Assembly: GCA_022844165.1 (NCBI GenBank)
Contig: JALHMH010000008.1
Coordinates: forward strand, 1-64,000
Reading direction: 5' to 3'
DNA length: 64,000 nucleotides
DNA from: Lysobacterales bacterium
GTDB taxonomy: Bacteria; Pseudomonadota; Gammaproteobacteria; Xanthomonadales; SZUA-5
In this document: positions 1-64,000 of the stretch, one piece after another
Numbering within the stretch: position 1 is the first letter of the stretch
Layout: each line of letters starts with the position of its first letter
The notes under the pieces: generated by a model
Seen by the model: the letters and a program-made list of their open reading frames with translations, nothing else
Databases searched by the model: none
What the model was told of the DNA's origin: nothing
Made by a program: the position numbers and the translations under genes

Positions 1-288
1 GCGCGGCCGGCTGGACAAGGCTGAGTCAGTGGCGCAGGTAGCTGGATGACGCTGTCCCGCCCTGAGCCGACGCTCACAGGCGGGGATTTCCAGTGTCGTC
101 ATTGTCGGCTATTGGCCGAAAGCGGACCAGCTATCGGCCAAGAGATGCCTTTCGCGAATAGCTGAACGCCCCGAGAGCGCATTGGGCCGCTCGGCGCGGA
201 ATTGGTGAAAGGCTGGTGACTGGCCTGTGTTGGCTCGGTCAGACTTCGGGCAGCCTCACCCTAGTTGGGGCTAACTGCTTACCGACCA

Positions 289-1102
289 TCAGAGGCAAGC
301 CAACAACAACTGCCGATAGTGCTGAGAAAAACTGACCTGATAGCTCGGCTCAGCAGCAAAATCCCCCAGCGAGTAGGCACCCGCCAAACCTGCACCAAGA
401 CTTTGCCCGGCCTCGCCTCCACCGCAGCCATCGATATCGCAGGTAGCCCCCATCCCACCAGCCATCGAACCAGAAGAGGCAGCGGGCATCTTCACCCGGC
501 TCAGCACTGCCAGGTCATCCGGCAGATCATCCGCAATGCGCTCCGCAAAGCGCCGCAATGTTGGCTCCGCCAGCATGAACAGCCAAGCCTGATCATCGGA
601 CTCGCCCATCCGCCGCAGCACGCGCCCCAGGACTTGCCGGTAGTGCAGCTCAGTACGGATGCGGCTGAGGTAGCAGCACACCTGCAGGCGGGGGATATCC
701 GTACCCTCGCTGATCATCCCTACTGCGATGATCCAGCGGCAATCGCTGTGCCTGAATGCATTGATCACCTGTTGAGCATCCGGAGTCCGGTTGGTCACTA
801 CGCGGCAACCTTCTCCTCTAGCTTCCAGAGCCTGAGCAATCTGCAGGGCGTGCTCGATATCGGTGGCGACCACTAGACCAGCCGCATCCGGCTTGATCTG
901 ACGAAGCTCATCCAGCTTGGCGCATCCCAGACCAAGCAGTTGATCGATTACTTCGTCATGGCGCAGCAGTTCTTCGAAGGTGACGGGGGATTCCCCCAAC
1001 AGCTTGGCGATGCTGGGGAACAGCCTGACGGTGCTCTCGGTCTCCAGCTCCTCCGTGAGCTTCACCTTCTGGTTGTCGAGAAGGACGATGCGGGGCACGC
1101 GG
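289..1102 (-). pseudogene. DEAD/DEAH-box (SF2) helicase, C-terminal remnant truncated by IS21
   Basis: C-terminal helicase-like motifs AGLVVATDIEHA, IIAVGMISEGTDIPRL and YRQVLGRVLR; the N-terminal Walker domain is missing and the frame runs straight into the IS end at 1103. Confidence 0.8.
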
Positions 1103-1212
1103 TGTTGACGCTCGTTGAAAACTGACCCACCTACGGGGCTGCTGCTCGCGCAAAACTGACCCACGCAAACACACTGCCCTGCTCGATGAACGAGCGGGGA
1201 GAGCCAGGAGTG

Positions 1213-2736
1213 ATGAGCGTGGCGATGTTGGCCAAGATCAGACGGATGCACCTGCGCGATGGTCTGTCCATCCGCGAGGTGAGCCGGCGCACGGGGCTGT
1301 CGAGGAACACCGTGCGGCAGTGGTTGCGCCAGGAGGGCGTGACCGAACCGAAGTACCCCAGGCGCGAGGCTGCAAGCGCGGTCGATGCGTGGGCCGAGCA
1401 CCTGACCTCGGCGCTCAAGGCCGATGGCCACCGGCCGGTGCGCGAGCGCCGCACGGTCAAGATGCTCTACGAGCAGATCCGCGCGCTCGGCTACGCGGGC
1501 AGCTACGCCCGCGTCACCCGGTGGATTCGTGCCTGGCGCGCCGAGCAGGACGACGCCCCACGCCGGGCAGCCTTCGTACCGATGAGCTTCGAGCTGGGGG
1601 ATGCCTTCCAATTCGACTGGAGCTGCGAGTACGTCTTCGTCGGCGGCCTGCGCCGCCGGCTCGAGGTCGCCCACACCAAGCTGGCCAGTTCCAGGGCCTT
1701 CTGGCTGACGGCTTACCCGGGCCAGAGCCACGAGATGCTGTTCGACGCCCACGCGCGCGCCTTCGAGGCGCTGGGAGGCATCCCCAGGCGCGGCCTGTAC
1801 GACAACATGAAGACCGCCGTGGACCGGGTGGGTGTGGGCAAGCTGCGCTCGGTCAACGCCCGCTTCCAGGCCATGTGCTCGCACTACCTGTTCGAGCCCG
1901 AGTTCTGCAACCCGGCCTCGGGTTGGGAGAAGGGCATCGTCGAGAAGAACGTGCAGGACCGGCGCCGGCAGGTGTGGCGGGAAGCGAGCGAACGCCGCTG
2001 GAGCGACCTGGCCGCCCTGAACGCCTGGCTGGGCGAGCGCTGCCGCGCCTGCTGGGCCGAGACCGCCCACCCCGAGTGGCCAGCGCTGACCGTGGCCGAA
2101 GTGCTGCAGGACGAGCAGACCCGGTTGATGCCGTGCCCCCGGCCCTTCGACGGCTACGTGGAGCAGACCGTGCGCGTGTCGGCGACGGCGCTGGTGCACT
2201 TCCAGCGCAACCGCTACAGCGTGCCGACCCGCCACGTGAACGAGGTGCTGAGCCTGCGCGTGTACCCCAACACCCTGGTGCTGGTGGCCGACAGCGTCGA
2301 GGTGGCCCGGCATGCCAGGAGCTTCGAGCGCTACCTCACCTTCTACGACTGGCAGCACTACATCCCGCTGGTGCAGACCAAGCCGGGGGCGCTGCGCAAC
2401 GGGGCGCCCTTCAAGGCCATGCCCGAGGTCCTGCAGACGCTGCAGCGGCACCTGCTGCGCCATGCGGGAGGCGACCGGGTGATGGCGCAGGTACTGGCCG
2501 CCGTGCCGGTGCACGGGCTGGAGGCCGTGCTGGTGGCCGCGGAGATCGCGCTGGAGACCGGGCGGCCCAGCGCCGAGCATGTGCTCAACGTGCTGGCGCG
2601 GCTGAAGGACGGCGCCCCTGCGCTGCGCGAGCTGACGCAGCCCACACCGATCTTGCGGGAAGAGCCCCGCGCCGACGTGCAGCGCTACGACGCGCTGCGC
2701 GACACACCCAGAAGCCCCCAGGAGGCCCAGCCATGA
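1213..2736 (+). CDS. istA: IS21 transposase IstA
   Basis: N-terminal HTH ([19 protein letters not shown]), DDE motifs [14 protein letters not shown] and EKGIVE; start approximate. Confidence 0.93.
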
Positions 2737-3566
2737 GCACCGAGATCGTCACGCGCCTGAAGGCGCTCAAGCTGCACGGCATGGCCTCGAACTGGCCGGA
2801 GCTGGTGGCGCGCTGCCGGCATGCGGCGCTGGAGCCGGAGCAGCTCGTCGAGCAGTTGCTCGATGCCGAGGGAGCCGAGCGCAACGTGCGCTCGATCGCG
2901 TACCAGATGAGCGCAGCCCGGTTCCCGGCGCATCGCGACCTGGCGGGCTTCGACTTCGGCGCCAGCGCGGTCGACGAGGCGCTGGTGCGCAAGCTGCACA
3001 CCACCGCCTTCACCGAGGCGGCGCACAACGTGGTGCTCATCGGCGGGCCGGGCACGGGCAAGACGCACCTGGCGACGGCACTCGGCATCGAGGCGATCCA
3101 GCGGCATGGCAAGCGGGTGCGCTTCCACTCGACGGTGGAGCTGGTCAACGCGCTGGAGGCCGAGAAGGCCGCGGGCCGGGCTGGGCAGATCGCGCACCGG
3201 CTGATGTACGTGGACATGCTCGTCCTCGACGAGCTGGGCTACCTGCCGTTCAGCCAGGCTGGAGGTGCCTTGCTGTTCCACCTGCTGAGCAAGCTCTACG
3301 AGCACACCAGCGTGGTCATCACGACCAACCTGAGCTTCGGCGAGTGGGCGAGCGTGTTCGGGGACGCCAAGATGACCACGGCGCTGCTGGACCGGCTGAC
3401 GCACCACTGCCACATCGTCGAGAGCGGCAACGACTCCTGGCGCTTCAAGCACAGCAGCACGACCACGGCCGCGGCTAGAACCCGGTCAACGACTCAACGC
3501 AGGAAAGGATCGAACCCAGACCCCAAAACCGCAGAGATATCCACAGACCAGGGCACCCTCGGGTAG
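2733..3566 (+). CDS. istB: IS21 helper AAA+ ATPase IstB
   Basis: ATGA overlap with istA; Walker A GGPGTGKT, Walker [17 protein letters not shown]. Confidence 0.95.
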
Positions 3567-3627
3567 CCTTCAGGGGTGGGTCAGTATTGAACGAGCAGAC
3601 CGGGTCAGTTCACGGCGAGCGTCAACA

Positions 3628-4332
3628 GCGTAGCCAATAGAGCGCCTGACCGGCCTCCAGCTGGCCGGAGGTATCCAGTCCTTGGGCAATAGCGGTCAGC
3701 TTCTGGTCTGGGTGACGCTGAAACTCGAGCATAAACAGCTGCTGGTAATGGGCGAGATCGTCCTGAGCGATGTCGTCTTCAGCATGGGCAGGATAGAGCC
3801 ATTGGATATTGGCAAATGCCTCCCTGGATACCTCACGTTCCGTGACGATGACCCAGGGAATACCTTTTTCCTGCCAGTAGCGCCTTTCAAGCTCAAGCCT
3901 CTCGATGACTTCTGGCTTCTGCAGGTCGGCACTGTACTTGGCCTGAATCGCGATGCTCGGGCGCTGAGGATCTTCGAAATCCACCAGGAAGTCGCTGGTC
4001 AGTACCTGCGGAGTACCCTTGTAACGCCCGTGGGGCAGGCCAAGCTCCTCTGCGATGCGCACCGTATCTTCGACCCGCATCGGGAACTGTTCACGGATAT
4101 CGGTGACATGGGGAGACCGATCCAAGGTCAGGAAGATGGCCAGTTCAAGATCGGATAGAAGATGGTGTAAACGCCGGGTCTTGCTGCCAGGCAGACGGTG
4201 GGAGCGCCCCAGCGAGGATACGTCCCTGGTGTAGATGAACGGCTTGTAGTCCGATCCCTGGCCTTGGCCACGCCCGTCCTTGAGCCTTCTATCGATCTGG
4301 GCTTGGGTCAGCCCCTTGAATGTTCCAGACAT
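3628..4332 (-). pseudogene. tnsA: Tn7-like transposase endonuclease subunit TnsA, 3'-truncated by IS21
   Basis: GRGQGQGSDYKPF, HHLLSDLE, DIREQFPM, LTSDFLVD, ERLELERRYWQ; reading frame ends inside the IS terminal repeat. Confidence 0.9.
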
Positions 4333-4384
4333 GAGAAAGCCTGCCCCCTGTGTCGATGACCTCAACATAGCGGATGCAGGCTCA

Positions 4385-4450
4385 GGATGAAACTTTATTT
4401 ATAAGGATGATACTTTATTTGTACGGATGAAACTTTATTTGCATCCCACA
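4385..4450 (-). repeat. Tn7-like transposon end with three tandem TnsB-binding sites
   Basis: GGATGAWACTTTATTT at 4385, 4405 and 4425 (20-bp period); minus strand reads TGTGGGATGCAAATAAAGT, close to the Tn7 terminus TGTGGGCGGACAATAAAGT; lies upstream of tnsA. Confidence 0.9.
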
Positions 4451-4598
4451 GCATGAGTGCTTCCCGGTGGCGATGCCGGTCACAGAGGCTTTCCAGTTGC
4501 CGCCATCCGGCCTTCAGTCGCCGGCGAGGCGGCGAGTGTCCAGGCAAGGCCGGGTTATTCCATCGGTGTTGCCATATCACACAAAACCACGGACAATC

Positions 4599-4617
4599 AA
4601 TAATAAGTCTCATTAGC
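4599..4617 (+). promoter_or_regulatory. Possible Fur box
   Basis: AATAATAAGTCTCATTAGC, about 13/19 match to GATAATGATAATCATTATC, in an AT-rich patch before the exbD remnant. Confidence 0.4.
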
Positions 4618-4634
4618 ATCTGAATCTGAGTGGA

Positions 4635-4890
4635 GTGAAGCCGATCAAGCCCGACGTGGCGAACCTGTCCGTCCCCACCCACGGCAGCGTGTTCTGGAAC
4701 GACGAACGCATGGGCGACGAGCAGCTCGCGCAGCGGCTGCAGGCCTCCGCGCCGCGTCAACCGCAGCCCGAGGACCTCATCCGCGGCGACCGCCTGGTGG
4801 GCCTACGAGCGCGTCGCCCAGGTGTTGGCGGCTGCGCAGAAGTCCGGGTGTTGAAACTGAGCTTTGTGACCGACCCTGGCAGCGACCGGG
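4635..4890 (+). pseudogene. exbD: ExbD/TolR periplasmic-domain remnant (frameshifted, no transmembrane segment)
   Basis: GSVFWNDE...QPQPE..LIRGDR, then AYERVAQVLAAAQKSG in another frame, then LKLSFVTDP. Confidence 0.7.
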
Positions 4891-5131
4891 GTGAGCCGAA
4901 AGACACCCCCCACGAAACTGCATCGGCACGCCCGCCCTGACGCCGGCGTGACGTCGTCGGCTGCACCGATCGCGGACTCCAGCACACGTGTGCGCCTGCG
5001 CGCTCGTGCCCGGCGCACCGAGCGGGCATGAGGTTTTGACGCGATGCCACCGAAGGAGGTGCTGACGGGATGCGGATGGAGGTGTTGGCGCCCGATAGGC
5101 CGAACCAGAAGAAGACAGACAGGAGGCGGCC

Positions 5132-6040
5132 TTGGATTTCAGATTGCTACGTTACTTTGTCGCAGTTGCGGAAGAACTGCATCTGGCCCGTGCAGCCGAG
5201 CGTCTGGGCATCGAGCAATCGCCTGTGTCGCGTGCGATGCGCGACCTGGAAAGCCAGCTCGGCGTACAGTTGTTCGACCGCAGCACACGCCTGACGCGGC
5301 TGACCTGGGCCGGCCAGGTGTTCCTCGGCGAATGCCGGCGCGTGCAGGCTACCGTGGAGCAGGCAGTCAAGAGCGCCAAGGCGGCTGCACAGGGCTACCA
5401 GGGCCATCTGCGCATCGCCATCTGCGACAGCCTGGCGCAGCCCCACATCGCCACCTTGCTGGCACGCAGCCGCGAGGATGAGCCCGAGCTGGAGATTCGC
5501 GTCTTCGAGCTGCCGTTCGCGCAGCAGCTCAAGATGCTGCACAACGATCTGCTGGACATCGGCTTTGCGTTGTCAAACGCGGTGCATGCTGGCCTCGTCG
5601 CTGAGCCGGTGTGGACCGATCCACTGTCGGTGATCGTGCCCGCACGCCACCCCTTGCTGGCACACATGCAGGTGCCGCTGGCCGAAGCCTTGAAGTTCCC
5701 GCTGGTTCTGTGCCATCCCGAATCGGGATCGGGCTGCCGCCATCAGATTCAAGCGATGCTGCAGGACGCGGGCACGCCGCTCAAGCTGGTCGATGAAGTG
5801 ACCAGCCTCGGCGTGATGCTGACCCTGGTCGGCGCCGGCTACGGCATCGGCTTCGCCATCGCCTCGCAAGTGCAGACCCTACAGCGCCCGGACATCTCCA
5901 TTCGTCCCCTGGCCGGCACCCCACCGATGCTCTCTACCTACCTGCTGCGCCGCCAGGGCGAACCCTCGGAGCCCATGATGCGGTTCATCGAGCGGGTGAA
6001 AGACAAGGCCGCGCCGATCGATGATGAGCCGGTCCTTTGA
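5132..6040 (+). CDS. LysR-family transcriptional regulator
   Basis: LRYFVAVAEELHLARAAERLGIEQSPVSRAMRDLE HTH; AGGAGG RBS before TTG. Confidence 0.95.
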   Translation: MDFRLLRYFVAVAEELHLARAAERLGIEQSPVSRAMRDLESQLGVQLFDRSTRLTRLTWAGQVFLGECRRVQATVEQAVKSAKAAAQGYQGHLRIAICDSLAQPHIATLLARSREDEPELEIRVFELPFAQQLKMLHNDLLDIGFALSNAVHAGLVAEPVWTDPLSVIVPARHPLLAHMQVPLAEALKFPLVLCHPESGSGCRHQIQAMLQDAGTPLKLVDEVTSLGVMLTLVGAGYGIGFAIASQVQTLQRPDISIRPLAGTPPMLSTYLLRRQGEPSEPMMRFIERVKDKAAPIDDEPVL

Positions 6041-6272
6041 GGACGCAGCTCGCCTGTCCGTTGCGACCTGTGGCGTGGTGTGCCAGTAGACAGATAGACT
6101 TCGGAATGAAATCCGATGCTCTGGCTGTTGGTGGATGTGCTTGGCTCGCTTTGGATCACCCGCAACGGCCTGCGTTGACCAGGCCGAAGACTTGAGTCCA
6201 CAATCGAGTCCATTCCGTGACGCTTGGATCGGAAAAGACGTTCGTAATAAACGAGTTAGCGAACGGGTGCTG

Positions 6273-6290
6273 TTCCCATCACCCGCTCCA
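6273..6290 (+). other. att-like site: copy of a tRNA-Gly 3' end marking the island boundary
   Basis: TTCCCATCACCCGCTCCA resembles tRNA-Gly 3' ends (..TTCCCTTCGCCCGCTCCA); no 5' tRNA half present; GAGTCCA direct repeats at 6194 and 6206. Confidence 0.75.
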
Positions 6291-6495
6291 TTTCTGAGCT
6301 TTCGCGCAGCGGTCTGGACGGTAGCGGTCTCCTGATTCGTGCACGCGGGCCGTATGTGGCACAGATTCGCCGCATTCCGTCAGGTCCGGTGGTGCAGGTC
6401 GTTCAAGCCGGCTCGCGAACACCCTCGCTTTCGGCTCCCTCAGCTTGAAATCCGTCAGCTCCCTCTGGGCACTACGCCGACCAGGTCCTTAGTCA

Positions 6496-6538
6496 TGACA
6501 TAAACTGTCTTGACATACTATGTCAGAAAGCGTAGCGT
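6496..6538 (+). promoter_or_regulatory. Sigma70 promoter with overlapping palindromic operator
   Basis: TTGACA (6510-6515), 17 bp, TAGCGT (6533-6538); palindrome TGACATA-C-TATGTCA at 6511-6525; extra TGACATA half-site at 6496. Confidence 0.7.
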
Positions 6539-6571
6539 CGGCGCTGTTCTTGCCAACGCCAGAGCAGCAAT

Positions 6572-7000
6572 ATGCCCGGACAGAAGAAGCTCCAGAACCT
6601 CACCGAACGCAGCATCCCAGGTATTCGCAAACATCTGGGGGTAGCCCGTGTCGATGTCGACGTTCTGCCGGGCGAAGTCCCGGTTGTCGAAGTCTCGTTT
6701 CCGGATTCGGATCGGCAGTCGATCTACATCACCGATGCTGGCGCTCAATTGTTGTGCATCGCTTACCTTTGGCGCGATGCCGACGTCATCAGCAAACAAC
6801 GTGCGGCGCTGATGGAGACCTTGCTCGACTTGAATCCCAGCGTGCCGTTGTCCTCGTTTGGACGCATCGACGATCACTTCGTTCTTGTCGGTGCCTTGAG
6901 CCCGGCCGCGTCGGTGGACGATTTGGCGCTGGAGTTGGCCACTTTGAGCGACAACGCGCACGACGCGCTGACAACGCTCGCTGACTTTCTTAAGCGCTGA
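6572..7000 (+). CDS. YjfI/DUF2170-family protein
   Basis: QLLCIAYLW...LLDLNPSVPLSSFG...LVGALS...LATLSDNA; first gene of a PA3732-like operon. Confidence 0.85.
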   Translation: MPGQKKLQNLTERSIPGIRKHLGVARVDVDVLPGEVPVVEVSFPDSDRQSIYITDAGAQLLCIAYLWRDADVISKQRAALMETLLDLNPSVPLSSFGRIDDHFVLVGALSPAASVDDLALELATLSDNAHDALTTLADFLKR

Positions 7001-7008
7001 GGTGCGCC

Positions 7009-7536
7009 ATGGCCTGGTGGGATGACGTGCTGGCGATGATCAAAGACGAGTTTGCCGCTGTCGGCAGCGGGCCTGCTGAGCCGTCGGCTGTCAAACAAGC
7101 GCAGCAATTGCTGGAGCGAACGGCAAGAGAATTGGCCAATGCACGCGCCAGCGCCGAAGCGGCCCGCCGGCGCAGCTTGCGCAATCAGCGCGAAATGCAG
7201 AAATTGAGCCAGGACGAGACCTCGCCGCACTATCGCGAACGATTGTCGCAACTGCACCGCGCCGTGAGTGCCGATCAGGATCTGGCCGCGAGTTTCGATG
7301 CGCACATTCAACAACTGGCTACGATCGAAGCGCGCGTTCGTAGTCAACTGGAGCGCTTTAACCGTGACGTGGAAATGGCGCGAGCCGCCGTCGCCGCGAA
7401 GAATGCAACGGTCGCGGCAGACCCCAAAACGCCGGCCCGTCCCGCGACGGGCGAAAAAGGCTTCAAGCGCGCGCGTTCGGAACAGGTCATGCGGGCGCTG
7501 CGCGATGCGCCGAAGAGGAAAGGCGATGACACGTGA
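7009..7536 (+). CDS. Divergent, short PspA/IM30 (YjfJ-like) coiled-coil protein
   Basis: N-terminal amphipathic helix (MAWWDDVLAMIK), long coiled coil, position directly after yjfI. Confidence 0.6.
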   Translation: MAWWDDVLAMIKDEFAAVGSGPAEPSAVKQAQQLLERTARELANARASAEAARRRSLRNQREMQKLSQDETSPHYRERLSQLHRAVSADQDLAASFDAHIQQLATIEARVRSQLERFNRDVEMARAAVAAKNATVAADPKTPARPATGEKGFKRARSEQVMRALRDAPKRKGDDT

Positions 7537-7873
7537 GTTGCCAACGCGTTGGCGTGCCTCGGTCCCGGCCTTGCGTGCCGTGCAGGTAGCGTTCGACGTG
7601 TCCGAACAAGTGCTGCGCGCGATTCGCCTCGCCGCCTTCGAGTCGGAGCGCTCAAACTCCGATCAGGTTCGTGTGTTGCTCGGCCTGCCTGTCACGCGCC
7701 AGCCGCAGCGGCCAAGATTGACGATTAGTCTATCGCCGGGCGATTACCAATTGCTCGGTAAGCGCTATAAATTACCGAGCGACGATCACCTGGCGATCAA
7801 AGAACGCGTCAACGCTGAACTGATCGCTTTTGCCGAGCAAGCCAAAACACCGCGCCGGAGTGCCCAACGATGA
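7526..7873 (+). CDS. Small hypothetical protein, possibly ribbon-helix-helix DNA-binding
   Basis: Overlaps both neighbours; beta-alpha-alpha-like patterns AVQVAFDVSEQVLRAIR and RLTISLSPGDYQLL. Confidence 0.6.
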   Translation: MTRELPTRWRASVPALRAVQVAFDVSEQVLRAIRLAAFESERSNSDQVRVLLGLPVTRQPQRPRLTISLSPGDYQLLGKRYKLPSDDHLAIKERVNAELIAFAEQAKTPRRSAQR

Positions 7874-8487
7874 CTTTCTTGCAATTGCTGACGCATTTCC
7901 CCGGCATCATCCCCTCCATCTTGCTCGGTGCGATGCTGGTTCTATGGTTGCTGGTGATCCTGGGTGTCATCGACCACGAACACTTCGGGCCGGATTGGCT
8001 GGGCGGGGGTGTGGACGGTGCGGATACTGCGCCCGAGGTCCTGATGACGATGGGCCTGGACAAATTACCGTTTTCCATCGTGATCAGCGGCATCGTGTTT
8101 TTCTGGTGGCTGTTTACGCTCCTGGCGGTGGCGTTGATCTGGTCCTGGCTGCCGTTGCCGGCATGGATCGCGGGCAGCGCGATACTGATCGCCGCGCTCG
8201 TGGCCTCAGTCCCGGTCGCCGCGCTTTGCCTGCGGCCCTTAAAACCGCTGTTTGTCGTGCATACCAGCATTCGCGAAGAAAGTGTGGTGGGGAAACCGTG
8301 CAAGATTTTGACGCTGACAGTGGACGAGACTTTTGGTCAGGCGGAAGTGGTGGTTGGAACCGGTCACGTACTGAACGTCCGGGTCTGCGCTGACGTGCCC
8401 AATCAACTGACCAAGGGATCCAGTGCCCTGATCATTGATGTCGATCCCAAGACCAAACGGTATCGCGTCGAAGCCTATTCGGCCTGA
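7870..8487 (+). CDS. YqiJ/NfeD-like membrane protein with C-terminal OB fold
   Basis: Three to four hydrophobic helices, then VVGKPCKILT..FGQAEV..LTKGSSALII; precedes flotillin. Confidence 0.8.
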   Translation: MTFLQLLTHFPGIIPSILLGAMLVLWLLVILGVIDHEHFGPDWLGGGVDGADTAPEVLMTMGLDKLPFSIVISGIVFFWWLFTLLAVALIWSWLPLPAWIAGSAILIAALVASVPVAALCLRPLKPLFVVHTSIREESVVGKPCKILTLTVDETFGQAEVVVGTGHVLNVRVCADVPNQLTKGSSALIIDVDPKTKRYRVEAYSA

Positions 8488-8562
8488 GCCGTTCGCTTAA
8501 TCCGTGCTGATGCATTCTGTCGGTCGTCGTCTTTTTTGATTCACTCGTTCGAGGGCAAATTC

Positions 8563-10767
8563 ATGGACTCTTCGTTGTTAGTTCTGATCGCTGGCGTTGT
8601 TGTGCTGGTCGTGATGGTGCTGTTCATCGCGGCGCTCGTTGCCAAGTTCTATCGCAAAGTCGAGCAGGGCCACGCGATGATCGTTAATACGATGCGGGCT
8701 GAGCCGGAGGTGACGTTCACCGGGCGTCTGGTGATCCCGGTACTGCACAAAGTGGAAGAGATGGATGTCTCGATGAAGACTATCGAGATTGAGCGCTCAG
8801 GAAAGGAAGGCCTGATCTGTCGAGACAATATGCGCGCCGACATTAAGGTGAAGTTCTTCGTGCGTGTTAACAAAACTGCCGAGGACGTGCTGCGCGTCGC
8901 GCAGGCGATCGGCTGCGAGCGCGCCAGTAACCAGGAAACGTTAGAAGACCTGTTCAGCGCCAAGTTCTCGGAAGCGCTCAAGACCGTGGGCAAAGCGATG
9001 GACTTCGTCGACTTGTACCAGGCGCGAGATCGCTTTCGCGACGAAATTGTCCGCCAGATCGGCGGCGATCTATCGGGTTACGCGCTCGAAGATGCGGCGA
9101 TCGACTACCTGGAGCAAACGCCGCTCGAGAAGCTCGATCCGAACAACATTCTAGACGCCCAGGGCATCAAGAAGATCACCGAGTTGACGGCGGAGGAAAA
9201 CATCCGCACCAACGAGTTCCGTCGCAACGAAGAAATGCGCATCAAGAAGAAAGACGTAGAGACCGCCGAAGCAGTGCTCGAACTCGATCGGCAGAAAGCC
9301 TATGCCGAAGCGCATCAGCAGCGCGAAATCGCGATCACCAAATCGCGCGAGGAAGCTGAAGCCGCCAAAGTTGCCGCCGAGGAGCGCGCCAAGTCGGAGT
9401 TGGCCAGATTGTTAGCCGATCAGCAGATCGCCGTGCAGCAGGAGAATGTCAAGCGCGAGACCGAAGTGGCGCACAACAATCGACTCCGGGCCGTTGCGAT
9501 CGAAGAGGAAAAAGTCACGCGTGCGCGCCAGCTCGAGATCGTCGATCGCGAACGCGAAGTGACCCTGCAGCAGATCGAGAAAGAGAAGGCCGTCGAGGTG
9601 CAAAAGAAAGCGATTGCGGATGTGATCCGCGAGCGCATCGTCGTCGAACGCACCGTGGCCGAGCAGGAAGAAGAAATCAAGAACGTGCGCACGATGTCGG
9701 ATGCCGAACGCACCAGGAAGAGCACGGTGGTATTGGCCGAAGGTCAGGCGCAAGAGAAATTCATCGCCGAGACCCGAGATGCCGAGGCGCAAGAACAACG
9801 CGCGCGGCACAAAGCGAATGAAGAGCAAATTATGGCCGAGGCCAAGCTTGCTGTGGCGCAGAAAATGGCAGAGGCGAAGAAACGCGAGGCCGAAGGCATC
9901 GAAGCGGTCGCGGCGGCGGGCGGCCTGGCGGAAGCCAGGGTGGCGATGGCCAAAGCCGATGCGCATGAGAAGGATGGTTTGGTCGCCGCGAAGGTGCGCG
10001 TGGCCGAAGCCGACGCTCTCTCCAAGTACGGCGATGCCGAGGCGCATGCGCTGCAAGCCAAACTCGAGGCCGAAGCCGCCGGACGCGAAGTCCAGGGCAA
10101 GGCCGAAGCGCACGCGAAAATCGCCGATGCCGACGCCGTCGCCAAGCACGGCGCCGCCGAGGCGCAGGCACTGCAGGCCAGGTTGGAGGCCGAAGCCGCC
10201 GGCAAACTCAAGACCGGCGAAGCCGATGCGTTCGCGATCCGTGCGCGCTTCGAGGCCGAGGCCAAGGGCCTGAGCGAAAAGTTCGATGCGATGAGCAAGA
10301 TGAGCCCGGAGATCCGCGCGCACGAAGAGCAACGCATGCAGCTCGACTACAGCCACGCCCAAGCGCTCAAGGCCATCGACGCCAACGAGCAGATTGCGCG
10401 CGAGCAGGCAGACGTGTTGGGCAAAGCGCTGGGCACGGCCAAGATCGAAATCGTCGGCGGCGACGGCGAGTACTTCGAGCGCTTCATGCGCAGCCTGTCG
10501 ATCGGCAAAGCGATTGACGGCACGATCGGTCAAAGCCAGTTGCTAAGCCAGGCCTTCGCCGATCACAAGTCCGGCAAGCGCGATCTGGTGAACGATGCGA
10601 AGGAGCTGGTGGCCTCGTTGGGTGGGGCTGATGGCGTCAGGGACTTGAGCGTGGCGGCGTTGATGCAGAAGCTGGCGGCGGGCGGCAAGACCAAGGACGT
10701 CGAGACCTTGAAACGCTTGCTGGAAGGCGGGGCACGGGGCACGGGGCATGGGGCACGAGAGGAGTAA
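8563..10767 (+). CDS. Flotillin-like SPFH-domain protein (YqiK/PA3729-like)
   Basis: N-terminal TM, GLICRDNMRADIKVKFFVRVN, NNILDAQGIKKITE, long AE-rich coiled coil. Confidence 0.9.
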   Translation: MDSSLLVLIAGVVVLVVMVLFIAALVAKFYRKVEQGHAMIVNTMRAEPEVTFTGRLVIPVLHKVEEMDVSMKTIEIERSGKEGLICRDNMRADIKVKFFVRVNKTAEDVLRVAQAIGCERASNQETLEDLFSAKFSEALKTVGKAMDFVDLYQARDRFRDEIVRQIGGDLSGYALEDAAIDYLEQTPLEKLDPNNILDAQGIKKITELTAEENIRTNEFRRNEEMRIKKKDVETAEAVLELDRQKAYAEAHQQREIAITKSREEAEAAKVAAEERAKSELARLLADQQIAVQQENVKRETEVAHNNRLRAVAIEEEKVTRARQLEIVDREREVTLQQIEKEKAVEVQKKAIADVIRERIVVERTVAEQEEEIKNVRTMSDAERTRKSTVVLAEGQAQEKFIAETRDAEAQEQRARHKANEEQIMAEAKLAVAQKMAEAKKREAEGIEAVAAAGGLAEARVAMAKADAHEKDGLVAAKVRVAEADALSKYGDAEAHALQAKLEAEAAGREVQGKAEAHAKIADADAVAKHGAAEAQALQARLEAEAAGKLKTGEADAFAIRARFEAEAKGLSEKFDAMSKMSPEIRAHEEQRMQLDYSHAQALKAIDANEQIAREQADVLGKALGTAKIEIVGGDGEYFERFMRSLSIGKAIDGTIGQSQLLSQAFADHKSGKRDLVNDAKELVASLGGADGVRDLSVAALMQKLAAGGKTKDVETLKRLLEGGARGTGHGAREE
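10728..10759 (+). repeat. Heptamer tandem array (GGGGCAC)x4, left arm of an inverted repeat
   Basis: CGGGGCACGGGGCACGGGGCATGGGGCACGAG. Confidence 0.9.
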
Positions 10768-10789
10768 CAGCGCTGAGGAATTGGCCGCT

Positions 10790-11185
10790 GTGGCGATTCA
10801 GAGCTATCGCGATCTCGACGTTTGGCAACGTGGAGTGGACGTCGCTGTACGCATCTACGCCCTGGCGCGACGGTTCCCGAAGGACGAAGTTTATGGGATG
10901 ACATCTCAGACTCGTCGATCCGCGGTGTCGATCCCCTCCAACATTGCGGAAGGACACGCTCGAAGTGGAGCCCGGGAGTTTGCGCAGTTCGTTGCGGTTT
11001 CCTTGGGTTCGCTGGCCGAGCTTGAAACGCAGATCGAAATTGCGGTTCGAGTCGGTTATCTGAAACGCGATGAATCTGATGTTCTGGCAGCCTTGGAATC
11101 CATGTCTCACTTAAGAGCACAGTTACTCAACTTGCGCGCGGCACTGCTACGTCGCATCCAAGCGAGAGCGCGGGAGAAAGCCTGA
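10790..11185 (+). CDS. Four-helix-bundle protein (23S rRNA IVS/TIGR02436, Avd-like fold)
   Basis: SYRDLDVWQ, FPKDEVYGMTSQTRRSAVSIPSNIAEG, GSLAELETQ; GAGGAA RBS before GTG at 10790. Confidence 0.93.
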   Translation: MAIQSYRDLDVWQRGVDVAVRIYALARRFPKDEVYGMTSQTRRSAVSIPSNIAEGHARSGAREFAQFVAVSLGSLAELETQIEIAVRVGYLKRDESDVLAALESMSHLRAQLLNLRAALLRRIQARAREKA

Positions 11186-11277
11186 TGATTGGTTCGAACA
11201 AAGGTGGCGAACTGCACCATCCGTTGAGCATCTCTAGCATCACACTGCTACGTGGGTACTTTATAGCGCCGGAAGTG

Positions 11278-11309
11278 CTCGTGCCCCGTGCCTCGTGCCC
11301 CGTGACCCG
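11278..11309 (-). repeat. Heptamer tandem array (GTGCCCC)x4, right arm of the inverted repeat
   Basis: CTCGTGCCCCGTGCCTCGTGCCCCGTGACCCG; reverse complement matches the left arm at 29/32. Confidence 0.9.
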
Positions 11310-11312
11310 CTC

Positions 11313-14300
11313 ATGAGTACCGCGACGTTTGACCTGCTCCGCAAACGCCTGACTGCAGCTGCCCAGTCGCTACGAGCGAAAGCGGATTCGCTCAACTCCA
11401 AGCGCGTCGAAACCTTTGGCCGAACGGAGTCCAAGTTGCTGGCGCGTCTCTCGGCGCGCACCGAAAACAACTGCGTCGCCCGCGACATCGTTCGCGTAGG
11501 CAATGTGTTGTTGTTCGGCTACTCGGTGACGTTGGGCCTGAAAAAAGAAACCCGCGTCGACGATGTGTTTTGCCTCTACAAGCTCGATAGTGGCGCTGAG
11601 GGCACGGAGTTGACGGCAGTGCCCATGGAAGGCACGTTCCTTTCCGAGCAGCGTTTCGTTGCTGACTTTCGCGAGCTGTATACCTATTACAAGGCCACTG
11701 CGCTCGACCAGTTGCGCGTCGTCGGCGAGAAGCTGCTGCTGATTTTCCGCACTGGCAGCCAGCCCGGCGATAAGCGTGTGTTTCGCTTCGCGATCGAACG
11801 CGGCGGCGCAATCAACTACATCGACAATCGCGGCGAGCGCGATCATGTGCTGCCGGTCCCGCACAGTTTCGAGTGGGTGCCAGTCACGCGCGAACAGCAT
11901 GTGATGGGGCGCTTTCCGCACATCAACATACTCGACACGGTGTTCGTTGAGACCACCGGCGGCGATCTGACGGTCAAAATCGAAAATAACACCGAAACGG
12001 GCCTGGGCATTTTTGCCGAACCCGTCGACGACAAGAATCAGGCATTGGCTGACGCCGACATCGCTTACGCCGATCTGGGCGCGCTGATCGTGCTCAAGAT
12101 CCGTCCGTATCGCGAGAACGTGACACGGCACCTGGTGTTCAATCGGCGCCTCAAACAGGTCGTGCGCATCGACGCGATTGGCGATTCCTGCGTTGAGTTG
12201 CCCGAAGATCATGGCGTCGTTTTCCCAGGTGGGTATTACCTGGAATCGGGTGACACCAAGAACTTTCGCGATCTTGGCCACGATTTTGCTGGCTACCGCC
12301 TGAAGCGCACAGTGCGGGCGCCGAGCGGCGAAGATGTGCTGTATGTGTTCTACGACGAAGCCAGAGGCGACTATGCCTTGCTCGCTTACAATCTGATCGA
12401 TCGTGTGATCGCGCAGCCTTTGTTGGCCAGCGGCTACGCGCGCTTCGACGACGGTCGCATTTTGCTGATCACGCCCGAAGGCGAAGATGCCTCGCGGCTG
12501 CACACAATGCAGTTGTGGCAGACACCATTCGCCTCAGACGAGCATGCCGGCGCGCAACCGAAAGTTGCCGGATTGCTGGGGCGCCTGGGTAACGCGAACG
12601 TCGTCCGCGCCTTGGCGGAACTGCGCGAGCTCAGTCGCCTGGCCGAAGACGCCAACACGCAGGCCTCTTACGATCGCCTGCTGAAACTCGCAGCGCGGTG
12701 CAACGACGCGCATCCTTGGCTGGCGGAATCCGAGGTCGACAAGATCGCCCAGGAAGTGGCGTTGGTCGGACGCAGCGGGCGCGAAGCGCTGGATGCGTTC
12801 GACAAGCTGGAAAAGGCCAAACGCGCGGCGAGCGAGTCATTAGTCGCCGCCACACGGCAGGTCACCGAATTGCTCTCGCGTGTGGCGAGCCTGTTGTGGA
12901 AAACGCCGGACGATTTCACCGATGCAATTCGCTCGCTGAAACGACAGCGCGGCGAGCTGACGGGATTGAAGGAACAGCCGCACATCGATGTGGCGGCAGT
13001 CGGACGCGAGGACGCGCGCGTCACCGACGAATTGACGCGCATTGGCGAACGCGCGCTGAAGTTCTTCTCCGATCCAGCCAGTTTTGCGGCGTTGCGCAAG
13101 GGTTTGAACGAAGCCTCGGCGGCTGTGGACGCGGCAAAAACTACGACCGCTTTGAAACCGGTGGGCGACAAGCTGGATGCGCTGGCGGAGTCGTTGGATG
13201 GTTTGTCGGAACTGATCGCCAGCTTCGAGCAGACCGATGCGCAAGTGCGCGCCTCGCTGCTCGGCCAAACGTCCAATCTGTATGCCGAAGTCAACCGCAT
13301 TCGCGCTGCTGCTCGAGCGCGCCGCGAGGTGTTGCAAGAGCAAGAACAAGGCCTCGAATTCAGCGCGCAGCTGACGGTACTCGAACAATCTCTGACCAAT
13401 CTGCTGGCCAGGTCGGATTCACCCGAGGCGATAGACGAGGCGATGGCGCGCACGCTGGGCACCATCGAGCAACTCGAAGGTCGCTTCGGCGCGCAGCCGC
13501 AGTTTTTGATCGAACTGACCACACGTCGCGAAGCTGCGCTTGAGGCGTTTGCGTCGCGGCGCGATCAGGTCACCGCGCAGCGCGACAAACGCGCACAAGG
13601 ATTGCGCGAGGCCATCACCCGCGTGCTCGATGGCATACCGCGGCGCACCGCCAAGCTGGCGCAAGCGGAAGAGTTGCATGCGTTTTTCGCCGGCGACACG
13701 CTGGTCGAGCGAGCGCAATCGCAGATCAACGAGTTGCGCAGTCTCGGTGCGGCGGTCCAGGCCGACGAGTTAGCTGGACGTTTGCGCAGCCTCAAAGAAT
13801 CCGGTTTGCGCGATTTGCGCGATCGCCTCGAGCTTGGCACAGGAGAATCACTGGCGCTCGGTCGCCACCGCTTTACTATCGAACGACGTCCGCTCGATCT
13901 GGCGCTGCTGCACGACGAGCGCGGGCTGCATTTGCAGCTGACCGGCACCGATTATCGTGTGTCGTTGGCCGAGCCTGGCGCTGAGCAGTTCCAGTCGGTT
14001 TGGGGACAGATGCTGCCGAACGAAACGCCGGACGTGTATCGCGCAGAGTTCTTGGCCTGGCGCGTCTGGCGTCTTGCCAGCGGCGGCGAGCAAGCGGCAC
14101 AAGCAGCACTCAAGGCAGAAAACGCCGAGGCCTTACTGGACTACGTTGCGAGCGTCGCGCAGACGTATCCCGCCGAGGACTATCAGCGCGGCGTGCACGA
14201 CAGCGATGCCGCGAAAATTGTTGCCATGTTGGCTCGCATCGCAGAGCAGGCGGGAGAACTGCGTTGGCCGGCCGCACAGCGCGTGTTGGCGCAAGCGTGG

Positions 14301-16538
14301 TTCGCGACGCTCGATGGCGTGGGGCAGGACGCGGTGAAAGCGCTAGCGAATGGCTTATCGTGGTTCTTGACCAAGGGCGCCATGCCACTGCCACCGTCGT
14401 GGGCCGATGGCCTGGCTGCTGTGGCAAAGGCGCTGGCGCTGCCACACGACCCGGCCAGCCAGGAGGGTGCAGCACGCCATATTGCCGCCAGCCTCGCCAG
14501 CGCCACACATGCTTTTGCGGCCAGTGGTGCGGCACTCGATCTCGCCGACGCGGTTGCGCGCGAGGTGCCGCGGACCGCGCTTGCGGCGCTGGAGGCGCCG
14601 TTGTCACTCGCCGAACGCTGGCAGCTTGCGTCCGCCTGGTGTGCCTCGCTGCAACGCGAGGCTCCGGCATCGGTGGTGTGCGAGGCGGCGGCTATCGTGG
14701 CCTTTCCGCAGCTCCAGCGCGAGCGTGTGAACGTCGAGTTGCATACCGTGATCAAGGAGTTGCGGGGTGAGCATCCGCGCCTCCATCAAGGTGCGCTGAA
14801 GCTGGATTTCGCGGAATTCTTGACGCGCCTGGCGATGCACGAGCAGACGATAGCGCCGGCTTGGCATGGATTTGCTGGGCTGCGCCATGGGCTGAGCGAA
14901 CGCGAGCGCAAACGACTAGGCCTGGATCGTTTCTTCGCCAAGCCGCTCGCGGGTTTCGTGCGTAACCGGCTCATCGACGAGGTCTATCTGCCGCTGATTG
15001 GCAACAATCTGGCCAAACAAATCGGCACGCTCGGCGACAACCGTTCCGATCGTTCCGGGCTGCTGCTGTTGATCTCGCCGCCCGGCTACGGAAAAACGAC
15101 CTTGATGGAATACATCGCCGATCGCCTCGGCATGATTTTCGTCCGCGTGAATGGGCCAACCATCGGCCATGAAACGACCGCGCTCGATCCCGCAAGTGCG
15201 CCACACCGTGGCGCTGCAGATGAGTTGGTGAAGTTGAATCTGGGCCTGGCGATGGGCGTCAACGTGATGCTGTATGTTGACGATATCCAGCACTGTTCCC
15301 CGGAATTCCTGCAGAAGTTTATTTCCCTGGCCGACGGCACTCGCCGCGTCGATGCCGTGATCGATGGCGTTGCGCGCACGATCGATTTGCGCGGCAAACG
15401 ATTTGCACTGGTTATGGCGGGCAATCCGTACACCGAAACGGGCGACGTATTTCGCATTCCGGACATGCTCGCCAACCGCGCCGATGTCTATAACCTGGGC
15501 GATGTTCTGAGTGGTCGCGAAGCGCTGTTCGCGGACAGCTACATCGAAAACGCGCTCACCGCCAACCCGCTCGCTGCACCACTGGCCGAGCGTCCACGTA
15601 ACGACATTTTGAGCGTTTTGCGTATTGCGCGCGGCGACGACGAAACGCCACCGGCTGGATTGCCGGGCGGTTTGGAACTGATCGAACTGGTGAAACGCAT
15701 GGTTGCCGTGCGCGATGTCTTGAGCCGCGTCAATTCGGCCTATGTGGCGAGTGCTGCGCAGGACGATGCCTATCGCACCGAGCCGCCGTTCAAGCTGCAG
15801 GGCAGCTACCGCAACATGGTCAAGCTCACTGCGCAATTGTCGCCGCTGATGACCGAGCAGGAACTGGATTCGCTGATCCGCGATCATTACCGTGGCGAGG
15901 CGCAGACGTTGGGCGCTCGCGCCGAAGAGAATCTGCTGAAGCTCGCGCATTTGATCGGCCAGCCATCGGATGACGAAAAAGCGCGTTGGAGGACTGTGGT
16001 CGATGACTTCCAGCGCCTGATGAAGCAAGGCGGCAAAGACGCAGATGGCGCGACTCGCACCGCGCAAGTGCTTGGCGGGATTGCTCATGCTCTGGACAAG
16101 CAGAATGCACAAACCGCAACCGCCGCCCAGCGCGCCGCCGATGGTCTGGCGAGCATCGCTGCGCAGTTGCAGCAACAACACGCCGGCGCTGGCAGCGCAG
16201 CGCAGTCGTTGGAAAAGGCGATCGAAAAACAGGCAACGGCGATTGCGCAGCAACTGGAGCGGCAAACAGTGCAAGCGGGCAGCAACCGCAAAGCACTCGA
16301 TGCACTGCAAAGCCTGAGTGCGATTCGCGATGCACTGGCACGCGAGCCCAAACTGGACGTGCCCGAATCCCTGGTCGTTGCGCTGGCGCGTATGGCCAAA
16401 GCCTACGAAGATACGCTGGTACCGATCGTCTCCGCGCTGCATCACAAAACCACGCTGGATCACGATATCTGGGAGCAGGTCAGGGCAGTGCGGGCAGAAG
16501 TCGATGCGATGATGAAGCGGATCGGTAGATCGAAGTAG
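11313..16538 (+). CDS. Large coiled-coil AAA+ ATPase (DUF3686, 'DNA repair ATPase', PA3728-like)
   Basis: TENNCVARDIV, Walker A SPPGYGKTT, Walker B LYVDDIQH, RTEPPFKLQGSYRNM. Confidence 0.9.
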   Translation: MSTATFDLLRKRLTAAAQSLRAKADSLNSKRVETFGRTESKLLARLSARTENNCVARDIVRVGNVLLFGYSVTLGLKKETRVDDVFCLYKLDSGAEGTELTAVPMEGTFLSEQRFVADFRELYTYYKATALDQLRVVGEKLLLIFRTGSQPGDKRVFRFAIERGGAINYIDNRGERDHVLPVPHSFEWVPVTREQHVMGRFPHINILDTVFVETTGGDLTVKIENNTETGLGIFAEPVDDKNQALADADIAYADLGALIVLKIRPYRENVTRHLVFNRRLKQVVRIDAIGDSCVELPEDHGVVFPGGYYLESGDTKNFRDLGHDFAGYRLKRTVRAPSGEDVLYVFYDEARGDYALLAYNLIDRVIAQPLLASGYARFDDGRILLITPEGEDASRLHTMQLWQTPFASDEHAGAQPKVAGLLGRLGNANVVRALAELRELSRLAEDANTQASYDRLLKLAARCNDAHPWLAESEVDKIAQEVALVGRSGREALDAFDKLEKAKRAASESLVAATRQVTELLSRVASLLWKTPDDFTDAIRSLKRQRGELTGLKEQPHIDVAAVGREDARVTDELTRIGERALKFFSDPASFAALRKGLNEASAAVDAAKTTTALKPVGDKLDALAESLDGLSELIASFEQTDAQVRASLLGQTSNLYAEVNRIRAAARARREVLQEQEQGLEFSAQLTVLEQSLTNLLARSDSPEAIDEAMARTLGTIEQLEGRFGAQPQFLIELTTRREAALEAFASRRDQVTAQRDKRAQGLREAITRVLDGIPRRTAKLAQAEELHAFFAGDTLVERAQSQINELRSLGAAVQADELAGRLRSLKESGLRDLRDRLELGTGESLALGRHRFTIERRPLDLALLHDERGLHLQLTGTDYRVSLAEPGAEQFQSVWGQMLPNETPDVYRAEFLAWRVWRLASGGEQAAQAALKAENAEALLDYVASVAQTYPAEDYQRGVHDSDAAKIVAMLARIAEQAGELRWPAAQRVLAQAWFATLDGVGQDAVKALANGLSWFLTKGAMPLPPSWADGLAAVAKALALPHDPASQEGAARHIAASLASATHAFAASGAALDLADAVAREVPRTALAALEAPLSLAERWQLASAWCASLQREAPASVVCEAAAIVAFPQLQRERVNVELHTVIKELRGEHPRLHQGALKLDFAEFLTRLAMHEQTIAPAWHGFAGLRHGLSERERKRLGLDRFFAKPLAGFVRNRLIDEVYLPLIGNNLAKQIGTLGDNRSDRSGLLLLISPPGYGKTTLMEYIADRLGMIFVRVNGPTIGHETTALDPASAPHRGAADELVKLNLGLAMGVNVMLYVDDIQHCSPEFLQKFISLADGTRRVDAVIDGVARTIDLRGKRFALVMAGNPYTETGDVFRIPDMLANRADVYNLGDVLSGREALFADSYIENALTANPLAAPLAERPRNDILSVLRIARGDDETPPAGLPGGLELIELVKRMVAVRDVLSRVNSAYVASAAQDDAYRTEPPFKLQGSYRNMVKLTAQLSPLMTEQELDSLIRDHYRGEAQTLGARAEENLLKLAHLIGQPSDDEKARWRTVVDDFQRLMKQGGKDADGATRTAQVLGGIAHALDKQNAQTATAAQRAADGLASIAAQLQQQHAGAGSAAQSLEKAIEKQATAIAQQLERQTVQAGSNRKALDALQSLSAIRDALAREPKLDVPESLVVALARMAKAYEDTLVPIVSALHHKTTLDHDIWEQVRAVRAEVDAMMKRIGRSK

Positions 16539-16606
16539 TTGGGCTTGCACCGATTTCGACGCTGCTCAAATACCATGGTCTTCCAATTCATGGGATAGCG
16601 TGCGCA

Positions 16607-17023
16607 GTGATGGATTTTGTCAACCGTGGACACATCGAATATTCAGGCGGCTGCCACTGTGGGGCAGTGCGCTTTCGGTTCATGGCCGGCGAGGTCCTGG
16701 ATGTGCTGCGCTGCAATTGTTCGATTTGCGCGCGCACGGGTTATTTGCACGTTACCGTGCCACATGCAGCCTTCGAGTTGCTCAGTGACCACTCCACGTT
16801 GGCCGAATATCGCTTCGGTACGCGCCGCGCCGCACATTGGTTTTGCCGGGTCTGCGGCATCAAGAGTTTTTACCAACCGCGCTCGCATCCTGACTGTTTC
16901 AGCATTCACCTGGGCTGCGTCGACAGCGACCCGTCTGCGCGCATCGTCGACTTCGATGGTCGGCATTGGGAACAATCGAGCGCCGCGCTCGGCGGCGCGG
17001 TCTTTGATGCAGCATTCGAGTAG
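16607..17023 (+). CDS. GFA/CENP-V family Zn-binding protein
   Basis: GGCHCGAVRF, CNCSIC, FCRVCGIKSFYQPRSHP. Confidence 0.92.
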   Translation: MMDFVNRGHIEYSGGCHCGAVRFRFMAGEVLDVLRCNCSICARTGYLHVTVPHAAFELLSDHSTLAEYRFGTRRAAHWFCRVCGIKSFYQPRSHPDCFSIHLGCVDSDPSARIVDFDGRHWEQSSAALGGAVFDAAFE

Positions 17024-17070
17024 CCCGCGCGCAGTCGATTCGATCGCCCCAAACTCGCTATCGTTCCGCC

Positions 17071-20000
17071 ATGGCGCACATCGATCTCACCTTGCACTGG
17101 CTGGCGATCCCGCTCGACGATGGTCAGCAGTGGGTGCACGCGGCTGGCTTTCCTGAGATCAACCGCATCACTGCTACACGTAAGGGCGGCGAGCGTGCGC
17201 TGGCCAAACGCATCGACGCGCGATTGAGTCGAGAGAACATTGATCACGTGCACTGTCGCATCTGGCCAACGCCGAGTCTGACGACGATCCCGGTCGAAAT
17301 TAAAGCGCCGGCACGGTCTGCCGAGTGGCGCCGACCGGTCACAATCGAGGTGCAGGTTCTGTACGCGCAGCACGGCGCGCAGTGGTTGGCCTTTGCGCCG
17401 GCGCTCGGTATGTCGCTGGCTGCCGAATCCGAAGAGAAACTGCGCGAGACCGTCGTTCAGCAGGCCCATGTTCGCCTCGGCAAACTTGAGCGGGCGCGTT
17501 TGCGCGAGTTGGCGCAAGTCGATCGCTTTCGCGGCGCGACCCTGACTTCAAGCTCCGAGCCGTTCGAGTTGCCATCCGCAAAAGCGAGAGCGGCGCGCCG
17601 CGAGCAGATCGATACCTCGGTGCTGGCGGAGGTTGCCGATCCCTTTCCGTCGCTGCGCGCAATCGCGCTGGACGCGACCGTGCTGCGGCTTGCAGAGGCG
17701 CTGAGCGGCGACATGGCGCATTCGGTGTTGCTCGTCGGTCCGCCGGGTTGCGGCAAGACGTCGGCCGTCGCCGAACTGGCGCGACGGCATCCGGCCCTGG
17801 GCCTTAAGCAGACCGATGGCGCACGCCTGATCGCCGGGCAGAGTGGCTACGGGCAGTGGCAGCAGCGTTTGCGCGAACTGGTGCGCGAGCTCGCGAAGGC
17901 CAAGTCGATTCTGCATCTGGGTCAGCTGACTGAGCTCATGGAGGTTGGACGCTGCCGTGCCGGCGAGCAGTCGATGGCGGGCTTCCTGCGTGGCGACATC
18001 GCGCGCGGCACGCTGCGCGCGATCGCCGAATGTACGCAGGAACAATTGGCAGCGATTGAGCGCGATGAGCCGGGTCTGATCGCCGCCTTCCAAACCGTGA
18101 CGATGCAGGCGCCGGATGTCGCTACCACGCGTGAGATCCTGCAAGCTGAGGCGCGTGCGCTGCACATTGATATGGACGCGGCGCAGATCGGGTGGATCGA
18201 ACGTTTGCATCGCCGCTACGCGGGCTATTCGGCGCGACCGGCGCGTGCCATCGAGTTCTTGCGCGATCTGGGGCAAAGCGGTGTGCAGTCGTCGCTGCCA
18301 TCGATCACGCAGGCTTTCTCACAGCAAACGGGATTGCCCGCCTGGCTACTGGATGAGTCTCAACGTTTCGATCGCGATGGCGCCGAGCGTTTTTTCTCGA
18401 CGCGAGTCCTGGGGCAAACCGCCGCCATCAAGACCGTCTTGGCACGCGTCGCCGAAATCAAAGCCGATCTGCATCGTGGTGGGCGACCGCTCGGAAGTTT
18501 TTTGCTGATCGGGCCCACCGGCACCGGCAAGACTGAGCTGGCAAAAACGCTGGCTGCATTCCTCTTCGGCAGCGGCGATCGGCTGACGCGCTTCGATCTC
18601 TCGCAAGCCACTGATCCGCTATCCGTGCAGCGTCTGATTGGCAGCAGCGCCTATGGGGCGCCAGAAGGCTTGCTCACCGCGCGCGTTCGCGAGCAGCCGT
18701 TTTGTGTGCTGCTGCTCGATGAGTTCGAGAAGGCGCACCCGAGTTTTTTTGATCTGCTGCTGCAAATGTTGGGTGACGGCCGTCTCACCGATGGCAGCGG
18801 GCGCGTCGCCGATCTGTCGAATGCCGTGGTGCTGCTGACATCCAACTTGGGCGCGAACGATGCGCAGCGCGCCGCGATGGGATTCGCCGCGCGCCAGAGC
18901 GGTGGCGAATACGAGGCGGCAGTGAAGCGCTTTGTCCGCCCCGAGCTGTACAACCGCTTCGATGCGATCGTCCCGTTCGCGCCGCTCGATCGAACGCAGT
19001 GCCGAGCCATTGCGGCGCGCGAAGTGCAACGCGCGCTGGCGCGCGACGGTCTGCGTCAGCGCGGCATCGAGCCGCAGTTGCCCGCCGATACGATCGAGCG
19101 GCTCGCGGACGTTGGATTCGATGCCGCGTTCGGCGCGCGTGCGCTGAAGCGCCACATCGAGCGCGAATTGGTGGTGCCGCTGAGCGAATCGCTCGCAGCA
19201 AATCCACTTGCAAGCCAGTTGATTCTGGTCGATCGGCGCATCCGTGCGTCGACGACCACTCGGCCAGCGAGCTCCGGCGCGGCCGTCGCAAACGCCGCGC
19301 GCGATCTGCGCCAACGCTGCGCGCGCATACAAAATTGCAGTGAACTTCAAGCATTGATCGATGAAGCCGAAATGCTCAAGCTCGCAGCGAAGCGATTGTC
19401 GCGTCGTCATCTGAAACCGCTGCCGACGGCAGTCGCGCGCCTGAAACTTCTGAGCGAGTTGCAGACCGATGCACAGGCGTTATTGAATGCGGCCTGCCTG
19501 CACGAGGACGCAGCCCTGGCGGGTTTGTGGGACCGAGAAGTTGGGCCGTCGCCGGCGCCGAATCAACTCACGCAAGAGCTGCTCGCGCTCAAGCGCCGCA
19601 TCCTGGCCGCGGCTTATCGAGATCCGCATCGTATCGAGCTGTTGCTGGTTGCGGACGTGCATGGCTGGCTCTGCGAGTTGCTGGCCGCCTATCGCAGCCT
19701 GAAGGTCAAGCTGCGGGTCGCACAGATTGTCGAGCGCCACGGGACGGAGTTACGGGTGCGCGCGTTGGATGAGGTGCCCTACAAGGCGACCGTTCTGGAT
19801 CAGCCGCCGCCCGTGGTGATCGGCCTGACGTTCGTCGTCGAAGGCGATCTTTGCGCCGCGCTGTTTTCTGGTGAAGTCGGAATCCACCTTTGGCGCCCGG
19901 CGCGCGAGGTGGGCGGTCCGCGATTGGCGATGCTGCGCGCGACCAGCGCTACGGAAGAAATCGATCTGACGCAGCTGCGTGATGTGACTGAGTGCGGATT

Positions 20001-20163
20001 GCCGCGAGTGCGTGAGTTCGATCACGACAAGGCGGAGGTGCGCGAAGGCAAGTGGCGGCGACTGTGGGACACGATGGCACCGCGGTATACAGTCGCCGAG
20101 CGCATGCGCGATCGGCTGCAGCTGGCCATCGACCGTATTGGCGCCAGCGAGGCCGCGCCGTGA
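17071..20163 (+). CDS. ClpA/ClpB-like double AAA+ ATPase with extended C-terminal domain (paralogue 1)
   Basis: GPPGCGKTS; GPTGTGKTE, LLLDEFEKAH, LGDGRLTD, RPELYNRFD, FGARALKR. Confidence 0.88.
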   Translation: MAHIDLTLHWLAIPLDDGQQWVHAAGFPEINRITATRKGGERALAKRIDARLSRENIDHVHCRIWPTPSLTTIPVEIKAPARSAEWRRPVTIEVQVLYAQHGAQWLAFAPALGMSLAAESEEKLRETVVQQAHVRLGKLERARLRELAQVDRFRGATLTSSSEPFELPSAKARAARREQIDTSVLAEVADPFPSLRAIALDATVLRLAEALSGDMAHSVLLVGPPGCGKTSAVAELARRHPALGLKQTDGARLIAGQSGYGQWQQRLRELVRELAKAKSILHLGQLTELMEVGRCRAGEQSMAGFLRGDIARGTLRAIAECTQEQLAAIERDEPGLIAAFQTVTMQAPDVATTREILQAEARALHIDMDAAQIGWIERLHRRYAGYSARPARAIEFLRDLGQSGVQSSLPSITQAFSQQTGLPAWLLDESQRFDRDGAERFFSTRVLGQTAAIKTVLARVAEIKADLHRGGRPLGSFLLIGPTGTGKTELAKTLAAFLFGSGDRLTRFDLSQATDPLSVQRLIGSSAYGAPEGLLTARVREQPFCVLLLDEFEKAHPSFFDLLLQMLGDGRLTDGSGRVADLSNAVVLLTSNLGANDAQRAAMGFAARQSGGEYEAAVKRFVRPELYNRFDAIVPFAPLDRTQCRAIAAREVQRALARDGLRQRGIEPQLPADTIERLADVGFDAAFGARALKRHIERELVVPLSESLAANPLASQLILVDRRIRASTTTRPASSGAAVANAARDLRQRCARIQNCSELQALIDEAEMLKLAAKRLSRRHLKPLPTAVARLKLLSELQTDAQALLNAACLHEDAALAGLWDREVGPSPAPNQLTQELLALKRRILAAAYRDPHRIELLLVADVHGWLCELLAAYRSLKVKLRVAQIVERHGTELRVRALDEVPYKATVLDQPPPVVIGLTFVVEGDLCAALFSGEVGIHLWRPAREVGGPRLAMLRATSATEEIDLTQLRDVTECGLPRVREFDHDKAEVREGKWRRLWDTMAPRYTVAERMRDRLQLAIDRIGASEAAP

Positions 20164-23100
20164 AGACCATTGTGCCGATCTACATCGAGATGCGGCCGGA
20201 TGGTGTGCACGTCCAGGCCTTGTTCGATAACGCCGTGACCATGTCCGGCGCGACGCTCGATTCGGCACTGCAGTCGTTCCAGGTGCAATTGCTGAAGCAT
20301 TTGCACTCGCTGGCGGTCGAAGCGGACCAACGTGAGTTGACTGCCTGGTTGTCGACGCCGACGTTCACGTTTGAGGTACTCAATGTGCGCGTCCGCCATG
20401 AGGGGCAACAGCACGCCGGGCAATCGTTGCTGGTTCGCTATGAGGCGCTTGGACGCACGCTCGCTTTTACCCCAACCTGGCCCAAGCGGCATTTCGAACT
20501 GGGTGGCGACGAGCCGATCGCGGAGCGCGTAGGCCAGGTGTTCAGTGCCTGGCTCAAGGAGCGCGAGTCGCCGCCGCAACCGGATCAGCTGCTACGGCCT
20601 GAGCGATTGCGTGCGCGGGTGCGCACACTGGAGCTGGATTGGCAACCGGTAGGTGCGCGAAAGATCGAGCCTGGGCGCGATGCCGCGGCACTCGGCGGCA
20701 ATGACGAAGAGTTCGATGGTGGCACCGAGCTGGCCAAAGTGGGCAGCGCGATGCACTCGCGCGAACGCGCGATCGAACGCGAGACCGAGGTGGCAGCACT
20801 GGGCTCGCGCCTGGAGCGCAAAGAAAAGCGCGCAGTACTGCTGGTTGGACAAAGCGGGGTAGGCAAAACATGTTTGCTCCACGAATGGTTGGCCGTACGC
20901 TCGAACGACGCAAAAGCCGCGCGCGTCTGGCACATCGCACCGCAGCGCGTGATCAGCGGTATGAGCTATCTGGGCCAATGGGAGGCGCGCTGGCTGGCGA
21001 TGCTGCGTTTTGCTGCGGCCGAAAATGTGGTGCTGTATTTCGACGACTTGCTGGGCCTTTTCAGCGCCGGCTTGAGCTCGGGAAGCACGCTCAACATGGG
21101 CGATATGCTGCTGCCCTGGATGACCGCCCATCGCGTTCGCGTGCTCGGCGAAATCACGCCCGAGGCCTGGCGCGTACTGCGCGAGCGGCGTCGCGCCTTT
21201 GCCGATCAGTTTTTTGTGATCAACGTCGCGCCGCCGCCACCCGCGGCAACCTGGCGCATCGTGTCGAATTTGCTCCGTGAGTTGGAGCGACGCTTCGATG
21301 TTCGCTACGAGCTCGACTCGATTCCGACGGCACTGGCGTTGGCGGATCGTTACTTTGCGCAGCGCGCATTTCCAGGACGCATTGCCGATGTGTTGCGGAC
21401 GCTGAGCGCGCGTTCGGTGGGCGTGTCTTTGACCCGAGCGGCGGTCATTGCCGAGTTCGTGCGTCGTACCGGTAGCGCCGCGAACATCGTCGATCTCGAT
21501 CGACCGCTGACGCGCAGCGAAATCCAGAGCGCACTGCAGGCGCATCTCAAGGGTCAGCCTCAAGCGATCTCGGCGTTAGGCGATGTGCTGCTGCGGGCCA
21601 AAGCAGGGCTCAACGACCCAGATCGGCCATTGGCGACGATGCTGCTGCTCGGCCCCACCGGGGTTGGCAAAACCGCATGCGCCAAAGCACTTGCCACATA
21701 TTTGGGCGGCGCGAGCGCGTTGATCCGTATCGATCTCAACGAGTACGCCGAACTCGGCGATGCCGCGCGGTTGGTCGGCACGTTCGCCGCGCCCGATGGT
21801 GTGCTGACTGCCGCGATTCGTCGCCAGCCGAACAGCGTGGTCTTGCTCGACGAGATCGAAAAGGCGGCGCCGGATGTGTTCGATGTGCTGCTGTCGCTGC
21901 TCGACGAGGGCCGGCTCACCGATGCCCACGGTCGCGTGGCGCATTTCCAGCAGGCGGTGATTGTGATGACATCGAACCTCGGCGCGCGCGAGGCCAGCCG
22001 GCAACTCGGGTTCGTCAACACAACGCACAGCGGCGCGACCTATGAAGAAGCTGCGCGGCGCTTTTTCCGGCCAGAGTTTTTCAATCGCATCGACTACGTG
22101 CTGCCGTTTTCGCCGCTGGGCGACGTTGAGTTGCGGGCGATCACCGAGCAGACGATTGCTGCCGCTTTGGCGCGCAGCGGAATTCGTACGCGCGAGTGTC
22201 TGATCGACATCGATCCGGCAGCCATCGATGCGCTGATGGCGATCGGTCGCGATGCGGCGCTCGGCGCACGTGCGCTAAAGCGCGGCATTGAGCGTGCCTT
22301 GGTGCAGCCACTGGCGCGCGCGCTGGCCGCCAGTCGTTTCGAAGTGCCGACACGTGTGCAGCTGGCAGTGAAACATGGCGAGCTGGTGCTCGAAGCCGCG
22401 CCGATCCACTTTGCGCAGCGCAGTGAGTGTGGAGAGGCGCGTGATGACGATCTGGATGAGCGCGAAGAGCTGGGTCGCATCGGCGAGCGGCTCGCACAGA
22501 TCGATGCTGCGCTCGACGAGCACCCTGGCCGTGGCGGCATCACCCTGGATGGCATCGATACCAGGCAAACGCACTACGCGGTATGCCGCGAACAACTGCG
22601 GGTCGTTGCCGAACTCTTCGAGCGTGCGACACGACCGCAGCCACGCGGTGGGGCAAAACGACTGCCGCGAGTACGCGATCACTTGCAGACGTATGTACGC
22701 AATGAAACAAGCAAATCCGTGCAAAACGCGCGCGCCGATCTGGCACGCCACGAAATGGCATGGCTCGACGAGGCAAACGCGGCGCCGCTACCCAAGCTGT
22801 CCGGATTGCGTCGCGAACTGGCATGGCTCGAAGCGTTACTGGCGGCACCTGAGCCATCCAGCCAGCGCCTTCGGGTACGCGCATTGAGCGCGCGCGAACA
22901 AGTCGAAGCGGAGGCGATTGCCGGCGCGTTGGCTGCCGCTTTGGCGCGGCTTATCGGGTGCCAGGAAGCTCACGCTGTGAATAGCGAGTTGAGCGTCGCT
23001 GGTTTTGCGCTTGCGCCGTTGTTGGCGGCAGAAACCGGATATTGGTTACGCCGCGACGAGGGCTTGGCGCTAATCGAAGTGAGCGGCGAGACGTCGGCCG

Positions 23101-23225
23101 CCACACACATCATCCGCGTCAGCCGCGGCCGCCGGCATGTGGACGTACGCCATGGCCTGGAAATCGAGGGACTCGACGATGCCGAATCGCTGCGGCGTTT
23201 TTTGCTGCAGGGGCTATTGCGATGA
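20160..23225 (+). CDS. ClpA/ClpB-like double AAA+ ATPase with extended C-terminal domain (paralogue 2)
   Basis: GTGA overlap; GQSGVGKT, LYFDD; GPTGVGKT, LLDEIEKA, DEGRLTD, RPEFFNRID, LGARALKR. Confidence 0.88.
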   Translation: MKTIVPIYIEMRPDGVHVQALFDNAVTMSGATLDSALQSFQVQLLKHLHSLAVEADQRELTAWLSTPTFTFEVLNVRVRHEGQQHAGQSLLVRYEALGRTLAFTPTWPKRHFELGGDEPIAERVGQVFSAWLKERESPPQPDQLLRPERLRARVRTLELDWQPVGARKIEPGRDAAALGGNDEEFDGGTELAKVGSAMHSRERAIERETEVAALGSRLERKEKRAVLLVGQSGVGKTCLLHEWLAVRSNDAKAARVWHIAPQRVISGMSYLGQWEARWLAMLRFAAAENVVLYFDDLLGLFSAGLSSGSTLNMGDMLLPWMTAHRVRVLGEITPEAWRVLRERRRAFADQFFVINVAPPPPAATWRIVSNLLRELERRFDVRYELDSIPTALALADRYFAQRAFPGRIADVLRTLSARSVGVSLTRAAVIAEFVRRTGSAANIVDLDRPLTRSEIQSALQAHLKGQPQAISALGDVLLRAKAGLNDPDRPLATMLLLGPTGVGKTACAKALATYLGGASALIRIDLNEYAELGDAARLVGTFAAPDGVLTAAIRRQPNSVVLLDEIEKAAPDVFDVLLSLLDEGRLTDAHGRVAHFQQAVIVMTSNLGAREASRQLGFVNTTHSGATYEEAARRFFRPEFFNRIDYVLPFSPLGDVELRAITEQTIAAALARSGIRTRECLIDIDPAAIDALMAIGRDAALGARALKRGIERALVQPLARALAASRFEVPTRVQLAVKHGELVLEAAPIHFAQRSECGEARDDDLDEREELGRIGERLAQIDAALDEHPGRGGITLDGIDTRQTHYAVCREQLRVVAELFERATRPQPRGGAKRLPRVRDHLQTYVRNETSKSVQNARADLARHEMAWLDEANAAPLPKLSGLRRELAWLEALLAAPEPSSQRLRVRALSAREQVEAEAIAGALAAALARLIGCQEAHAVNSELSVAGFALAPLLAAETGYWLRRDEGLALIEVSGETSAATHIIRVSRGRRHVDVRHGLEIEGLDDAESLRRFLLQGLLR

Positions 23226-25450
23226 GCGCGCGTACGCCGATCTTGCAATGGCGCGATCCACAAGGCGGCTGGCATGGTGTGTTATTGGGCGACGATCTGT
23301 ACGCGAACGCCTGGGCAAGCGACAAGCGCGATCTGCACAACGAGCTGCGAGAATTGCATGCATGGATTGCGGCGAACGCTTCGTGGCGCCTCAACGAGCA
23401 TGACGAAGCTGAGCTGATTTGGGTCAAGATCGAAGCGCGTGCTCGTTTCAGGCTGCGCGAGCGCATCTTTCCCGTTGACCCACTGCCGCTGCGCATTCCC
23501 TGTGTGCGCGCGTCGGATGATCGGGATCAGCTTTGGTGTTTGCAGCCGCAACTCTATTTGCGCTTCGATATCGATCGCGGTGCCGAGTTCAAAGCATTGG
23601 CCAAACACTACGCGCAGGAAGCGTTGCGCGATGCCGATCCTATGCAGCTGGCGCTGATGCTGCCGCCCGACGACTGCACGATCGAATGGTTGAGCGCACC
23701 GCTACGCGAGCGGCGCAGCTCGACAAGAATCGAGGATCACCCGCGGCTGAAGGTGCTGTTCGAGTGCGCCGAACCGGCGCTCAAAGATCGTCGCCTTCTT
23801 GGCGCGGCGCTTGGTCGCGAACGCGAGGCGGTGGCTCTGGCGGAGCGCTTGGCGGCCAAGCGTGGCAATGTGCTCCTTGTTGGCCCTCGCGGTGTTGGCA
23901 AGACCACACTGCTGCTCGACGCCGTGCGCCGCTGGCTGCGCGTCCAGGATGGCGACACAGATCTCAAAGACTATCGAATGTGGCGCATCAGCGGTGCGCG
24001 TATCGTCGCCGGCATGCTGTACCTCGGGCAATGGCAAGAGCGCTGCGAAGCGCTGGTGTCTGCCATGGGATTCGCACGAGGCTTCCTGGCGGTCGAGAGC
24101 CTGGCCGAGCTGACCCAGGTGGGCGGACAAAACCCGGAGAGCAGCGTTGCTGCCTTTCTCGCGCCGTTCCTCGCACGCGGTGAGTTGCGGCTGGTGGCTG
24201 AGGCCACCGCCGATGAGTTCGATGCATGCCGTCGATTGCTGTCGGGATTCGTCGATCAATTCGAAGTAGTGCGTGTCGAAGGCTTCGTCGGCGCGGCCGC
24301 ACAAACGCTGATGCGCGATATCGCGCGCACGCTCGGCAGCAGCGGCCGTGGCGCGCTCGATGCGGGCGTGGCCGACGTGGTGTTGGCGTTACACCAGCGT
24401 TTCCAACCAGGCGCCTGTGTCCCCGGCCCGGCCGTGCGGCTACTGCGAGAACTGGCACTCAAGGTCCGCCGCGAACCGGTAGGCGTGGATAGCGCGATAG
24501 CGGCATTCGCAGCGCGCAGCGGCTTGCCACAAGCCTTGTTGCGCGATGACGTGCTGCTGCGCTTCGAAGACGTACGCGACGCACTCTCGAGCAAAGTCAT
24601 CGGCCAACCGCAGGCGATTGCGGCCGCCGCTCAGTGCATCGTGACGCTGAAGGCGGGGCTCAACGATCCGGGTCGCCCGGTTGCTGTGCTGTTGCTGACG
24701 GGCCCGACGGGCACCGGCAAGACGGCATTGGCGCGAGCGCTAGCTGCGTATTGTTTCGGCGATGCGCAAGAACGTTTGCTGCGCCTGGACATGAGCGAGT
24801 ACGCGGGTTTCGATGCCTTAGCGCGTCTGGTCGGTGGTGAGGATGGGCGCGCGCCGCGTTGGCTGCAAAGCATCGAACGCCAGCCGTTCTCGGTGATACT
24901 TTTCGACGAAATCGAAAAAGCCGCGCCAGAAGTCTTCGATGCATTACTTGGTCTGCTCGATGAGGGCCGCATCAGCGATCGCTTCGGCCGCGGCTACGAT
25001 TTCACCAGCGCGATCATCGTGCTGACGTCGAACCTGGGCGCGAGCGCCAGTGCCACGATCGGTTTCGCGGCGTCGGCACAAGACGGTTTCGATCACGCCG
25101 CGCGTACTTTTTTCCGGCCAGAGTTCTACAACCGGCTCGACGCCGTGATCAGCTACGGCCAACTCGATCGAAACAGCATGCGCGCGATCGCCCGCAAGGA
25201 GCTTGAAGACCTGAGCCGGCGCGATGGCCTGGTCGAGCGGGGTTTGTCGCTCGTCTGGGACGAGGAGATCGTCGAGTACCTGGCGAGTGTCGGCTTTGAC
25301 CCGCAATACGGCGCCCGGCCGCTACAGCGGGCCTTGGATGCGCATATCGTGAGTGCCATTGCTATCTGGCGTCTGGCACATCCGGAGGTGCGCGATGTTG
25401 CGTTGCGCATCGCACTTGTGGAGGGCGATCCCTACATCGCTGTCGTATAG
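23222..25450 (+). CDS. ClpA/ClpB-like double AAA+ ATPase (paralogue 3, no C-terminal extension)
   Basis: ATGA overlap; GPRGVGKT; GPTGTGKT, LFDEIEKA, RPEFYNRLD, YGARPLQR. Confidence 0.88.
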   Translation: MSARTPILQWRDPQGGWHGVLLGDDLYANAWASDKRDLHNELRELHAWIAANASWRLNEHDEAELIWVKIEARARFRLRERIFPVDPLPLRIPCVRASDDRDQLWCLQPQLYLRFDIDRGAEFKALAKHYAQEALRDADPMQLALMLPPDDCTIEWLSAPLRERRSSTRIEDHPRLKVLFECAEPALKDRRLLGAALGREREAVALAERLAAKRGNVLLVGPRGVGKTTLLLDAVRRWLRVQDGDTDLKDYRMWRISGARIVAGMLYLGQWQERCEALVSAMGFARGFLAVESLAELTQVGGQNPESSVAAFLAPFLARGELRLVAEATADEFDACRRLLSGFVDQFEVVRVEGFVGAAAQTLMRDIARTLGSSGRGALDAGVADVVLALHQRFQPGACVPGPAVRLLRELALKVRREPVGVDSAIAAFAARSGLPQALLRDDVLLRFEDVRDALSSKVIGQPQAIAAAAQCIVTLKAGLNDPGRPVAVLLLTGPTGTGKTALARALAAYCFGDAQERLLRLDMSEYAGFDALARLVGGEDGRAPRWLQSIERQPFSVILFDEIEKAAPEVFDALLGLLDEGRISDRFGRGYDFTSAIIVLTSNLGASASATIGFAASAQDGFDHAARTFFRPEFYNRLDAVISYGQLDRNSMRAIARKELEDLSRRDGLVERGLSLVWDEEIVEYLASVGFDPQYGARPLQRALDAHIVSAIAIWRLAHPEVRDVALRIALVEGDPYIAVV

Positions 25451-25516
25451 CGCGGACATCTTGCATTTTCCGCGCGCCGCGGACGATGCTATGCCGCAAG
25501 AAACAGGAGCTGACCC

Positions 25517-26362
25517 ATGCCGACGTTTCATATCAATCGCACCAAGGCATTTATCGATGCCATTGCAGCCGACACACGCCGCAAGTTGTCGCCGGCCCTG
25601 TTCGTCGGCGATTCGTGGTTTCAATATCCACTGCGCTCGTACCGTGATCTGCAAGGTCGCATCAGCCACCATTTCCATCATCAGCTGATCGGAATCGATG
25701 ACAGTTACCCAGGTCGGGATGCCGATGAGATTCCGGGTCTGGCGAAGCGTTGGTTCAATCTCGCCGGTGAATTGAAGGCCATGCGGCATCCATTGAAGTT
25801 GATCATGCTGTCGTTGGGCGGTAACGACATCATCGGTCAGGACTTTGGTCGGCACTTGTTTGCCAGCGATCAGTCGCAGACACCCAACTGGCCTTGGCAA
25901 CCTGTGATTCCCGATATCTGTTCGCGGCGCATCAACTTCACTGAACTCGGCAACAGCTTCGAGACAGTGCGTGCGGCGTATCAGATCATGATCGATCTGC
26001 GCGACAGCCAGGCGCCTGACGCGAGCATTTTGACCCACACTTATGCGGACATTACGCCGAGCGCAACGCCATACAAATTCGCCGGTTTGCCGGTAGCCGG
26101 GCCGTGGTTGCACAAGCCGCTGGTGAAGGTCGGTATCCGCAAGGCCAGTGAGCAGCGCGAGATGTCGCGCTGGCTGTTGGCGTCGTTTGCGGCGCTGTTG
26201 CACGATATCGCCGCCAGCACCAACGACTTTGTGGTGCTCGACAGTCGCAATGAGTTGCCGGACTTTGCCGGCTGGTGGGACAACGAAATCCACCCATTGG
26301 GCAAAGGGTTCAAACATCTCGCCGACAAGTACTGGATTCCTGCGGTCGGCGCAGCGCTTTGA
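25517..26362 (+). CDS. SGNH/GDSL-type hydrolase
   Basis: VGDSWF, SLGGNDI, DNEIHP blocks; AGGAG RBS. Confidence 0.8.
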   Translation: MPTFHINRTKAFIDAIAADTRRKLSPALFVGDSWFQYPLRSYRDLQGRISHHFHHQLIGIDDSYPGRDADEIPGLAKRWFNLAGELKAMRHPLKLIMLSLGGNDIIGQDFGRHLFASDQSQTPNWPWQPVIPDICSRRINFTELGNSFETVRAAYQIMIDLRDSQAPDASILTHTYADITPSATPYKFAGLPVAGPWLHKPLVKVGIRKASEQREMSRWLLASFAALLHDIAASTNDFVVLDSRNELPDFAGWWDNEIHPLGKGFKHLADKYWIPAVGAAL

Positions 26363-26432
26363 GGCGGTCGCGCGCCCGCCATGGTTATGCGCGCAACGTG
26401 ATTCGAACAACACACAACAGTGCGAGGTGCTT

Positions 26433-26534
26433 ATGAGCAAAGGTATGAATCAAAAGAAGCAAACGAAGAAAGAACCGCTCAAGACCGCCAAGGAAAAGAA
26501 GGCGGAAAAGCGCGAGAAAAAAGCAAGCAAATAA
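26433..26534 (+). CDS. 33-aa lysine-rich small protein
   Basis: GAGGTG RBS, MSKGMNQKKQTKKEPLKTAKEKKAEKREKKASK, followed by a terminator. Confidence 0.7.
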   Translation: MSKGMNQKKQTKKEPLKTAKEKKAEKREKKASK

Positions 26535-27030
26535 TATTCGTCGACAGCGCCCGGCATTCCCGGGCGTTGTCGACTGTTTTGGCGTTCGGCAAGCTCTGCA
26601 CGCTTTTGCCAGTTCTATATCGGCGTTGCTCGCTAGTGAAGACGCGCTCATCCCGCGAGCTGCCAACCATGTTCTCACGTATGGCGATGTGGCGATCGAA
26701 CAGGGCCTGTTGTTCAGTATTGATACTGTTGCGAATTGCGGCATCGGTGTTCTGCCGCAGACTTCGCATCTGCGCCTGCAACTGCCCGGTCACGATTTCC
26801 TGCTTCGAGACGACGGCACTGTCGTTGGCGATTCGTGCGCGGCGCAATACGCGCATTTCGCGGTTGTACTCGCCGCGTACGCTGGCCATGGTCTTGCGGT
26901 AATCGGCCTCTATTGCATTCACTAGCCGTGCCTGATCGGGCGTCAGCTGCAGGGCCGATTGCAGAGTGGCATCGGCATGCGCGGCGCCAGTCAAGAGTAG
27001 TAGCAGTCCAAGCCAAATTCGCAGTACCAT
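26479..27030 (-). CDS. Secreted helical Spy/CpxP-like protein
   Basis: GAGGA RBS, signal peptide ending AAHA, LQLTPDQ and INTEQQ motifs; 3' end uncertain. Confidence 0.6.
   Translation of the reverse strand: MVLRIWLGLLLLLTGAAHADATLQSALQLTPDQARLVNAIEADYRKTMASVRGEYNREMRVLRRARIANDSAVVSKQEIVTGQLQAQMRSLRQNTDAAIRNSINTEQQALFDRHIAIRENMVGSSRDERVFTSEQRRYRTGKSVQSLPNAKTVDNARECRALSTNIICLLFSRAFPPSFPWRS
26540..26580 (+). terminator. Intrinsic terminator hairpin, possibly bidirectional
   Basis: GTCGACAGCGCCCGG-CATTC-CCGGGCGTTGTCGAC then TGTTTT. Confidence 0.75.
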
Positions 27031-27074
27031 CAGTTTTCCTCGCAAATGGGTGCCATTGCCCGTTGGCAATGAGT

Positions 27075-27099
27075 ACGCACTCGGCAGCGCGAAACGACA
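27075..27099 (-). promoter_or_regulatory. Putative ECF promoter TGTCGTTTCG-N10-TGCGT
   Basis: Same motif as 30558-30582; 45 bp upstream of ATG 27030. Confidence 0.6.
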
Positions 27100-27154
27100 G
27101 CGCCCTATTCGAAGCTCAACACCGAATCGGCCTCGCTCCAGCTAGAATCTGCTC

Positions 27155-27727
27155 ATGGACGAAAAGCACTTTGCGGAATCACTGCGTGCGTGGGCCAATG
27201 GCGATGGCGATGCCGGCGATGCGCTGTATGCCATGGCTTACGACGAACTCAAGACGGTGGCGCGGCGCAGTCTTCGTTCCTACGGCCGTGGCGATCAATT
27301 GAGCACAACCATGCTCGTCAACGAGTGCTATCTGAAGCTTGCGCGTGGCGGCGTATTGGGTCCGGAGACGCAGCAACACTTCATGGCGCTGTGCGCACGG
27401 GCGATGCGTCAGATCATCGTCGATTCGGCGCGGCGCCAGCTTAGCGAAAAGCGCGATGCGGCGGCGTTGGATGAAGACGATTTTGCCGCCTTGCGGCCCG
27501 AGTCCGCGATGCATCTCTCGCCGGAGGCGATCGCTTCGCTCGACCAGGCGCTGCATGATCTGGATCGTCGCGACCCGCGCCTGGCGCGCATCGCCGAATG
27601 CCGCATTTTCAGCGGTATGGAGTGCGCCGATATCGCGGCGGTGATGAATGTCACCGAACGCACCGTTCAGCGCGAGTGGCAACGCGTCAAGGCACTCCTG
27701 GCGCTGGTGCTGGAAAATCGCGAATGA
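27155..27727 (+). CDS. ECF sigma factor, TIGR02999/ECF43-like
   Basis: YDELKTVARR, LSTTMLVNECYLKL, AMRQIIVDSARR, VTERTVQREW. Confidence 0.92.
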   Translation: MDEKHFAESLRAWANGDGDAGDALYAMAYDELKTVARRSLRSYGRGDQLSTTMLVNECYLKLARGGVLGPETQQHFMALCARAMRQIIVDSARRQLSEKRDAAALDEDDFAALRPESAMHLSPEAIASLDQALHDLDRRDPRLARIAECRIFSGMECADIAAVMNVTERTVQREWQRVKALLALVLENRE

Positions 27728-27748
27728 GGCCCACAGGCAACCAACGCG

Positions 27749-30406
27749 CTATAGCTGCTTCAGCAAGGCGATAAGGCGAGCGCGGTCCGCAGATTCCAGT
27801 ACCGCCGGGATGGCGTCGATATGCGGCTTTGGCGAGAGCCGTTGCAGCAAGGGCGAACGCAACTCGCGAGTCGAGGCAGTTCCGGGAGGGGCGTCCCAGG
27901 TCAGGCCCAGCGCCTCCATTTGCATCGCGCTCTGCGCCGGACAATCGCTGGGCACACGCTTCTGCGGCTGCGATTCGCCCCGCAGTGCTGCGCGCAGCGC
28001 TACGTATTCCGCACGATCGCATTCATAGGTCTTGCGCGCATCGAACGCAGGGTCGGGACGATCGGGTAACGTCCCAAGTTCACCCAACAGTTGCAGCGTC
28101 AGATCGGCCTGTTCGTGCACTGGGTTGCGTTTCAGTGCAGTACGCGCAACGGTTTCCGCCAGTGCCGGTTCATTGAACTCGTACAGCGCCCAGGCGAGTG
28201 GTCCAAGATAATCGGCGAGGCGCGGCGAATCGCGACCAAGAACCCCAAGAACCGTCTCCAGACTGGTCAGCAGCGTTGGGAAAACGTCGTGATTGGCGCC
28301 GATACTCAGTGCCACGCGGGATCTGATCAGCAGGAGATGCGCGCGAGCCTGCGGATCGAGATTCTCCAGTCGCTTCTGATCGACGCCCTGCAACAACTCC
28401 AACGCGCGATGGTTCTGGGCGGAAAAGACCAACATGATGGCAGCGTTGATCACCGTTTGCGTGGGGCGAGGGTGATCCGATCCGAGTCTCTTCTGTGTTT
28501 CGCCGATCAAACTCAACAATTGCTCCGCCGCCTGATCGGGTCGCCCGGCGTTGCCCAACGCGGTCGCAACATTACCGCGATGGTTGAACCAGCGTTGCGA
28601 TTGGCGCGGATCGTTGCGATCGATCAGAGTTTCAGCTTCCGCATAAACCTTCAGTGCCGCATCGGCATCGCCAGTCCTTTGCAGCAGGATGGCGCGTTCG
28701 GCGAGTACGTCGTAGCGAAAGCGCGGCTCGGCGCGATTCAGGTCGATGGCGTCCAATTCCCGCAGCGCCGCATCGAACTCGGCGCGATCGCTCAGGATGC
28801 GCGCTCGCGCCAGGACCAAGGTGTCAGGCGGCGGCTTGTCGTAGGTTCGGGTGAAGTTGGCGATCGCGTCCAATGCGGCGTCTTGCTCGCCGCTTCGTGC
28901 GAGTGCCTGAATCTGCTCCGCGGCGACCGGCGCTCGCTGGTCGGCGGGCGCAAGTTCCAGGGCGCGCGTCCACAGCGCCAGCGCCTTGCTGTAATTTTGC
29001 AGGGTTCCCTGCAGCTGCGCCAGGCGCTGCAGAATTTGCCGATGAAATTCGCGGTCGGCCGGCGTGGTGGTCAGAAAGTCGTCGCTGGCGGCATCCACCA
29101 CGGCGCTGACGGTGACGCTGCCCGGTTGATGCAGATAGGGGTCGGCAGGTTCCAACATCTGGGTCATTGTCTGCAGCACGCGGTCGATACGCAAAGCGTG
29201 TTCTGCCTGTTGTTGCGCCAGGCGCAAGGCCGACACACCAGCGACAACAACGATGCCGACCACAGCTGCCGTCACAGCGACACCCAGGCGACGGCGCTTG
29301 ACGAAGCGCGCGAGGCGATAGCTCGCCGTTGCGCGGCGCGCGCGAACCGGCAGCGCGGCGCGGAAACGCTGAAGATCGTCGCCGAGCTCAGCGGCCGAGC
29401 GATATCGATCGCTGGGATCGAACTGCAAACACTTCAGTACGATCGCATCGATGTCGCCCCGCAGCAGACGTTGCTGAGCGCCATCCACGACGGACTCGCT
29501 CGGTGCAATCAACCGCGTATCGGCATGCAAGCGCTCGGAGGGCCACGCCGCATCGGCATCTGCATAAGGCCAACGTGCAGTCAGTAGATGGAACATCAGC
29601 AAACCCAGTTGGTAGACATCGCTCGCCACACCAACCGGTCGTCCCAGAAGTTGTTCCGGAGACGCGTAGCGCAAGGTCATCGGCGCAGCGCCGGTGCGCG
29701 TTTTGTCCGCTCGCAAATCCAGGGTGTCATCGAGCACTTTCGCGATGCCGAAGTCGATCAGTTTCGGTTCGCCATGCGCCATCAGCACATTGCTCGGTTT
29801 GATATCGCGATGGATGACCAGATGCTGGTGGGCCAGACTCAGTGCATCGCATAAACGGAGGATCGCGGAAACGATGCGAGGAAAGTCCTCGCGGTTCGGA
29901 TTGAGCGCGAGATCGATAGGCACGCCATCGATACGTTCGAGCACCATATAGGCGCGTTCGTCGGCGACCCCGACGTCCAGTAACGTGGCGATGTTCGGAT
30001 GTTTGAGGCGCGCCAGAATATGTTGCTCGTTGAGAAAGCGCGCGCGGTCGATGGCGCCAGGTAACCACTGACGCAGTACCTTGATCGCGACCGGCTGCTC
30101 AGAACCGCTGACGAGTCTCACGCCGCCGTAGACGATGGCCATTCCACCTCGCCCGAGCTCGCCTTCGATGCGGTAGCCAGCGATATGCGGCGCGGGTAGT
30201 TCTTCCGCTACCCGGTGCAAATGTGAGCCGGCCTGCTTGAGGCTGAGCGTGTCCGCTTCAACGACCATGCGCAGCAGTTTTCGCAGGCTTTCGGCCATCG
30301 TTGGGTCTGTGGCTTCGATCTGCGCCAGGTACTCACGGCGCGATTCCAGCGGCAGATTCATCAGCATTTCAAGTTGCGCATCGAGTGCGGCGATGTCGCG
30401 CGCCAT
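27749..30406 (-). CDS. Membrane Hanks-type Ser/Thr kinase with TPR-like extracytoplasmic region
   Basis: LGRGGMAIVY, VAIKVL, HRDIKPSN, DFGIAK, YASPEQ, SDVYQLG, TM helix, TPR-like helices. Confidence 0.93.
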   Translation of the reverse strand: MARDIAALDAQLEMLMNLPLESRREYLAQIEATDPTMAESLRKLLRMVVEADTLSLKQAGSHLHRVAEELPAPHIAGYRIEGELGRGGMAIVYGGVRLVSGSEQPVAIKVLRQWLPGAIDRARFLNEQHILARLKHPNIATLLDVGVADERAYMVLERIDGVPIDLALNPNREDFPRIVSAILRLCDALSLAHQHLVIHRDIKPSNVLMAHGEPKLIDFGIAKVLDDTLDLRADKTRTGAAPMTLRYASPEQLLGRPVGVASDVYQLGLLMFHLLTARWPYADADAAWPSERLHADTRLIAPSESVVDGAQQRLLRGDIDAIVLKCLQFDPSDRYRSAAELGDDLQRFRAALPVRARRATASYRLARFVKRRRLGVAVTAAVVGIVVVAGVSALRLAQQQAEHALRIDRVLQTMTQMLEPADPYLHQPGSVTVSAVVDAASDDFLTTTPADREFHRQILQRLAQLQGTLQNYSKALALWTRALELAPADQRAPVAAEQIQALARSGEQDAALDAIANFTRTYDKPPPDTLVLARARILSDRAEFDAALRELDAIDLNRAEPRFRYDVLAERAILLQRTGDADAALKVYAEAETLIDRNDPRQSQRWFNHRGNVATALGNAGRPDQAAEQLLSLIGETQKRLGSDHPRPTQTVINAAIMLVFSAQNHRALELLQGVDQKRLENLDPQARAHLLLIRSRVALSIGANHDVFPTLLTSLETVLGVLGRDSPRLADYLGPLAWALYEFNEPALAETVARTALKRNPVHEQADLTLQLLGELGTLPDRPDPAFDARKTYECDRAEYVALRAALRGESQPQKRVPSDCPAQSAMQMEALGLTWDAPPGTASTRELRSPLLQRLSPKPHIDAIPAVLESADRARLIALLKQL

Positions 30407-30557
30407 AGCTTCGAACTCCAGAAAGGCGACTGGTAGAGAGTACGCACTCGGGGCGTTCCAGCGACAGCGGTGAGGACGAATTCTTGTTCGGGCGTTTGCC
30501 TGCGCGCGGCGACGCGCCCGGCCCTCCGACGGAAGGTGGTGTTTTCTGCTTCGGCGG

Positions 30558-30582
30558 TGTCGTTTCGTGACCGCTTCTGCGT
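30558..30582 (+). promoter_or_regulatory. Putative ECF promoter TGTCGTTTCG-N10-TGCGT
   Basis: Same motif as 27075-27099; about 105 bp upstream of ATG 30687. Confidence 0.6.
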
Positions 30583-30686
30583 CTATAGAGGGTGTGGCAC
30601 AGGATAATCCGCGTCAGATGCATCAAGTGCTCCTGCAACGCTGGACGAATCGAATCACAGAATGCGCAGAATCAAAGGGGATCGTC

Positions 30687-33600
30687 ATGCGTCTGCGAAT
30701 CGTCATTTTGGCCGTGGCCCTTTCGAGTCAGGCGCCAGCCCAGTCCACTACGACCGATTGGCCGACAGGTATTGGGTTTCCGAACGTTCCCCGCACGGAA
30801 GGACAGCTGCTTGCAGGGCCGTTTGGCGTGACCGATGGCCGCGGCGCGATTATCGCCTGGCATAACGGTGTTCTGTTCACATCGCCCGAGTCGCCATCGA
30901 GCAATCCGGGATCGACGATCCAGGCGCGCATGTGGAACATCAGCGATCCGGGCAATCCGCGAATTATCGTCAATGCGCCGGCGAACGCGCAGGGCTCGCT
31001 CGGCACTTCGCCGATGGCGATCAATGCGCATGGGTACTTTCATGTCGGTCAGAATATGGCGACGGGTGCCGCAGGTCATTGGTTGGTACTCGGCGCCGAT
31101 TGGCCGCCTGAGGCGCCCTGGTCGTTTCGCGCGACGGCCGGGCAAGTGGGCATCACGCGCCAGGCATCGCAGCACTTTGGCGCCGGCGTGCGCGGGCAAC
31201 TGTACGGCCCGTGGTTTATCGATCAGACCTGGTGGAGTTATGGGCAGGTCAGCGGACAGGCGCAGATCTACACGAACGGCGCACCCGGCAACCCAGGCAG
31301 TACATTGCAGTCGACTTTCGATCACCTGGGGATGACCGGTGTGGTGGGTCATCCCTTCTTGCTGGGCAATTTGCTGATTTATGCGTCCGATCAGAGCCGC
31401 ACGGGCGTCGCGACGTACGACATCAGCAATCCGCAGCAGCCCGCACTGCTCGATGTGCTGCGTACCGGCGGCCCTGGTGGCTATTGGCCAGAACTGTGGG
31501 CCAGCGAAGGCGAGTTGTACGTGGTCTTTCCGTACAACGACAACGGCAACGGGATGCGCATTGTCGATGCCACCGATCCGACCGCACTGCGCTTTGTTGC
31601 CGATGTGCCGTTGCCCAGGCCGAACGGATCCTCCGGCGCAATGTATGCACAGTTCCAGGATGAGTTTGGGTTTATCGGGGACCACAAAATCGATATGCGA
31701 ACCCGCGCATCCGTGCGCCAGTTCGCAACGCTGAGCAACAACATCGACATCAGCCAATTCGCCCTTCCCGTCGGGAATTTGCTGGTGACCGGCGGCATCG
31801 GAAATCCCGGGCAGGGATATGCGATTTACGCGCACCAGGCGACACCGGATACGCGCCCGCCGAGTGTCGCGTATCACATCCCACGCGCCGGACAGACCAG
31901 TTATCCGCGTGGCGCGCCAATCAGCGTGATCATCCATGAGACGCTGAATACACTGTCCATTGTCAATGGCGACACGTTCATGGTCCGCCAGGTTCTGAGC
32001 CCTGGCGTTTATGGCACGCCGCTCGCTGGTCGCTGGACTTTCTCATTCAATGATGTGCTGACCTTCCAGCCTAATGCGTTGTTGGCGGTCAATGCCACCT
32101 ACGAGGTGCGGTTGTCGGGCATCACGGACGCTGCCGGCAATGCGATGCTGCCCTACGCGTTTACCTTTTCCACGGGCGGTTCGGTCGGCGGCAATCGGCC
32201 GCCCACGGTCACCGGTTTCACGGCGTTGCCATATCCGGCCGCGCCGGGCCAGAACGTCGATTTCGTCGCCACCGGCAGCGATCCTGACGGCGATCTGTTG
32301 GAGTATCGATTCGACTTCGGCGACGGTACGCCTCGCACCGCCTGGGGCGCCGCAGCCGCTCAACGCGCTTATGCCAACCCCGGACACTATCGGGCCAGCG
32401 TGCAGGTTCGCGACCCGTCTGGCGTGATCGCCACGCGCACTCGCGTGGTGACGGTACTCTCCGCGTTACCGGTCACTCGGCCCACAGCCAGTTCACCCAT
32501 CGCGTGCGATGGCACCGGGCGTCGCGTGTGGACAATCAATCCCGATAGCGACACGATCAGCGTGCTCGACGCCGATTCACTGGCGAAGGTCGGCGAGTAC
32601 CCGACGTGCAACGGTCCACGATCGTTGGCGCGCACTGGCAATGAGGTCTGGGTTGCGTGTCACGACGACGACATCGTGCGCATTCATAATGCCGGCACCG
32701 GCGCAACGCTGGCCAGCATCGATACTGGGTACGGCTCTGCGCCCGTCGGTGTCGCGGTCGCGCCGGATGGTGTGAGCGCATTCGTGAGCCTGACGAACCG
32801 CGGCGAATTGCGGCGCTTTAGCATCTCAACGCGACTACAAACCGGCGTTCTGGCGCTGGGGCGCACACCACGCGGGGTCGCGGTATCTGCCGACGGAACA
32901 CGCGTACTTGTGTCGCGTTTCTTGTCGCCGCTGCACCATGGCGAGATTTGGGACATCAACGCGTCGACGATGCAGTTGACACGCACGATCCGCATTCCCA
33001 AATTTGGTGGCGACGCCAATCGGGACACCACTGCAAGCGGTCGCGGTGTCGCCAACTATTTGGCGAACGTGGCAATTTCTCCGCGCAGTGGTCGCGCATT
33101 CGTGCCGGCGAACAAACCCAACAATGAGCGCGGCTTGTTGATTCATCCGAGCCAGGATCTGGATCAGGACAACAGCGTCAGAAATCTGCTGATCGAGATC
33201 GATCCCGCAGGTGCCACGCCGCAAGATCGTTTCCGCCGTGGTATCGACATCGACAACAGTGATTCGGCCAGCAGCGTCGCGTTTTCGCCGCTAGGCGATT
33301 ACCTGCTGGTGACATTGCAGGGAATGAATGAACTGCTCGTGCTCGACGCCCTCGCGCTCGACGCCAATGCCGGACTCGGTGCGCTGGTCACGCGCATCGC
33401 TGTTGGCGCCGCGCCGCAGGGCGTCTGCAGCGACGCAGCGACGGGACGCACCTTCGTACACAACTTTATGGGGCGCAGCGTCAGTGCGCTGGAGACGGCT
33501 GCGCTTTACAGCAGCGGCGATATCCAGGTTGCCTCGACGAATATCGCGATGGTGGCCAACGAAACGTTGGCGCCGAATGTGTTGCAAGGCAAGCGCCTTT

Positions 33601-34823
33601 TTTATCACGCGGGCGATCCGCGGATGAGCGCCGAGGGCTATATCTCTTGTGCAACGTGTCATATCGATGGGAGCGAGGACGGTCGCGTATGGGATTTCAC
33701 CGGTCGCGGCGAAGGCCTGCGCAATACGACCACACTGAACGGCCGCGGCGGCACGGCGCATGGACGCGTGCATTGGAGCGCTAATTTCGATGAGATTCAG
33801 GACTTCGAGAACGACATCCGCGGGCCCTTCGGTGGCGCGGGTTTCTTGACAACGCAGCAATTCGCAGCAACCAGCAATCCGCTCGGTGCATCCAAAGCGG
33901 GCTTGAGCGCGGATCTCGACGCGTTGGCTGCCTATGTGGCATCGCTCGATCAAAGCCACATTCCGCGCAGTCCGTTCCGCCAAGCCAGCGGTGCCAACAC
34001 CGCCGGCGCCGTGCAAGGCGAGGCCATTTTTGCGCGGGAGAATTGCGCCAGTTGCCATGCGCCGCCGCGATATACCAATAGTTTATTGGCATCGTCCAGC
34101 TTAAGCGATGTTGGCACGCTGCGTGCCAGTTCCGGTAGTCGCCTTGGCGGAGCGCTCACCGGCATCGACGTGCCGACCCTGCGCGGTGTATTTGCCAGCG
34201 CGCCCTATTTGCACGATGGCAGCGCCGCGACGTTGGACGATGTTTTTCGCTTCAGCGGAGGTGTGACTTTGCCGGCCGAAAATGCGCTGCGCACCGGCGG
34301 CGCTGCGTTGATCAACAATTTTGTCGACCTCAATAACGACGATACGGTGCGGGGCCGTGCGTATGTGCAGCTTGAAAGCAGCGGCCAGCGGCTGACCTTC
34401 AACAATGTCGATGGCGGTGCTGGTGGGGCAGGAGCATTGGAGTTGCGCTACAGCAATTCGCGCAGCGGCGGGCAGACGCAGGCGCTGACGGTTCGGGTCA
34501 ACGGCGTGGCGCTGCCATCGGTCAATCTTCCCGCGACGGATAACGATCCGACGTGGCGAACGACCAACTGGAACAGCCTTCGCGTTGAGAACGTGGTGCT
34601 TAACGTCGGTACAAGCAACAGCATTGAGATCGAAACCAACGGTTGGTATCTGGCGGTCGACGAAGTGCTGATCGCAAACGCCAATCGGCTGCTCCTGGCG
34701 CAAGCACACCGTCGCGTGCTCGGTCTGCCCACGGGCGAACGCGACGCTCTCATGGCGTTCCTTCGCGAACTGGACAGCACGCCGGGCGTCGTCGACGGCG
34801 TGTTCCAAAATGGCTTCGAGTGA
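30687..34823 (+). CDS. Large secreted multidomain protein: Ig-like, PKD, YVTN beta-propeller, di-heme cytochrome c (CcP/MauG-like), CBM-like insert
   Basis: Signal peptide; YRFDFGDG (PKD); PVGVAVAPDG repeats; CATCH and CASCH; APYLHDGSAATL; C-terminal DGVFQNGFE. Confidence 0.8.
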   Translation: MRLRIVILAVALSSQAPAQSTTTDWPTGIGFPNVPRTEGQLLAGPFGVTDGRGAIIAWHNGVLFTSPESPSSNPGSTIQARMWNISDPGNPRIIVNAPANAQGSLGTSPMAINAHGYFHVGQNMATGAAGHWLVLGADWPPEAPWSFRATAGQVGITRQASQHFGAGVRGQLYGPWFIDQTWWSYGQVSGQAQIYTNGAPGNPGSTLQSTFDHLGMTGVVGHPFLLGNLLIYASDQSRTGVATYDISNPQQPALLDVLRTGGPGGYWPELWASEGELYVVFPYNDNGNGMRIVDATDPTALRFVADVPLPRPNGSSGAMYAQFQDEFGFIGDHKIDMRTRASVRQFATLSNNIDISQFALPVGNLLVTGGIGNPGQGYAIYAHQATPDTRPPSVAYHIPRAGQTSYPRGAPISVIIHETLNTLSIVNGDTFMVRQVLSPGVYGTPLAGRWTFSFNDVLTFQPNALLAVNATYEVRLSGITDAAGNAMLPYAFTFSTGGSVGGNRPPTVTGFTALPYPAAPGQNVDFVATGSDPDGDLLEYRFDFGDGTPRTAWGAAAAQRAYANPGHYRASVQVRDPSGVIATRTRVVTVLSALPVTRPTASSPIACDGTGRRVWTINPDSDTISVLDADSLAKVGEYPTCNGPRSLARTGNEVWVACHDDDIVRIHNAGTGATLASIDTGYGSAPVGVAVAPDGVSAFVSLTNRGELRRFSISTRLQTGVLALGRTPRGVAVSADGTRVLVSRFLSPLHHGEIWDINASTMQLTRTIRIPKFGGDANRDTTASGRGVANYLANVAISPRSGRAFVPANKPNNERGLLIHPSQDLDQDNSVRNLLIEIDPAGATPQDRFRRGIDIDNSDSASSVAFSPLGDYLLVTLQGMNELLVLDALALDANAGLGALVTRIAVGAAPQGVCSDAATGRTFVHNFMGRSVSALETAALYSSGDIQVASTNIAMVANETLAPNVLQGKRLFYHAGDPRMSAEGYISCATCHIDGSEDGRVWDFTGRGEGLRNTTTLNGRGGTAHGRVHWSANFDEIQDFENDIRGPFGGAGFLTTQQFAATSNPLGASKAGLSADLDALAAYVASLDQSHIPRSPFRQASGANTAGAVQGEAIFARENCASCHAPPRYTNSLLASSSLSDVGTLRASSGSRLGGALTGIDVPTLRGVFASAPYLHDGSAATLDDVFRFSGGVTLPAENALRTGGAALINNFVDLNNDDTVRGRAYVQLESSGQRLTFNNVDGGAGGAGALELRYSNSRSGGQTQALTVRVNGVALPSVNLPATDNDPTWRTTNWNSLRVENVVLNVGTSNSIEIETNGWYLAVDEVLIANANRLLLAQAHRRVLGLPTGERDALMAFLRELDSTPGVVDGVFQNGFE

Positions 34824-35104
34824 CGCCGTCTGGCGCATAGCGCAAGGCAACGCCATCGTGGTTCAGTTTCTCCTGGTCGGACGTTCGAGAATCTGGCCGC
34901 CGACACTTTTCCTTTAGTTCGCGTCCTGTCGAACATACGTCTCATTGGCGTAGGTTCCGAGAGCAACCAAATTGCCGCGCACTGCTGCAACGCAGCAATT
35001 TTGCGTTACGCTCTTTCGTTAGTTTTGTGTTGCGTTCGGTTGACAGCACTACTAGCATCAATCCGATCTTGCCTTATCCCGAACCCCCAACAAGGAACCC
35101 GCGC

Positions 35105-37306
35105 ATGCACCTTCAGCGGCTTGTCCCATTGGCGATTGCTGGTCTTCTGCTTGGCGCTTGTAGCGGCAGCAGCAATAGCCCGCGCGCCACCCCCGTCCAG
35201 GGCGCCACGAATAGCAACGGCCAGTTCGTCAGCGGTATCCATACGGCCCGTTTTGATCCATCGACCGGCGTCATCCCGTTTCCGAACAATCTTTTGCTTC
35301 AAGGTTCGCGGGATCTCACGATCAATGCGCCGGCAGCGAATCCGAACAACTTTGGCGACCCAACCGTCGCTCTGAACGCACTCGACGGATTTTCGACCAC
35401 CTCGCCGTGGTCGATGACCTTTACCGCCGCGATAGCGCCGACGACGCTGACGCCCGGTAACACGGTGCGCCTCTTTGAGGTTGCGGTGGTGACATCCGGT
35501 CCTGGCGCTGGCGCAGTGCAGCGAGTGGTGCGTGAGTTGGCATCGCCTGCCGAGTATGTGGTTGCGATTTCGACCACTGATGCCACCAATCGAACGATGG
35601 CGATCGTTCCGACGCGGCCACTGGAAGAATTAAAGTCGTATATGGCCGTCGTCACCAACGGCGTCACCGACACCGCCGGTAACAATGCGACGCCCGATTC
35701 AGCTTACTTCCTGGCGAAGAGAACTTCCCCATTGTCGCAGGGAACCGGCACGGCATGCGTGTCGCTCGATCCGCTGTTGCCGGCATCCACCGCATGTGGG
35801 TTAGAGCCGCTCCGTCAGCTGACCAACTCATTCGAAGCAGCAGCTGCTGCGGCTGGCGTCAATCGCGCCAATATCGTGTTGTCCTGGGTTGCCAATACGC
35901 AGGGTGTGACACCCACACTGCGCCTCGTCCGCAGCAACGCGCGCCCGGCAACAACCCGGTTCGCCCGCACCGGGCTGACGACCGCAGCGGCCGGCCTGCC
36001 GCCGATCGCTGACATTTTCATCGGCACGATCGGGTTGCCCTACTACCTGACAGCGCCCGGTACGGGAACCCCTGCTGCGCCAGCGTCTGCGGTGCTGACG
36101 GGTTTTTGGCGCGCGGCGCCGGGCGCTTATGTGCCGCCGTTTAACGCCTTGGGACTGGACTCGACATCCACCAACCTGACGGTGGCTAACCCGATTCCGG
36201 TGGCGACCTCAACACAGACCGCGCCCGTCCTGGTGACCATCCCAAATGCCGCCAGCGGCCAGACGCGGCCAGCTGCGGGATGGCCAGTGGTTATCTTTCA
36301 GCACGGTATCACGCGTAACCGATGCGACATGTTGGCGATCTCAGCAACCTTCGCTCAAGCCGGTTGGGCTGTCGTCGCCATCGATCAGCCGCTCCACGGT
36401 GCTTCGCCGACCGCAACCACAGACCAGTGCCAACCGTTCTACATCGGCCGAACACCATTTGCCCAAGCCGGCGCTCGCGAGCGCACGTTCGACGTCGATT
36501 TAATCAACAATGCGACGGGTGCGCCGGGTCCCGATGGGCAAGTCGATCCCACTGGAGCGCATTCGATCAACCTGTCCAGCCTTCTCACCTCGCGTGACAA
36601 CGTACGCCAGGCGGCGGCGGATCTGGGCGTACTGGCCGTCAGCATTCCGACGATGGATGTGGATGGCAACACCGCAGCGGATTTCGACGGCTCACGGATC
36701 GCTTTCGTCGGGCAATCGTTGGGTTCGATTGTTGGCACAACATTTCTCGCATTGGAGCCCACGGTGAACGTGGCCGTTCTAAGCGTGCCAGGTGGTGGTA
36801 TCGCCAATCTCCTCAATGGATCGCCCACATTCGGCCCGCGAATTCGCGCTGGCATTTCGGCGGCCTCAGGTATTCCGACAAACGATCCGCGCTTTCCAGG
36901 AACATTGGGCCAGTTCCTGCTGATTACGCAGACGGTCATCGACTCGGGCGATCCGATCAATTACGCGCGACTTGCTTCGACCAAGCGCATCTTGCTTCAA
37001 GAGGTCGTTGGCGGTGGAACAGTGTTGCCGGATCAGGTGGTGCCAAATACGGTCGCTGGTGCGCCGCTGTCGGGTACGGAACCCCTGATTGCCGCGTTGG
37101 GCCTGAGCACCATCACCCAGAACACCACGAACGCGAACGGCATTCGTGGCGTGACGCGCTTCATCGTTGGCGATCATGGCTCACTGTTGTCGCCGACGGC
37201 ATCGCTCGCGGCCACCGTCGAGATGCAAGGTCAGATGGCGTCGATGGTTGCATCGGGCGGAGCCCAAGTGAACGTCGCGAATCGCGCCGTGATTCGTACG
37301 CAGTAA
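35105..37306 (+). CDS. Extracellular lipase lipoprotein (Pla-1/cef-like alpha/beta hydrolase)
   Basis: Lipobox LGAC; ALNALDGFST, WPVVIFQHGIT, GQSLG nucleophile motif, GDHGSLLSP. Confidence 0.88.
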   Translation: MHLQRLVPLAIAGLLLGACSGSSNSPRATPVQGATNSNGQFVSGIHTARFDPSTGVIPFPNNLLLQGSRDLTINAPAANPNNFGDPTVALNALDGFSTTSPWSMTFTAAIAPTTLTPGNTVRLFEVAVVTSGPGAGAVQRVVRELASPAEYVVAISTTDATNRTMAIVPTRPLEELKSYMAVVTNGVTDTAGNNATPDSAYFLAKRTSPLSQGTGTACVSLDPLLPASTACGLEPLRQLTNSFEAAAAAAGVNRANIVLSWVANTQGVTPTLRLVRSNARPATTRFARTGLTTAAAGLPPIADIFIGTIGLPYYLTAPGTGTPAAPASAVLTGFWRAAPGAYVPPFNALGLDSTSTNLTVANPIPVATSTQTAPVLVTIPNAASGQTRPAAGWPVVIFQHGITRNRCDMLAISATFAQAGWAVVAIDQPLHGASPTATTDQCQPFYIGRTPFAQAGARERTFDVDLINNATGAPGPDGQVDPTGAHSINLSSLLTSRDNVRQAAADLGVLAVSIPTMDVDGNTAADFDGSRIAFVGQSLGSIVGTTFLALEPTVNVAVLSVPGGGIANLLNGSPTFGPRIRAGISAASGIPTNDPRFPGTLGQFLLITQTVIDSGDPINYARLASTKRILLQEVVGGGTVLPDQVVPNTVAGAPLSGTEPLIAALGLSTITQNTTNANGIRGVTRFIVGDHGSLLSPTASLAATVEMQGQMASMVASGGAQVNVANRAVIRTQ

Positions 37307-37326
37307 TCGAGAAGCGATCGGACACC

Positions 37327-39237
37327 ATGGAGAAAACGATGAAAAACACCATACCCGTGCGCTCGCGTCTTGCGCTCGCTGTGCTTGGCGCGTTGGTCGC
37401 CTCGCCTACCTTCGCGTGGGAGTACAGCAACGGCGACTTTGCGTTAACCACGTCTAACACCTTCAGCTATGGCGTGCAGTCGCGTGTCGAAGATCCGGAC
37501 AATGCCTTGATCGGGAAGGCCAACTTGTTTGTGCCCACGCCGCCTTCGGCGGCGTTGCCAACGGGCATTCCATTTCCTGCCGCCTTGCCGAACGCGCAGC
37601 AACGCCTGTTGCCCGGTCGTTTTTCGGTCAATAGCGATGATGGCAACCGCAAATGGGACAACGGCGATGTGTTCAGTAACGCCGTCAAGTGGAACGGTGA
37701 GCTCAGCTGGACGTATGGAGAAAACTGGGGCGGATTTGCCCGTGCCCTGGCCTTCTACGATTACGAAAATCAGCGCCGCGACGATATCAGCGATCTGGCC
37801 AAAGAAGCAGTAGGCAAGGACGCGCAGCTGCTCGACTTCTTCGTTTACAACAATTTTGCCTGGGGCCAGACCAATGGTTCGGTCCGTCTTGGACGGCAAG
37901 TGATCAGTTGGGGCGAGAGCACGTTCATCCAGCAGGGCATCAACGTCATCAATCCGATCGATGTTTCGAAACTGCGCGTTGCAGGTTCGGAATTGAAAGA
38001 GGCGTTCCTGCCGATCGATCAGATTTGGGCAAGCTTGAGCTTCAACGAGAACTTCTCGATCGAAGCCTTGTATATGTTCGAGTTTGAACAAACTGAGCCG
38101 GAGCCATCTGGAACATACTTCAGTTCGAACGACTTCGCGGCGCTGGGTGGCGAATACGTCATGTTGAACTTCGGTCTGGTGCCGGAGCCGATCAACTTTG
38201 GATTTTGCCCGGCGATCGGCGCCGGCCAAAACCCGGGTGGCTTCGATCCGTTCACGTTGGCGATTCAGCGATCCGCATGCGCTGCTGCAGTGCCACGTGC
38301 GCCGGATCGTTTTGCATCCGAGAGCGGTCAATACGGGCTGGCCGCACGTTACTTCGCGCCAGAAATCAACAACACCGAATTTGGCTTCTACTATCTCAAC
38401 TACCACAGCCGGTTGCCGCTGCTGTCGGGTATCTCGGTGACGAACTCCAATGCAAACTCCGCAAGATACTTCGCGGAGTATCCGGAGGACATCGAACTTT
38501 ATGGCTTTAGCTTCAATACCACATTGGAAGGATCTGGCATCGCGTGGCAAGGCGAGCTGAGCTTCCGACCCAACGCGCCGCTGCAGATAGACGATGTGGA
38601 ACTGCTGTTCACGGCGTTGAGTCCGCTCAACGCGGTCATTCCGCAGCCCGTAAATCGCTTTGTCAGCCAACTGGGATCGGTAGGACCGGGCCAGTACGTC
38701 AGAGGTTGGGAGCGCCACGAAATCAGCCAGTTCCAGACGACGCTGACAAAAGTCTTCGGGCCGGAGAACCCGGTAGGCGCCGATCAGATTTCGGCCGTGC
38801 TTGAGGTCGGCGCAACCAAGGTTTGGGACTTGCCGGATCCTTCGGTGCTCCGCTATCAAGGTGACGGTACTGACACCGGCGGCGGCCCGGACTTCCTGAC
38901 GGGTGCGTTCCGCAACCCGCAGACCTTGAACAACGGCTTTCCGACCTCGTTTTCGTGGGGCTACCGATTGGCAGGCCGCGCCGATTACAGTAACGCCTTC
39001 GGGTCGCCATTTACGCTGTCCCCGCGTATCGCATTTAACCATGACGTCAACGGTATCACCCCAGGCCCCGGCGGCAACTTCCTGGAAGATCGCCGTTCGC
39101 TGACTTTGGGTGTGGAAGCCAACTACCTGAATGAGTGGAGCGTCGATTTGAGCTACACGCGATTCTCAGGCGCGGGCATCTTTAATTTGCTCAACGATCG
39201 CGACTTTGTGGCCTTCACGGCGCGCTACGCGTTCTGA
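37327..39237 (+). CDS. DUF1302-family outer-membrane beta-barrel protein
   Basis: NSDDGN, RLGRQVISWGESTF, INPIDVSKLR, terminal DRDFVAFTARYAF. Confidence 0.9.
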   Translation: MEKTMKNTIPVRSRLALAVLGALVASPTFAWEYSNGDFALTTSNTFSYGVQSRVEDPDNALIGKANLFVPTPPSAALPTGIPFPAALPNAQQRLLPGRFSVNSDDGNRKWDNGDVFSNAVKWNGELSWTYGENWGGFARALAFYDYENQRRDDISDLAKEAVGKDAQLLDFFVYNNFAWGQTNGSVRLGRQVISWGESTFIQQGINVINPIDVSKLRVAGSELKEAFLPIDQIWASLSFNENFSIEALYMFEFEQTEPEPSGTYFSSNDFAALGGEYVMLNFGLVPEPINFGFCPAIGAGQNPGGFDPFTLAIQRSACAAAVPRAPDRFASESGQYGLAARYFAPEINNTEFGFYYLNYHSRLPLLSGISVTNSNANSARYFAEYPEDIELYGFSFNTTLEGSGIAWQGELSFRPNAPLQIDDVELLFTALSPLNAVIPQPVNRFVSQLGSVGPGQYVRGWERHEISQFQTTLTKVFGPENPVGADQISAVLEVGATKVWDLPDPSVLRYQGDGTDTGGGPDFLTGAFRNPQTLNNGFPTSFSWGYRLAGRADYSNAFGSPFTLSPRIAFNHDVNGITPGPGGNFLEDRRSLTLGVEANYLNEWSVDLSYTRFSGAGIFNLLNDRDFVAFTARYAF

Positions 39238-39263
39238 CATGGATTGAGGCAGAGGAGAGTAAG

Positions 39264-40619
39264 ATGAGGATGAGAACCAAACTGCTCGGCGCTCTGCTGA
39301 GCCTCGGACTGGCCAGCGGCGCCCATGCCGCAGTGCCAGCAGCGCAGGCTGACCGGCTGGGCAAAGATCTGACGCCGGTCGGCGGCGAGAAAGGCGCCAA
39401 CAAAGACAACACTATTCCAGCCTGGGATGGTGGCATCACCCGGCCACCCGCCAACTTCAAGCTTGGCGATTTTCACCCGGATCCGTTTCCCGGTGACAAA
39501 CCGCAATTGCAGTTGACGCAGGCCAACTACAAGGACCATGCAGCCAAGTTGTCCGTCGGCCAACAGGCGATGTTTGCGAAGTATCCGACGTTCCGGATGG
39601 ATATCTATCCTACCCGGCGTTCGGCTTCGTTTCCGCAACGCATCTACGACATGACCAAGCGCAATGCCACGACTGCCAAGATGATTGGCGAAGGTGCGGG
39701 CGTGGAAAATGCAGCCGAAGGCTTCCCGTTCCCGATTCCCTCCGACGGCTACCAGGTCATTTGGAACCATAAGCTCAAGTACAAGGGCGTCTCGGTTCGA
39801 CGCTGGGCAAATCAAGCGGCGCCAACGGCAACCGGTGCATTCACGCCCATTCGCATTCGCGAAGAGCTGCTTGGATTGTATTGGAAGGAAGGCAATACCA
39901 TCGCCGACATCAATAACGTTCTGACCTACTTCTATCAAGAAGTGCTGGCGCCCGCCCGCCTGGCAGGTAACGTTTTGTTGGTGCATGAGACATTGAACCA
40001 GGAAGCGCAGCAACGTCAGGCGTGGGTGTACAACCCGGGTCAGCGCCGCGTGCGCAAAGCGCCGAATGTGGCTTACGATAATCCAGGCACTGCATCGGAT
40101 GCGCTTCGAACGAACGATATGACCGATATGTTCAATGGCGCGTTAGATCGCTTCGAGTGGAAGCTGGTGGGCAAGCGCGAGATGCTGATTCCGTACAATA
40201 CGTACAAGGCTCACGCCAAAGGGCTGGACTACAAGACGCTGATCCGTCCTGGGCATCTGAATCCAGATGTCATGCGCTATGAACTGCATCGCGTCTGGGT
40301 GGTTGAAGCCACGCTCCGCAGTGGTTTCCGCCACATCAACAGTCGCCGCACTTTCTTCCTTGACGAAGACAGCTGGCAGATCGCCATGATCGACCACTAT
40401 GACAGTCAGGGTCAGCTTTGGCGCTACAGCGAAGCGGCGATCGTCAATTACTACGAACAGCCGGTGCTTTGGACCACACTCGAAACGCACCACGATCTGA
40501 AATCAGGACGTTACATCGTGTCCGGTATCGACAACCAAGAAGAATCCTACAACTTCTCGTTTGTGACGTCGCCGGAGAATTATTCCCCGCAGGCGCTGAG
40601 AAGCCGCGGCGTCCGTTGA
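39264..40619 (+). CDS. DUF1329-family periplasmic protein
   Basis: LTPVGGEKGAN, PFPIP, QAWVYNPGQRRVRKAP, RYELHRVWVVEA. Confidence 0.92.
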   Translation: MRMRTKLLGALLSLGLASGAHAAVPAAQADRLGKDLTPVGGEKGANKDNTIPAWDGGITRPPANFKLGDFHPDPFPGDKPQLQLTQANYKDHAAKLSVGQQAMFAKYPTFRMDIYPTRRSASFPQRIYDMTKRNATTAKMIGEGAGVENAAEGFPFPIPSDGYQVIWNHKLKYKGVSVRRWANQAAPTATGAFTPIRIREELLGLYWKEGNTIADINNVLTYFYQEVLAPARLAGNVLLVHETLNQEAQQRQAWVYNPGQRRVRKAPNVAYDNPGTASDALRTNDMTDMFNGALDRFEWKLVGKREMLIPYNTYKAHAKGLDYKTLIRPGHLNPDVMRYELHRVWVVEATLRSGFRHINSRRTFFLDEDSWQIAMIDHYDSQGQLWRYSEAAIVNYYEQPVLWTTLETHHDLKSGRYIVSGIDNQEESYNFSFVTSPENYSPQALRSRGVR

Positions 40620-40638
40620 GCGTTCGAAAGTGGTATCA

Positions 40639-40673
40639 GAACGCCGGCCCGGTGGTGAACTTGGCCGGCGTTC
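40639..40673 (+). terminator. Intergenic hairpin
   Basis: GAACGCCGGCC...GGCCGGCGTTC stem; weak U-tract. Confidence 0.5.
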
Positions 40674-40712
40674 GCATTTGTGGGTTGGGTTCAATTCTGG
40701 CTGGGGAACGGC

Positions 40713-41789
40713 ATGAGAATTTCGAAACGCGCGCTCGGGTTGCTGGGATTTGTTTGGCTCGGTGGGCTGTCGGCGCAAGATAAGACTTCGCCGCCGGCGT
40801 CGGTTTGGGCCGATCCGGCCACGGCGCCAGCGGAGACGCTCGATCTGGCGCGTATCCAGCGATCATTATTGGTCGATGTGGCGGAAGCACGGGATCGCGC
40901 CGTCATTGTCGGTGACCGAGGGCATATCCTGGTGTCCGAATCACGCAGCGAATGGCGTCAGGTCCCTGTGCCGACACGCGTGCTGCTCACAGCGGTGACG
41001 GCAGTCGACAATCGGCTTTGGGCCGTGGGTCACGATCAGGTGATTGTCTACAGTAGCGATGGTGGCTTAACGTGGACCTTGCAGAATTCGGATATCGCGG
41101 CTGAAGGTCCACTTTTAGATGTGGTGTTTCTCGATGGCGAACGTGGCTTTGCGATTGGCGCCTACGGCCAGTTCCTGAGTACTTCGAACTCTGGCGCCAG
41201 TTGGGAAGTGCAAACGATCAGCGATCGTGTTGCCGGCGTCGATCCTTCCTCCGTGCCGGTTGACGAGCCCGACGACGAGGCATTAGATGATGGGTCGATG
41301 CTTGCCAGCACCGACGTTGGTGAAGACGAAGGTGACCCACACTTAAATGCCATCGCCCGCACCAACGCCGGTTTACTGATCGTTGGCGAAGCCGGCTCCG
41401 TGTACCGGTCAATCGATGATGGCGCGACTTGGGAGCGCTCGGATCTCCCCTATGACGGTTCGATGTTCACCCTGGTTCCACTCGACAACGGTCGAATTGT
41501 CGCCGCTGGGCTTCGTGGCAACGTTTTTGTGACCGGTGATCTAGGTCGAAGCTGGCTATCGATAAGCTCGGGTACGGAAGCCAGCATATTCGGCGGTGCG
41601 GCTGTCGGAGGTAGTCGCGCACTGCTGGTAGGTGCGAGCGGCACCCTCCTCTTGGCGTCTGCAGATACGCTTGAACTAAGGCTTTCGACGTTCGCCGATG
41701 GCGGCATCATGAGTGCGGCGCTACCGATCAGCGAATCGGAGTTCGTGCTTGTTGGAGAGAACGGCGTGGCCACGCATTCCATTCATTAA
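40713..41789 (+). CDS. YCF48-like BNR/Asp-box beta-propeller protein
   Basis: VGDRGHIL, SSDGGLTW, SIDDGATW repeats. Confidence 0.88.
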   Translation: MRISKRALGLLGFVWLGGLSAQDKTSPPASVWADPATAPAETLDLARIQRSLLVDVAEARDRAVIVGDRGHILVSESRSEWRQVPVPTRVLLTAVTAVDNRLWAVGHDQVIVYSSDGGLTWTLQNSDIAAEGPLLDVVFLDGERGFAIGAYGQFLSTSNSGASWEVQTISDRVAGVDPSSVPVDEPDDEALDDGSMLASTDVGEDEGDPHLNAIARTNAGLLIVGEAGSVYRSIDDGATWERSDLPYDGSMFTLVPLDNGRIVAAGLRGNVFVTGDLGRSWLSISSGTEASIFGGAAVGGSRALLVGASGTLLLASADTLELRLSTFADGGIMSAALPISESEFVLVGENGVATHSIH

Positions 41790-41804
41790 ACGGGAGAGCA
41801 CGTC

Positions 41805-44315
41805 ATGGCAGGAATGGGTTCGAACGACGTCAGCTACCCGCGACTGGAGAAGCTGATCTTTGGTAACCGCGGAATCGTACTCGGTATCTTCATTCTGATT
41901 ACGCTCGGTTTCCTAATGGCGGCGATGCAACTTCGCATCGATGCCGGGTTCCGCAAGCAGTTACCGCTGAATCATGAGTACATGCAGACCTTCGTCGACT
42001 ACGAGACGGAGTTTGGCGGCGCAAATCGCGTTTTCGTTGCGCTGATCGACAAACGCGGTGATATGTTCAACAAAGAGTTTTTCACGGCTTTGGAGAAGGC
42101 GACGGAGCAGGTTAAGGCGATCAGCGAAGTGGACAATTCGCGAGTGCGATCGATCTTTACGCCAAATACGCGCTTTGTCGAAATCGTAGAAGGTGGATTC
42201 GCGGGCGGAAACGTTATCCCGGCAGATTTCTCGACGACCGCGCCAGATTTCAATCCGACCGCTGACGATTTCGATGCAATCCGAACCAATATCGTAAAAG
42301 CGGGAATTGTCGGGCGCCTTGTTGCGAAAGACTTCTCTGGCGCGATGGTTCAAGCAGAGTTGATTCCTGAGACGGCTGCAGAAGGTGGCAAACTCGACTA
42401 CCAAGGGGTCGGCGATAAACTCGAGCAGATTCGTGCTGCCATCGAAAACAATAATATCAGTGTGCATATTATCGGGTTTACGAAGGTGGTTGACGACATC
42501 GCCGATGGTGCCAGGTCGGTCATTTACTTCTTTCTGCTCACAGTCGTCTTTACTTTCATTCTGCTCTACGTCTACTCGACTTCGTTCAAGCTCGCGATGT
42601 TGACGGTCGTGGCGGCTTTCGTGGCAGTCATCTGGATGCTTGGTGCTTTGCGTTTGATGGGTTTTGGTATTGACCCGATGAACATGCTGACACCATTCCT
42701 GATATTCGCCATCGCAGTCAGTCACGGCGAGCAGATGATCAATCGCTATCGCGGCGAGGTGTTTTTCGGTGGGCTCGAAGAGGGTACACCTGAGGAGTTG
42801 GAGAAGCGTCAAGGAGTGTCAAGCGAGGAGGCAGCGAAGAGTGCATTCCGACGCTTGTTGATTCCCGGTTGCGTCGCCTTGCTCGCCGGGTGCATTGGCT
42901 TCGGGACGATTCTACTGATCCCAGTGAAGATGATCTTTGAGTTGGCTGTGACAGCCACGGTTGGCGTCTTTTTGACGATATTTACCAACTTGATCCTGCT
43001 GCCCATTCTGTTGTCTTACACCAAGCTGTCGAACCTGCCTAAGAAGCGTGCGTTCCGCTTGCGGCAGATCACAGCATTCGATCACATTTGGGCGTTTTTG
43101 ACACGTTTCTCCCGCCCCGCAGTGGCCGCGGGCATCATTGTGATGGGTTTGGTGGTGTGGTTCTTCGCGCACAAACATGCCGAGCAAATGATGGTCGGCG
43201 ATGCACGGGATGGTGTTGCCGAATTGCGCGACGACGCGCGGTACAACCAGGACGCGCGCGAGATTACGCAGCGATTTTCGCTGTCGACCGACATCATCAA
43301 CATCATTGCCGAAGTGGGTCCTTTCGCATGTACCGAGAGTTTCCGGGCGATGGAGACGCTCGACCGTTTCGCATGGCATATGCAGAATGTTGAGGGCGTG
43401 CAGCAAGTTATCACCCTCTCGCACGTCGGGCGAATGGTCACGGCCGGCTATAACGAAGGCAGTCCGCGCTGGCGCGCTTTGCCTAGAAACGCTGAGGTCA
43501 TGCGCCAGAGTTTGCAAAGCGTCGAGACAGATTCGGGATTGATCGATGCGCCAGAATGCAGAGCGATGCCGGTTATTGTCTTTACCACCGATCACAAAGC
43601 AGAGACGATCACGCGTGTGGTCAATGCGGTGAAATCGTTCCGTGAGAAGAACCAGGCTTTCGACATGAGTTTTCGTGTCGAGCGCGACAAGGCGGAAGTC
43701 GCGGCGATGGAAACCGGCGAGGAGTATCGAACCGATCAGGTCAACCTGCGTCTGGCGACCGGCAGCGTAGGCGTTGCCGCAGCAATCAATGAGACGGTCA
43801 GCGAACTCGAAAAACCGATGCTCTATTTGTTGTATGTAGCCGTGTTCTTGATGTGCATTCTGAGTTTCAAGAACCCGCTTGCAGCTTTGTGCATTGTTTT
43901 GCCGCTCATTCTGGTGACAGCGCTCGGTGAGGCCTTAATGGTCGAGCTTGGTATAGGCCTCAAAGTCAATACCCTCACGGTCGTCGCCCTGGGGGTCGGC
44001 ATCGGTGTCGATTATGCGATTTACATTTTTGCGCGAATGCGCGAGCTGATGCTTCAGGGTAAGGGGCTGAGTCAAGCTTACTTTGAAGCACTGAAAACGA
44101 CCGGAATTGCCATCTTCTACACCGCGCTGACGCTGGCTTGCGGTGTGGCAACATGGATATTCTCGGAGCTCAAATTCCAGGCGGACATGGGCTTGATGCT
44201 GACCTTCATGTTTGTAGTCAATATGATCGCCGCCATCGTCTTCCTGCCAGCATTGTGCCGCTGGTTATTGAAGCCTTTCGAGAAAGTGGAGTGGACCCCG
44301 CCCAAATCTGCTTAG
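41805..44315 (+). CDS. RND/MMPL-family transporter
   Basis: Two repeats of TM plus periplasmic domain; FAIAVSHG, GVGIGVDYAIY. Confidence 0.92.
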   Translation: MAGMGSNDVSYPRLEKLIFGNRGIVLGIFILITLGFLMAAMQLRIDAGFRKQLPLNHEYMQTFVDYETEFGGANRVFVALIDKRGDMFNKEFFTALEKATEQVKAISEVDNSRVRSIFTPNTRFVEIVEGGFAGGNVIPADFSTTAPDFNPTADDFDAIRTNIVKAGIVGRLVAKDFSGAMVQAELIPETAAEGGKLDYQGVGDKLEQIRAAIENNNISVHIIGFTKVVDDIADGARSVIYFFLLTVVFTFILLYVYSTSFKLAMLTVVAAFVAVIWMLGALRLMGFGIDPMNMLTPFLIFAIAVSHGEQMINRYRGEVFFGGLEEGTPEELEKRQGVSSEEAAKSAFRRLLIPGCVALLAGCIGFGTILLIPVKMIFELAVTATVGVFLTIFTNLILLPILLSYTKLSNLPKKRAFRLRQITAFDHIWAFLTRFSRPAVAAGIIVMGLVVWFFAHKHAEQMMVGDARDGVAELRDDARYNQDAREITQRFSLSTDIINIIAEVGPFACTESFRAMETLDRFAWHMQNVEGVQQVITLSHVGRMVTAGYNEGSPRWRALPRNAEVMRQSLQSVETDSGLIDAPECRAMPVIVFTTDHKAETITRVVNAVKSFREKNQAFDMSFRVERDKAEVAAMETGEEYRTDQVNLRLATGSVGVAAAINETVSELEKPMLYLLYVAVFLMCILSFKNPLAALCIVLPLILVTALGEALMVELGIGLKVNTLTVVALGVGIGVDYAIYIFARMRELMLQGKGLSQAYFEALKTTGIAIFYTALTLACGVATWIFSELKFQADMGLMLTFMFVVNMIAAIVFLPALCRWLLKPFEKVEWTPPKSA

Positions 44316-44350
44316 CGATTGGCTTCGCCGAAGCCCCGATTGATGAGGCT

Positions 44351-44381
44351 CAACGAGGCGGCGCTCAGCGCCGCTTCGTTG
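44351..44381 (+). terminator. Hairpin after the RND gene
   Basis: CAACGAGGCGGCGCT-C-AGCGCCGCTTCGTTG. Confidence 0.5.
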
Positions 44382-44729
44382 TTGGGCAACAAAGAAGGCG
44401 AAGATCGCCATTGTTGCGTGGCGACCGGAGCTGCGTCGCAAGATGCGTGCGCTCAGAATCCGCGGCACCACGAATGAATGGCAAGTGGCAAGGTCGGTGC
44501 GCCGTCGTCGGCCGCATTCTCCAAACAGCGATGTCTCCGTGGTGTGGCGTCGATCGGACTGCATTGAACTTCGATCCGAGGACCAGGTTCGACTGCTGAA
44601 GGCGCCTTTTGGCTGCGGACGATGATCCACTCGGTATCATTCGATGTTGGATCGCTCGCCCGAGAGGAGACGGATCCCGTGAAACGATCTATCCGGCCCC
44701 GTGACGCTCCGGTCCAATCACGCGATTGC

Positions 44730-47654
44730 ATGACCAGGCAATTTGCTTGCGCTGCTTTTTTCTTTCTTGCCCACTCGATCTCTGGTGATGCTTCCGAGCG
44801 GCGGACTTTGCCAGCACCGTTGGCGCGAATTCCGATGGAGCTGGATTGGACGGCATACAAGGTATTCGACAGCAATTCCGGCCTGCCGCAGAACACGGTG
44901 CTGGCCATTGGCCAAGACGACTTCGGCTTCATCTTTGTTGGCACCGAGCGTGGATTGGCCCGATACGATGGGCGGGCGTTTGAGGCGGTGCCTTTGGGCG
45001 AAAGCTCAGAGCCGGTTCGCGCCATTTCGAATGCAGATCATGCGCTCTGGGTGGGTACCGATTCTGGTATCTGGCGTCTGGCTGAAGATATGGCGCGGCC
45101 TGTTCATATCGCGGTTCCTGGGGTGAATCGATTCCTCCCCAGCACCGATCTGATGTGGGTTGCAACGACCGTAGGGCTTTGGCGTTGCGCCTACGCCGAT
45201 GTCCGCAGCGATCGCCGTTGTGAACGGATCGAAGCGACAAGAGAACTGGGCATTCGAAGTCTGTTGGCCGACGGGGTCGATGCGCTGTGGCTGGGAACCA
45301 ACGGACAAGGACTTCGACGTCTCGTGGATCTTCGTGGTGTACCGAGGCTCGATGACTTCCATTTCGACCGCGACGATGGTGTGCCCAACAATATCGTCAT
45401 CTCCCTGGGGACGTGGCGAGGTGATTTGTGGATTGGCGCGGGGCGTGGTTTTGCGCGGTTACGCGATGATCGTCTTCGCGTCTGGTCTGCGGCCAGCGGT
45501 CTGGCGCCCGCAATGGCTTTTGATTTCGACGCGGGCGAAGATGGCATGTCTGTTGCGATGCGACCTGGCGGCATCGTACGCGTCGATGCAGCGGACAACT
45601 GGTATTCACAGCGGGGCGCGAATGGTCTGCCCGACGACAATGTGCAGGTGTTGTTTCGCGAGCGACACACGCGGAACTTGTGGATCGGCACTTACGGCGG
45701 CGGAATTGCCCGCGAAGAACGCGGGCGATTCGCTGTTCTTGACCAGCGCCGGGGTTTGCCCGATCGCGCGGTAGTTGGGCTCGGTTTGATCGAAGATCAG
45801 CTGTGGGTTGGCACGCCACGTGGCGCGGTCGTTTGGCAAGATGGCGCTTTTGTGCCGCTACTGCCAGATGCCTATGCCGATCTCCACGTCCGTGCGGCGT
45901 TGCGGACGGAAGGCGGCGAGCGCCTCATCGCGACCGACCGCGGTCTGCTGCTGCAACGCAGCGACGGTGAGGTGGTGGAGTACACCGTCGACAATTCTGA
46001 GTTGCCGGCCGTTGCGGCCAACGATCTTGCGCGAACAGGCGGAATCGTATGGGTCGCAACCAGTCATGGACTCGCGCGCTGGACCGCGACAGAGGGTCTG
46101 CGCGGAATGCGCGACGCCGACGGTTTGCCAGACGGTGCGGCCATTCAAGCGATGGCCAGCGATAGCGTCGAACGCCTGGTTGTTGCGACAGACAAAGGTG
46201 TCTGGCGATGGCAGGACGGGAGATTCGAGCCTGCCCGCGATGCTTGCGTTGGTCGGTTGGCGATCAACGATCTGAGCATCGACAGAGAGCGAATCTTGAT
46301 TGCGGCGCGCGAACGCCTTGTGGCATGGACGCCTGGCCGTGGGTGCAGCGATGTACCGAACTCGCCGAAGGGCGATGGCTGGACCCATATTCGCCATAAG
46401 CCAGGCGGTTTTGCAGCCAGCAATGCCCAAGGTCTTTGGCTGGTCGATGAGCGCGGTGCGCGGCTCTTTGGACTGGATGATGGCATGCCTTCGCGCGAGC
46501 TGGCTCGGGGCAACACGCTCGCCATCGACGCTTCGGCCCGCGTTTTCGTCGGCACGCATCTGGGCGTCGGCGCCTTGCGTGATGTGCAGATCGAACCGAA
46601 CCGACCGGCGCCATTGCGTCTTTGGGCCAGTCTTGCCGATGGTACGCCGATAGCTTCCGGTACAACGCTCTCTCGGTCTGAGGCCAGCGTGCATTTTCGC
46701 TACCGGCTGCTCAACTTCGATCGCGAACATCTGCATCGATACGCCAGGCAACTGTCCAGCATCGATTCGAGCATCGTGCGCGACGCGAGTGCTGCTGAAA
46801 GCGATTATGTCCGACTGCCAGCAGGTTCCTATCAATTTCGGGTGTGGGGCGCCGACGCCGATGGAACCGAATCTGGCCCGCTGACGTTTAGCTTCACGGT
46901 CGCAGCGCCATGGTGGCAACGCTGGCCCACCTTGGTCGCAGGTGCTGCGCTCCTGTTAGCCGGTGGTGTGCTGGTTGGGCGTCTCAGGACGCGAGCTTTG
47001 CAGCGCCGTGCAATCGAATTGCAGGAGCAAGTCCAACTGCGAACGTCCGAACTTGCCGAAGCGAATCAACGCCTCGCACAGGCGGCGCTGGCGGATCCGC
47101 TCACCGGTTTGCGCAATCGCAGATACTTGACCCAAATCCAGTCCGACGAAGAAGAGCGGGCCACGCGCCGGACACGCGCTGGCGATCGTCATGCAGACCT
47201 GGTGGTGGTTCTGCTGGACCTGGATCATTTCAAACACATCAACGACCAGTACGGGCACCCGGCAGGCGATGCGGTGCTTGTGGCCACCGCGCAGCGTCTG
47301 ACGGGTGTGGCACGCGCGGGTGACGCGGTGCTGCGTTGGGGCGGCGAGGAGTTTTTGTTGCTCATGCGCGATAGCGATCGCGGCGCGCTCGTAGAGATTG
47401 CCGGTCGTGTGCTCGCCGCGGTCCATGGCGATGTTGAGTTCGGTGGCCGTCGCATCGCAGTCACCGCCAGCGCAGGCGTTGTGGCCTTTCCGGTGTATCG
47501 TCGGCCGGATGCTGGTTTGAACGAAGCCATTGTGATTGCCGACGGCGCTCTGTACGCGGCCAAACGCAACGGCCGGGATGGTGCCGTTGCGATACACAAT
47601 GACGAACAGATTTGGATCAAACGCCCATGGATCGACAGCAGTTCATCGAGTTAG
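44730..47654 (+). CDS. Diguanylate cyclase with beta-propeller and Y_Y_Y sensor
   Basis: GLPQNTV, LWVGT repeats, LPAGSYQFRV, TM, DPLTGLRNRR, DLDHFKHIND, RWGGEEF. Confidence 0.92.
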   Translation: MTRQFACAAFFFLAHSISGDASERRTLPAPLARIPMELDWTAYKVFDSNSGLPQNTVLAIGQDDFGFIFVGTERGLARYDGRAFEAVPLGESSEPVRAISNADHALWVGTDSGIWRLAEDMARPVHIAVPGVNRFLPSTDLMWVATTVGLWRCAYADVRSDRRCERIEATRELGIRSLLADGVDALWLGTNGQGLRRLVDLRGVPRLDDFHFDRDDGVPNNIVISLGTWRGDLWIGAGRGFARLRDDRLRVWSAASGLAPAMAFDFDAGEDGMSVAMRPGGIVRVDAADNWYSQRGANGLPDDNVQVLFRERHTRNLWIGTYGGGIAREERGRFAVLDQRRGLPDRAVVGLGLIEDQLWVGTPRGAVVWQDGAFVPLLPDAYADLHVRAALRTEGGERLIATDRGLLLQRSDGEVVEYTVDNSELPAVAANDLARTGGIVWVATSHGLARWTATEGLRGMRDADGLPDGAAIQAMASDSVERLVVATDKGVWRWQDGRFEPARDACVGRLAINDLSIDRERILIAARERLVAWTPGRGCSDVPNSPKGDGWTHIRHKPGGFAASNAQGLWLVDERGARLFGLDDGMPSRELARGNTLAIDASARVFVGTHLGVGALRDVQIEPNRPAPLRLWASLADGTPIASGTTLSRSEASVHFRYRLLNFDREHLHRYARQLSSIDSSIVRDASAAESDYVRLPAGSYQFRVWGADADGTESGPLTFSFTVAAPWWQRWPTLVAGAALLLAGGVLVGRLRTRALQRRAIELQEQVQLRTSELAEANQRLAQAALADPLTGLRNRRYLTQIQSDEEERATRRTRAGDRHADLVVVLLDLDHFKHINDQYGHPAGDAVLVATAQRLTGVARAGDAVLRWGGEEFLLLMRDSDRGALVEIAGRVLAAVHGDVEFGGRRIAVTASAGVVAFPVYRRPDAGLNEAIVIADGALYAAKRNGRDGAVAIHNDEQIWIKRPWIDSSSSS

Positions 47655-48604
47655 CGCATTCGCAAGCTTGGTCGCCGCAAGAAATATCGCGCGCTGCAGA
47701 ATTGTTGGATCTTCGACCTGACATCGCCCAGTGGTGGCGGTTCGCTCTGTCGTTGTTGCGCGGTGTGGGCAGCGGTTTGCTCGCGGCGGGGATTGTCTGT
47801 TTTGTTGCCGCAAACTGGCAGGACTTCGGCATCTGGGGCAGATTCGCACTGCTGCAACTGGTTTTCGCCAGTGCAGCGCTTTTGGCCTGGTGGCGTCCGC
47901 CGCCGGATGTGTTTGGCGAAACCGGTTGCTTTCTAGCCGCTTTTTTGATCGGCTGCTTGTTCGCGCTTTTTGGGCAGCACTATCAGACGGGCGCCGATGT
48001 GCATGAGCTGTTCTTCTCCTGGGCACTGATTGCCTTGCCCTTTGCGTTCGCATCAAAAAGCGGTGCAACGGCGGCATTGATCGTGGTGGTACTGAACATT
48101 GGGCTGGCGCTCTGGGCCAGCGTTTTCGGCTTCGAACGGGTGGTCGCAAATCTGATCTGGGGATTCCAGCGGCCGCAGGTGGCACTCTCCGTGGCGGTAC
48201 TGGCAAATCTGGCGGCACTCGCGATGCTTTGGTTTCGAGGTCAACGCCAGCACTGGTTGCTTGCGCTTCCGCTCCTCGCGGGGACGGTTTTTTCCTGCGT
48301 GGCCTGTGCGTTGACGGCGTGGGAAGGAAGCATCACGGCATGGTTGATGTTTGCATTGGGATTTGTTGCCTTGTTGACGGCAGCGCGCGCGCTCTCACGG
48401 CACTTGCGCAACGTCCTGCCCGAGACGATCGCTGCCGCGGGTCTGATCGCCGTCACAACGATTCTGTGGGTGCGGATTCTGTACGATGCGATTGATGACG
48501 CGATCTTGCCGAGCTTGTTCATAGCGATCTGGATCGGCGGTTTCGCCGCGTTTCTCGGTTCCAAATTGCTTGCCCGCCATCGAAGCTACGGAGCGGCCCG
48601 ATGA
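47627..48604 (+). CDS. DUF2157 membrane protein
   Basis: GIVCFVAANW, LFGQHYQTGAD. Confidence 0.85.
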   Translation: MDRQQFIELAHSQAWSPQEISRAAELLDLRPDIAQWWRFALSLLRGVGSGLLAAGIVCFVAANWQDFGIWGRFALLQLVFASAALLAWWRPPPDVFGETGCFLAAFLIGCLFALFGQHYQTGADVHELFFSWALIALPFAFASKSGATAALIVVVLNIGLALWASVFGFERVVANLIWGFQRPQVALSVAVLANLAALAMLWFRGQRQHWLLALPLLAGTVFSCVACALTAWEGSITAWLMFALGFVALLTAARALSRHLRNVLPETIAAAGLIAVTTILWVRILYDAIDDAILPSLFIAIWIGGFAAFLGSKLLARHRSYGAAR

Positions 48605-49542
48605 ACTTGCGCGACATTGATGTCGTGCGGCTCACTGAAGCGGGCCTGCTGACGCGCGACTTGCCTCAGAGTCGAACATCGCCGTGGATGCTGAAGTTGC
48701 TGCTAGGTGGTGCGGCTTGGTTCGCGGCGATTTTTGTCATCGCCTTCGTCGCGTTGTTGTTCGAGCCGGATACGCCCATCGAAGCCGGCATTCTCGGCAT
48801 CGTGTTACTCGGCGGCGCTTTTGCGTTGTTCCTCGGATCGAAATCGCTATTCGTGGAACAGGTTGCGCTCGCGGCGTCGATGGCTGGCCAGGGTTTTTTG
48901 TTGTTCGCTGCTTATGAGGCGATCAAGTTCGACACGATTCGATCCGCGACCTTTGTCGCATGCGCGATTCAGATCGGCGTATTCCTGCTGTTGCCCAATC
49001 ACCTGAGCCGACTGCTCAGCGCCTTTTTTGCAGCGCTCGCCTGGTCGCTCGCGTGGCGCAGCAACTGGATTGATGGATACGGACCTGGACCTGGCGGGTT
49101 CATCGGCATTCTCGACTGGCTTTATGGCGTCCTGCCGTTGATGGCGTTGGTCGCCGCGCTGTTGTTCAACGAACGTCGCTGGCTTGCGACGTCCCTGCAG
49201 AGCTGGTTGCTGCCAGCCACAATCAGCCTGATCGCTGCACTCTGTGTGGCACCGATCGTGATGTTGCCCTTCGAGCGTAGCAGCCTGTTCGGCGGTGGCA
49301 GCATTGGCTTGGCGCTGTGGCCCTTGTTATCGCTGGCCACCGCGTTATGCGCACTTGCGGCGGCGCGGTATCTCGCCCATCCGGCGCTGATGGCGTTGGC
49401 CATCGTCAGCGCCATCTTCAGCGTCATCGCGTTCTACTATGAACTCAGTATTCCACTACTCGCGAAGTCGCTGCTGATGCTGGCACTCGCCGCGATCGCC
49501 TTCGCGACACACGGCGTATTGCGCAAGAAGGGGGTCGCATGA
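48601..49542 (+). CDS. DUF4401 membrane protein
   Basis: SPW..LLGGAAWFAA, FYYELSIPLLAKS; sits between DUF2157 and GDYXXLXY. Confidence 0.8.
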   Translation: MNLRDIDVVRLTEAGLLTRDLPQSRTSPWMLKLLLGGAAWFAAIFVIAFVALLFEPDTPIEAGILGIVLLGGAFALFLGSKSLFVEQVALAASMAGQGFLLFAAYEAIKFDTIRSATFVACAIQIGVFLLLPNHLSRLLSAFFAALAWSLAWRSNWIDGYGPGPGGFIGILDWLYGVLPLMALVAALLFNERRWLATSLQSWLLPATISLIAALCVAPIVMLPFERSSLFGGGSIGLALWPLLSLATALCALAAARYLAHPALMALAIVSAIFSVIAFYYELSIPLLAKSLLMLALAAIAFATHGVLRKKGVA

Positions 49543-50015
49543 ATGCTCGATTCTGGATATCGATCGGCGCTGCCGTCGGCCTGTTTGCCATCAACTTCGC
49601 CATCGCTGGTAAGGAACGCATTGTGCGTTCCGGGATGCCGGTTTATCTGGCGCTTGCGCCGGTCGACCCGCGGTCGTTGATGCAGGGCGACTATATGGCG
49701 CTGCGCTTTGCCATCGCCGACCAGATCGCCGCCGAGATCGCCAATCACGGTGGCGATCGCCGCGAAGGCAAGTTTTACACGGTAGGCGTTGATGTCGACC
49801 AGCAGGGCGTGGCAACCCTGTCCGCGACCGCCACGCAACGACTCCGATATCGCTGGCGCAATGGCCAGCCATGGATCGGCACGAATGCGTTCTTCTTTGA
49901 AGAAGGCAGCGCCGGGAAGTTCGAAGGCGCCCAATTCGGCGAATTTCGCCTCGATCCAGAAACTGGCGAAGCAGTTCTAATCCGGCTTGTGGACGTGCCG
50001 AACAGCGAGCGATGA
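49539..50015 (+). CDS. GDYXXLXY-domain protein
   Basis: LAPVDPRSLMQGDYMALRF, FFFEEG. Confidence 0.9.
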   Translation: MNARFWISIGAAVGLFAINFAIAGKERIVRSGMPVYLALAPVDPRSLMQGDYMALRFAIADQIAAEIANHGGDRREGKFYTVGVDVDQQGVATLSATATQRLRYRWRNGQPWIGTNAFFFEEGSAGKFEGAQFGEFRLDPETGEAVLIRLVDVPNSER

Positions 50016-50909
50016 ATCGAGGACTCCGCCTGAGCGCGCCTTGCCGACCTTGCTGGCATTGGCCCGGCCCAGTCGTTCGCTGATCCACTGCCCGGTCGCA
50101 ACAAGTCGATCAAAGTCGATACCGTGTTCGATACCCAGTCCGTCCAATAGATACACCACGTCTTCGGTTGCGACGTTGCCGCTGGCGCCCTTCGCGTAAG
50201 GGCAACCGCCCAAACCGCCGACGGCGGCGTCGATCACACGAACGCCGGCGTCCAGGCAACGCAGAATATTCGCCACCGCCATTCCATAGGTGTCGTGAAA
50301 GTGCACCGCGAGCGCGCCCATCGGAATCTCGCTGGCAACGGCCATCAACATCTGCCGGGCTTTTTCCGGGGTGCCGACGCCGATCGTATCGCCCAGCGAA
50401 ATTTCGTAAGCGCCCATGGCGTACAGTGCGCGGGCAACGCGGACGACTTCGCTGTTCGGGACCTGGCCTTGGTAAGGACATCCAAGGACGGTGGACACGT
50501 ATCCACGCACACGCACATCGTCGGCTCGCGCCGCTTCCAGGATCGGGGCAAAGCGCGCCAGCGACTCATCGATGCCGGCATTCGTGTTTTTGCGATTGAA
50601 GGCCTCGCTGGCCGCAGTGAAGACAGCCACTTCTTTTGCGCCGGCTGCCCGGGCGCGCTCGTAACCCTTGAAATTCGGCACCAGAACCGGCAACGCCACA
50701 CCCGCTGGCGCAGTCAGCGCCGACATCACATCGGCGGCGTCCGCCAATTGCGGTACCCACTGTGGGCTCACGAAACTGGTTGCTTCGACGGTTCGATGTC
50801 CGCAGTCGATCAGCCGCCGGATCAGTTCGATTTTGTCGTTCGTTGCGACGTTCCTGGCCTCATTCTGCAATCCATCACGAGGGCCGACTTCGACAATGCG
50901 TATTTTCAT
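49977..50909 (-). CDS. hmgL: Hydroxymethylglutaryl-CoA lyase
   Basis: VEVGPRDGLQNE, HFHDTYG, GLGGCPYAKGASGNVATED. Confidence 0.95.
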   Translation of the reverse strand: MKIRIVEVGPRDGLQNEARNVATNDKIELIRRLIDCGHRTVEATSFVSPQWVPQLADAADVMSALTAPAGVALPVLVPNFKGYERARAAGAKEVAVFTAASEAFNRKNTNAGIDESLARFAPILEAARADDVRVRGYVSTVLGCPYQGQVPNSEVVRVARALYAMGAYEISLGDTIGVGTPEKARQMLMAVASEIPMGALAVHFHDTYGMAVANILRCLDAGVRVIDAAVGGLGGCPYAKGASGNVATEDVVYLLDGLGIEHGIDFDRLVATGQWISERLGRANASKVGKARSGGVLDSSLAVRHVHKPD

Positions 50910-51025
50910 GGGATGGTAGTCGACAGGGTGGTAAGTGATCGGCTGTCACGCGTTCCGGGCCGCGTATGTGGTCGCCTCTGAGCCATTCGTCCGCGACGAG
51001 CAACGACAAACTACACCCAGGTGGA

Positions 51026-52042
51026 CTACCGCGGCGAGTGTTTGATCGCGCGCCACAGCAACTTGAGTCCAGTCATCCAGCGTCTCAGGTAGGCGAGCGG
51101 AAGGGAACCGCGATTCGTCAATCGGTAACGTGCGCGCATGTATGCGGCGCTCGGAACCAATCGACGCCACAAGTTAGGCGTCTGCGATTCCAGGTACACG
51201 CGATCGCCGGCCCGGTCCGGGCGAAAAGGTTCTTCGGCAGCTGCGGCCTTGAGCAAAGCTAAAGTTGCCATCGGCCAGGAATACTGAAAATACTCGGTGC
51301 AAGCACGCATTGCGTCGACGCACGGTGCCGCCAACGCCAGATCGCTGGCACGGGCGACCAGTGTTGACCATTCTTCTTCGTCGAAACGCTGCGACAGAAC
51401 AACGAAGTCGTAAAGCCAGATGAGGCGGTCGGCCGCTCCGATCTGGGCATTCGCCATGCGGTGGATGGCAGCATGCAAAAAAGCGTCGACCGGACTGAGC
51501 GCATCCATCGGTGGTTCGCCGACGCGGTGGCAACGCGAATGAAGATCGGCAAAGGTCAGGCGTTTGCCGAGAATGGGATGTGTGCTGAGGCGCCAATGCA
51601 GGTCAATCTGCAATTCGGGCCGGACCATCGTGAATTGAACACCATCCGGCAACCAGGAATCTGGGTCGATCGAGTATCCAAGCAGCGATAGTGCATCAGC
51701 CGCTTGACGCGCATCGGCCTCAGAAGCAAACAGCAAATCCAGATCTTCGCGCGCGCGCAGATGCGGCATCCGATAACAACTATTCGCTAATGCCTCGCCC
51801 TTCAGTACCAGGAATGGAACGGCGATGGCGGCCAACACCGCCCGTACGGCAGGCTCTCTGGCCATCTGCCAGGCGATCGCGCCCCGCTGCGCGCGGACGA
51901 TGGCATCGGGCGCCGACGGGCCAAGCGCCTCGAACAAGAGCGCAGTGACACCTTCGCGTTTGCACAGACCAGCAAGGTCCGCCGGCGGCGGTTCGAGTAT
52001 CCGGCCGAATAATGCCGCGCCCAACCAGGCGCGCTCATCCAC
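51026..52042 (-). CDS. Nucleotidyltransferase family protein (NTP_transf_5-like)
   Basis: LVLKGEALA..Y....R...DLDLL, IDLHWRL, WLYD. Confidence 0.8.
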   Translation of the reverse strand: MDERAWLGAALFGRILEPPPADLAGLCKREGVTALLFEALGPSAPDAIVRAQRGAIAWQMAREPAVRAVLAAIAVPFLVLKGEALANSCYRMPHLRAREDLDLLFASEADARQAADALSLLGYSIDPDSWLPDGVQFTMVRPELQIDLHWRLSTHPILGKRLTFADLHSRCHRVGEPPMDALSPVDAFLHAAIHRMANAQIGAADRLIWLYDFVVLSQRFDEEEWSTLVARASDLALAAPCVDAMRACTEYFQYSWPMATLALLKAAAAEEPFRPDRAGDRVYLESQTPNLWRRLVPSAAYMRARYRLTNRGSLPLAYLRRWMTGLKLLWRAIKHSPR

Positions 52043-53426
52043 CCCCGCGCGCTCCCGTCACAATGCCGCCCGCCGTCAGCGTCAATGGATCGAGCAAATC
52101 GCGTAAATCGTGATCGGACAACGCTGTCATCTCGCGAGCCACATCCATAATGGGTCGTCCGCTGGCGTAGGCTGCCTTGGCGATTTTGGCGCCAAGTTCG
52201 TAACCGATGACAGGATTCAGTGCCGTCACCAGAATCGGATTTCGCGCCAGTGCGTCTTGCAATCGGTCGTGGCGAACGCGCAAGCCAGCAATGCTCTGCG
52301 CCAGTGCCGGCAGCGCTCGCGCCGGCAGCTCGATGCTTTCGATCAGATTACGAGCAATCAGTGGCAGCATCAAGTTGAGTTGAAAGTTGCCGGACTGCCC
52401 AGCGATCGTGATCGCAGCATCATTGCCAATCATCTGCGCCGCAACCATGGTTACCGCTTCTGCGATGACCGGATTGACCTTGCCAGGCATGATCGAGGAG
52501 CCGGGTTGCAGCGCCGGCAATTCGATTTCGCCTAAACCGGTGAGCGGGCCGGAGTTCATCCAGCGCAGGTCGTTGGCGATTTTCATCATCGTACAGGCCA
52601 GCGTTTTCAACTGGCCCGACAACTCGACACATTCGTCTTTGGCAGCGATAGCAACGAACAAGTTGGCTGCGGGACCGAATTCAATCCCAGTCATAGCACT
52701 TAGTTGATGACAAACGGTCGCGGAAAACCTCGGGTCGGCATTGATTCCGGTGCCAATCGCAGTGCCACCGAGCGGCAAGGCCTGCACTCGCGCCAGGCTG
52801 TCAATCAGGCGCTGCTGCGCGGCTTGCAGTTGCGCCTCCCAAGCGCCGAATTCCTGGCCCAGGGTCATTGGCATTGCGTCCATCAGATGCGTACGCCCGG
52901 TCTTGACCACACCGGCAAACTCCCGGGCGCGCGTCGCGATCGTATGGCGCAATTGGCCGAGCGCTGGCAACAGCTGCTCGCGAACGGCGAGTGCAGCCGC
53001 GACCTGGATGGCGCTGGGGATGACGTCGTTAGAAGACTGCCCAAGATTGACCTCATCATTGGGATGGACCGCGACCCCGGCGCGAGTCGCCAACGTTGCA
53101 ATGACTTCGTTGGCGTTCATGTTGCTGGAGGTGCCAGAGCCAGTTTGGAACACGTCGACGGGAAATGCCTCGGCGAAATCGCCGTGCGCGATCGCCAACG
53201 CCGCCTTCTCGATTGCCGCCGCTTTCTCGGCAGGCAGCCCGCCTAGCTCGCTATTGGCGCGCGCTGCGGCAGCTTTGATCAGGGCCAGCGCGCGAACAAA
53301 CAAACGTGGCATCGGTTGTCCGCCGATCCGAAAGTTGTCGATCGCGCGTTGCGTTTGCGCGCCCCAGAGTGCGTCCGCCGGTACCTTAAGTTCGCCCATG
53401 CTGTCCTGTTCGATGCGAGTGTTCAT
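52035..53426 (-). CDS. fumC: Class II fumarate hydratase
   Basis: WGAQTQRA, FQTGSGTSSNMNANEV, GRTHLMDA, GSSIMPGKVNP. Confidence 0.95.
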   Translation of the reverse strand: MNTRIEQDSMGELKVPADALWGAQTQRAIDNFRIGGQPMPRLFVRALALIKAAAARANSELGGLPAEKAAAIEKAALAIAHGDFAEAFPVDVFQTGSGTSSNMNANEVIATLATRAGVAVHPNDEVNLGQSSNDVIPSAIQVAAALAVREQLLPALGQLRHTIATRAREFAGVVKTGRTHLMDAMPMTLGQEFGAWEAQLQAAQQRLIDSLARVQALPLGGTAIGTGINADPRFSATVCHQLSAMTGIEFGPAANLFVAIAAKDECVELSGQLKTLACTMMKIANDLRWMNSGPLTGLGEIELPALQPGSSIMPGKVNPVIAEAVTMVAAQMIGNDAAITIAGQSGNFQLNLMLPLIARNLIESIELPARALPALAQSIAGLRVRHDRLQDALARNPILVTALNPVIGYELGAKIAKAAYASGRPIMDVAREMTALSDHDLRDLLDPLTLTAGGIVTGARGGG

Positions 53427-53605
53427 GCGGCAGCGGCCCGGCGAGTGACTGGCGATTCTATCGCTCCTGGTCAGTGGACAGCGGCGGAACGTCCAGCCCG
53501 TCATTTTCTCGCAACCTGTTGCGCATCGGAGCGTCACACAGCCCGCCTAGCGTTCGCCGCTTGTGCGGCAGTCAGCCGTCTCGAGCCAACGCCAGAGGAA
53601 ATCAG

Positions 53606-55561
53606 ATGAGCACGTTTCACGATGATGGAATGAGCAACCACTCCAACAACATGAGCTTTCACGACGTGTTGGAACTCAATCAGAAGCGCCGCGAACTGTT
53701 GAAAGGCGGTGTCGCTGCGGCGACCGCAACCGTGGTCGGCGTTCCGTTGTTGACGGCCCGCTCGAACGTGGAAGCGCAGACCTTTACATCGACACCAGGC
53801 ATCGGCTTTAAGCCCGTGCCGGCCACCGATGCCGACACACTCGTGGTTCCTGAAGGTTACCGCGCCGACGTGCTGATCGCCTGGGGCGACCCGATCTCCG
53901 ACAACTTGAAGTTCTTCCGCTACGACGCGACCAACAGTGCCGAAGATCAAGAGCAGCAGTGGGGCATGCACAACGATGGCATGCACTTTTTCCCGTTCGA
54001 GGAGCGCGCGCTACTTGGGCGACCGGTACCATCGAGCCGCCGCGGCCTTTTGGTGAGTAATCACGAATACACCGACGACGGCATCTTGCACGAAGACGGT
54101 CAGCGCACCTGGACACCCGCGAAAGTCCGAAAATCGCAGGCGGCGCATGGCGTGGGCATTGTCGAGTTGTTGTACGACGGCAGCACGTGGCGTGTTGTTC
54201 GTCCCAGCGTCTATGCACGGCGCATCACAGGCTACACGCCGATGGCAGTCAGCGGTCCGGCTAAAGGGCATCGTCTGTTGCGTACTGCCGCGGACCCAGC
54301 GGGTGAGCGCATCCTGGGCACCATCAATAACTGTGCGCACGGCTACACGCCCTGGGGCACGTATTTGACGTGCGAGGAAAACTTCAACGGTTATTTCGCA
54401 AACGGTGCGACGATTCCCGCCGATCAGCGACGCTACGGCATCAGCGCCACCGGGTTCGGTTATCGCTGGCACGAACACGACGAGCGCTTTAACGCGGCCC
54501 TGCACCCGAATGAACCGAATCGATTCGGCTGGGTCGTTGAAATCGATCCTTTCGATCCGACCTCGACGCCGATCAAGCGCACCGCGCTCGGCCGCATCAA
54601 GCATGAAGGCGCGTGGGTTACCTTGTCGCCGGACAATCGCGTCGTCGTTTACATGGGCGACGACGAGCGCTTCGAGTACATTTACAAGTATGTCTCGCGA
54701 GGCTTCTTCAAGCCCGGCGATCGCAATAACAACCGCTCGTTGCTTGACGACGGTACCCTGTACGTGGCGCGATTTGACGAGAACCTGTCGGGCGAGTGGA
54801 TCCCGCTGGTTTGGGGTCAGAATGGCCTGACGCCGGAAAACGGGTTCGCCGATCAAGGCGAAGTGCTGGTCAAGACGCGGCAAGCGGCCGATGTGGTCGG
54901 CGCGACGAAGATGGATCGGCCAGAGTGGATTGCTGTTAACCCACAAACCAAAGACGTGTATTGCACCTTGACCAACAACGATCGCCGCGGCAACACCGGT
55001 CAACCTGCGGTGGATGCGGCTAACCCGCGCGGACAGAACGTCTTTGGCCATATCATTCGATGGGCAGAAGACGGTCAAAATGCGACCGCCCGCCGATTCC
55101 GCTGGCAGCTGTTTGTGCAATGCGGCGACCCGGCACTTGGCAATCCGGCGCGCGCAGGCAATATCAATGGCGATAAGTTCGGGAGCCCGGATGGACTTTG
55201 GTTCGATGACCGCGGCATTCTCTGGGTACAAACCGATATTTCCACGTCCATCGTCTCGCGCCCGGGCAACGAGCGCGGTGACTACCGAAATATCGGCAAC
55301 AATCAGATGCTCGCGTACGATCCGATCAGCGGTGAGTTCCGGCGCTTTATGACCGGACCGCGCGGCTGCGAAATCACCGGCGTGATTTCGACGCCGGACC
55401 TGCGCACGATGTTCGTCAACATCCAGCATCCGGGCGAGCCGGCCAGCGAACGCCTGACGCCCGAGAACCCGACCGCCATTTCGAGTTGGCCTTTCGGCGG
55501 ACGGCCGCGATCGGCAACCGTTGTTATCCGCAAGTTAGATGGTGGAATCATCGGTACCTGA
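53606..55561 (+). CDS. phoX: PhoX-family (DUF839) alkaline phosphatase, Tat-exported
   Basis: RRELLKG Tat motif, NHEY, TPWGTYLTCEEN, LGRIKHE, MDRPEW, NIQHPG. Confidence 0.92.
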   Translation: MSTFHDDGMSNHSNNMSFHDVLELNQKRRELLKGGVAAATATVVGVPLLTARSNVEAQTFTSTPGIGFKPVPATDADTLVVPEGYRADVLIAWGDPISDNLKFFRYDATNSAEDQEQQWGMHNDGMHFFPFEERALLGRPVPSSRRGLLVSNHEYTDDGILHEDGQRTWTPAKVRKSQAAHGVGIVELLYDGSTWRVVRPSVYARRITGYTPMAVSGPAKGHRLLRTAADPAGERILGTINNCAHGYTPWGTYLTCEENFNGYFANGATIPADQRRYGISATGFGYRWHEHDERFNAALHPNEPNRFGWVVEIDPFDPTSTPIKRTALGRIKHEGAWVTLSPDNRVVVYMGDDERFEYIYKYVSRGFFKPGDRNNNRSLLDDGTLYVARFDENLSGEWIPLVWGQNGLTPENGFADQGEVLVKTRQAADVVGATKMDRPEWIAVNPQTKDVYCTLTNNDRRGNTGQPAVDAANPRGQNVFGHIIRWAEDGQNATARRFRWQLFVQCGDPALGNPARAGNINGDKFGSPDGLWFDDRGILWVQTDISTSIVSRPGNERGDYRNIGNNQMLAYDPISGEFRRFMTGPRGCEITGVISTPDLRTMFVNIQHPGEPASERLTPENPTAISSWPFGGRPRSATVVIRKLDGGIIGT

Positions 55562-55570
55562 GAACCCACG

Positions 55571-55595
55571 GCGGGCTGCCGGATCGACAGCCCGC
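55571..55595. terminator. Hairpin between convergent genes
   Basis: GCGGGCTG...CAGCCCGC. Confidence 0.4.
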
Positions 55596-55635
55596 TATCG
55601 AATGGCGCTGACGCGACTTGCGCAGCGCCCGTTCT

Positions 55636-56514
55636 TCAGCTCTTCTCTTCTCGCTCTGCTTTGGTCTCAGATTCAAATCGGATCACCGCATCTTTGCCGT
55701 ACCAGCGTCCCTCGATCTGAGTCAGTTCCAACTCGTGCGATAGCGGTGCGTCGAATACCGTGACGGTGGCGCGAACGAGCGCCTTGTTTCCCTCAACTTT
55801 CAGCGTTTGAAATCGGGCGCTTGCGGCAATGGCGTCGATATCCAGACCGTACAGTTTGACGGCTCGTTTGCTCGCCGCGAACATTTTGCTGGCCGAGCCC
55901 AGTGCTTCTTCAAACGACAGCATCTTGAGCTGATCGAGGTTCTGGATGCCCGTGTCACGCGCAGCGCGAGTCACCAATGTCAACGCTTCACGCGCAGTCG
56001 CCGGATTGAAAAAATCGGTGCCTTTCAGCCAACGTTCCAGCCCTGGCAAGACAGCCCGCAACATCTCGCGTTGCTCGGCTGTCATGGTGTTGTCGGGCTG
56101 CGCCAATGCCATCTGCATCGCGCCGAGAGCCATCAGAATCCCGCCCTCCGCTTGAGGCGCGATCTCATTGAGTTTTGGCTCGAATTCCGCCATCAACCGG
56201 TCGACAGCATCGTTGGCCGTAAGCTTGGCAATCGCTTCTTCGAACTCGGCACGGTCTTTCTCTTCAATGGGCTTGCTGCGCTGCATCTCGTACGCGCCGC
56301 GCATCATCTGGAACTGGCCGGCAGGCATTGAGGCGCGCAACAGTCCAGCCACGTCGTTATTGCGCAGATGGCGCACAGCTGCCTGCAGTTGTTCTGCTGG
56401 ATCGACAACGGCAACGGTCTGGACCGACGCAGCTGCTTCTCGGGCCTGCAACGGAGCCGCAAAACCAGAGGACAACGCAACGCCGATCGTGACTGCTAAC
56501 AGAATCATCTTCAT
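55636..56514 (-). CDS. Hypothetical secreted protein
   Basis: AGGAG RBS, signal peptide, helical body, C-terminal IEGRWY. Confidence 0.75.
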   Translation of the reverse strand: MKMILLAVTIGVALSSGFAAPLQAREAAASVQTVAVVDPAEQLQAAVRHLRNNDVAGLLRASMPAGQFQMMRGAYEMQRSKPIEEKDRAEFEEAIAKLTANDAVDRLMAEFEPKLNEIAPQAEGGILMALGAMQMALAQPDNTMTAEQREMLRAVLPGLERWLKGTDFFNPATAREALTLVTRAARDTGIQNLDQLKMLSFEEALGSASKMFAASKRAVKLYGLDIDAIAASARFQTLKVEGNKALVRATVTVFDAPLSHELELTQIEGRWYGKDAVIRFESETKAEREEKS

Positions 56515-56607
56515 TTGAGGCTCCTACGTATCGGGGGCAAGCGCCAGACTGGTCAGCTTGTGGGGCCATATTAGTGTGCTAGTGATGTAGTACACCAATG
56601 AAAGAAG

Positions 56608-57492
56608 TCATGGTTCAATCGAACGATTGGCGACCAGCGCTTCGCGGGTGATGGCGAAAACACCCATCTGCCCCACCGAAAACGGAATCCAGGCGACTGG
56701 CAAATGCGCGAAGCGGCGTTTGAAAGCACGCCATCCTTCGCCGATTTCGACAATCAGCAGGCCACCCGGCATCAGATGCTCGATGGCGCCGTCGAGGATT
56801 CGAGTCGTTGCATCGAGCCCGTCGATGCCGGATACAAGTCCCAACTCAGGCTCGTGTGCGTACTCTGGCGCCAGTTTCCTGAATTCGGCATCGGTCACGT
56901 ACGGTGGGTTGGAGACAATCAACTCATAGCGAATGCCCTTCAGTTCTGCGTAGAGATCCGATTGGATGGTATGAACGCGCGAGGCAACGCGATGTCGGTC
57001 AATGTTTTCCTGCGCCAGCAGCAGAGCGTCGTGCGACAAATCGACAAGATCAACCCGCCACTGCGGTTGGTACACCGCCATTGCAACGCCGATGGAACCG
57101 CCGCCGCAGCAAAGGTCGAGCACGCGATGTACGCGTGCTGGCTCACACCACCCATCGAAACCCGACTCGATCAATTCAGCGATGGGCGAACGCGGAACCA
57201 GAGCCCGCGGGTCGGTCACGAAATCGAGCCCGGCGAACGGTGCGTGGCCAATCAAATAAGCCGCAGGAATGCGCTCCTGGATGCGGCGATTGATGAGCGC
57301 AGCAATTCGATCCTGCTCGGCGACTGTCAGCTCAGCACTGCCCAGGTTTCCCGGCCAATCGGCCGGCAGCTGCAAGGCGTGTAACGCCAAAGTGCGCGCT
57401 TCATCGAGCGCGTTGTCGGCGCTGTGGGCGACGAAAACACCCGCGGTTCGCAGTTGCGTTGCAGCAAGTCGAATGGCAGAGAGCAGGTTCAT
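56608..57492 (-). CDS. prmB: 50S ribosomal protein L3 N5-glutamine methyltransferase
   Basis: RIPAAYL, ALVPRSPIAELI, LDLCCGGGSI, SNPPY, HEPELGL. Confidence 0.93.
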   Translation of the reverse strand: MNLLSAIRLAATQLRTAGVFVAHSADNALDEARTLALHALQLPADWPGNLGSAELTVAEQDRIAALINRRIQERIPAAYLIGHAPFAGLDFVTDPRALVPRSPIAELIESGFDGWCEPARVHRVLDLCCGGGSIGVAMAVYQPQWRVDLVDLSHDALLLAQENIDRHRVASRVHTIQSDLYAELKGIRYELIVSNPPYVTDAEFRKLAPEYAHEPELGLVSGIDGLDATTRILDGAIEHLMPGGLLIVEIGEGWRAFKRRFAHLPVAWIPFSVGQMGVFAITREALVANRSIEP

Positions 57493-57518
57493 GGGCGATC
57501 GGTAGTTGGTGATGGTGG

Positions 57519-57917
57519 TCAGTCTCTTGCCAGACCGAGATAGCGCTCGATCGCGCGTAGACTTCCGCCCAACTGGGTTCTAAGCAGAAACCACCCGAGC
57601 AGCATACCGATGCCATTGGCCAGGAGGTCTGCGATCTCGGCATGCCGGTGCGGAGTTTGCGCCTGCAGGGCTTCGATCCCTATGCCATAGCCCAACAGCA
57701 TGCCGAATGCTCGCGGTAAGGTGGTCAGCTGGCCGAAGTAACACGCCAGGACGATATAGGCGAGCGCATGGTTGAGTTTGTCGATATTCGGCACCTCGAT
57801 TGCCGGGCCCTGGAGCGAGACCAGCGACAAGGTCGCAATGGCCGCCAGCAGCGCGATGCCCAGACCCCACCAGAACCCGCGCCATCGTAGTTCTACCATT
57901 GCCATTTCATGCTTCAC
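57519..57917 (-). CDS. VanZ-like membrane protein
   Basis: DKLNHALAY, IEALQ, DLLANGIG; start uncertain. Confidence 0.8.
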   Translation of the reverse strand: MKHEMAMVELRWRGFWWGLGIALLAAIATLSLVSLQGPAIEVPNIDKLNHALAYIVLACYFGQLTTLPRAFGMLLGYGIGIEALQAQTPHRHAEIADLLANGIGMLLGWFLLRTQLGGSLRAIERYLGLARD

Positions 57918-57955
57918 GTTTCAGCATCCACCTATCTTTGCAACAGCGCGCGATC

Positions 57956-59326
57956 ATGTCTTATTTCCAGCATTTCAATGCCAGTGATATCGAGCGCGAA
58001 TACCCGCGTGGGCAGGCATTCATCGACAAGTTTTCGCGCATCAGTCGCGACGCGTTGTGGCACGAGCAGAATGATCGCTTCAAGCGCTTGCTGGGGCGGG
58101 CGTGGAGAATGGCGTTTTACCGACGCCTTTGGGGCGCTGCGGGCATCGAGCCGGGCGATATTCGCTCGCTGGAGGACATCATCAAGTTGCCGACCTTCGG
58201 CAAACACGAGTTGATGGCCTCGATTGCGCTTCATCCGCCACTCGGCGACTTTCACGGGCGCGACAGTTTCCCGTCAGACCCGCCGCCGATGGTCATGCAC
58301 ACCACCAGTGGCACCACCGGCACACCGCAGCCGCTGTTTTTCGGTCCTCGCGGGCGCGAAACGCAGAATCTGCTGCTGGCGCGAGCGTACCTTCTCCAAG
58401 GCCTGACAGCGAGCGATGTTGTGCATTCGGTTTACGGCCATGGGCTGATCAATGGCGGTCACTTCGTCCGCGAAAGTGTGTTGCACTGGACGTCCGCTCT
58501 TTTCCTGTCTGCAGGTACCGGCATCGAGACGCGTTCGGCGCGCCAGGTAGAGTTGATGCGCGACTTCGGCGCAACCGTGATCGTCGGTTTTGCCGACTAC
58601 ATCAAGAAGCTTGCTGAAGTCGCCCGAGAGGCCGGGATCGAACCTGGCCGCGATATTCGCATTCGCATGATCAGCGGCCATCTCGGTCGCGAGTCGCGCG
58701 AACACATGAGTCAGCTCTGGGGTGGCGCGCAGCTCTACGATTGGTATGGTGTGGGCGATACCGGCACGATTGCCGCCGAAGGCCGCGATCAAAACGGATT
58801 GTATTTAATGGAAGACGCACAGTTCGTCGAAGTCCTTGACCTGGATACCGGCGCTCGAGTCGACGATGGGCAGCCGGGCGATCTGGTGGTGACGACGCTC
58901 TACAAGGACGACATCTATCCGCTGATCCGTTTCAATACCCACGATGTCACACTGATCGAAACGACGCCGTCGGATTTGGGCTTGAACCTCAGGCGAATGC
59001 GCGGCTTCCTGGGCCGCAGCGACAACATGGTGAAGCTGCGCGGCATCAACGTGTTTCCGCAAGCGGTCGGGCCGATCCTGGATGGATTGCCGGGATTTGC
59101 GGGCGAGTTTTTGTGCATGGTCGAGCGTCTCGGCGCGCGCGAGGAAATGACGGTACTGGTCGAGACTCGGGACGCGAGCGATGCGCGATTGGCGGAGGCG
59201 GCAGATTTGTTGCGCGCACGCCTGGGTGTCGATGTGCTGGTTGGGTTTAAACGGCCCGGCGAACTGGCGACGCAGACGGGCATCGAAACACGGCAAAAGC
59301 CCATCCGGCTCATTGATCGTCGTTGA
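57956..59326 (+). CDS. Phenylacetate-CoA ligase family protein
   Basis: TTSGTTGTP, PLIRFNTHD, GRSDNMVKLRGINVFP. Confidence 0.88.
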   Translation: MSYFQHFNASDIEREYPRGQAFIDKFSRISRDALWHEQNDRFKRLLGRAWRMAFYRRLWGAAGIEPGDIRSLEDIIKLPTFGKHELMASIALHPPLGDFHGRDSFPSDPPPMVMHTTSGTTGTPQPLFFGPRGRETQNLLLARAYLLQGLTASDVVHSVYGHGLINGGHFVRESVLHWTSALFLSAGTGIETRSARQVELMRDFGATVIVGFADYIKKLAEVAREAGIEPGRDIRIRMISGHLGRESREHMSQLWGGAQLYDWYGVGDTGTIAAEGRDQNGLYLMEDAQFVEVLDLDTGARVDDGQPGDLVVTTLYKDDIYPLIRFNTHDVTLIETTPSDLGLNLRRMRGFLGRSDNMVKLRGINVFPQAVGPILDGLPGFAGEFLCMVERLGAREEMTVLVETRDASDARLAEAADLLRARLGVDVLVGFKRPGELATQTGIETRQKPIRLIDRR

Positions 59327-59423
59327 ATCGACGTGCCGATGGCATGCCCCGCTGCTGCCAATCCACTTGCGCTCTGTTCACAGATCCCCACTCAAACTTC
59401 ATTGTCCAAAACAGGAATCCGTC

Positions 59424-59963
59424 ATGTCCAGAATTCTCTTCGCGCCGCTGTTACTGGCCGCATCGATGGCGAATGCTTCGTGCCCGCCGCTGCTCGATCA
59501 CAGCTTCCGCCCGCTTGCCGGCAAAGAGCCCGTCAAGCTCTGTGAGCAGTTCGAAGGCAAAGTGCTGCTGGTGGTCAATACTGCGAGTCAATGCGGCTTT
59601 ACGCCCCAGTATGAAGGCCTGGAGAAACTGCACAGCGAACTAAAGGACAAAGACTTCGCCGTGGTGGGTTTCCCGTCGAATGAGTTCGGCGGACAAGAAC
59701 CCGGCACGGAGGAAGAGATCAAAGAGTTCTGTACGCTGACCTATGGCGTCGCATTTCCGATGTTCGAAAAAGTACAAGTGAAGGGTGACAACGCCACGCC
59801 ATTTTATCGGGCCCTGGCCAAGGCCGGCGGTGGCGAACCGCAATGGAACTTCCACAAGTATCTGATCGACAAGAACGGCAATGTAATTGCTGGTTATGGC
59901 AGTCGCGTCAAACCCGACGCGCCGGAGCTCCGCGCAGCAATCGACTCCGCACTGAGCGACTGA
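59424..59963 (+). CDS. Glutathione peroxidase family protein, probably exported
   Basis: VVNTASQCGFTPQY, GFPSNEFGGQEPG, WNFHKYLI. Confidence 0.95.
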   Translation: MSRILFAPLLLAASMANASCPPLLDHSFRPLAGKEPVKLCEQFEGKVLLVVNTASQCGFTPQYEGLEKLHSELKDKDFAVVGFPSNEFGGQEPGTEEEIKEFCTLTYGVAFPMFEKVQVKGDNATPFYRALAKAGGGEPQWNFHKYLIDKNGNVIAGYGSRVKPDAPELRAAIDSALSD

Positions 59964-60201
59964 TCTACTGTTTTGAGTGCGTCAACGGTCGCTGCCGCGC
60001 CTGCTCACGGCGACCATTCGCGCACTTTGGCATGATGGTGCCACTCAGCTCCGGGCTGCAGGGCACTTGCAACGATCAATGTTGTGCGGCCATGGTTGTT
60101 GCGCAAGGCCGCGTCATGCCGAAGCCCTGCATCACCTCCCCGAATGTCGGGGAGCTGTCATAGCAAAACCAAAGCGATTTACAGCGATCGCGGGAGAATC
60201 C

Positions 60202-61413
60202 ATGCAAGCCTTCTATCGCGAGCAGTTCGTGATCCCAGGAAATGGCGACTGGGCGTATTTTTGCGGTAACTCGCTCGGCCTGATGCCACGTTCCGTGCCG
60301 CATGCGGTCCAACGGGTCACCGAACAATGGGCAACGTTGGCGGTCGAGGCGCATTTCACCGATCGCGACGCCTGGATGCCGTACCACAATTTGGTGCGCG
60401 ATCAACTGGCCCGTCTGGCTGGCGCAAAGCCGATCGAAGTTGTTGCGATGAATACGTTGACCACTAATCTGCATCTGATGATGGCCAGCTTCTATCGGCC
60501 TCGTGGCGAACGCCGGGCAATCCTGATCGAAGCGCGCGCTTTCCCATCGGATCGTCATGCAGTCGCCTCGCAAATCAATTTGCACGGTGGCAGCGTCGAC
60601 GACGATCTGATCGAGTTAGCGCCGCTGCCCGGTCACGAGACCATCGCGCCAGAGCAAATCGCCGCTGCCATTGCGGCCATCGGTGAACGTCTGGCTTTGG
60701 TGCTTTGGCCGGGCGTGCAGTACGTCACGGGTCAACGTTTTGATCTGGCAGCCATCACCCATGCCGCTCATGCCGTCGGCGCTGTGGCCGGGTTCGACCT
60801 GGCCCACGCCATTGGCAACGTGCCCGTCGACTTGCACGCGTCCGATGCAGATTTTGCGGTGTGGTGCAGCTACAAGTATTTGAACGCCGGACCGGGGTCG
60901 ATCGCCGGATGTTTTGTTCACGAGCGTCATGCCGATCGCGGTTTGCCGCGAATGGCCGGATGGTGGGGCCACGATCCGGCAACGCGATTCCAAATGGGGC
61001 CCGAGTTCCGGCCAACGCCAGGGGCCGATGGATGGCAGCTCTCCAACCCCTCAATCTTCGCATTGGCGCCGCTGCGTGCTTCGTTGGAGCTATTCGACGC
61101 TGTTGGGATGGCTGCCCTGCGCGATCGCTCAATGCAAATGACCGGGTTTCTGGCGGCTGCAATCGATGCCGAGATGTCCCGGTATCTCGACATCCTCACG
61201 CCACGCGATCCGCAGCAACGCGGCTGCCAAATCTCACTGCGCGTTCGAGCCGGGCGCGAATCGGGCCGCCGATTGCACGATGCGTTGCATGCTCGGGGCA
61301 TCATTGGCGACTGGCGCGAACCCGATGTCATTCGCGTCGCGCCAGCGCCGCTCTATAACAACCAAAGCGATATCGAGCGATTGCTGTCCGGTTTGCGCGA
61401 GGAACTGCAATGA
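60202..61413 (+). CDS. kynU: Kynureninase
   Basis: YFCGNSLGL, FPSD, DLAHAIGN, WCSYKYLNAGPG, GWWGH. Confidence 0.95.
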   Translation: MQAFYREQFVIPGNGDWAYFCGNSLGLMPRSVPHAVQRVTEQWATLAVEAHFTDRDAWMPYHNLVRDQLARLAGAKPIEVVAMNTLTTNLHLMMASFYRPRGERRAILIEARAFPSDRHAVASQINLHGGSVDDDLIELAPLPGHETIAPEQIAAAIAAIGERLALVLWPGVQYVTGQRFDLAAITHAAHAVGAVAGFDLAHAIGNVPVDLHASDADFAVWCSYKYLNAGPGSIAGCFVHERHADRGLPRMAGWWGHDPATRFQMGPEFRPTPGADGWQLSNPSIFALAPLRASLELFDAVGMAALRDRSMQMTGFLAAAIDAEMSRYLDILTPRDPQQRGCQISLRVRAGRESGRRLHDALHARGIIGDWREPDVIRVAPAPLYNNQSDIERLLSGLREELQ

Positions 61414-62750
61414 GCGCACCTGTTGTGATCGCCGGGGCAGGGCTCGCTGGCGCTTTGCTGGCAGCGCAACTGGCGTTGCGTGGGCATCGGGTTGCTGTGT
61501 ACGAAAAGCGCGCAGACAGCCGCCGGGAAGAGGTTGCCGCCGGACGCTCGATTAACCTGGCGCTCGCCGAGCGGGGCTGGGAGGGATTGCGTCGCGCAAA
61601 TGCGGTGGATGCCGTGATGCAATTCGCCTTGCCGATGCGCGGACGCATGGTCCATGACCGGCACGGACGTTTGTCTCTGCAACCGTATGGCGTTCGCAGC
61701 GATGAGGTCATTTATTCGGTACATCGCGGCCATCTCAACCAATGTCTGCTGGATGTGGCACAAGACGCCGGGGCCGAACTGCATTTCGACGCACCGCTGA
61801 CACGAGTCGACTTTGCAGCGCGACGAGCTCAGTTTGCGCAGGCCGAGGTGCCTTTTGAAGTGCTGATCGGTGCTGACGGCGCCGGCTCGGTGGTCCGTGC
61901 GTCGATGAGCGCCGCAGCGCCGCTGGGCGACTACACGGACTTTCTCGATCACGGTTATAAAGAACTCCGCATCCCCGATCGGGACGGAGCCTTTGCGCTC
62001 GATCCGGAAGCGCTGCATATCTGGCCGCGCGGTGGTTACATGTTGATCGCGCTGCCCAATCCAGATCGCAGTTTCACCGCCACGCTGTTTCTGGCCAATC
62101 GGTCCGAGAATGGGGAGGCGAGCTTTGCAGCGCTGTCGGATGCAAACGCGGCCCAGCGGTTCTTTGCCGCACAATTCGCGGACGTATTGGGATCGATTCC
62201 CGATTTTGATCGCCAGTGGACGGACCACCCGGTTGGCATTCTGGGAACCTTGCATTGTCCACGATGGCACCACGGCGATCGCGCGCTACTGATTGGCGAC
62301 GCTGCCCACGCGATAGTGCCATTCCATGGTCAGGGTATGAACTGTGCGTTCGAAGATTGCGTTTCGTTGATCGACGGCATAGGCCACCACACGCCTGGTA
62401 GCGCGATCGATTGGTCGGCAGTATTCGATCGATTCGATGCGGATCGTCGCCAGCACTGCGAGGCGATCGCAGCTATGGCCCTGGAAAACTACATCGAAAT
62501 GCGCGACTCGGTCGCCGATCCTGCGTATCAGCTACGTCGCGCATTGGAACTGGAGCTGGCCCGTCGCCTGCCGGAATTTCGCCCTCGCTACGCTCAAGTC
62601 ATGTTCACCAACATTCCCTACGCTCAAGCGCGTCAGAATGGCCGCGCCCAGGCAGAACTGATGAAGCGGCTGACCGAGGGCAAAACTCAGTTAAGCGAAA
62701 TCGACATCGACGCTGCTACGGCTGCAGCTTTGCGCCTGCGCTCCGGCTAA
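61410..62750 (+). CDS. kmo: Kynurenine 3-monooxygenase
   Basis: GAGLAG, GRSINLAL, ALHIWPRG, GDAAHAIVPFHGQGMNCAFED. Confidence 0.93.
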   Translation: MSAPVVIAGAGLAGALLAAQLALRGHRVAVYEKRADSRREEVAAGRSINLALAERGWEGLRRANAVDAVMQFALPMRGRMVHDRHGRLSLQPYGVRSDEVIYSVHRGHLNQCLLDVAQDAGAELHFDAPLTRVDFAARRAQFAQAEVPFEVLIGADGAGSVVRASMSAAAPLGDYTDFLDHGYKELRIPDRDGAFALDPEALHIWPRGGYMLIALPNPDRSFTATLFLANRSENGEASFAALSDANAAQRFFAAQFADVLGSIPDFDRQWTDHPVGILGTLHCPRWHHGDRALLIGDAAHAIVPFHGQGMNCAFEDCVSLIDGIGHHTPGSAIDWSAVFDRFDADRRQHCEAIAAMALENYIEMRDSVADPAYQLRRALELELARRLPEFRPRYAQVMFTNIPYAQARQNGRAQAELMKRLTEGKTQLSEIDIDAATAAALRLRSG

Positions 62751-64000
62751 GCAACTCGTGCAAGGCAGCGCTGAGCTGTTCGATGCGAAAGGGTTTGCGC
62801 ATGAACATTGTGACGTCGTCTTCGGCGCACAAGTCGGCTGCATGTTGTTTGGAATAGCCGCTGACGAACAGTACGGGCAGTGACGCCCGCACCTTGCGCA
62901 ATTCGGCGGCGACAACTGAGCCGTCTTTGTCCGGCATCGTCATATCCACCACCGCAATATGAAAGCGATCGGGCTCATTCGCGAACGCAGCAACCGCATC
63001 GTCGCCGACCAGGTAGGCACTCACGTTGTAGCCACACTGTTCCAACATCACGACAGTAATTGCCAAAACGTCCTCATCATCATCGACGGCCAGCACTTCG
63101 ATCGACTCTGGACTGATTTGAATCGAAACTTGCTCTCGCTCGACCGAAGACGAAGGTGCTGGCGCATCGATCAACGGCAACAGCAGTTTGATTTCCGTCC
63201 CAATGCCCTCTTTTGTTGTCAGGCGGATCGAGCCGCCTGACTCACGGATGATGCCCTGCACGACCGAGAGCCCGAGCCCACGGCCGGTCGATTTGGTGGT
63301 AAAAAACGGCTCAAAAATCCGTCGGGCTGTCGCCTCATCCATTCCTGGGCCATCGTCTCGCACCGATACCTCGACATAGCGCTCCGCATCGGCAATGGGC
63401 CACTGCAGCGTGATCGGTCGTACGTCCTGAGATGTGACCGCTTGAGCGCGCAGCAACACGGTTCCGCCGCGTTCGCCGATAGCGTCAACGGCGTTTTGCA
63501 CAAAGTTGAGGATCACTTGTTCCAGTTGCGTCTCATCGCCCAGGACCCAGAGCGCCTGTTCGTCGACTTGATAGCGCAGGCGCACGAAGCGTCCGGCGGA
63601 TGCTTTGAGCAAGGGTTCCATGTCATCCAGCAACCTTGCTACATTCAGCGGAGAACGTCGTCCGGATGATTTGCCCGCATAGGCAAGCATACGTTCGGTC
63701 AGGCCCTCCATCCGCGCCATAACGCTCTCGACGGTATGTAGATACTGTCCCAGGGGCGACTCATGGTTCACTGCCGATAAAGCGAGATTCAACTGCCCCA
63801 GGGCGGCCATCAGCATGTTATTGAGGTCGTGTGCGATGCCGCTGGCCATGACGCCGAGGCTTTCTGCCTTTTGCGCTTGATACACCTGACGCTGCAAGCT
63901 GTCGCGCTCAGCAAGTTGCCGATAATCGTCGGTTTTGTCTTGCAAAACGGCGAGGAAGGTTCCGTTCGTATCGGCGGCGTTCTGGCGCTCCAGTCGCATA
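62716..64000 (-). CDS. Hybrid sensor histidine kinase/receiver (5' part outside the window)
   Basis: GIAHDLNN, QVILNFVQNA, DDGPGM, FEPFFTTK, GRGLGL, receiver VDDD..DMTMP..KPF. Confidence 0.92.
   Translation of the reverse strand, partial: MRLERQNAADTNGTFLAVLQDKTDDYRQLAERDSLQRQVYQAQKAESLGVMASGIAHDLNNMLMAALGQLNLALSAVNHESPLGQYLHTVESVMARMEGLTERMLAYAGKSSGRRSPLNVARLLDDMEPLLKASAGRFVRLRYQVDEQALWVLGDETQLEQVILNFVQNAVDAIGERGGTVLLRAQAVTSQDVRPITLQWPIADAERYVEVSVRDDGPGMDEATARRIFEPFFTTKSTGRGLGLSVVQGIIRESGGSIRLTTKEGIGTEIKLLLPLIDAPAPSSSVEREQVSIQISPESIEVLAVDDDEDVLAITVVMLEQCGYNVSAYLVGDDAVAAFANEPDRFHIAVVDMTMPDKDGSVVAAELRKVRASLPVLFVSGYSKQHAADLCAEDDVTMFMRKPFRIEQLSAALHELLSRSAGAKLQP

Follow-up and report, generated by a model that had tools for sequence, protein, structure and literature searches.

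The window analysed here, a stretch of 64,000 nucleotides of bacterial DNA, holds a small four-helix-bundle gene boxed by inverted tandem arrays of a 7-nt unit, in the spacer between two genes of an operon. The anatomy of this cassette is that of the ORF-bearing rRNA intervening sequences (IVSs); boxed anatomy is moreover the rule for the protein family concerned, PF05635, across phyla, and the window's arms are members of an array family, with GGGGCAC as its unit, that is dispersed throughout the genome. Because the layout is common across PF05635 loci, and because the IVS in the 23S rRNA of Coxiella has the same build and is cut by RNase III, we think it fairly probable, by analogy, that the window contains an IVS-type gene cassette inside a protein-coding operon, which would be looped out of the transcript and cut by RNase III.

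The enclosed gene (10790..11185, + strand; 131 aa) matches PF05635 (E 3e-33; 114.7 bits, cut-off 33.8) and TIGR02436 (108.8 bits, cut-off 24), families whose members are labeled S23p, '23S rRNA IVS protein' or Avd-like, in keeping with the IVS-type four-helix-bundle assignment of the first-pass annotation. Its longest ORF spans 10748-11185 and begins with an ATG at 10748, inside the left arm; alignment of homologues indicates that GTG 10790 is the likely start, with a Shine-Dalgarno-like GAGGAA (10776..10781, + strand) lying 8 nt 5' of it. The gene is followed, still within the loop, by a 3' spacer of 92 nt (11186..11277, + strand) with no family match. The closest solved structure is 2GSC (E 1.3e-24), an entry with five chains that represents the PF05635 protein XCC0516, and by homology to Avd and to pentameric XCC0516 we take the product to be a nucleic-acid-binding ring. 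Upstream lies a gene of 743 aa (8536..10767, + strand; ORF and translation) whose C-terminus, ...GGARGTGHGAREE*, falls inside the left arm, which thus holds its last 12 or so codons and the stop. The earlier proposal that the arm supplies the last codons of flotillin therefore stands as regards the codons, but the name is weak, as the NCBIfam FloT match is at E 1e-4, far under the cut-off, and the 8536-10767 ORF has no Pfam match; we retain 'flotillin-like' for convenience. The downstream gene (11313..16538, + strand; 1741 aa) encodes a DUF3686, DUF7902 and AAA ATPase protein by Pfam (DUF3686, E 3.4e-176), with its start set from homologues at ATG 11313, 2 nt past the right arm and without a Shine-Dalgarno motif. 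The five neighbouring proteins scanned include no transposase, as had been noted at first pass.

The G-rich left (5') arm occupies 10727-10759 (+ strand) and consists of about 4.3 tandem copies of GGGGCAC; the C-rich right (3') arm occupies 11278-11310 (+ strand) and consists of about 4.3 copies of GTGCCCC. A repeat search paired these arms of 33 nt each, 518 nt apart, with 91% complementarity (30/33 positions), and TRF reported period 7 and 4.3 copies at both 10728-10757 and 11280-11309. Read base by base in the + strand RNA, the arms depart from Watson-Crick pairing at three positions, where the pairs are G:A, G:U and U:G. The first-pass description, of inverted heptamer arrays that enclose the gene and differ at three positions, two of which become G-U pairs, is accordingly correct. 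The inverted repeat is well above chance expectation: its strict score is 24 (30 matches, 3 mismatches), against 18 for the best of 136 shifted control intervals. Likewise, the minimum free energy fold of 10700-11340 includes the long stem (z -3.25), and none of 20 shuffles folded as well. A scan of 10300-11700 returned no promoter-like site.

The same layout recurs widely. Inverted tandem arrays scoring at least 14 bracket the gene in 53 of 75 testable PF05635 loci from many phyla, compared with 2/136 shifted intervals, a control that is mostly coding DNA, and 2/46 neighbouring ORFs, a small control for gene boundaries; the concern raised at first pass, that homologues might lack flanking inverted repeats, is answered by these figures, although 22 of the 75 homologues do lack a clear one. 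Among the relatives' loci tested, 29 distinct arms reached this score, as did 14 of 27 loci from five genomes of other phyla. Median arm length is 27 nt, and 34 of the 39 arms with clear periodicity at diverse PF05635 loci have a period of 7. The unit itself varies by lineage, relatives having for instance GGGACTC and GGTTGTC. Polarity is all but invariant: in 52/53 loci the G/T-rich strand, read 5' to 3' on either side, leads from host DNA into the insert. Both neighbours share a strand in 33 of 51 loci, the left arm lies a median of 3 nt from the upstream stop, and relatives carry cassettes at such junctions as carA|carB, hslV|hslU and accB|accC; an rRNA location was sought in 20 homologous loci and found in none. 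At class level, a PF05635-family search matched 57 of 301 genomes, a tally that takes in the unpublished genome G152, on which nothing else here depends. A copy on a plasmid of Nostoc PCC 7120 adjoins an ISL3 transposase and has a C-rich heptamer array on its 3' side only; with an array on one side, it was rejected as a clean example of the cassette.

At the window's own site, the cassette lineage has been kept across genera, with losses and decay. Flotillin-like orthologues adjoin DUF3686 genes at 16 relatives' loci (the window's own, L032, excluded), and the flanking genes are adjacent and co-directional in relatives, which upholds the earlier view that the cassette parts two operon genes. 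The comparison with relatives that was recommended at first pass did reveal sites without the cassette, and versions of the site include intact, decayed, gene-less and differently occupied ones. In seven genomes the same flotillin-like|DUF3686 junction has arms of different units, each pair being 86-97% self-complementary. In the tree of PF05635 proteins, sequences cluster by insertion site, across genera, and not by genome: the flotillin-site clade has support of 83/76, and the sixteen site labels require 15 changes, the minimum, against an average of 29.2 for shuffled labels, none of 200 shuffles being as low. Copies at new sites bring their own arms, as seen in G020 (L154/L162) and in G002 (L138), inside the ABC-site clade. 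Because the proteins cluster by site, movement is evidently rare, and the small mobile element envisaged at first pass does not move visibly on short time scales. The spacer at the same junction in G001, a genome of the same genus, holds a DUF433 and DUF5615 pair instead. Similarly, a spacer with PF05635 cassettes in six relatives' loci is occupied in the window's genome (G000) by an RHH gene and a PIN-like reading frame, the latter without a Pfam match. Contigs from four DNA metagenome runs were short and of low depth; none spanned the stretch or contained a joint skipping the cassette. The earlier idea that the cassette is bypassed has no support.

In the mechanism that we favour, the PF05635 gene, equipped with its own ribosome-binding site in the spacer between the flotillin-like and DUF3686 ATPase genes and lacking a promoter of its own, would be transcribed along with the operon. 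The arms would pair in the transcript to form a G+C-rich stem of about 33 bp that loops out the gene, and host RNase III, which is encoded in the window's genome, would cut this stem in the way known from rRNA intervening sequences. The products would be an upstream message, a panhandle RNA bearing the gene, and a downstream message with a short leader. Cuts between cistrons, or in tolerant rRNA helices, would be harmless, which would explain the persistence of cassettes at exactly such sites. Mismatches within the arms do not point the same way: across 80 loci there were 71 G:U against 95 A:C on the sense strand, and thus no excess of G:U, contrary to the prediction for a stem under selection in sense-strand RNA. 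The arms may match simply as two arrays of one unit. Further, the authors of the Coxiella work consider that S23p is not produced in that organism and that the RNA, once excised, is labile (PMC4990558).

A search of the genome revealed that the arms are not special to the gene, as the window's genome contains 37 GGGGCAC arrays, many of which are gene-less inverted pairs. The interiors of 11 inverted pairs are mutually unlike, one duplication excepted, and an HMM search of six-frame translations from 17 gene-less pair interiors recovered only the remnant already known from G018 (E 0.0009; all others E > 4). Given that gene-less pairs are common, and that only one of the interiors tested holds a remnant, arms like those of the window can exist without a gene. 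By crude gene calls, the gene-less arrays of this genome adjoin gene ends, mostly between co-directional ORFs. PF05635 has no other match in the genome than the enclosed gene, whose unit makes up 22 of the 29 period-7 arrays. Unit 14-mers were abundant (71-1052 matches) in all ten genome-unit combinations with a gene of that unit or of a one-letter variant, whereas, of 16 combinations in which no such gene was detected, nine had at most 14 matches; six of the 16 still had at least 105, and G001, with zero PF05635 genes, had 111. Across 39 relatives, the pattern GGGGNNN x3 + GGGG, which is not unit-specific and is polluted by poly-G runs (G025, G029, G016), was absent from 13 of the 17 genomes that lack PF05635 and present in 15 of the 22 that have it, which is weak evidence. 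For repeats of the GGGGCAC type, reversing the pattern does not give an independent control, since this yields the original repeat with its phase shifted. Different PF05635 copies within one genome have different units, and 7 of 39 diverse loci carry further same-unit arrays in about 4 kb of flank, 10 such arrays in all where permuted units give 0.1. Together, the dispersed GGGGCAC arrays and the single PF05635 gene suggest, but do not prove, a cognate gene-and-repeat system.

Such a system might act on DNA by a logic like that of REP/RAYT, the RNA stem being a side effect. Each PF05635 lineage would then have its cognate 7-nt unit, with the gene in a 'master' inverted pair, and the product, perhaps with a reverse transcriptase as for Avd, would bind, maintain or spread arrays of the unit. 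We regard this as unlikely, although the prevalence of the single gene's unit among period-7 arrays, the unit differences between copies within a genome, the wealth of unit 14-mers wherever the gene is present, the arrival of new-site copies with their arms, the same-unit arrays in flanks, a mismatch spectrum without strand bias, and the two RVT_1 genes of the window's genome are all in its favour. Those reverse-transcriptase genes are, however, off the window's contig, and the protein has no catalytic domain. Unit 14-mers also abound in several gene-less combinations, including G001; the compared genomes are close kin and their assemblies fragmented, such that the association may amount to shared ancestry; and the clustering of proteins by site indicates that movement is rare.

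Three further explanations are less likely again. That the arrays are regulatory simple repeats of the Xanthomonas type, which form G-quadruplexes (G4) and enclose a gene only incidentally, seems to us decidedly improbable. The left arm does fit G4N3 x4, and the gene-less arrays of the window's genome share with the Xanthomonas precedent a position between aligned ORFs, the precedent also comprising G4 formation in vitro, four units and convergent pairs (PMC4692102). Yet only 17 of the 53 arms flanking PF05635 genes have at least four runs of at least three G, and 20 have at most one run, those of CAGTTGT, AGTGGTT and GGCGAAT units among them, while the gene-array association, in 53 of 75 loci against the controls given above, is far too frequent to be incidental. 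More doubtful still is a selfish mini-cassette of an addiction-like or defence-like kind, settled in permissive operon spacers after the manner of toxin-antitoxin pairs. It would account for the DUF433 and DUF5615 pair in the homologous spacer of G001, and for the RHH gene and PIN-like frame in a spacer that elsewhere holds PF05635 cassettes, and PF05635 is frequent among DGR-associated genes in immune contexts (PMC10053308); but the cassette is a single small gene with no partner, the PIN-like frame has no Pfam match, and shared sites may only reflect spacers that tolerate insertion. Least credible is a transcription terminator or attenuator between the flotillin-like and DUF3686 genes: the stem is strong and lies between two cistrons, but no T run follows the right arm in the sequence, the terminator scan found no terminator-like site at the arms, a 518-nt loop containing an intact conserved gene is unlike a terminator, and the downstream gene begins only 2 nt past the arm.

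Tentatively, and with considerable doubt, we propose that the PF05635 proteins belong together with the tandem heptamer arrays in a single, widespread system of two parts, with a cognate 7-nt unit for each protein lineage. The gene may lie inside one inverted pair of its own unit, the pentameric ring may bind, protect or propagate arrays of that unit, and these arrays may spread to spacers of co-transcribed genes and to tolerant rRNA helices. The fixed polarity of the arms fits this proposal, and would accord with repeats being added from a template, in a telomere-like manner, with the help of a partner reverse transcriptase. If true, a single mechanism would underlie ORF-bearing rRNA IVSs, the heptamer repeats of Xanthomonas and cyanobacteria, and stand-alone Avd-like genes. 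To our knowledge, the ORF of rRNA intervening sequences has been without a known function since the 1990s, and we know of no explanation for the bacterial heptamer repeats, which have been catalogued; of the small genes that lack an explanation, stand-alone Avd-like 'four helix bundle' genes are among the more common. The window locus and its relatives present these as parts of one object, a boxed gene that resides for the most part between co-transcribed genes and only occasionally in rRNA. A literature search found no published statement of a general link between PF05635 and heptamer arrays, although it covered few subscription journals and such a statement may exist in print. Vague annotation can thus be turned into testable questions, regarding RNase III cuts in operon mRNAs, recognition by the protein of its own unit, and decay of arrays after gene loss. 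Annotators should also be warned that the arms lend neighbouring genes spurious codons, obscure their start sites and cause assemblies to break.

Several known systems resemble the window in part. REP sequences and their RAYT transposase (REPINs) comprise a single-copy gene flanked by inverted copies of a dispersed short repeat, in lineage-specific families, and the window's gene is likewise single-copy and enclosed by inverted copies of a genome-dispersed, lineage-specific repeat. Unlike RAYT, its product is a small helical bundle without a nuclease or transposase domain, and unlike REPs, the arms are tandem heptamers and not palindromes, with unconserved interiors in gene-less pairs. We rejected a mobile repeat of REP/RAYT or MITE type, given the lack of a transposase among the five neighbours and of likeness among the 11 pair interiors (the one duplication aside). 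The heptamer repeats of cyanobacteria, named STRR, are grouped here with those of Xanthomonas as likenesses to the window's arrays. In Xanthomonas, GGGAATC repeats form G4 in vitro, with four units preferred, and are placed as convergent inverted pairs between aligned ORFs (Rehm 2015; PMC4692102). They share with the window 7-nt units, a preference for about four of them, a G-rich arm 5' on both strands, proximity to stop and start codons between aligned ORFs, and dispersal throughout the genome (PMC4692102), and the window's genome has tandem G-rich 7-nt units of this kind, about four per array, intergenic and often in convergent inverted pairs. The window differs in its unit, GGGGCAC, and in that the pair encloses a gene; the Xanthomonas work draws no link to PF05635 genes, although its supplement places repeat #15 over the start codon of XCC0516 (PMC4692102), the protein of 2GSC. 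Avd of the diversity-generating retroelements (DGRs) has a homologous four-helix-bundle fold and resembles PF05635 (PMC10053308), but the window's gene has neither a reverse transcriptase beside it nor a template or variable repeat. A retroelement of this type was rejected, as the only RVT_1 matches in the genome are the two on contigs C20 and C6, and not on the window's contig, C8.

The closest likeness is to the ORF-bearing 23S rRNA IVSs of Coxiella and Leptospira, which carry the same protein family in the loop (PMC4990558). In Coxiella burnetii, the IVS has a terminal stem of 28 bp, and two to three GACAGAT heptamers in tandem precede the S23p start; in vitro, RNase III cleaves the IVS mid-stem, as mapped by RACE (PMC4990558). 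Terminal inverted repeats forming a stem of about 28-33 bp, and tandem 5'-arm heptamers immediately ahead of the ORF, are thus common to the rRNA elements and the window; in both families, too, unit number varies between strains or genomes, and the ORF decays or disappears while the arms remain (PMC4990558). The 8000-13000 interval has no Rfam match, and the host differs, being an mRNA operon spacer and not helix 45 of 23S rRNA. Cutting by RNase III, demonstrated experimentally for the Coxiella IVS (PMC4990558), would by analogy extend to the window, where the same architecture is set within a protein-coding operon.

The anatomy proposed by the first-pass annotation for this stretch, a small gene enclosed by inverted heptamer arrays, is confirmed. 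Two 33-nt, period-7 tandem arrays, the left arm (10727-10759, + strand; about 4.3 copies of GGGGCAC) and the right arm (11278-11310, + strand; about 4.3 copies of GTGCCCC), are complementary at 30 of 33 positions (91%) and separated by 518 nt, which hold an intact PF05635 gene (114.7 bits against a Pfam cut-off of 33.8) that also matches the NCBIfam model TIGR02436, 'four helix bundle protein'. Among solved structures, the nearest relative of its product is Xanthomonas campestris XCC0516 (PDB 2GSC, five chains in the entry; E 1.3e-24). As homologues begin M-x-I/V-x-S-Y/F-R/K-D-L, the likely start is the GTG at 10790, with GAGGAA before it at 10776, and not the ATG at 10748 inside the arm. The 743-aa upstream ORF, named flotillin solely on a weak NCBIfam match, ends in GGARGTGHGAREE, with its stop codon within the left arm, and the DUF3686/AAA ATPase gene downstream (E 3.4e-176) opens at ATG 11313, which follows the right arm by 2 nt and lacks a Shine-Dalgarno motif. 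When 10700-11340 is folded, the long stem forms part of the minimum-free-energy structure (-268.3 kcal/mol, z -3.25; 0/20 shuffles as good). Scanning revealed neither a promoter-like site in 10300-11700 nor a terminator-like one at the arms, and no Rfam family matched in 8000-13000.

The DUF3686 gene is present in 21 of 39 related genomes (the window's own, G000, included), and it lies adjacent to and co-directional with the flotillin-like gene in 16 fetched loci besides the window's own. At this junction, intact PF05635 genes with arms occur in G000 (30/33, unit GGGGCAC), G016 (27/28, the 8-nt unit GAGGGCAC), G007 (25/28, GGGGCAR) and G020 (31/34, GGGGCAS); G018 retains a 24-residue gene remnant between arms (26/30), and in G022 and G008 the arms (28/29 and 27/31, GGGGCTG-like) enclose 176-187 nt in which the gene is undetectable. 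Other hairpins, heptamer-type or REP-like, occupy the junction in G014, G006, G033, G021, G012 and G019; G004, G024 and G005 carry no notable repeat, and G001, of the same genus as G000, has a DUF433 and DUF5615 gene pair without arms. The PF05635 proteins of this site are only 50-64% identical to that of the window, the flanking genes 68-82%. Proteins group by insertion site rather than by genome in a maximum-likelihood tree built from 38 PF05635 sequences of these genomes (short rows L151 and L170 omitted): the 16 site labels require 15 changes, the fewest possible, against a shuffle mean of 29.2 (0/200 as low), and the four proteins of the flotillin site group together (support 83/76; in 84% of bootstrap trees). 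Site-wise clustering and the junction states together therefore identify the cassette as an old resident of the flotillin-DUF3686 spacer, repeatedly lost or decayed, in which the unit has changed jointly in both arms. We also observed small toxin-antitoxin-like pairs in spacers that carry PF05635 cassettes elsewhere, namely the G001 pair at the window's junction (L033:970-1504) and, in G000 (C7:106083-106650, locus L173), an RHH gene and, after it, a PIN-like frame that appears frameshifted.

More broadly, the cassette represents a genuine type of element that is both ancient and widespread. A search with an aligned set of four of these PF05635 proteins, covering a single genome for each species, yielded 80 loci from many phyla, including Planctomycetota, Acidobacteriota, Chloroflexota, Bacteroidota, cyanobacteria, Verrucomicrobiota and candidate phyla. 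When the 260 nt 5' of each gene were aligned to the reverse complement of the 430 nt 3', 53 of 75 testable loci reached the threshold score of 14, as did 2/136 intervals moved by 1600 nt within the same loci and 2/46 other ORFs of these loci treated identically. Both of these ORFs (L067:962-1346 and L090:511-883) are short (about 125 aa) and share their locus with a PF05635 gene; they may themselves be further cassettes. Arms have a median length of 27 nt, about four units; among the 39 with clear periodicity the period is 7 in 34, 8 in four and 9 in one, and the units vary widely (for example GGGGTTA, GGGATCA, CAGTTGT, AGTGGTT and GGCGAAT). G exceeds C in the arm 5' of the gene at 52 of 53 loci and, because the arms are inverted, a G-rich arm lies 5' on both strands. 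Both neighbours share the strand of the gene in 33/51 loci, and the median distance between the left arm and the end of the upstream open frame is 3 nt; overlap of that arm with the upstream stop codon, the situation in the window, is common. Of 20 loci scanned, none falls within an rRNA gene. In related genomes, sites include carA/carB, hslV/hslU, accB/accC, an acetolactate-synthase-like gene/aldehyde dehydrogenase and other pairs (names from our reading of translations and tblastx matches); the unit is site-specific there, and one genome may hold several, G020 having seven PF05635 copies. Five genomes of other phyla gave 4, 4, 4, 14 and 8 PF05635 matches with units that differ among copies, and 14/27 of their loci scored at least 14. 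One homologue (L087 / L185, genome G338) lies within an inverted repeat of far greater length and complexity (score 57), whose unit is about 36 nt and not a heptamer.

The genome of the window (4.68 Mb, 60.5% G+C, 59 contigs) yielded a single PF05635 match, 37 GGGGCAC-like arrays of at least three units and 110 matches, at no more than one mismatch, to the two-unit 14-mer. An independent scan found the GGGGCAC unit in 22 of 29 period-7 arrays, beside nine arrays of period 5, 13 of period 6, three of period 8 and one of period 9. Many arrays are arranged as inverted pairs without a gene, whose interiors (about 70-90 nt) are mutually dissimilar save for one local duplication; by crude gene calls, most gene-less arrays are found between co-directional ORFs and no more than about 50 nt from a gene end. 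A short CACAAAAC-like or CCCAAAAC-like motif is common to three otherwise dissimilar interiors (C17:45070-45200, C24:53212-53359 and C28:25743-25879). GGGGCAC pairs and arrays fill several successive spacers of a same-strand ORF run at C24:53212-60255 (L174), where C-rich arrays lie at 53332, 53569 and 53806 (237-nt spacing) and, 244 nt further, at 54050; two pairs with identical interiors there indicate local tandem duplication. The 8-nt variant GAGGGCAC, the arm unit of the orthologous G016 cassette (L034), occurs in three G000 arrays beside GGGGCAC. Two RVT_1 reverse-transcriptase genes (C20:50352-50990, L171; C6:73950-74588, L172) are not close to any catalogued array. At least one contig, the window's own (C8), terminates in an array, which runs to 137828 of 137833, so these counts are lower bounds; arrays at contig ends (C8:137759-137828 and C52:4-31) indicate that the repeats break assembly, and metagenome contigs aligned to the window likewise end at the arms.

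The window locus is most likely an IVS-type cassette in an mRNA, a view that draws on likeness to ORF-bearing rRNA elements. Given the co-directional neighbours and the lack of a promoter-like site, the cassette would be transcribed as part of the operon, whereupon the arms would pair as a 33-bp stem, with one G:A, one G:U and one U:G position by base-by-base reading of the + strand RNA. By analogy with rRNA elements the stem might then be cut, giving an upstream message, a gene-bearing panhandle RNA and a downstream message whose leader is short and C-rich; an RNase III gene is present in G000. Such a leader would fit the absent Shine-Dalgarno motif before the DUF3686 start codon, which lies 2-8 nt past the right arm in the window (11278-11315) and four relatives (L034, L036, L037 and L039); in G001, where arms are absent, GGAGG precedes this start. 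The earlier proposal of an IVS-like element looped out of an mRNA by a stem of about 34 bp is partly supported; its anatomy is that of the Coxiella rRNA IVS. Across the 80 loci, the arms pair at 2440 Watson-Crick and 183 other positions, with 71 G:U against 95 A:C on the sense strand, and this lack of a wobble signature, together with the abundance of gene-less pairs, counts against a purely RNA-level view. Arm complementarity may instead arise because the same unit builds both arrays, with a process at the DNA level keeping them alike.

A bolder possibility, which we consider unlikely, is that PF05635 genes and cognate repeats form a two-part system in which arrays outlive the gene. Unit-specific 14-mers were counted per genome with one mismatch allowed, genomes 'with gene' being those in which that unit, or a variant differing in one letter, flanks a PF05635 gene. 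For GGGACTC, genomes with the gene gave 383 (G020), 514 (G003) and 345 (G008), and those without a detected gene 38 (G022, decayed gene), 0 (G000), 1 (G001), 7 (G016) and 0 (G018), but 325 (G007) and 105 (G002). For GGTTGTC the counts were 293 (G020), 445 (G008) and 71 (G016) against 4 (G000) and 1 (G003). For GGGGCAS they were 110 (G000, from the narrower pattern GGGGCACGGGGCAC), 198 (G007), 339 (G016) and 1052 (G020), against 14 (G018), 13 (G002) and 13 (G035), but 111 (G001), 493 (G008), 185 (G022) and 137 (G003). Arrays are therefore abundant in all ten genome-unit combinations with the gene, and the 16 without a detected gene show at most 14 matches in nine, 38 in one and at least 105 in six. 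Further arrays of the same unit lie in the flanks (about 4 kb) of 7/39 diverse loci (10 arrays, against 0.1 for permuted units), and both patterns fit such a system. However, the comparison involves related genomes, several of them in fragmented assemblies (G007 is 86% complete), and 111 GGGGCAS matches occur in G001 without any PF05635 gene. Long poly-G runs, likely sequencing artefacts, dominate matches to a generic G-rich pattern in G025, G029 and G016.

Residence in operon spacers, and the generality of the cassette, appear to be undescribed: the literature searched, whose coverage left out most subscription journals, yielded no statement that inverted heptamer arrays generally enclose PF05635 genes or that these genes reside in such spacers. 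Separate parts of the picture have been reported. In X. campestris, 186 GGGAATC-type arrays, including 70 convergent inverted pairs, prefer four units and lie between aligned ORFs, and assembled transcripts are likelier to begin or end in these G4-forming repeats than in control repeats (Rehm et al., 2015; PMC4692102). The supplement of that study places repeat #15 over the start codon of XCC0516, beside bccP, and terms the gene only 'conserved'; it encodes the PF05635 protein of 2GSC, and the 'convergent' arrangement corresponds to the arm polarity of PF05635 loci, with the G-rich arm 5' on both strands. PF05635 domains are reported in 16S and 23S rRNA insertions of candidate phyla alike (PMC11270868), and a figure legend of a large CRISPR survey includes '23S rRNA IVP' among novel CRISPR-linked gene associations (PMC10910872). 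The closest known relative of the cassette is the ORF-bearing rRNA IVS. In Coxiella, this 428-nt element occupies helix 45 of 23S rRNA, forms a 28-bp stem from terminal inverted repeats and carries two or three tandem GACAGAT heptamers directly 5' of the S23p start; the X. campestris S23p is described in the same work as a homopentameric ring (Warrier et al., 2016; PMC4990558). The Coxiella element and the cassette of the window are thus alike in anatomy, and differ in the transcript that hosts them.

Follow-up and report, generated by a model that had tools for sequence, protein, structure and literature searches.

The window, a 64,000-nucleotide stretch at the start of a contig from a Lysobacterales bacterium, carries three consecutive genes for Clp/Hsp100-type ATPases on the forward strand. 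P1 (17071–20163) encodes a protein of 1030 residues, and its paralogues P2 (20160–23225, 1021 residues) and P3 (23222–25450, 742 residues) show 30% and 35% identity to it, respectively. The GTG start of P2 shares bases with the stop codon of P1 (GTGA), as does the ATG start of P3 with the stop codon of P2 (ATGA). In P1, an N-domain (residues 1 to ~200) is followed by D1, by D2 with D2-small (residues ~440–715) and by a release factor (RF)-like tail (residues 735–1030). Such C-terminal extensions of ~300 residues are present on P1 and P2; P3 terminates directly behind D2-small and has no RF-like tail. The P1-P2-P3 order is found again in 8 distant loci and in the related genomes G004 and G015, and a further related genome (G017) has a fragment with the P2 tail, followed by P3. 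In public databases, these proteins are labelled no more specifically than 'hypothetical protein' or 'ClpA'.

Each of the three proteins has a pair of AAA+ modules, of which D2 is of the AAA_2 type, and a D2-small domain, and this places all three in Clp/Hsp100 class 1. In Pfam searches, AAA_2 is located at residues 472–633 of P1 (E 2.2e-38) and 489–645 of P2 (E 2e-39), and ClpB_D2-small at residues 639–713 (E 2e-9) and 657–733 (E 1e-8); the corresponding E values for P3 are 5e-35 and 8e-14. The closest PDB sequences to the Clp proteins match at E 1e-60 to 1e-88. The ClpA model TIGR02639 aligns to P1 continuously over residues 214–707, albeit under its cut-off, whereas the ClpB models split into two alignments, and the D1-D2 spacing is ~95 residues. 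All scores of P1, P2 and P3 lie far under the NCBIfam cut-offs for ClpA and ClpB. Together, the three genes form a self-contained, translationally coupled, ClpA-like set of double-ring AAA+ proteins, putatively without the coiled-coil middle domain that ClpB/Hsp104 disaggregases carry as an insert in D1.

The two AAA+ modules, AAA_2 and D2-small are shared with ClpA, ClpC, ClpE and ClpB, as is an aromatic residue at or adjoining the pore-loop position of D1. In contrast to these proteins, the N-domain of the P1 type is family-specific and stands in place of Clp_N without a Pfam match: neither Clp_N nor any other Pfam family was found at E<=10 in the N-terminal ~200 residues of either P1 or P2, and the same region of P3 has no Clp_N and one weak, unrelated match (CUB domain, E 0.071). 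The Walker A motif of D1 in P1 reads GPPGCGKT, and the acidic pair of its Walker B motif is substituted (ILHLGQLT, versus IVFIDEIH in Hsp104). The RF-like C-terminal tail is also new relative to ClpA, ClpC, ClpE and ClpB.

Clp ATPases that partner with ClpP (ClpA, ClpC, ClpE and ClpX) carry a ClpP-docking loop, [LIV]-G-[FL], in the last AAA+ module. We notice that, in an ungapped alignment, the tripeptide MGF of P1 falls on the IGL that a ClpB/ClpA chimera (5ofo) takes from ClpA, and that P2 and P3 have LGF and IGF in the same column. The tripeptide is only partly kept in the family ([LIVMF]G[FL] in 78/146 members, xGF in 119/146). Since all three paralogues have a hydrophobic-Gly-Phe tripeptide at this site, P1, P2 and P3 may hand over substrate to ClpP, as judged from the aligned residues.

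A sequence-only reading had proposed, by eye, that two of the three Clp paralogues end in RF1/RF2-like domains, which follow each other in RF order but without a GGQ domain, and both profile comparison and predicted models bear this out. The span 19560–23225, to which it assigned the feature, comprises the final ~200 residues of P1 and the whole of P2. It quoted IELLLVADVHGWLCELLAAY (P1 residues 855–874, window 19633–19692), LTFVVEGDLCAALFSGEVGIHLWR (residues 919–942, 19825–19896) and RVREFDHDKAEVRE (residues 979–992, 20005–20046), together with LSVAGFALAPLLAAETGYWLR (P2 residues 944–964, 22989–23051) and IIRVSRGRRHVDVRHGL (residues 984–1000, 23109–23159), and all five are found in the translations.

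When an alignment of 115 P1-tail sequences was compared profile to profile (hhalign) with one of 31 RF sequences, we obtained a local score of 46.7 (probability 85%, E 5.9e-6). Reversed RF profiles (8.1–20.4) and column shuffles (10.6–15.6, 20/20) scored far lower, and the likeness of the P1 tail to RFs is beyond chance. End to end, the probability reaches 96.6% (E 7.1e-10), and the alignment is colinear, placing tail residues 34–307 on RF residues 1–362 and leaving RF ~214–293, the GGQ domain, unmatched. The α/β domain of P1 by itself gives a probability of 82.8%; the helical part alone shows no sequence signal to RF with hhalign. In the profile alignment, the three P1 motifs pair with precisely the RF motifs proposed for them, namely RMY, E-x-G-x-H-R and IRTY. 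The residues concerned are near-invariant among 107 aligned tails (E935 in 107, G937 in 106, H939 and R981 in 103 each, Y874 in 102), and they pair with RMY (Y874), E-x-G-x-H (E935, G937 and H939) and IRTY (R981) of RF.

The AlphaFold2 model of the P1 tail, built from 107 sequences (model residue i is P1 residue 683+i), has a pLDDT of 86.5 and a pTM of 0.79. In this model, residues 735–847 (19273–19611) form a helical bundle (model 52–164) that superposes on RF domain 1, and residues 848–1030 (19612–20160) form an α/β domain like RF domain 2/4, with a C-terminal helix and without a domain 3 insert. In the Foldseek search of the PDB, all matches listed in the first 38 ranks are RFs, with 36 matches at E<=0.001 (best 4.7e-7), and the first non-RF protein appears at rank 40 with probability 0.15. 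RFs likewise occupy ranks 1–41 of the VIA search (Z 10.7–14.0). There, the α/β domain of the predicted model superposes on RFs with Z 12–12.7 and rmsd 3.1–3.9 Å over 140–152 residues; in the match to 2b3t_B (Z 12.6, rmsd 3.1 over 140 residues), model residues 165–342 align with RF1 104–354. The whole-chain alignments begin at model 53–55 and RF2 residue 4–6, so that domain 1 is covered. A wide search performed without Foldseek over 48,161 chains returned RF2, RF1, mtRF1 and RF1 as the top 4 (Z 11.9–13.3), and the only rows beneath them that are confined to the α/β domain belong to PrfH. Helical bundles score middling Z values against many unrelated chains.

The P2 tail is far more diverged than the P1 tail. 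Its sequence matches the P1 tail at E 1.4e-4 and RF at E 0.044, a signal that is weak and not significant alone. The AlphaFold2 model, built from 18 sequences (model residue i is P2 residue 701+i), has a pLDDT of 85.5. It places a helical region at residues 764–895 (22449–22844, model 63–194), partly on RF domain 1, and an α/β domain like RF domain 2/4, without domain 3, at residues 900–1021 (22857–23222). Ranks 1–31 of the Foldseek search are entirely RFs (E 4.2e-4 to 0.056), as are ranks 1–39 of the VIA search (Z 10.2–12.5), and the wide search over 48,161 representative chains again put RFs in the first four places. VIA rows with the α/β domain alone show rmsd 2.4–2.9 Å over 114–122 residues of the predicted model; the match to 5mdw_7 (Z 12.5, rmsd 2.4 over 117 residues) pairs model 187–320 with RF2 118–363. 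The match to 1gqe (Z 12.2, 221 residues) pairs model 60–320 with RF2 8–363, and whole-chain alignments begin at model 57–60 and RF residue 5–8. The RF likeness claimed for P2 is therefore weak by sequence and carried by the predicted fold, and we take the P2 tail as RF-like because the fold settles what the sequence signal left.

For both tails, the three kinds of PDB search gave best matches almost exclusively to RF1, RF2 and mtRF1 (Z 10–14). An RF fold in the predicted structures had been set beforehand as the test of the sequence-only reading, and the models of both tails match RFs; the refuting outcome, predicted structures without an RF fold, did not occur. The expected PCRF match proved divided: the Pfam HMM is silent, and the deep-alignment profile-profile comparison does match for the P1 tail. 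Neither PCRF (PF03462) nor RF-1 (PF00472) matched either tail at E<=10, PF03462 run against all six frames of the genome, likewise at E<=10, picked out only the two ordinary RF genes and neither tail, and tail-only profile HMM searches of PDB sequences retrieved no RF. The segment before the α/β domain is helical, as had been read, but the models superpose it on RF domain 1 and so revise its description as a generic coiled coil.

The catalytic GGQ domain is missing, in agreement with the earlier claim: neither the P1 nor the P2 tail contains a GGQ motif, and an RF domain-3 HMM gave no match over the family set (best E 0.41). Stop-codon recognition by RFs involves the PxT or SPF loop and the tip of helix 5. 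In P1, the loop at the PxT/SPF position is 5 residues shorter than in RF, and the region of the helix-5 tip, GTGGDE, is shortened. Columns 942–943 of P1 are gaps in 58–61/107 relatives, so this loop is not conserved. As the elements that read stop codons are not kept, the tail is not a stop-codon reader. The net charges of the tail domains are −1 and −3, not basic, and domain 2/4 of the genome's own RF1 is also −3.

From these results we conclude that P1 and P2 each end in ~300 residues that are homologous to, and diverged from, bacterial class-I release factors. Both tails keep helical domain 1 as well as the 'codon-recognition' superdomain (domain 2/4), and lack the inserted peptidyl-hydrolase domain 3. 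RF1 and RF2 (and mtRF1 and mtRF1a) are the best structural matches of both tails and share with them the order of helical domain 1, domain 2/4 superdomain and C-terminal helix, as well as the E-x-G-x-H, R-x-Y (IRTY) and RMY-type residues. They differ in that the tails have no domain 3 or GGQ, and the PxT/SPF loop and helix-5 tip are shortened and unconserved. Moreover, RF1 and RF2 are free-standing, whereas the tails are fused behind a ~730-residue Clp ATPase and fall under Pfam PCRF detection. PrfH (RF-H), an RF paralogue that rescues ribotoxin-damaged ribosomes with RtcB, is similar in being sporadic, diverged and altered in its recognition domain, and it matches the α/β domain structurally (Z 8.5–9.1). 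The tails are the reverse case, with domain 1 kept and the hydrolase lost, and have no RtcB neighbour.

A tail of the P1 type is present in 117/150 representative relatives as judged by a tail-only HMM, including Verrucomicrobiota, Planctomycetota, Acidobacteriota, Bacteroidota, Myxococcota and others; the tail-only HMM found 17 ORFs in 16 loci of several phyla. Among related genomes, 4/59 have a P1 tail and 5/59 a P2 tail, and class-wide 2/401 are positive, one by a weak partial match. The only conserved neighbours are the Clp genes themselves: among 94 flanking ORFs scanned in 15 loci, we found no ribosome-related gene, RtcB or effector-type domain as a conserved neighbour, and flanking genes vary even inside the genus. 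The surroundings in the window include a TnsA-like gene and the gene of a giant DUF3686 ATPase. At a distance of up to ~5 kb, Ser/Thr kinase genes occur both in the window and in 4/15 other loci, and one locus has a gene with an FtsH-ternary-system domain. Saprospiraceae-type loci have single-gene forms amid housekeeping genes such as shikimate kinase. The PADLOC matches (PDC-M37B, DolB and IetA) all concern the D2 module and are generic to AAA+ proteins.

The stripped-down RF tails suggest a motor aimed at ribosomes, and an A-site module with a role in rescue, quality control or conflict, as first proposed, is possible. We give an even chance to the view that the tails dock at the ribosome and tether the Clp triple there as an unfoldase. 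The tail would most likely occupy the ribosomal A site and factor-binding region, as the scaffold of RF1, RF2 and PrfH does. By means of a helical arm, ribosomes with a free or abnormal A site would be linked to a hexameric unfoldase, which may be a mixed ring of P1, P2 and P3. There the motor might pull on a protein, such as a ribosomal protein or a trapped factor, or assist in dismantling the ribosome. The tail itself would neither free the nascent peptide nor read a stop codon. Arguing against this view are the silence of Pfam PCRF and RF-1, the altered decoding elements, the non-basic tails, the weak sequence match of the P2 tail, the partial conservation of the ClpP-type tripeptide and, in the 15 loci scanned, the absence of a conserved ribosome-related neighbour.

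Instead, the tails might be RF-derived and exapted off the ribosome, as a platform for binding substrates or adaptors, or in regulating or assembling the Clp ring, in which case the fold would be no more than a scaffold. The short, unconserved decoding loops, the lack of ribosome-related conserved neighbours in the 15 loci and the functioning of P3 without a tail fit this idea, as does the much greater divergence of the P2 tail, expected under relaxed original constraint. However, the full three-part RF layout is retained in order, and the near-invariance of five signature residues across 107 diverse tails suggests that an RF-like constraint still acts, and speaks against a free scaffold. In addition, the characterised relatives of the superdomain among the matches (RF1, RF2, mtRF1 and PrfH) were all solved ribosome-bound, according to the entry titles. 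We consider exaptation unlikely, if a serious contender.

It is more doubtful still that the triple is an anti-phage or anti-toxin conflict system, in which the tails would serve as sensors or decoys for effectors that target ribosomes or RFs, and the unfoldase would remove or destroy such effectors. Patchy occurrence, neighbours that vary within the genus, and the nearby TnsA-like, DUF3686, kinase and FtsH-ternary-system genes speak for it, and PrfH is a precedent for RF paralogues in conflicts in the available parts of PMC9304027 and PMC6514570. The generic nature of the PADLOC matches, the lack of conserved effector-type neighbours in 15 loci and the single-gene forms amid housekeeping genes argue against it. 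Chance or convergence of an unrelated coiled coil with a small α/β domain, already disfavoured, appears very improbable. Standard family HMMs are blind to the tails, the helical part by itself is silent in sequence comparison, and bundles of this kind give middling Z widely; but the profile-profile score stands well over 22 controls, the α/β domain matches by itself in sequence and superposes within 2.4–3.9 Å over 114–152 residues, RFs head the wide search for two independently built models, and the motifs are colinear along ~270 residues.

Returning to a ribosome-directed unfoldase, the available part of one study (PMC6514570) describes Vms1 as a release-factor-family protein that acts with an AAA+ chaperone, and Dom34 as a release-factor paralogue in which the catalytic glutamine has been lost and whose targets are stalled ribosomes. 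It also describes the RF hydrolase domain as inserted into the recognition domain. Vms1 with Cdc48 and Dom34/Pelota, which are eukaryotic or archaeal, serve here as a comparison of working principle only, with no homology claimed; they are members of the aeRF1 superfamily, whose structure is unrelated, and exist as separate proteins instead of fusions. Tentatively, at somewhat less than an even chance, we speculate that stalled, damaged or surplus ribosomes receive a Clp motor (perhaps together with ClpP) by way of a GGQ-less RF module in the A site, in a bacterial system whose logic would parallel that of the Vms1-Cdc48 and Dom34-type pathways, and that the uninterrupted domain 2/4 could preserve the pre-insertion form of the bacterial codon-recognition domain.

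No description of a Clp ATPase with a GGQ-less RF tail was found in the literature searched, which included part of a review. To our knowledge, known bacterial rescue and quality-control factors hydrolyse peptidyl-tRNA (ArfB, PrfH, and RF2 together with ArfA) or act after subunit splitting, and we know of none that joins an A-site-type module directly to an AAA+ unfoldase. The fusion, widespread among representative relatives of several phyla, is a concrete candidate that can be tested for ATP-driven extraction at, or dismantling of, bacterial ribosomes. The release-factor superfamily gains a missing architecture, domain 1 with an uninterrupted recognition domain and without the hydrolase, and this informs the question of how release factors acquired their three domains.

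P1 (17071–20163, 1030 aa), P2 (20160–23225, 1021 aa) and P3 (23222–25450, 742 aa) are consecutive long ORFs on the plus strand. The stop codon of P1 overlaps the GTG start of P2 in the sequence GTGA, and that of P2 overlaps the ATG start of P3 in ATGA, which suggests translational coupling of the three genes. All of them encode Clp/Hsp100-type double AAA+ proteins, with Pfam matches to AAA_2 (E = 2e-38, 2e-39 and 5e-35 for P1, P2 and P3) and ClpB_D2-small (2e-9, 1e-8 and 8e-14). Their scores do not come near the NCBIfam cut-offs for ClpA, ClpB, ClpV, ClpK and ClpG, and the identity to P1 is 30% for P2 and 35% for P3. P3 ends at D2-small, beyond which P1 and P2 have about 300 further residues, referred to here as the tails.

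In place of Clp_N, each paralogue begins with a common domain of about 200 aa (17071–17670 in P1, 20160–20800 in P2 and 23222–23800 in P3), which the family consensus has as well. No Pfam family matched these residues in the three proteins apart from a weak, unrelated CUB match in P3 (E 0.071), and the P1 domain gave no usable match in the ESM Atlas. In an alignment with Hsp104, the D1 pore-loop region of P1, AGQSGYGQWQQR, lies opposite AGAKYRGEFEER. ILHLGQLT of P1 D1 (17900–17930) is found where Hsp104 has its Walker B IVFIDEIH, so that P1 D1 is without the acidic pair and may bind ATP without hydrolyzing it. The same column is altered in P2 (YFDDL) and in P3 (AVESL). In D2, Walker A and DE are intact in all three. 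The best PDB match for the segment around MGF of P1 is the ClpB/ClpA chimera 5ofo, and a gapless alignment places this tripeptide on the IGL that the chimera takes from ClpA; the same position holds LGF in P2 and IGF in P3. Across the family it reads xGF in 119 of 146 proteins and [LIVMF]G[FL] in 78 of 146. IGL is the ClpP-docking loop of ClpA, and these loop sequences leave ClpP binding by P1, P2 and P3 a possibility.

The sequence-only reading had likened five strings in the two tails to motifs of bacterial class-I release factors (RF1/RF2, here RFs). These strings are present at 19633–19692, 19825–19896 and 20005–20046 in P1 and at 22989–23051 and 23109–23159 in P2. Profile search for PCRF, one of the checks proposed, gave a negative answer with the Pfam HMM, which has no match on either tail at E ≤ 10. 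At this threshold the P1 tail matches no Pfam family, PCRF and RF-1 included, and the P2 tail, which also lacks RF-1, matches only FliL (0.051), TetR_C_38 (0.095) and ABC_tran_CTD (4.1). Across the whole genome, searched in six frames with PCRF (E ≤ 10), the only matches were two other loci, both ordinary RF genes. When PDB sequences were searched with the tail-only profiles A5 and A6, each gave one unrelated match (E 0.98 and 2.5) and no RF.

Comparison of profile with profile revealed the relation of the P1 tail to RFs. We built one alignment of 115 P1-tail sequences and a second of 31 RF sequences cut from PCRF-matched loci; the window's genome supplied two of the RF sequences, and 40 other genomes of the phylum the remaining 29. 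By hhalign, the P1 tail matches the RF profile locally with a probability of 85.3% (E 5.9e-6, score 46.7) and end to end with 96.6% (E 7.1e-10). Residues 34–307 of the tail lie opposite RF 1–362, and RF positions of about 214–293, the segment bearing the GGQ motif, remain unpaired. In this alignment IELLLVADVHGWLCELLAAY of P1 pairs with a 23-letter RF segment, LTFVVEGDLCAALFSGEVGIHLWR with a 24-letter segment and RVREF with RIRTY, reproducing the P1 pairings first made by eye. As controls, reversed RF profiles scored 20.4, 15.9 and 8.1, and all 20 column shuffles scored 10.6–15.6 (E 0.27–0.83). The alpha/beta part of the tail gives a probability of 82.8% by itself (E 9.3e-6); the helical part alone has no signal against RFs (E 0.25). 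The signature residues are near-invariant among the 107 rows of alignment A8, which, like A10, begins at the GARALKR anchor: E935 is found in 107 rows, G937 in 106, H939 and R981 in 103 each and Y874 in 102.

For P2, the tail set holds 18 sequences, including P2 orthologues of distant operons. BLASTP detects no likeness between the two tails (E 1.1), and when shallow profiles of them were compared, E was 0.033 and 0.28. With the profiles of these sets, the P2 tail matches the P1 tail in the E-x-G motif region (probability 52%, E 1.4e-4) and gives a weak match to RFs, in the right register, at E 0.044.

Structure prediction, the other check proposed, bore out the likeness for both tails. The AlphaFold2 model of the P1 tail (19120–20160, with 106 relatives) has a pLDDT of 86.5 and a pTM of 0.79. 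Foldseek returned 36 PDB matches at E ≤ 0.001 (best 4.7e-7), and all matches listed at ranks 1–38 are RF1, RF2 or mtRF1; the first non-RF appears at rank 40 with a probability of 0.15. With VIA-align, RFs occupy ranks 1–41 (Z 10.7–14.0). The alpha/beta domain alone (model residues of about 165–346) superimposes on RF1 residues of about 104–358 with an rmsd of 3.1–3.9 Å over 138–152 residues. Among the unrelated rows, a designed three-helix bundle scores highest (Z 9.7) and covers the helical part only; PrfH scores 8.5–9.1. When 48,161 representative chains were searched without Foldseek, RF2, RF1, mtRF1 and RF1 led (Z 13.3–11.9), and below them PrfH gives the only rows confined to the alpha/beta domain.

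The P2-tail model (pLDDT 85.5, pTM 0.77) shows the same trend. RFs fill Foldseek ranks 1–31 (E 4.2e-4 to 0.056) and VIA ranks 1–39 (Z 10.2–12.5), and mtRF1, RF1, RF1 and RF2 are the top four of the 48,161 chains. Rows limited to the alpha/beta domain have an rmsd of 2.4–2.9 Å over 114–122 residues, and the best unrelated VIA row is the DnaK lid (Z 8.5). On the basis of these sequence tests and predicted models, both tails are RF-like, with P2 further diverged.

The GGQ motif belongs to RF domain 3, which the first reading took to be absent, and indeed both tails lack a GGQ. An HMM of RF domain 3, run on about 170 family proteins and every long ORF of the loci, detected no such domain (best E 0.41). 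Among 150 relatives, eight do carry GGQ as a tripeptide within the tail. Three of these have it directly ahead of RRxY, at the position of GSGDRSERIRTY in RFs, and we rejected it there as a domain 3. P1 has a shortened recognition loop and a shortened helix-5 tip, and 58–61 of the 107 rows of A8 have gaps in the columns that correspond to the stop-codon-reading loop. The tails are related to RFs, yet functionally they do not belong to the RF1/RF2 family.

With word-index searches, only 5, 6 and 9 homologue clusters came up, which gave a false impression of rarity. A HMMER search with the full-length P1 profile (1033 positions) over 1.84 billion representatives listed 150 proteins, mostly of 1040–1270 aa, many of which match from position 1 to 940–1027. 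Of these 150, 117 are matched by a tail-only HMM, with E < 1e-6 for 114. The records are named 'hypothetical protein' or 'ATP-dependent Clp protease ATP-binding subunit ClpA'. The distribution is patchy near the window's own genome, where the P1 tail occurs in 4 of 59 genomes and the P2 tail in 5 of 59. Within the class, the P1 tail was found in 2 of 401 sampled genomes, one being a weak partial match.

Alignment of the D1 region against 185,579 species genomes gave at least 78 loci. Among the matches listed, at least 17 ORFs in at least 16 loci carry a P1-type tail, and at least eight loci have the order P1-P2-P3. These are one MAG each of Prosthecobacter, Verrucomicrobiales and Planctomycetota, two Acidobacteriota and two delta/proteobacterial MAGs, and Archangium gephyra. 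The order also occurs in two related genomes (G004 and G015), and a short contig of a third (G017) has a P2 tail followed by P3. Lone P1-like genes are found in Saprospiraceae-type Bacteroidota and some others.

We notice several variations among the orthologues. The P3 orthologues at L046 (9584–12505) and L054 (12794–15847) are 974 and 1018 aa as stop-to-stop frames, much longer than P3 of the window, and may have a tail of their own; that of L054 has a weak in-register match to the RF HMM (E 1.9). In the P2 orthologues of L043, L045, L046, L048 and L059, a simple Walker A pattern first appears in D2, not D1, so the D1 P-loop of P2 may be lost in some lineages. In several of these, the E-x-G-x-H strand of the tail is separated from the VVR-x-Y strand by an insert of about 40 residues.

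Among 94 flanking ORFs of 15 loci, Pfam revealed no recurring partner except Ser/Thr kinases (four loci) and a subtilase (three related loci). Kinase genes lie within about 5 kb of the triple at L049, L050, L054 and L056, and in the window an ECF sigma factor gene adjoins a Ser/Thr kinase-TPR gene 2–5 kb beyond P3 (27155–30406). G004 has a similar pair about 12 kb from its triple (L123, 12905–16020). This proximity could be chance in kinase-rich genomes. An S8 subtilase gene directly follows the lone P1-like gene in the Saprospiraceae-type loci L051 (12608–14041), L052 (12573–14009) and L053 (12617–14038), and a shikimate kinase precedes the P1-like gene in L051 and L053. Since the N-terminus of the L051 subtilase resembles a signal peptide, we rejected it as a partner; the arrangement is probably synteny only. 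An 'FtsH ternary system domain X6' (PF20004, E 2e-40) is encoded at L056 by a minus-strand gene (3939–5255) immediately upstream of the triple.

Upstream of the triple in the window, a separate plus-strand gene set (7268–16538) comprises two small family-less ORFs and two larger genes. One of the larger products, of 743 aa, weakly matches flotillin; the other, of 1747 aa, contains DUF3686 (E 3e-176), DUF7902 and an AAA module. Full-text literature search for 'DUF3686' returned no paper. The DUF3686, flotillin-like, small-ORF and GFA genes do not adjoin the triple in G001 (same genus), G004 or G015 and are absent at the 21 distant loci checked, so we rejected a link and regard the set as an independent unit. 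Farther upstream, the minus-strand region 289–4368 encodes a 763-aa protein with a helicase C-terminal domain (289–2580) and a TnsA-like endonuclease (3622–4368), and may be part of a mobile island.

What could an RF-like tail do on an unfoldase? The whole RF layout and the core signature residues are kept across phyla, and the characterized proteins with the RF superdomain among the matches were, by their entry titles, every one solved on the ribosome. Docking of the tail at the ribosomal A site and factor-binding side is therefore the simplest reading. The tail would no longer read stop codons nor release peptide, and its helical arm behind the D2 ring would tether the hexameric unfoldase to ribosomes. 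We hold this tethering to be about evenly balanced between true and false.

The main rival keeps the RF ancestry and discards the ribosome: an RF-derived scaffold may have been put to new use elsewhere. The shortened stop-codon loop speaks for this reading and the ribosome-bound relatives against it, and we consider the rival possible, if rather doubtful. A conflict-system role, compatible with ribosome targeting, seems to us unlikely; PADLOC gave generic AAA+ matches only. Pfam sees no RF family in either tail, as would be expected of a chance resemblance, and RFs lead every structure search; we regard mere chance as highly improbable.

Our full-text literature searches found no description of a Clp ATPase carrying a fused RF-like domain. 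In the part of the release-factor evolution survey considered here (PMC6514570), the bacterial hydrolase domain is described as an insert within the codon-recognition domain, hydrolase-containing architectures are catalogued and 'Clp' occurs 0 times; its supplementary lists could hold such architectures. We regard the RF-like tail on a Clp ATPase as a new architecture, both for the RF superfamily and for the Clp ATPases.
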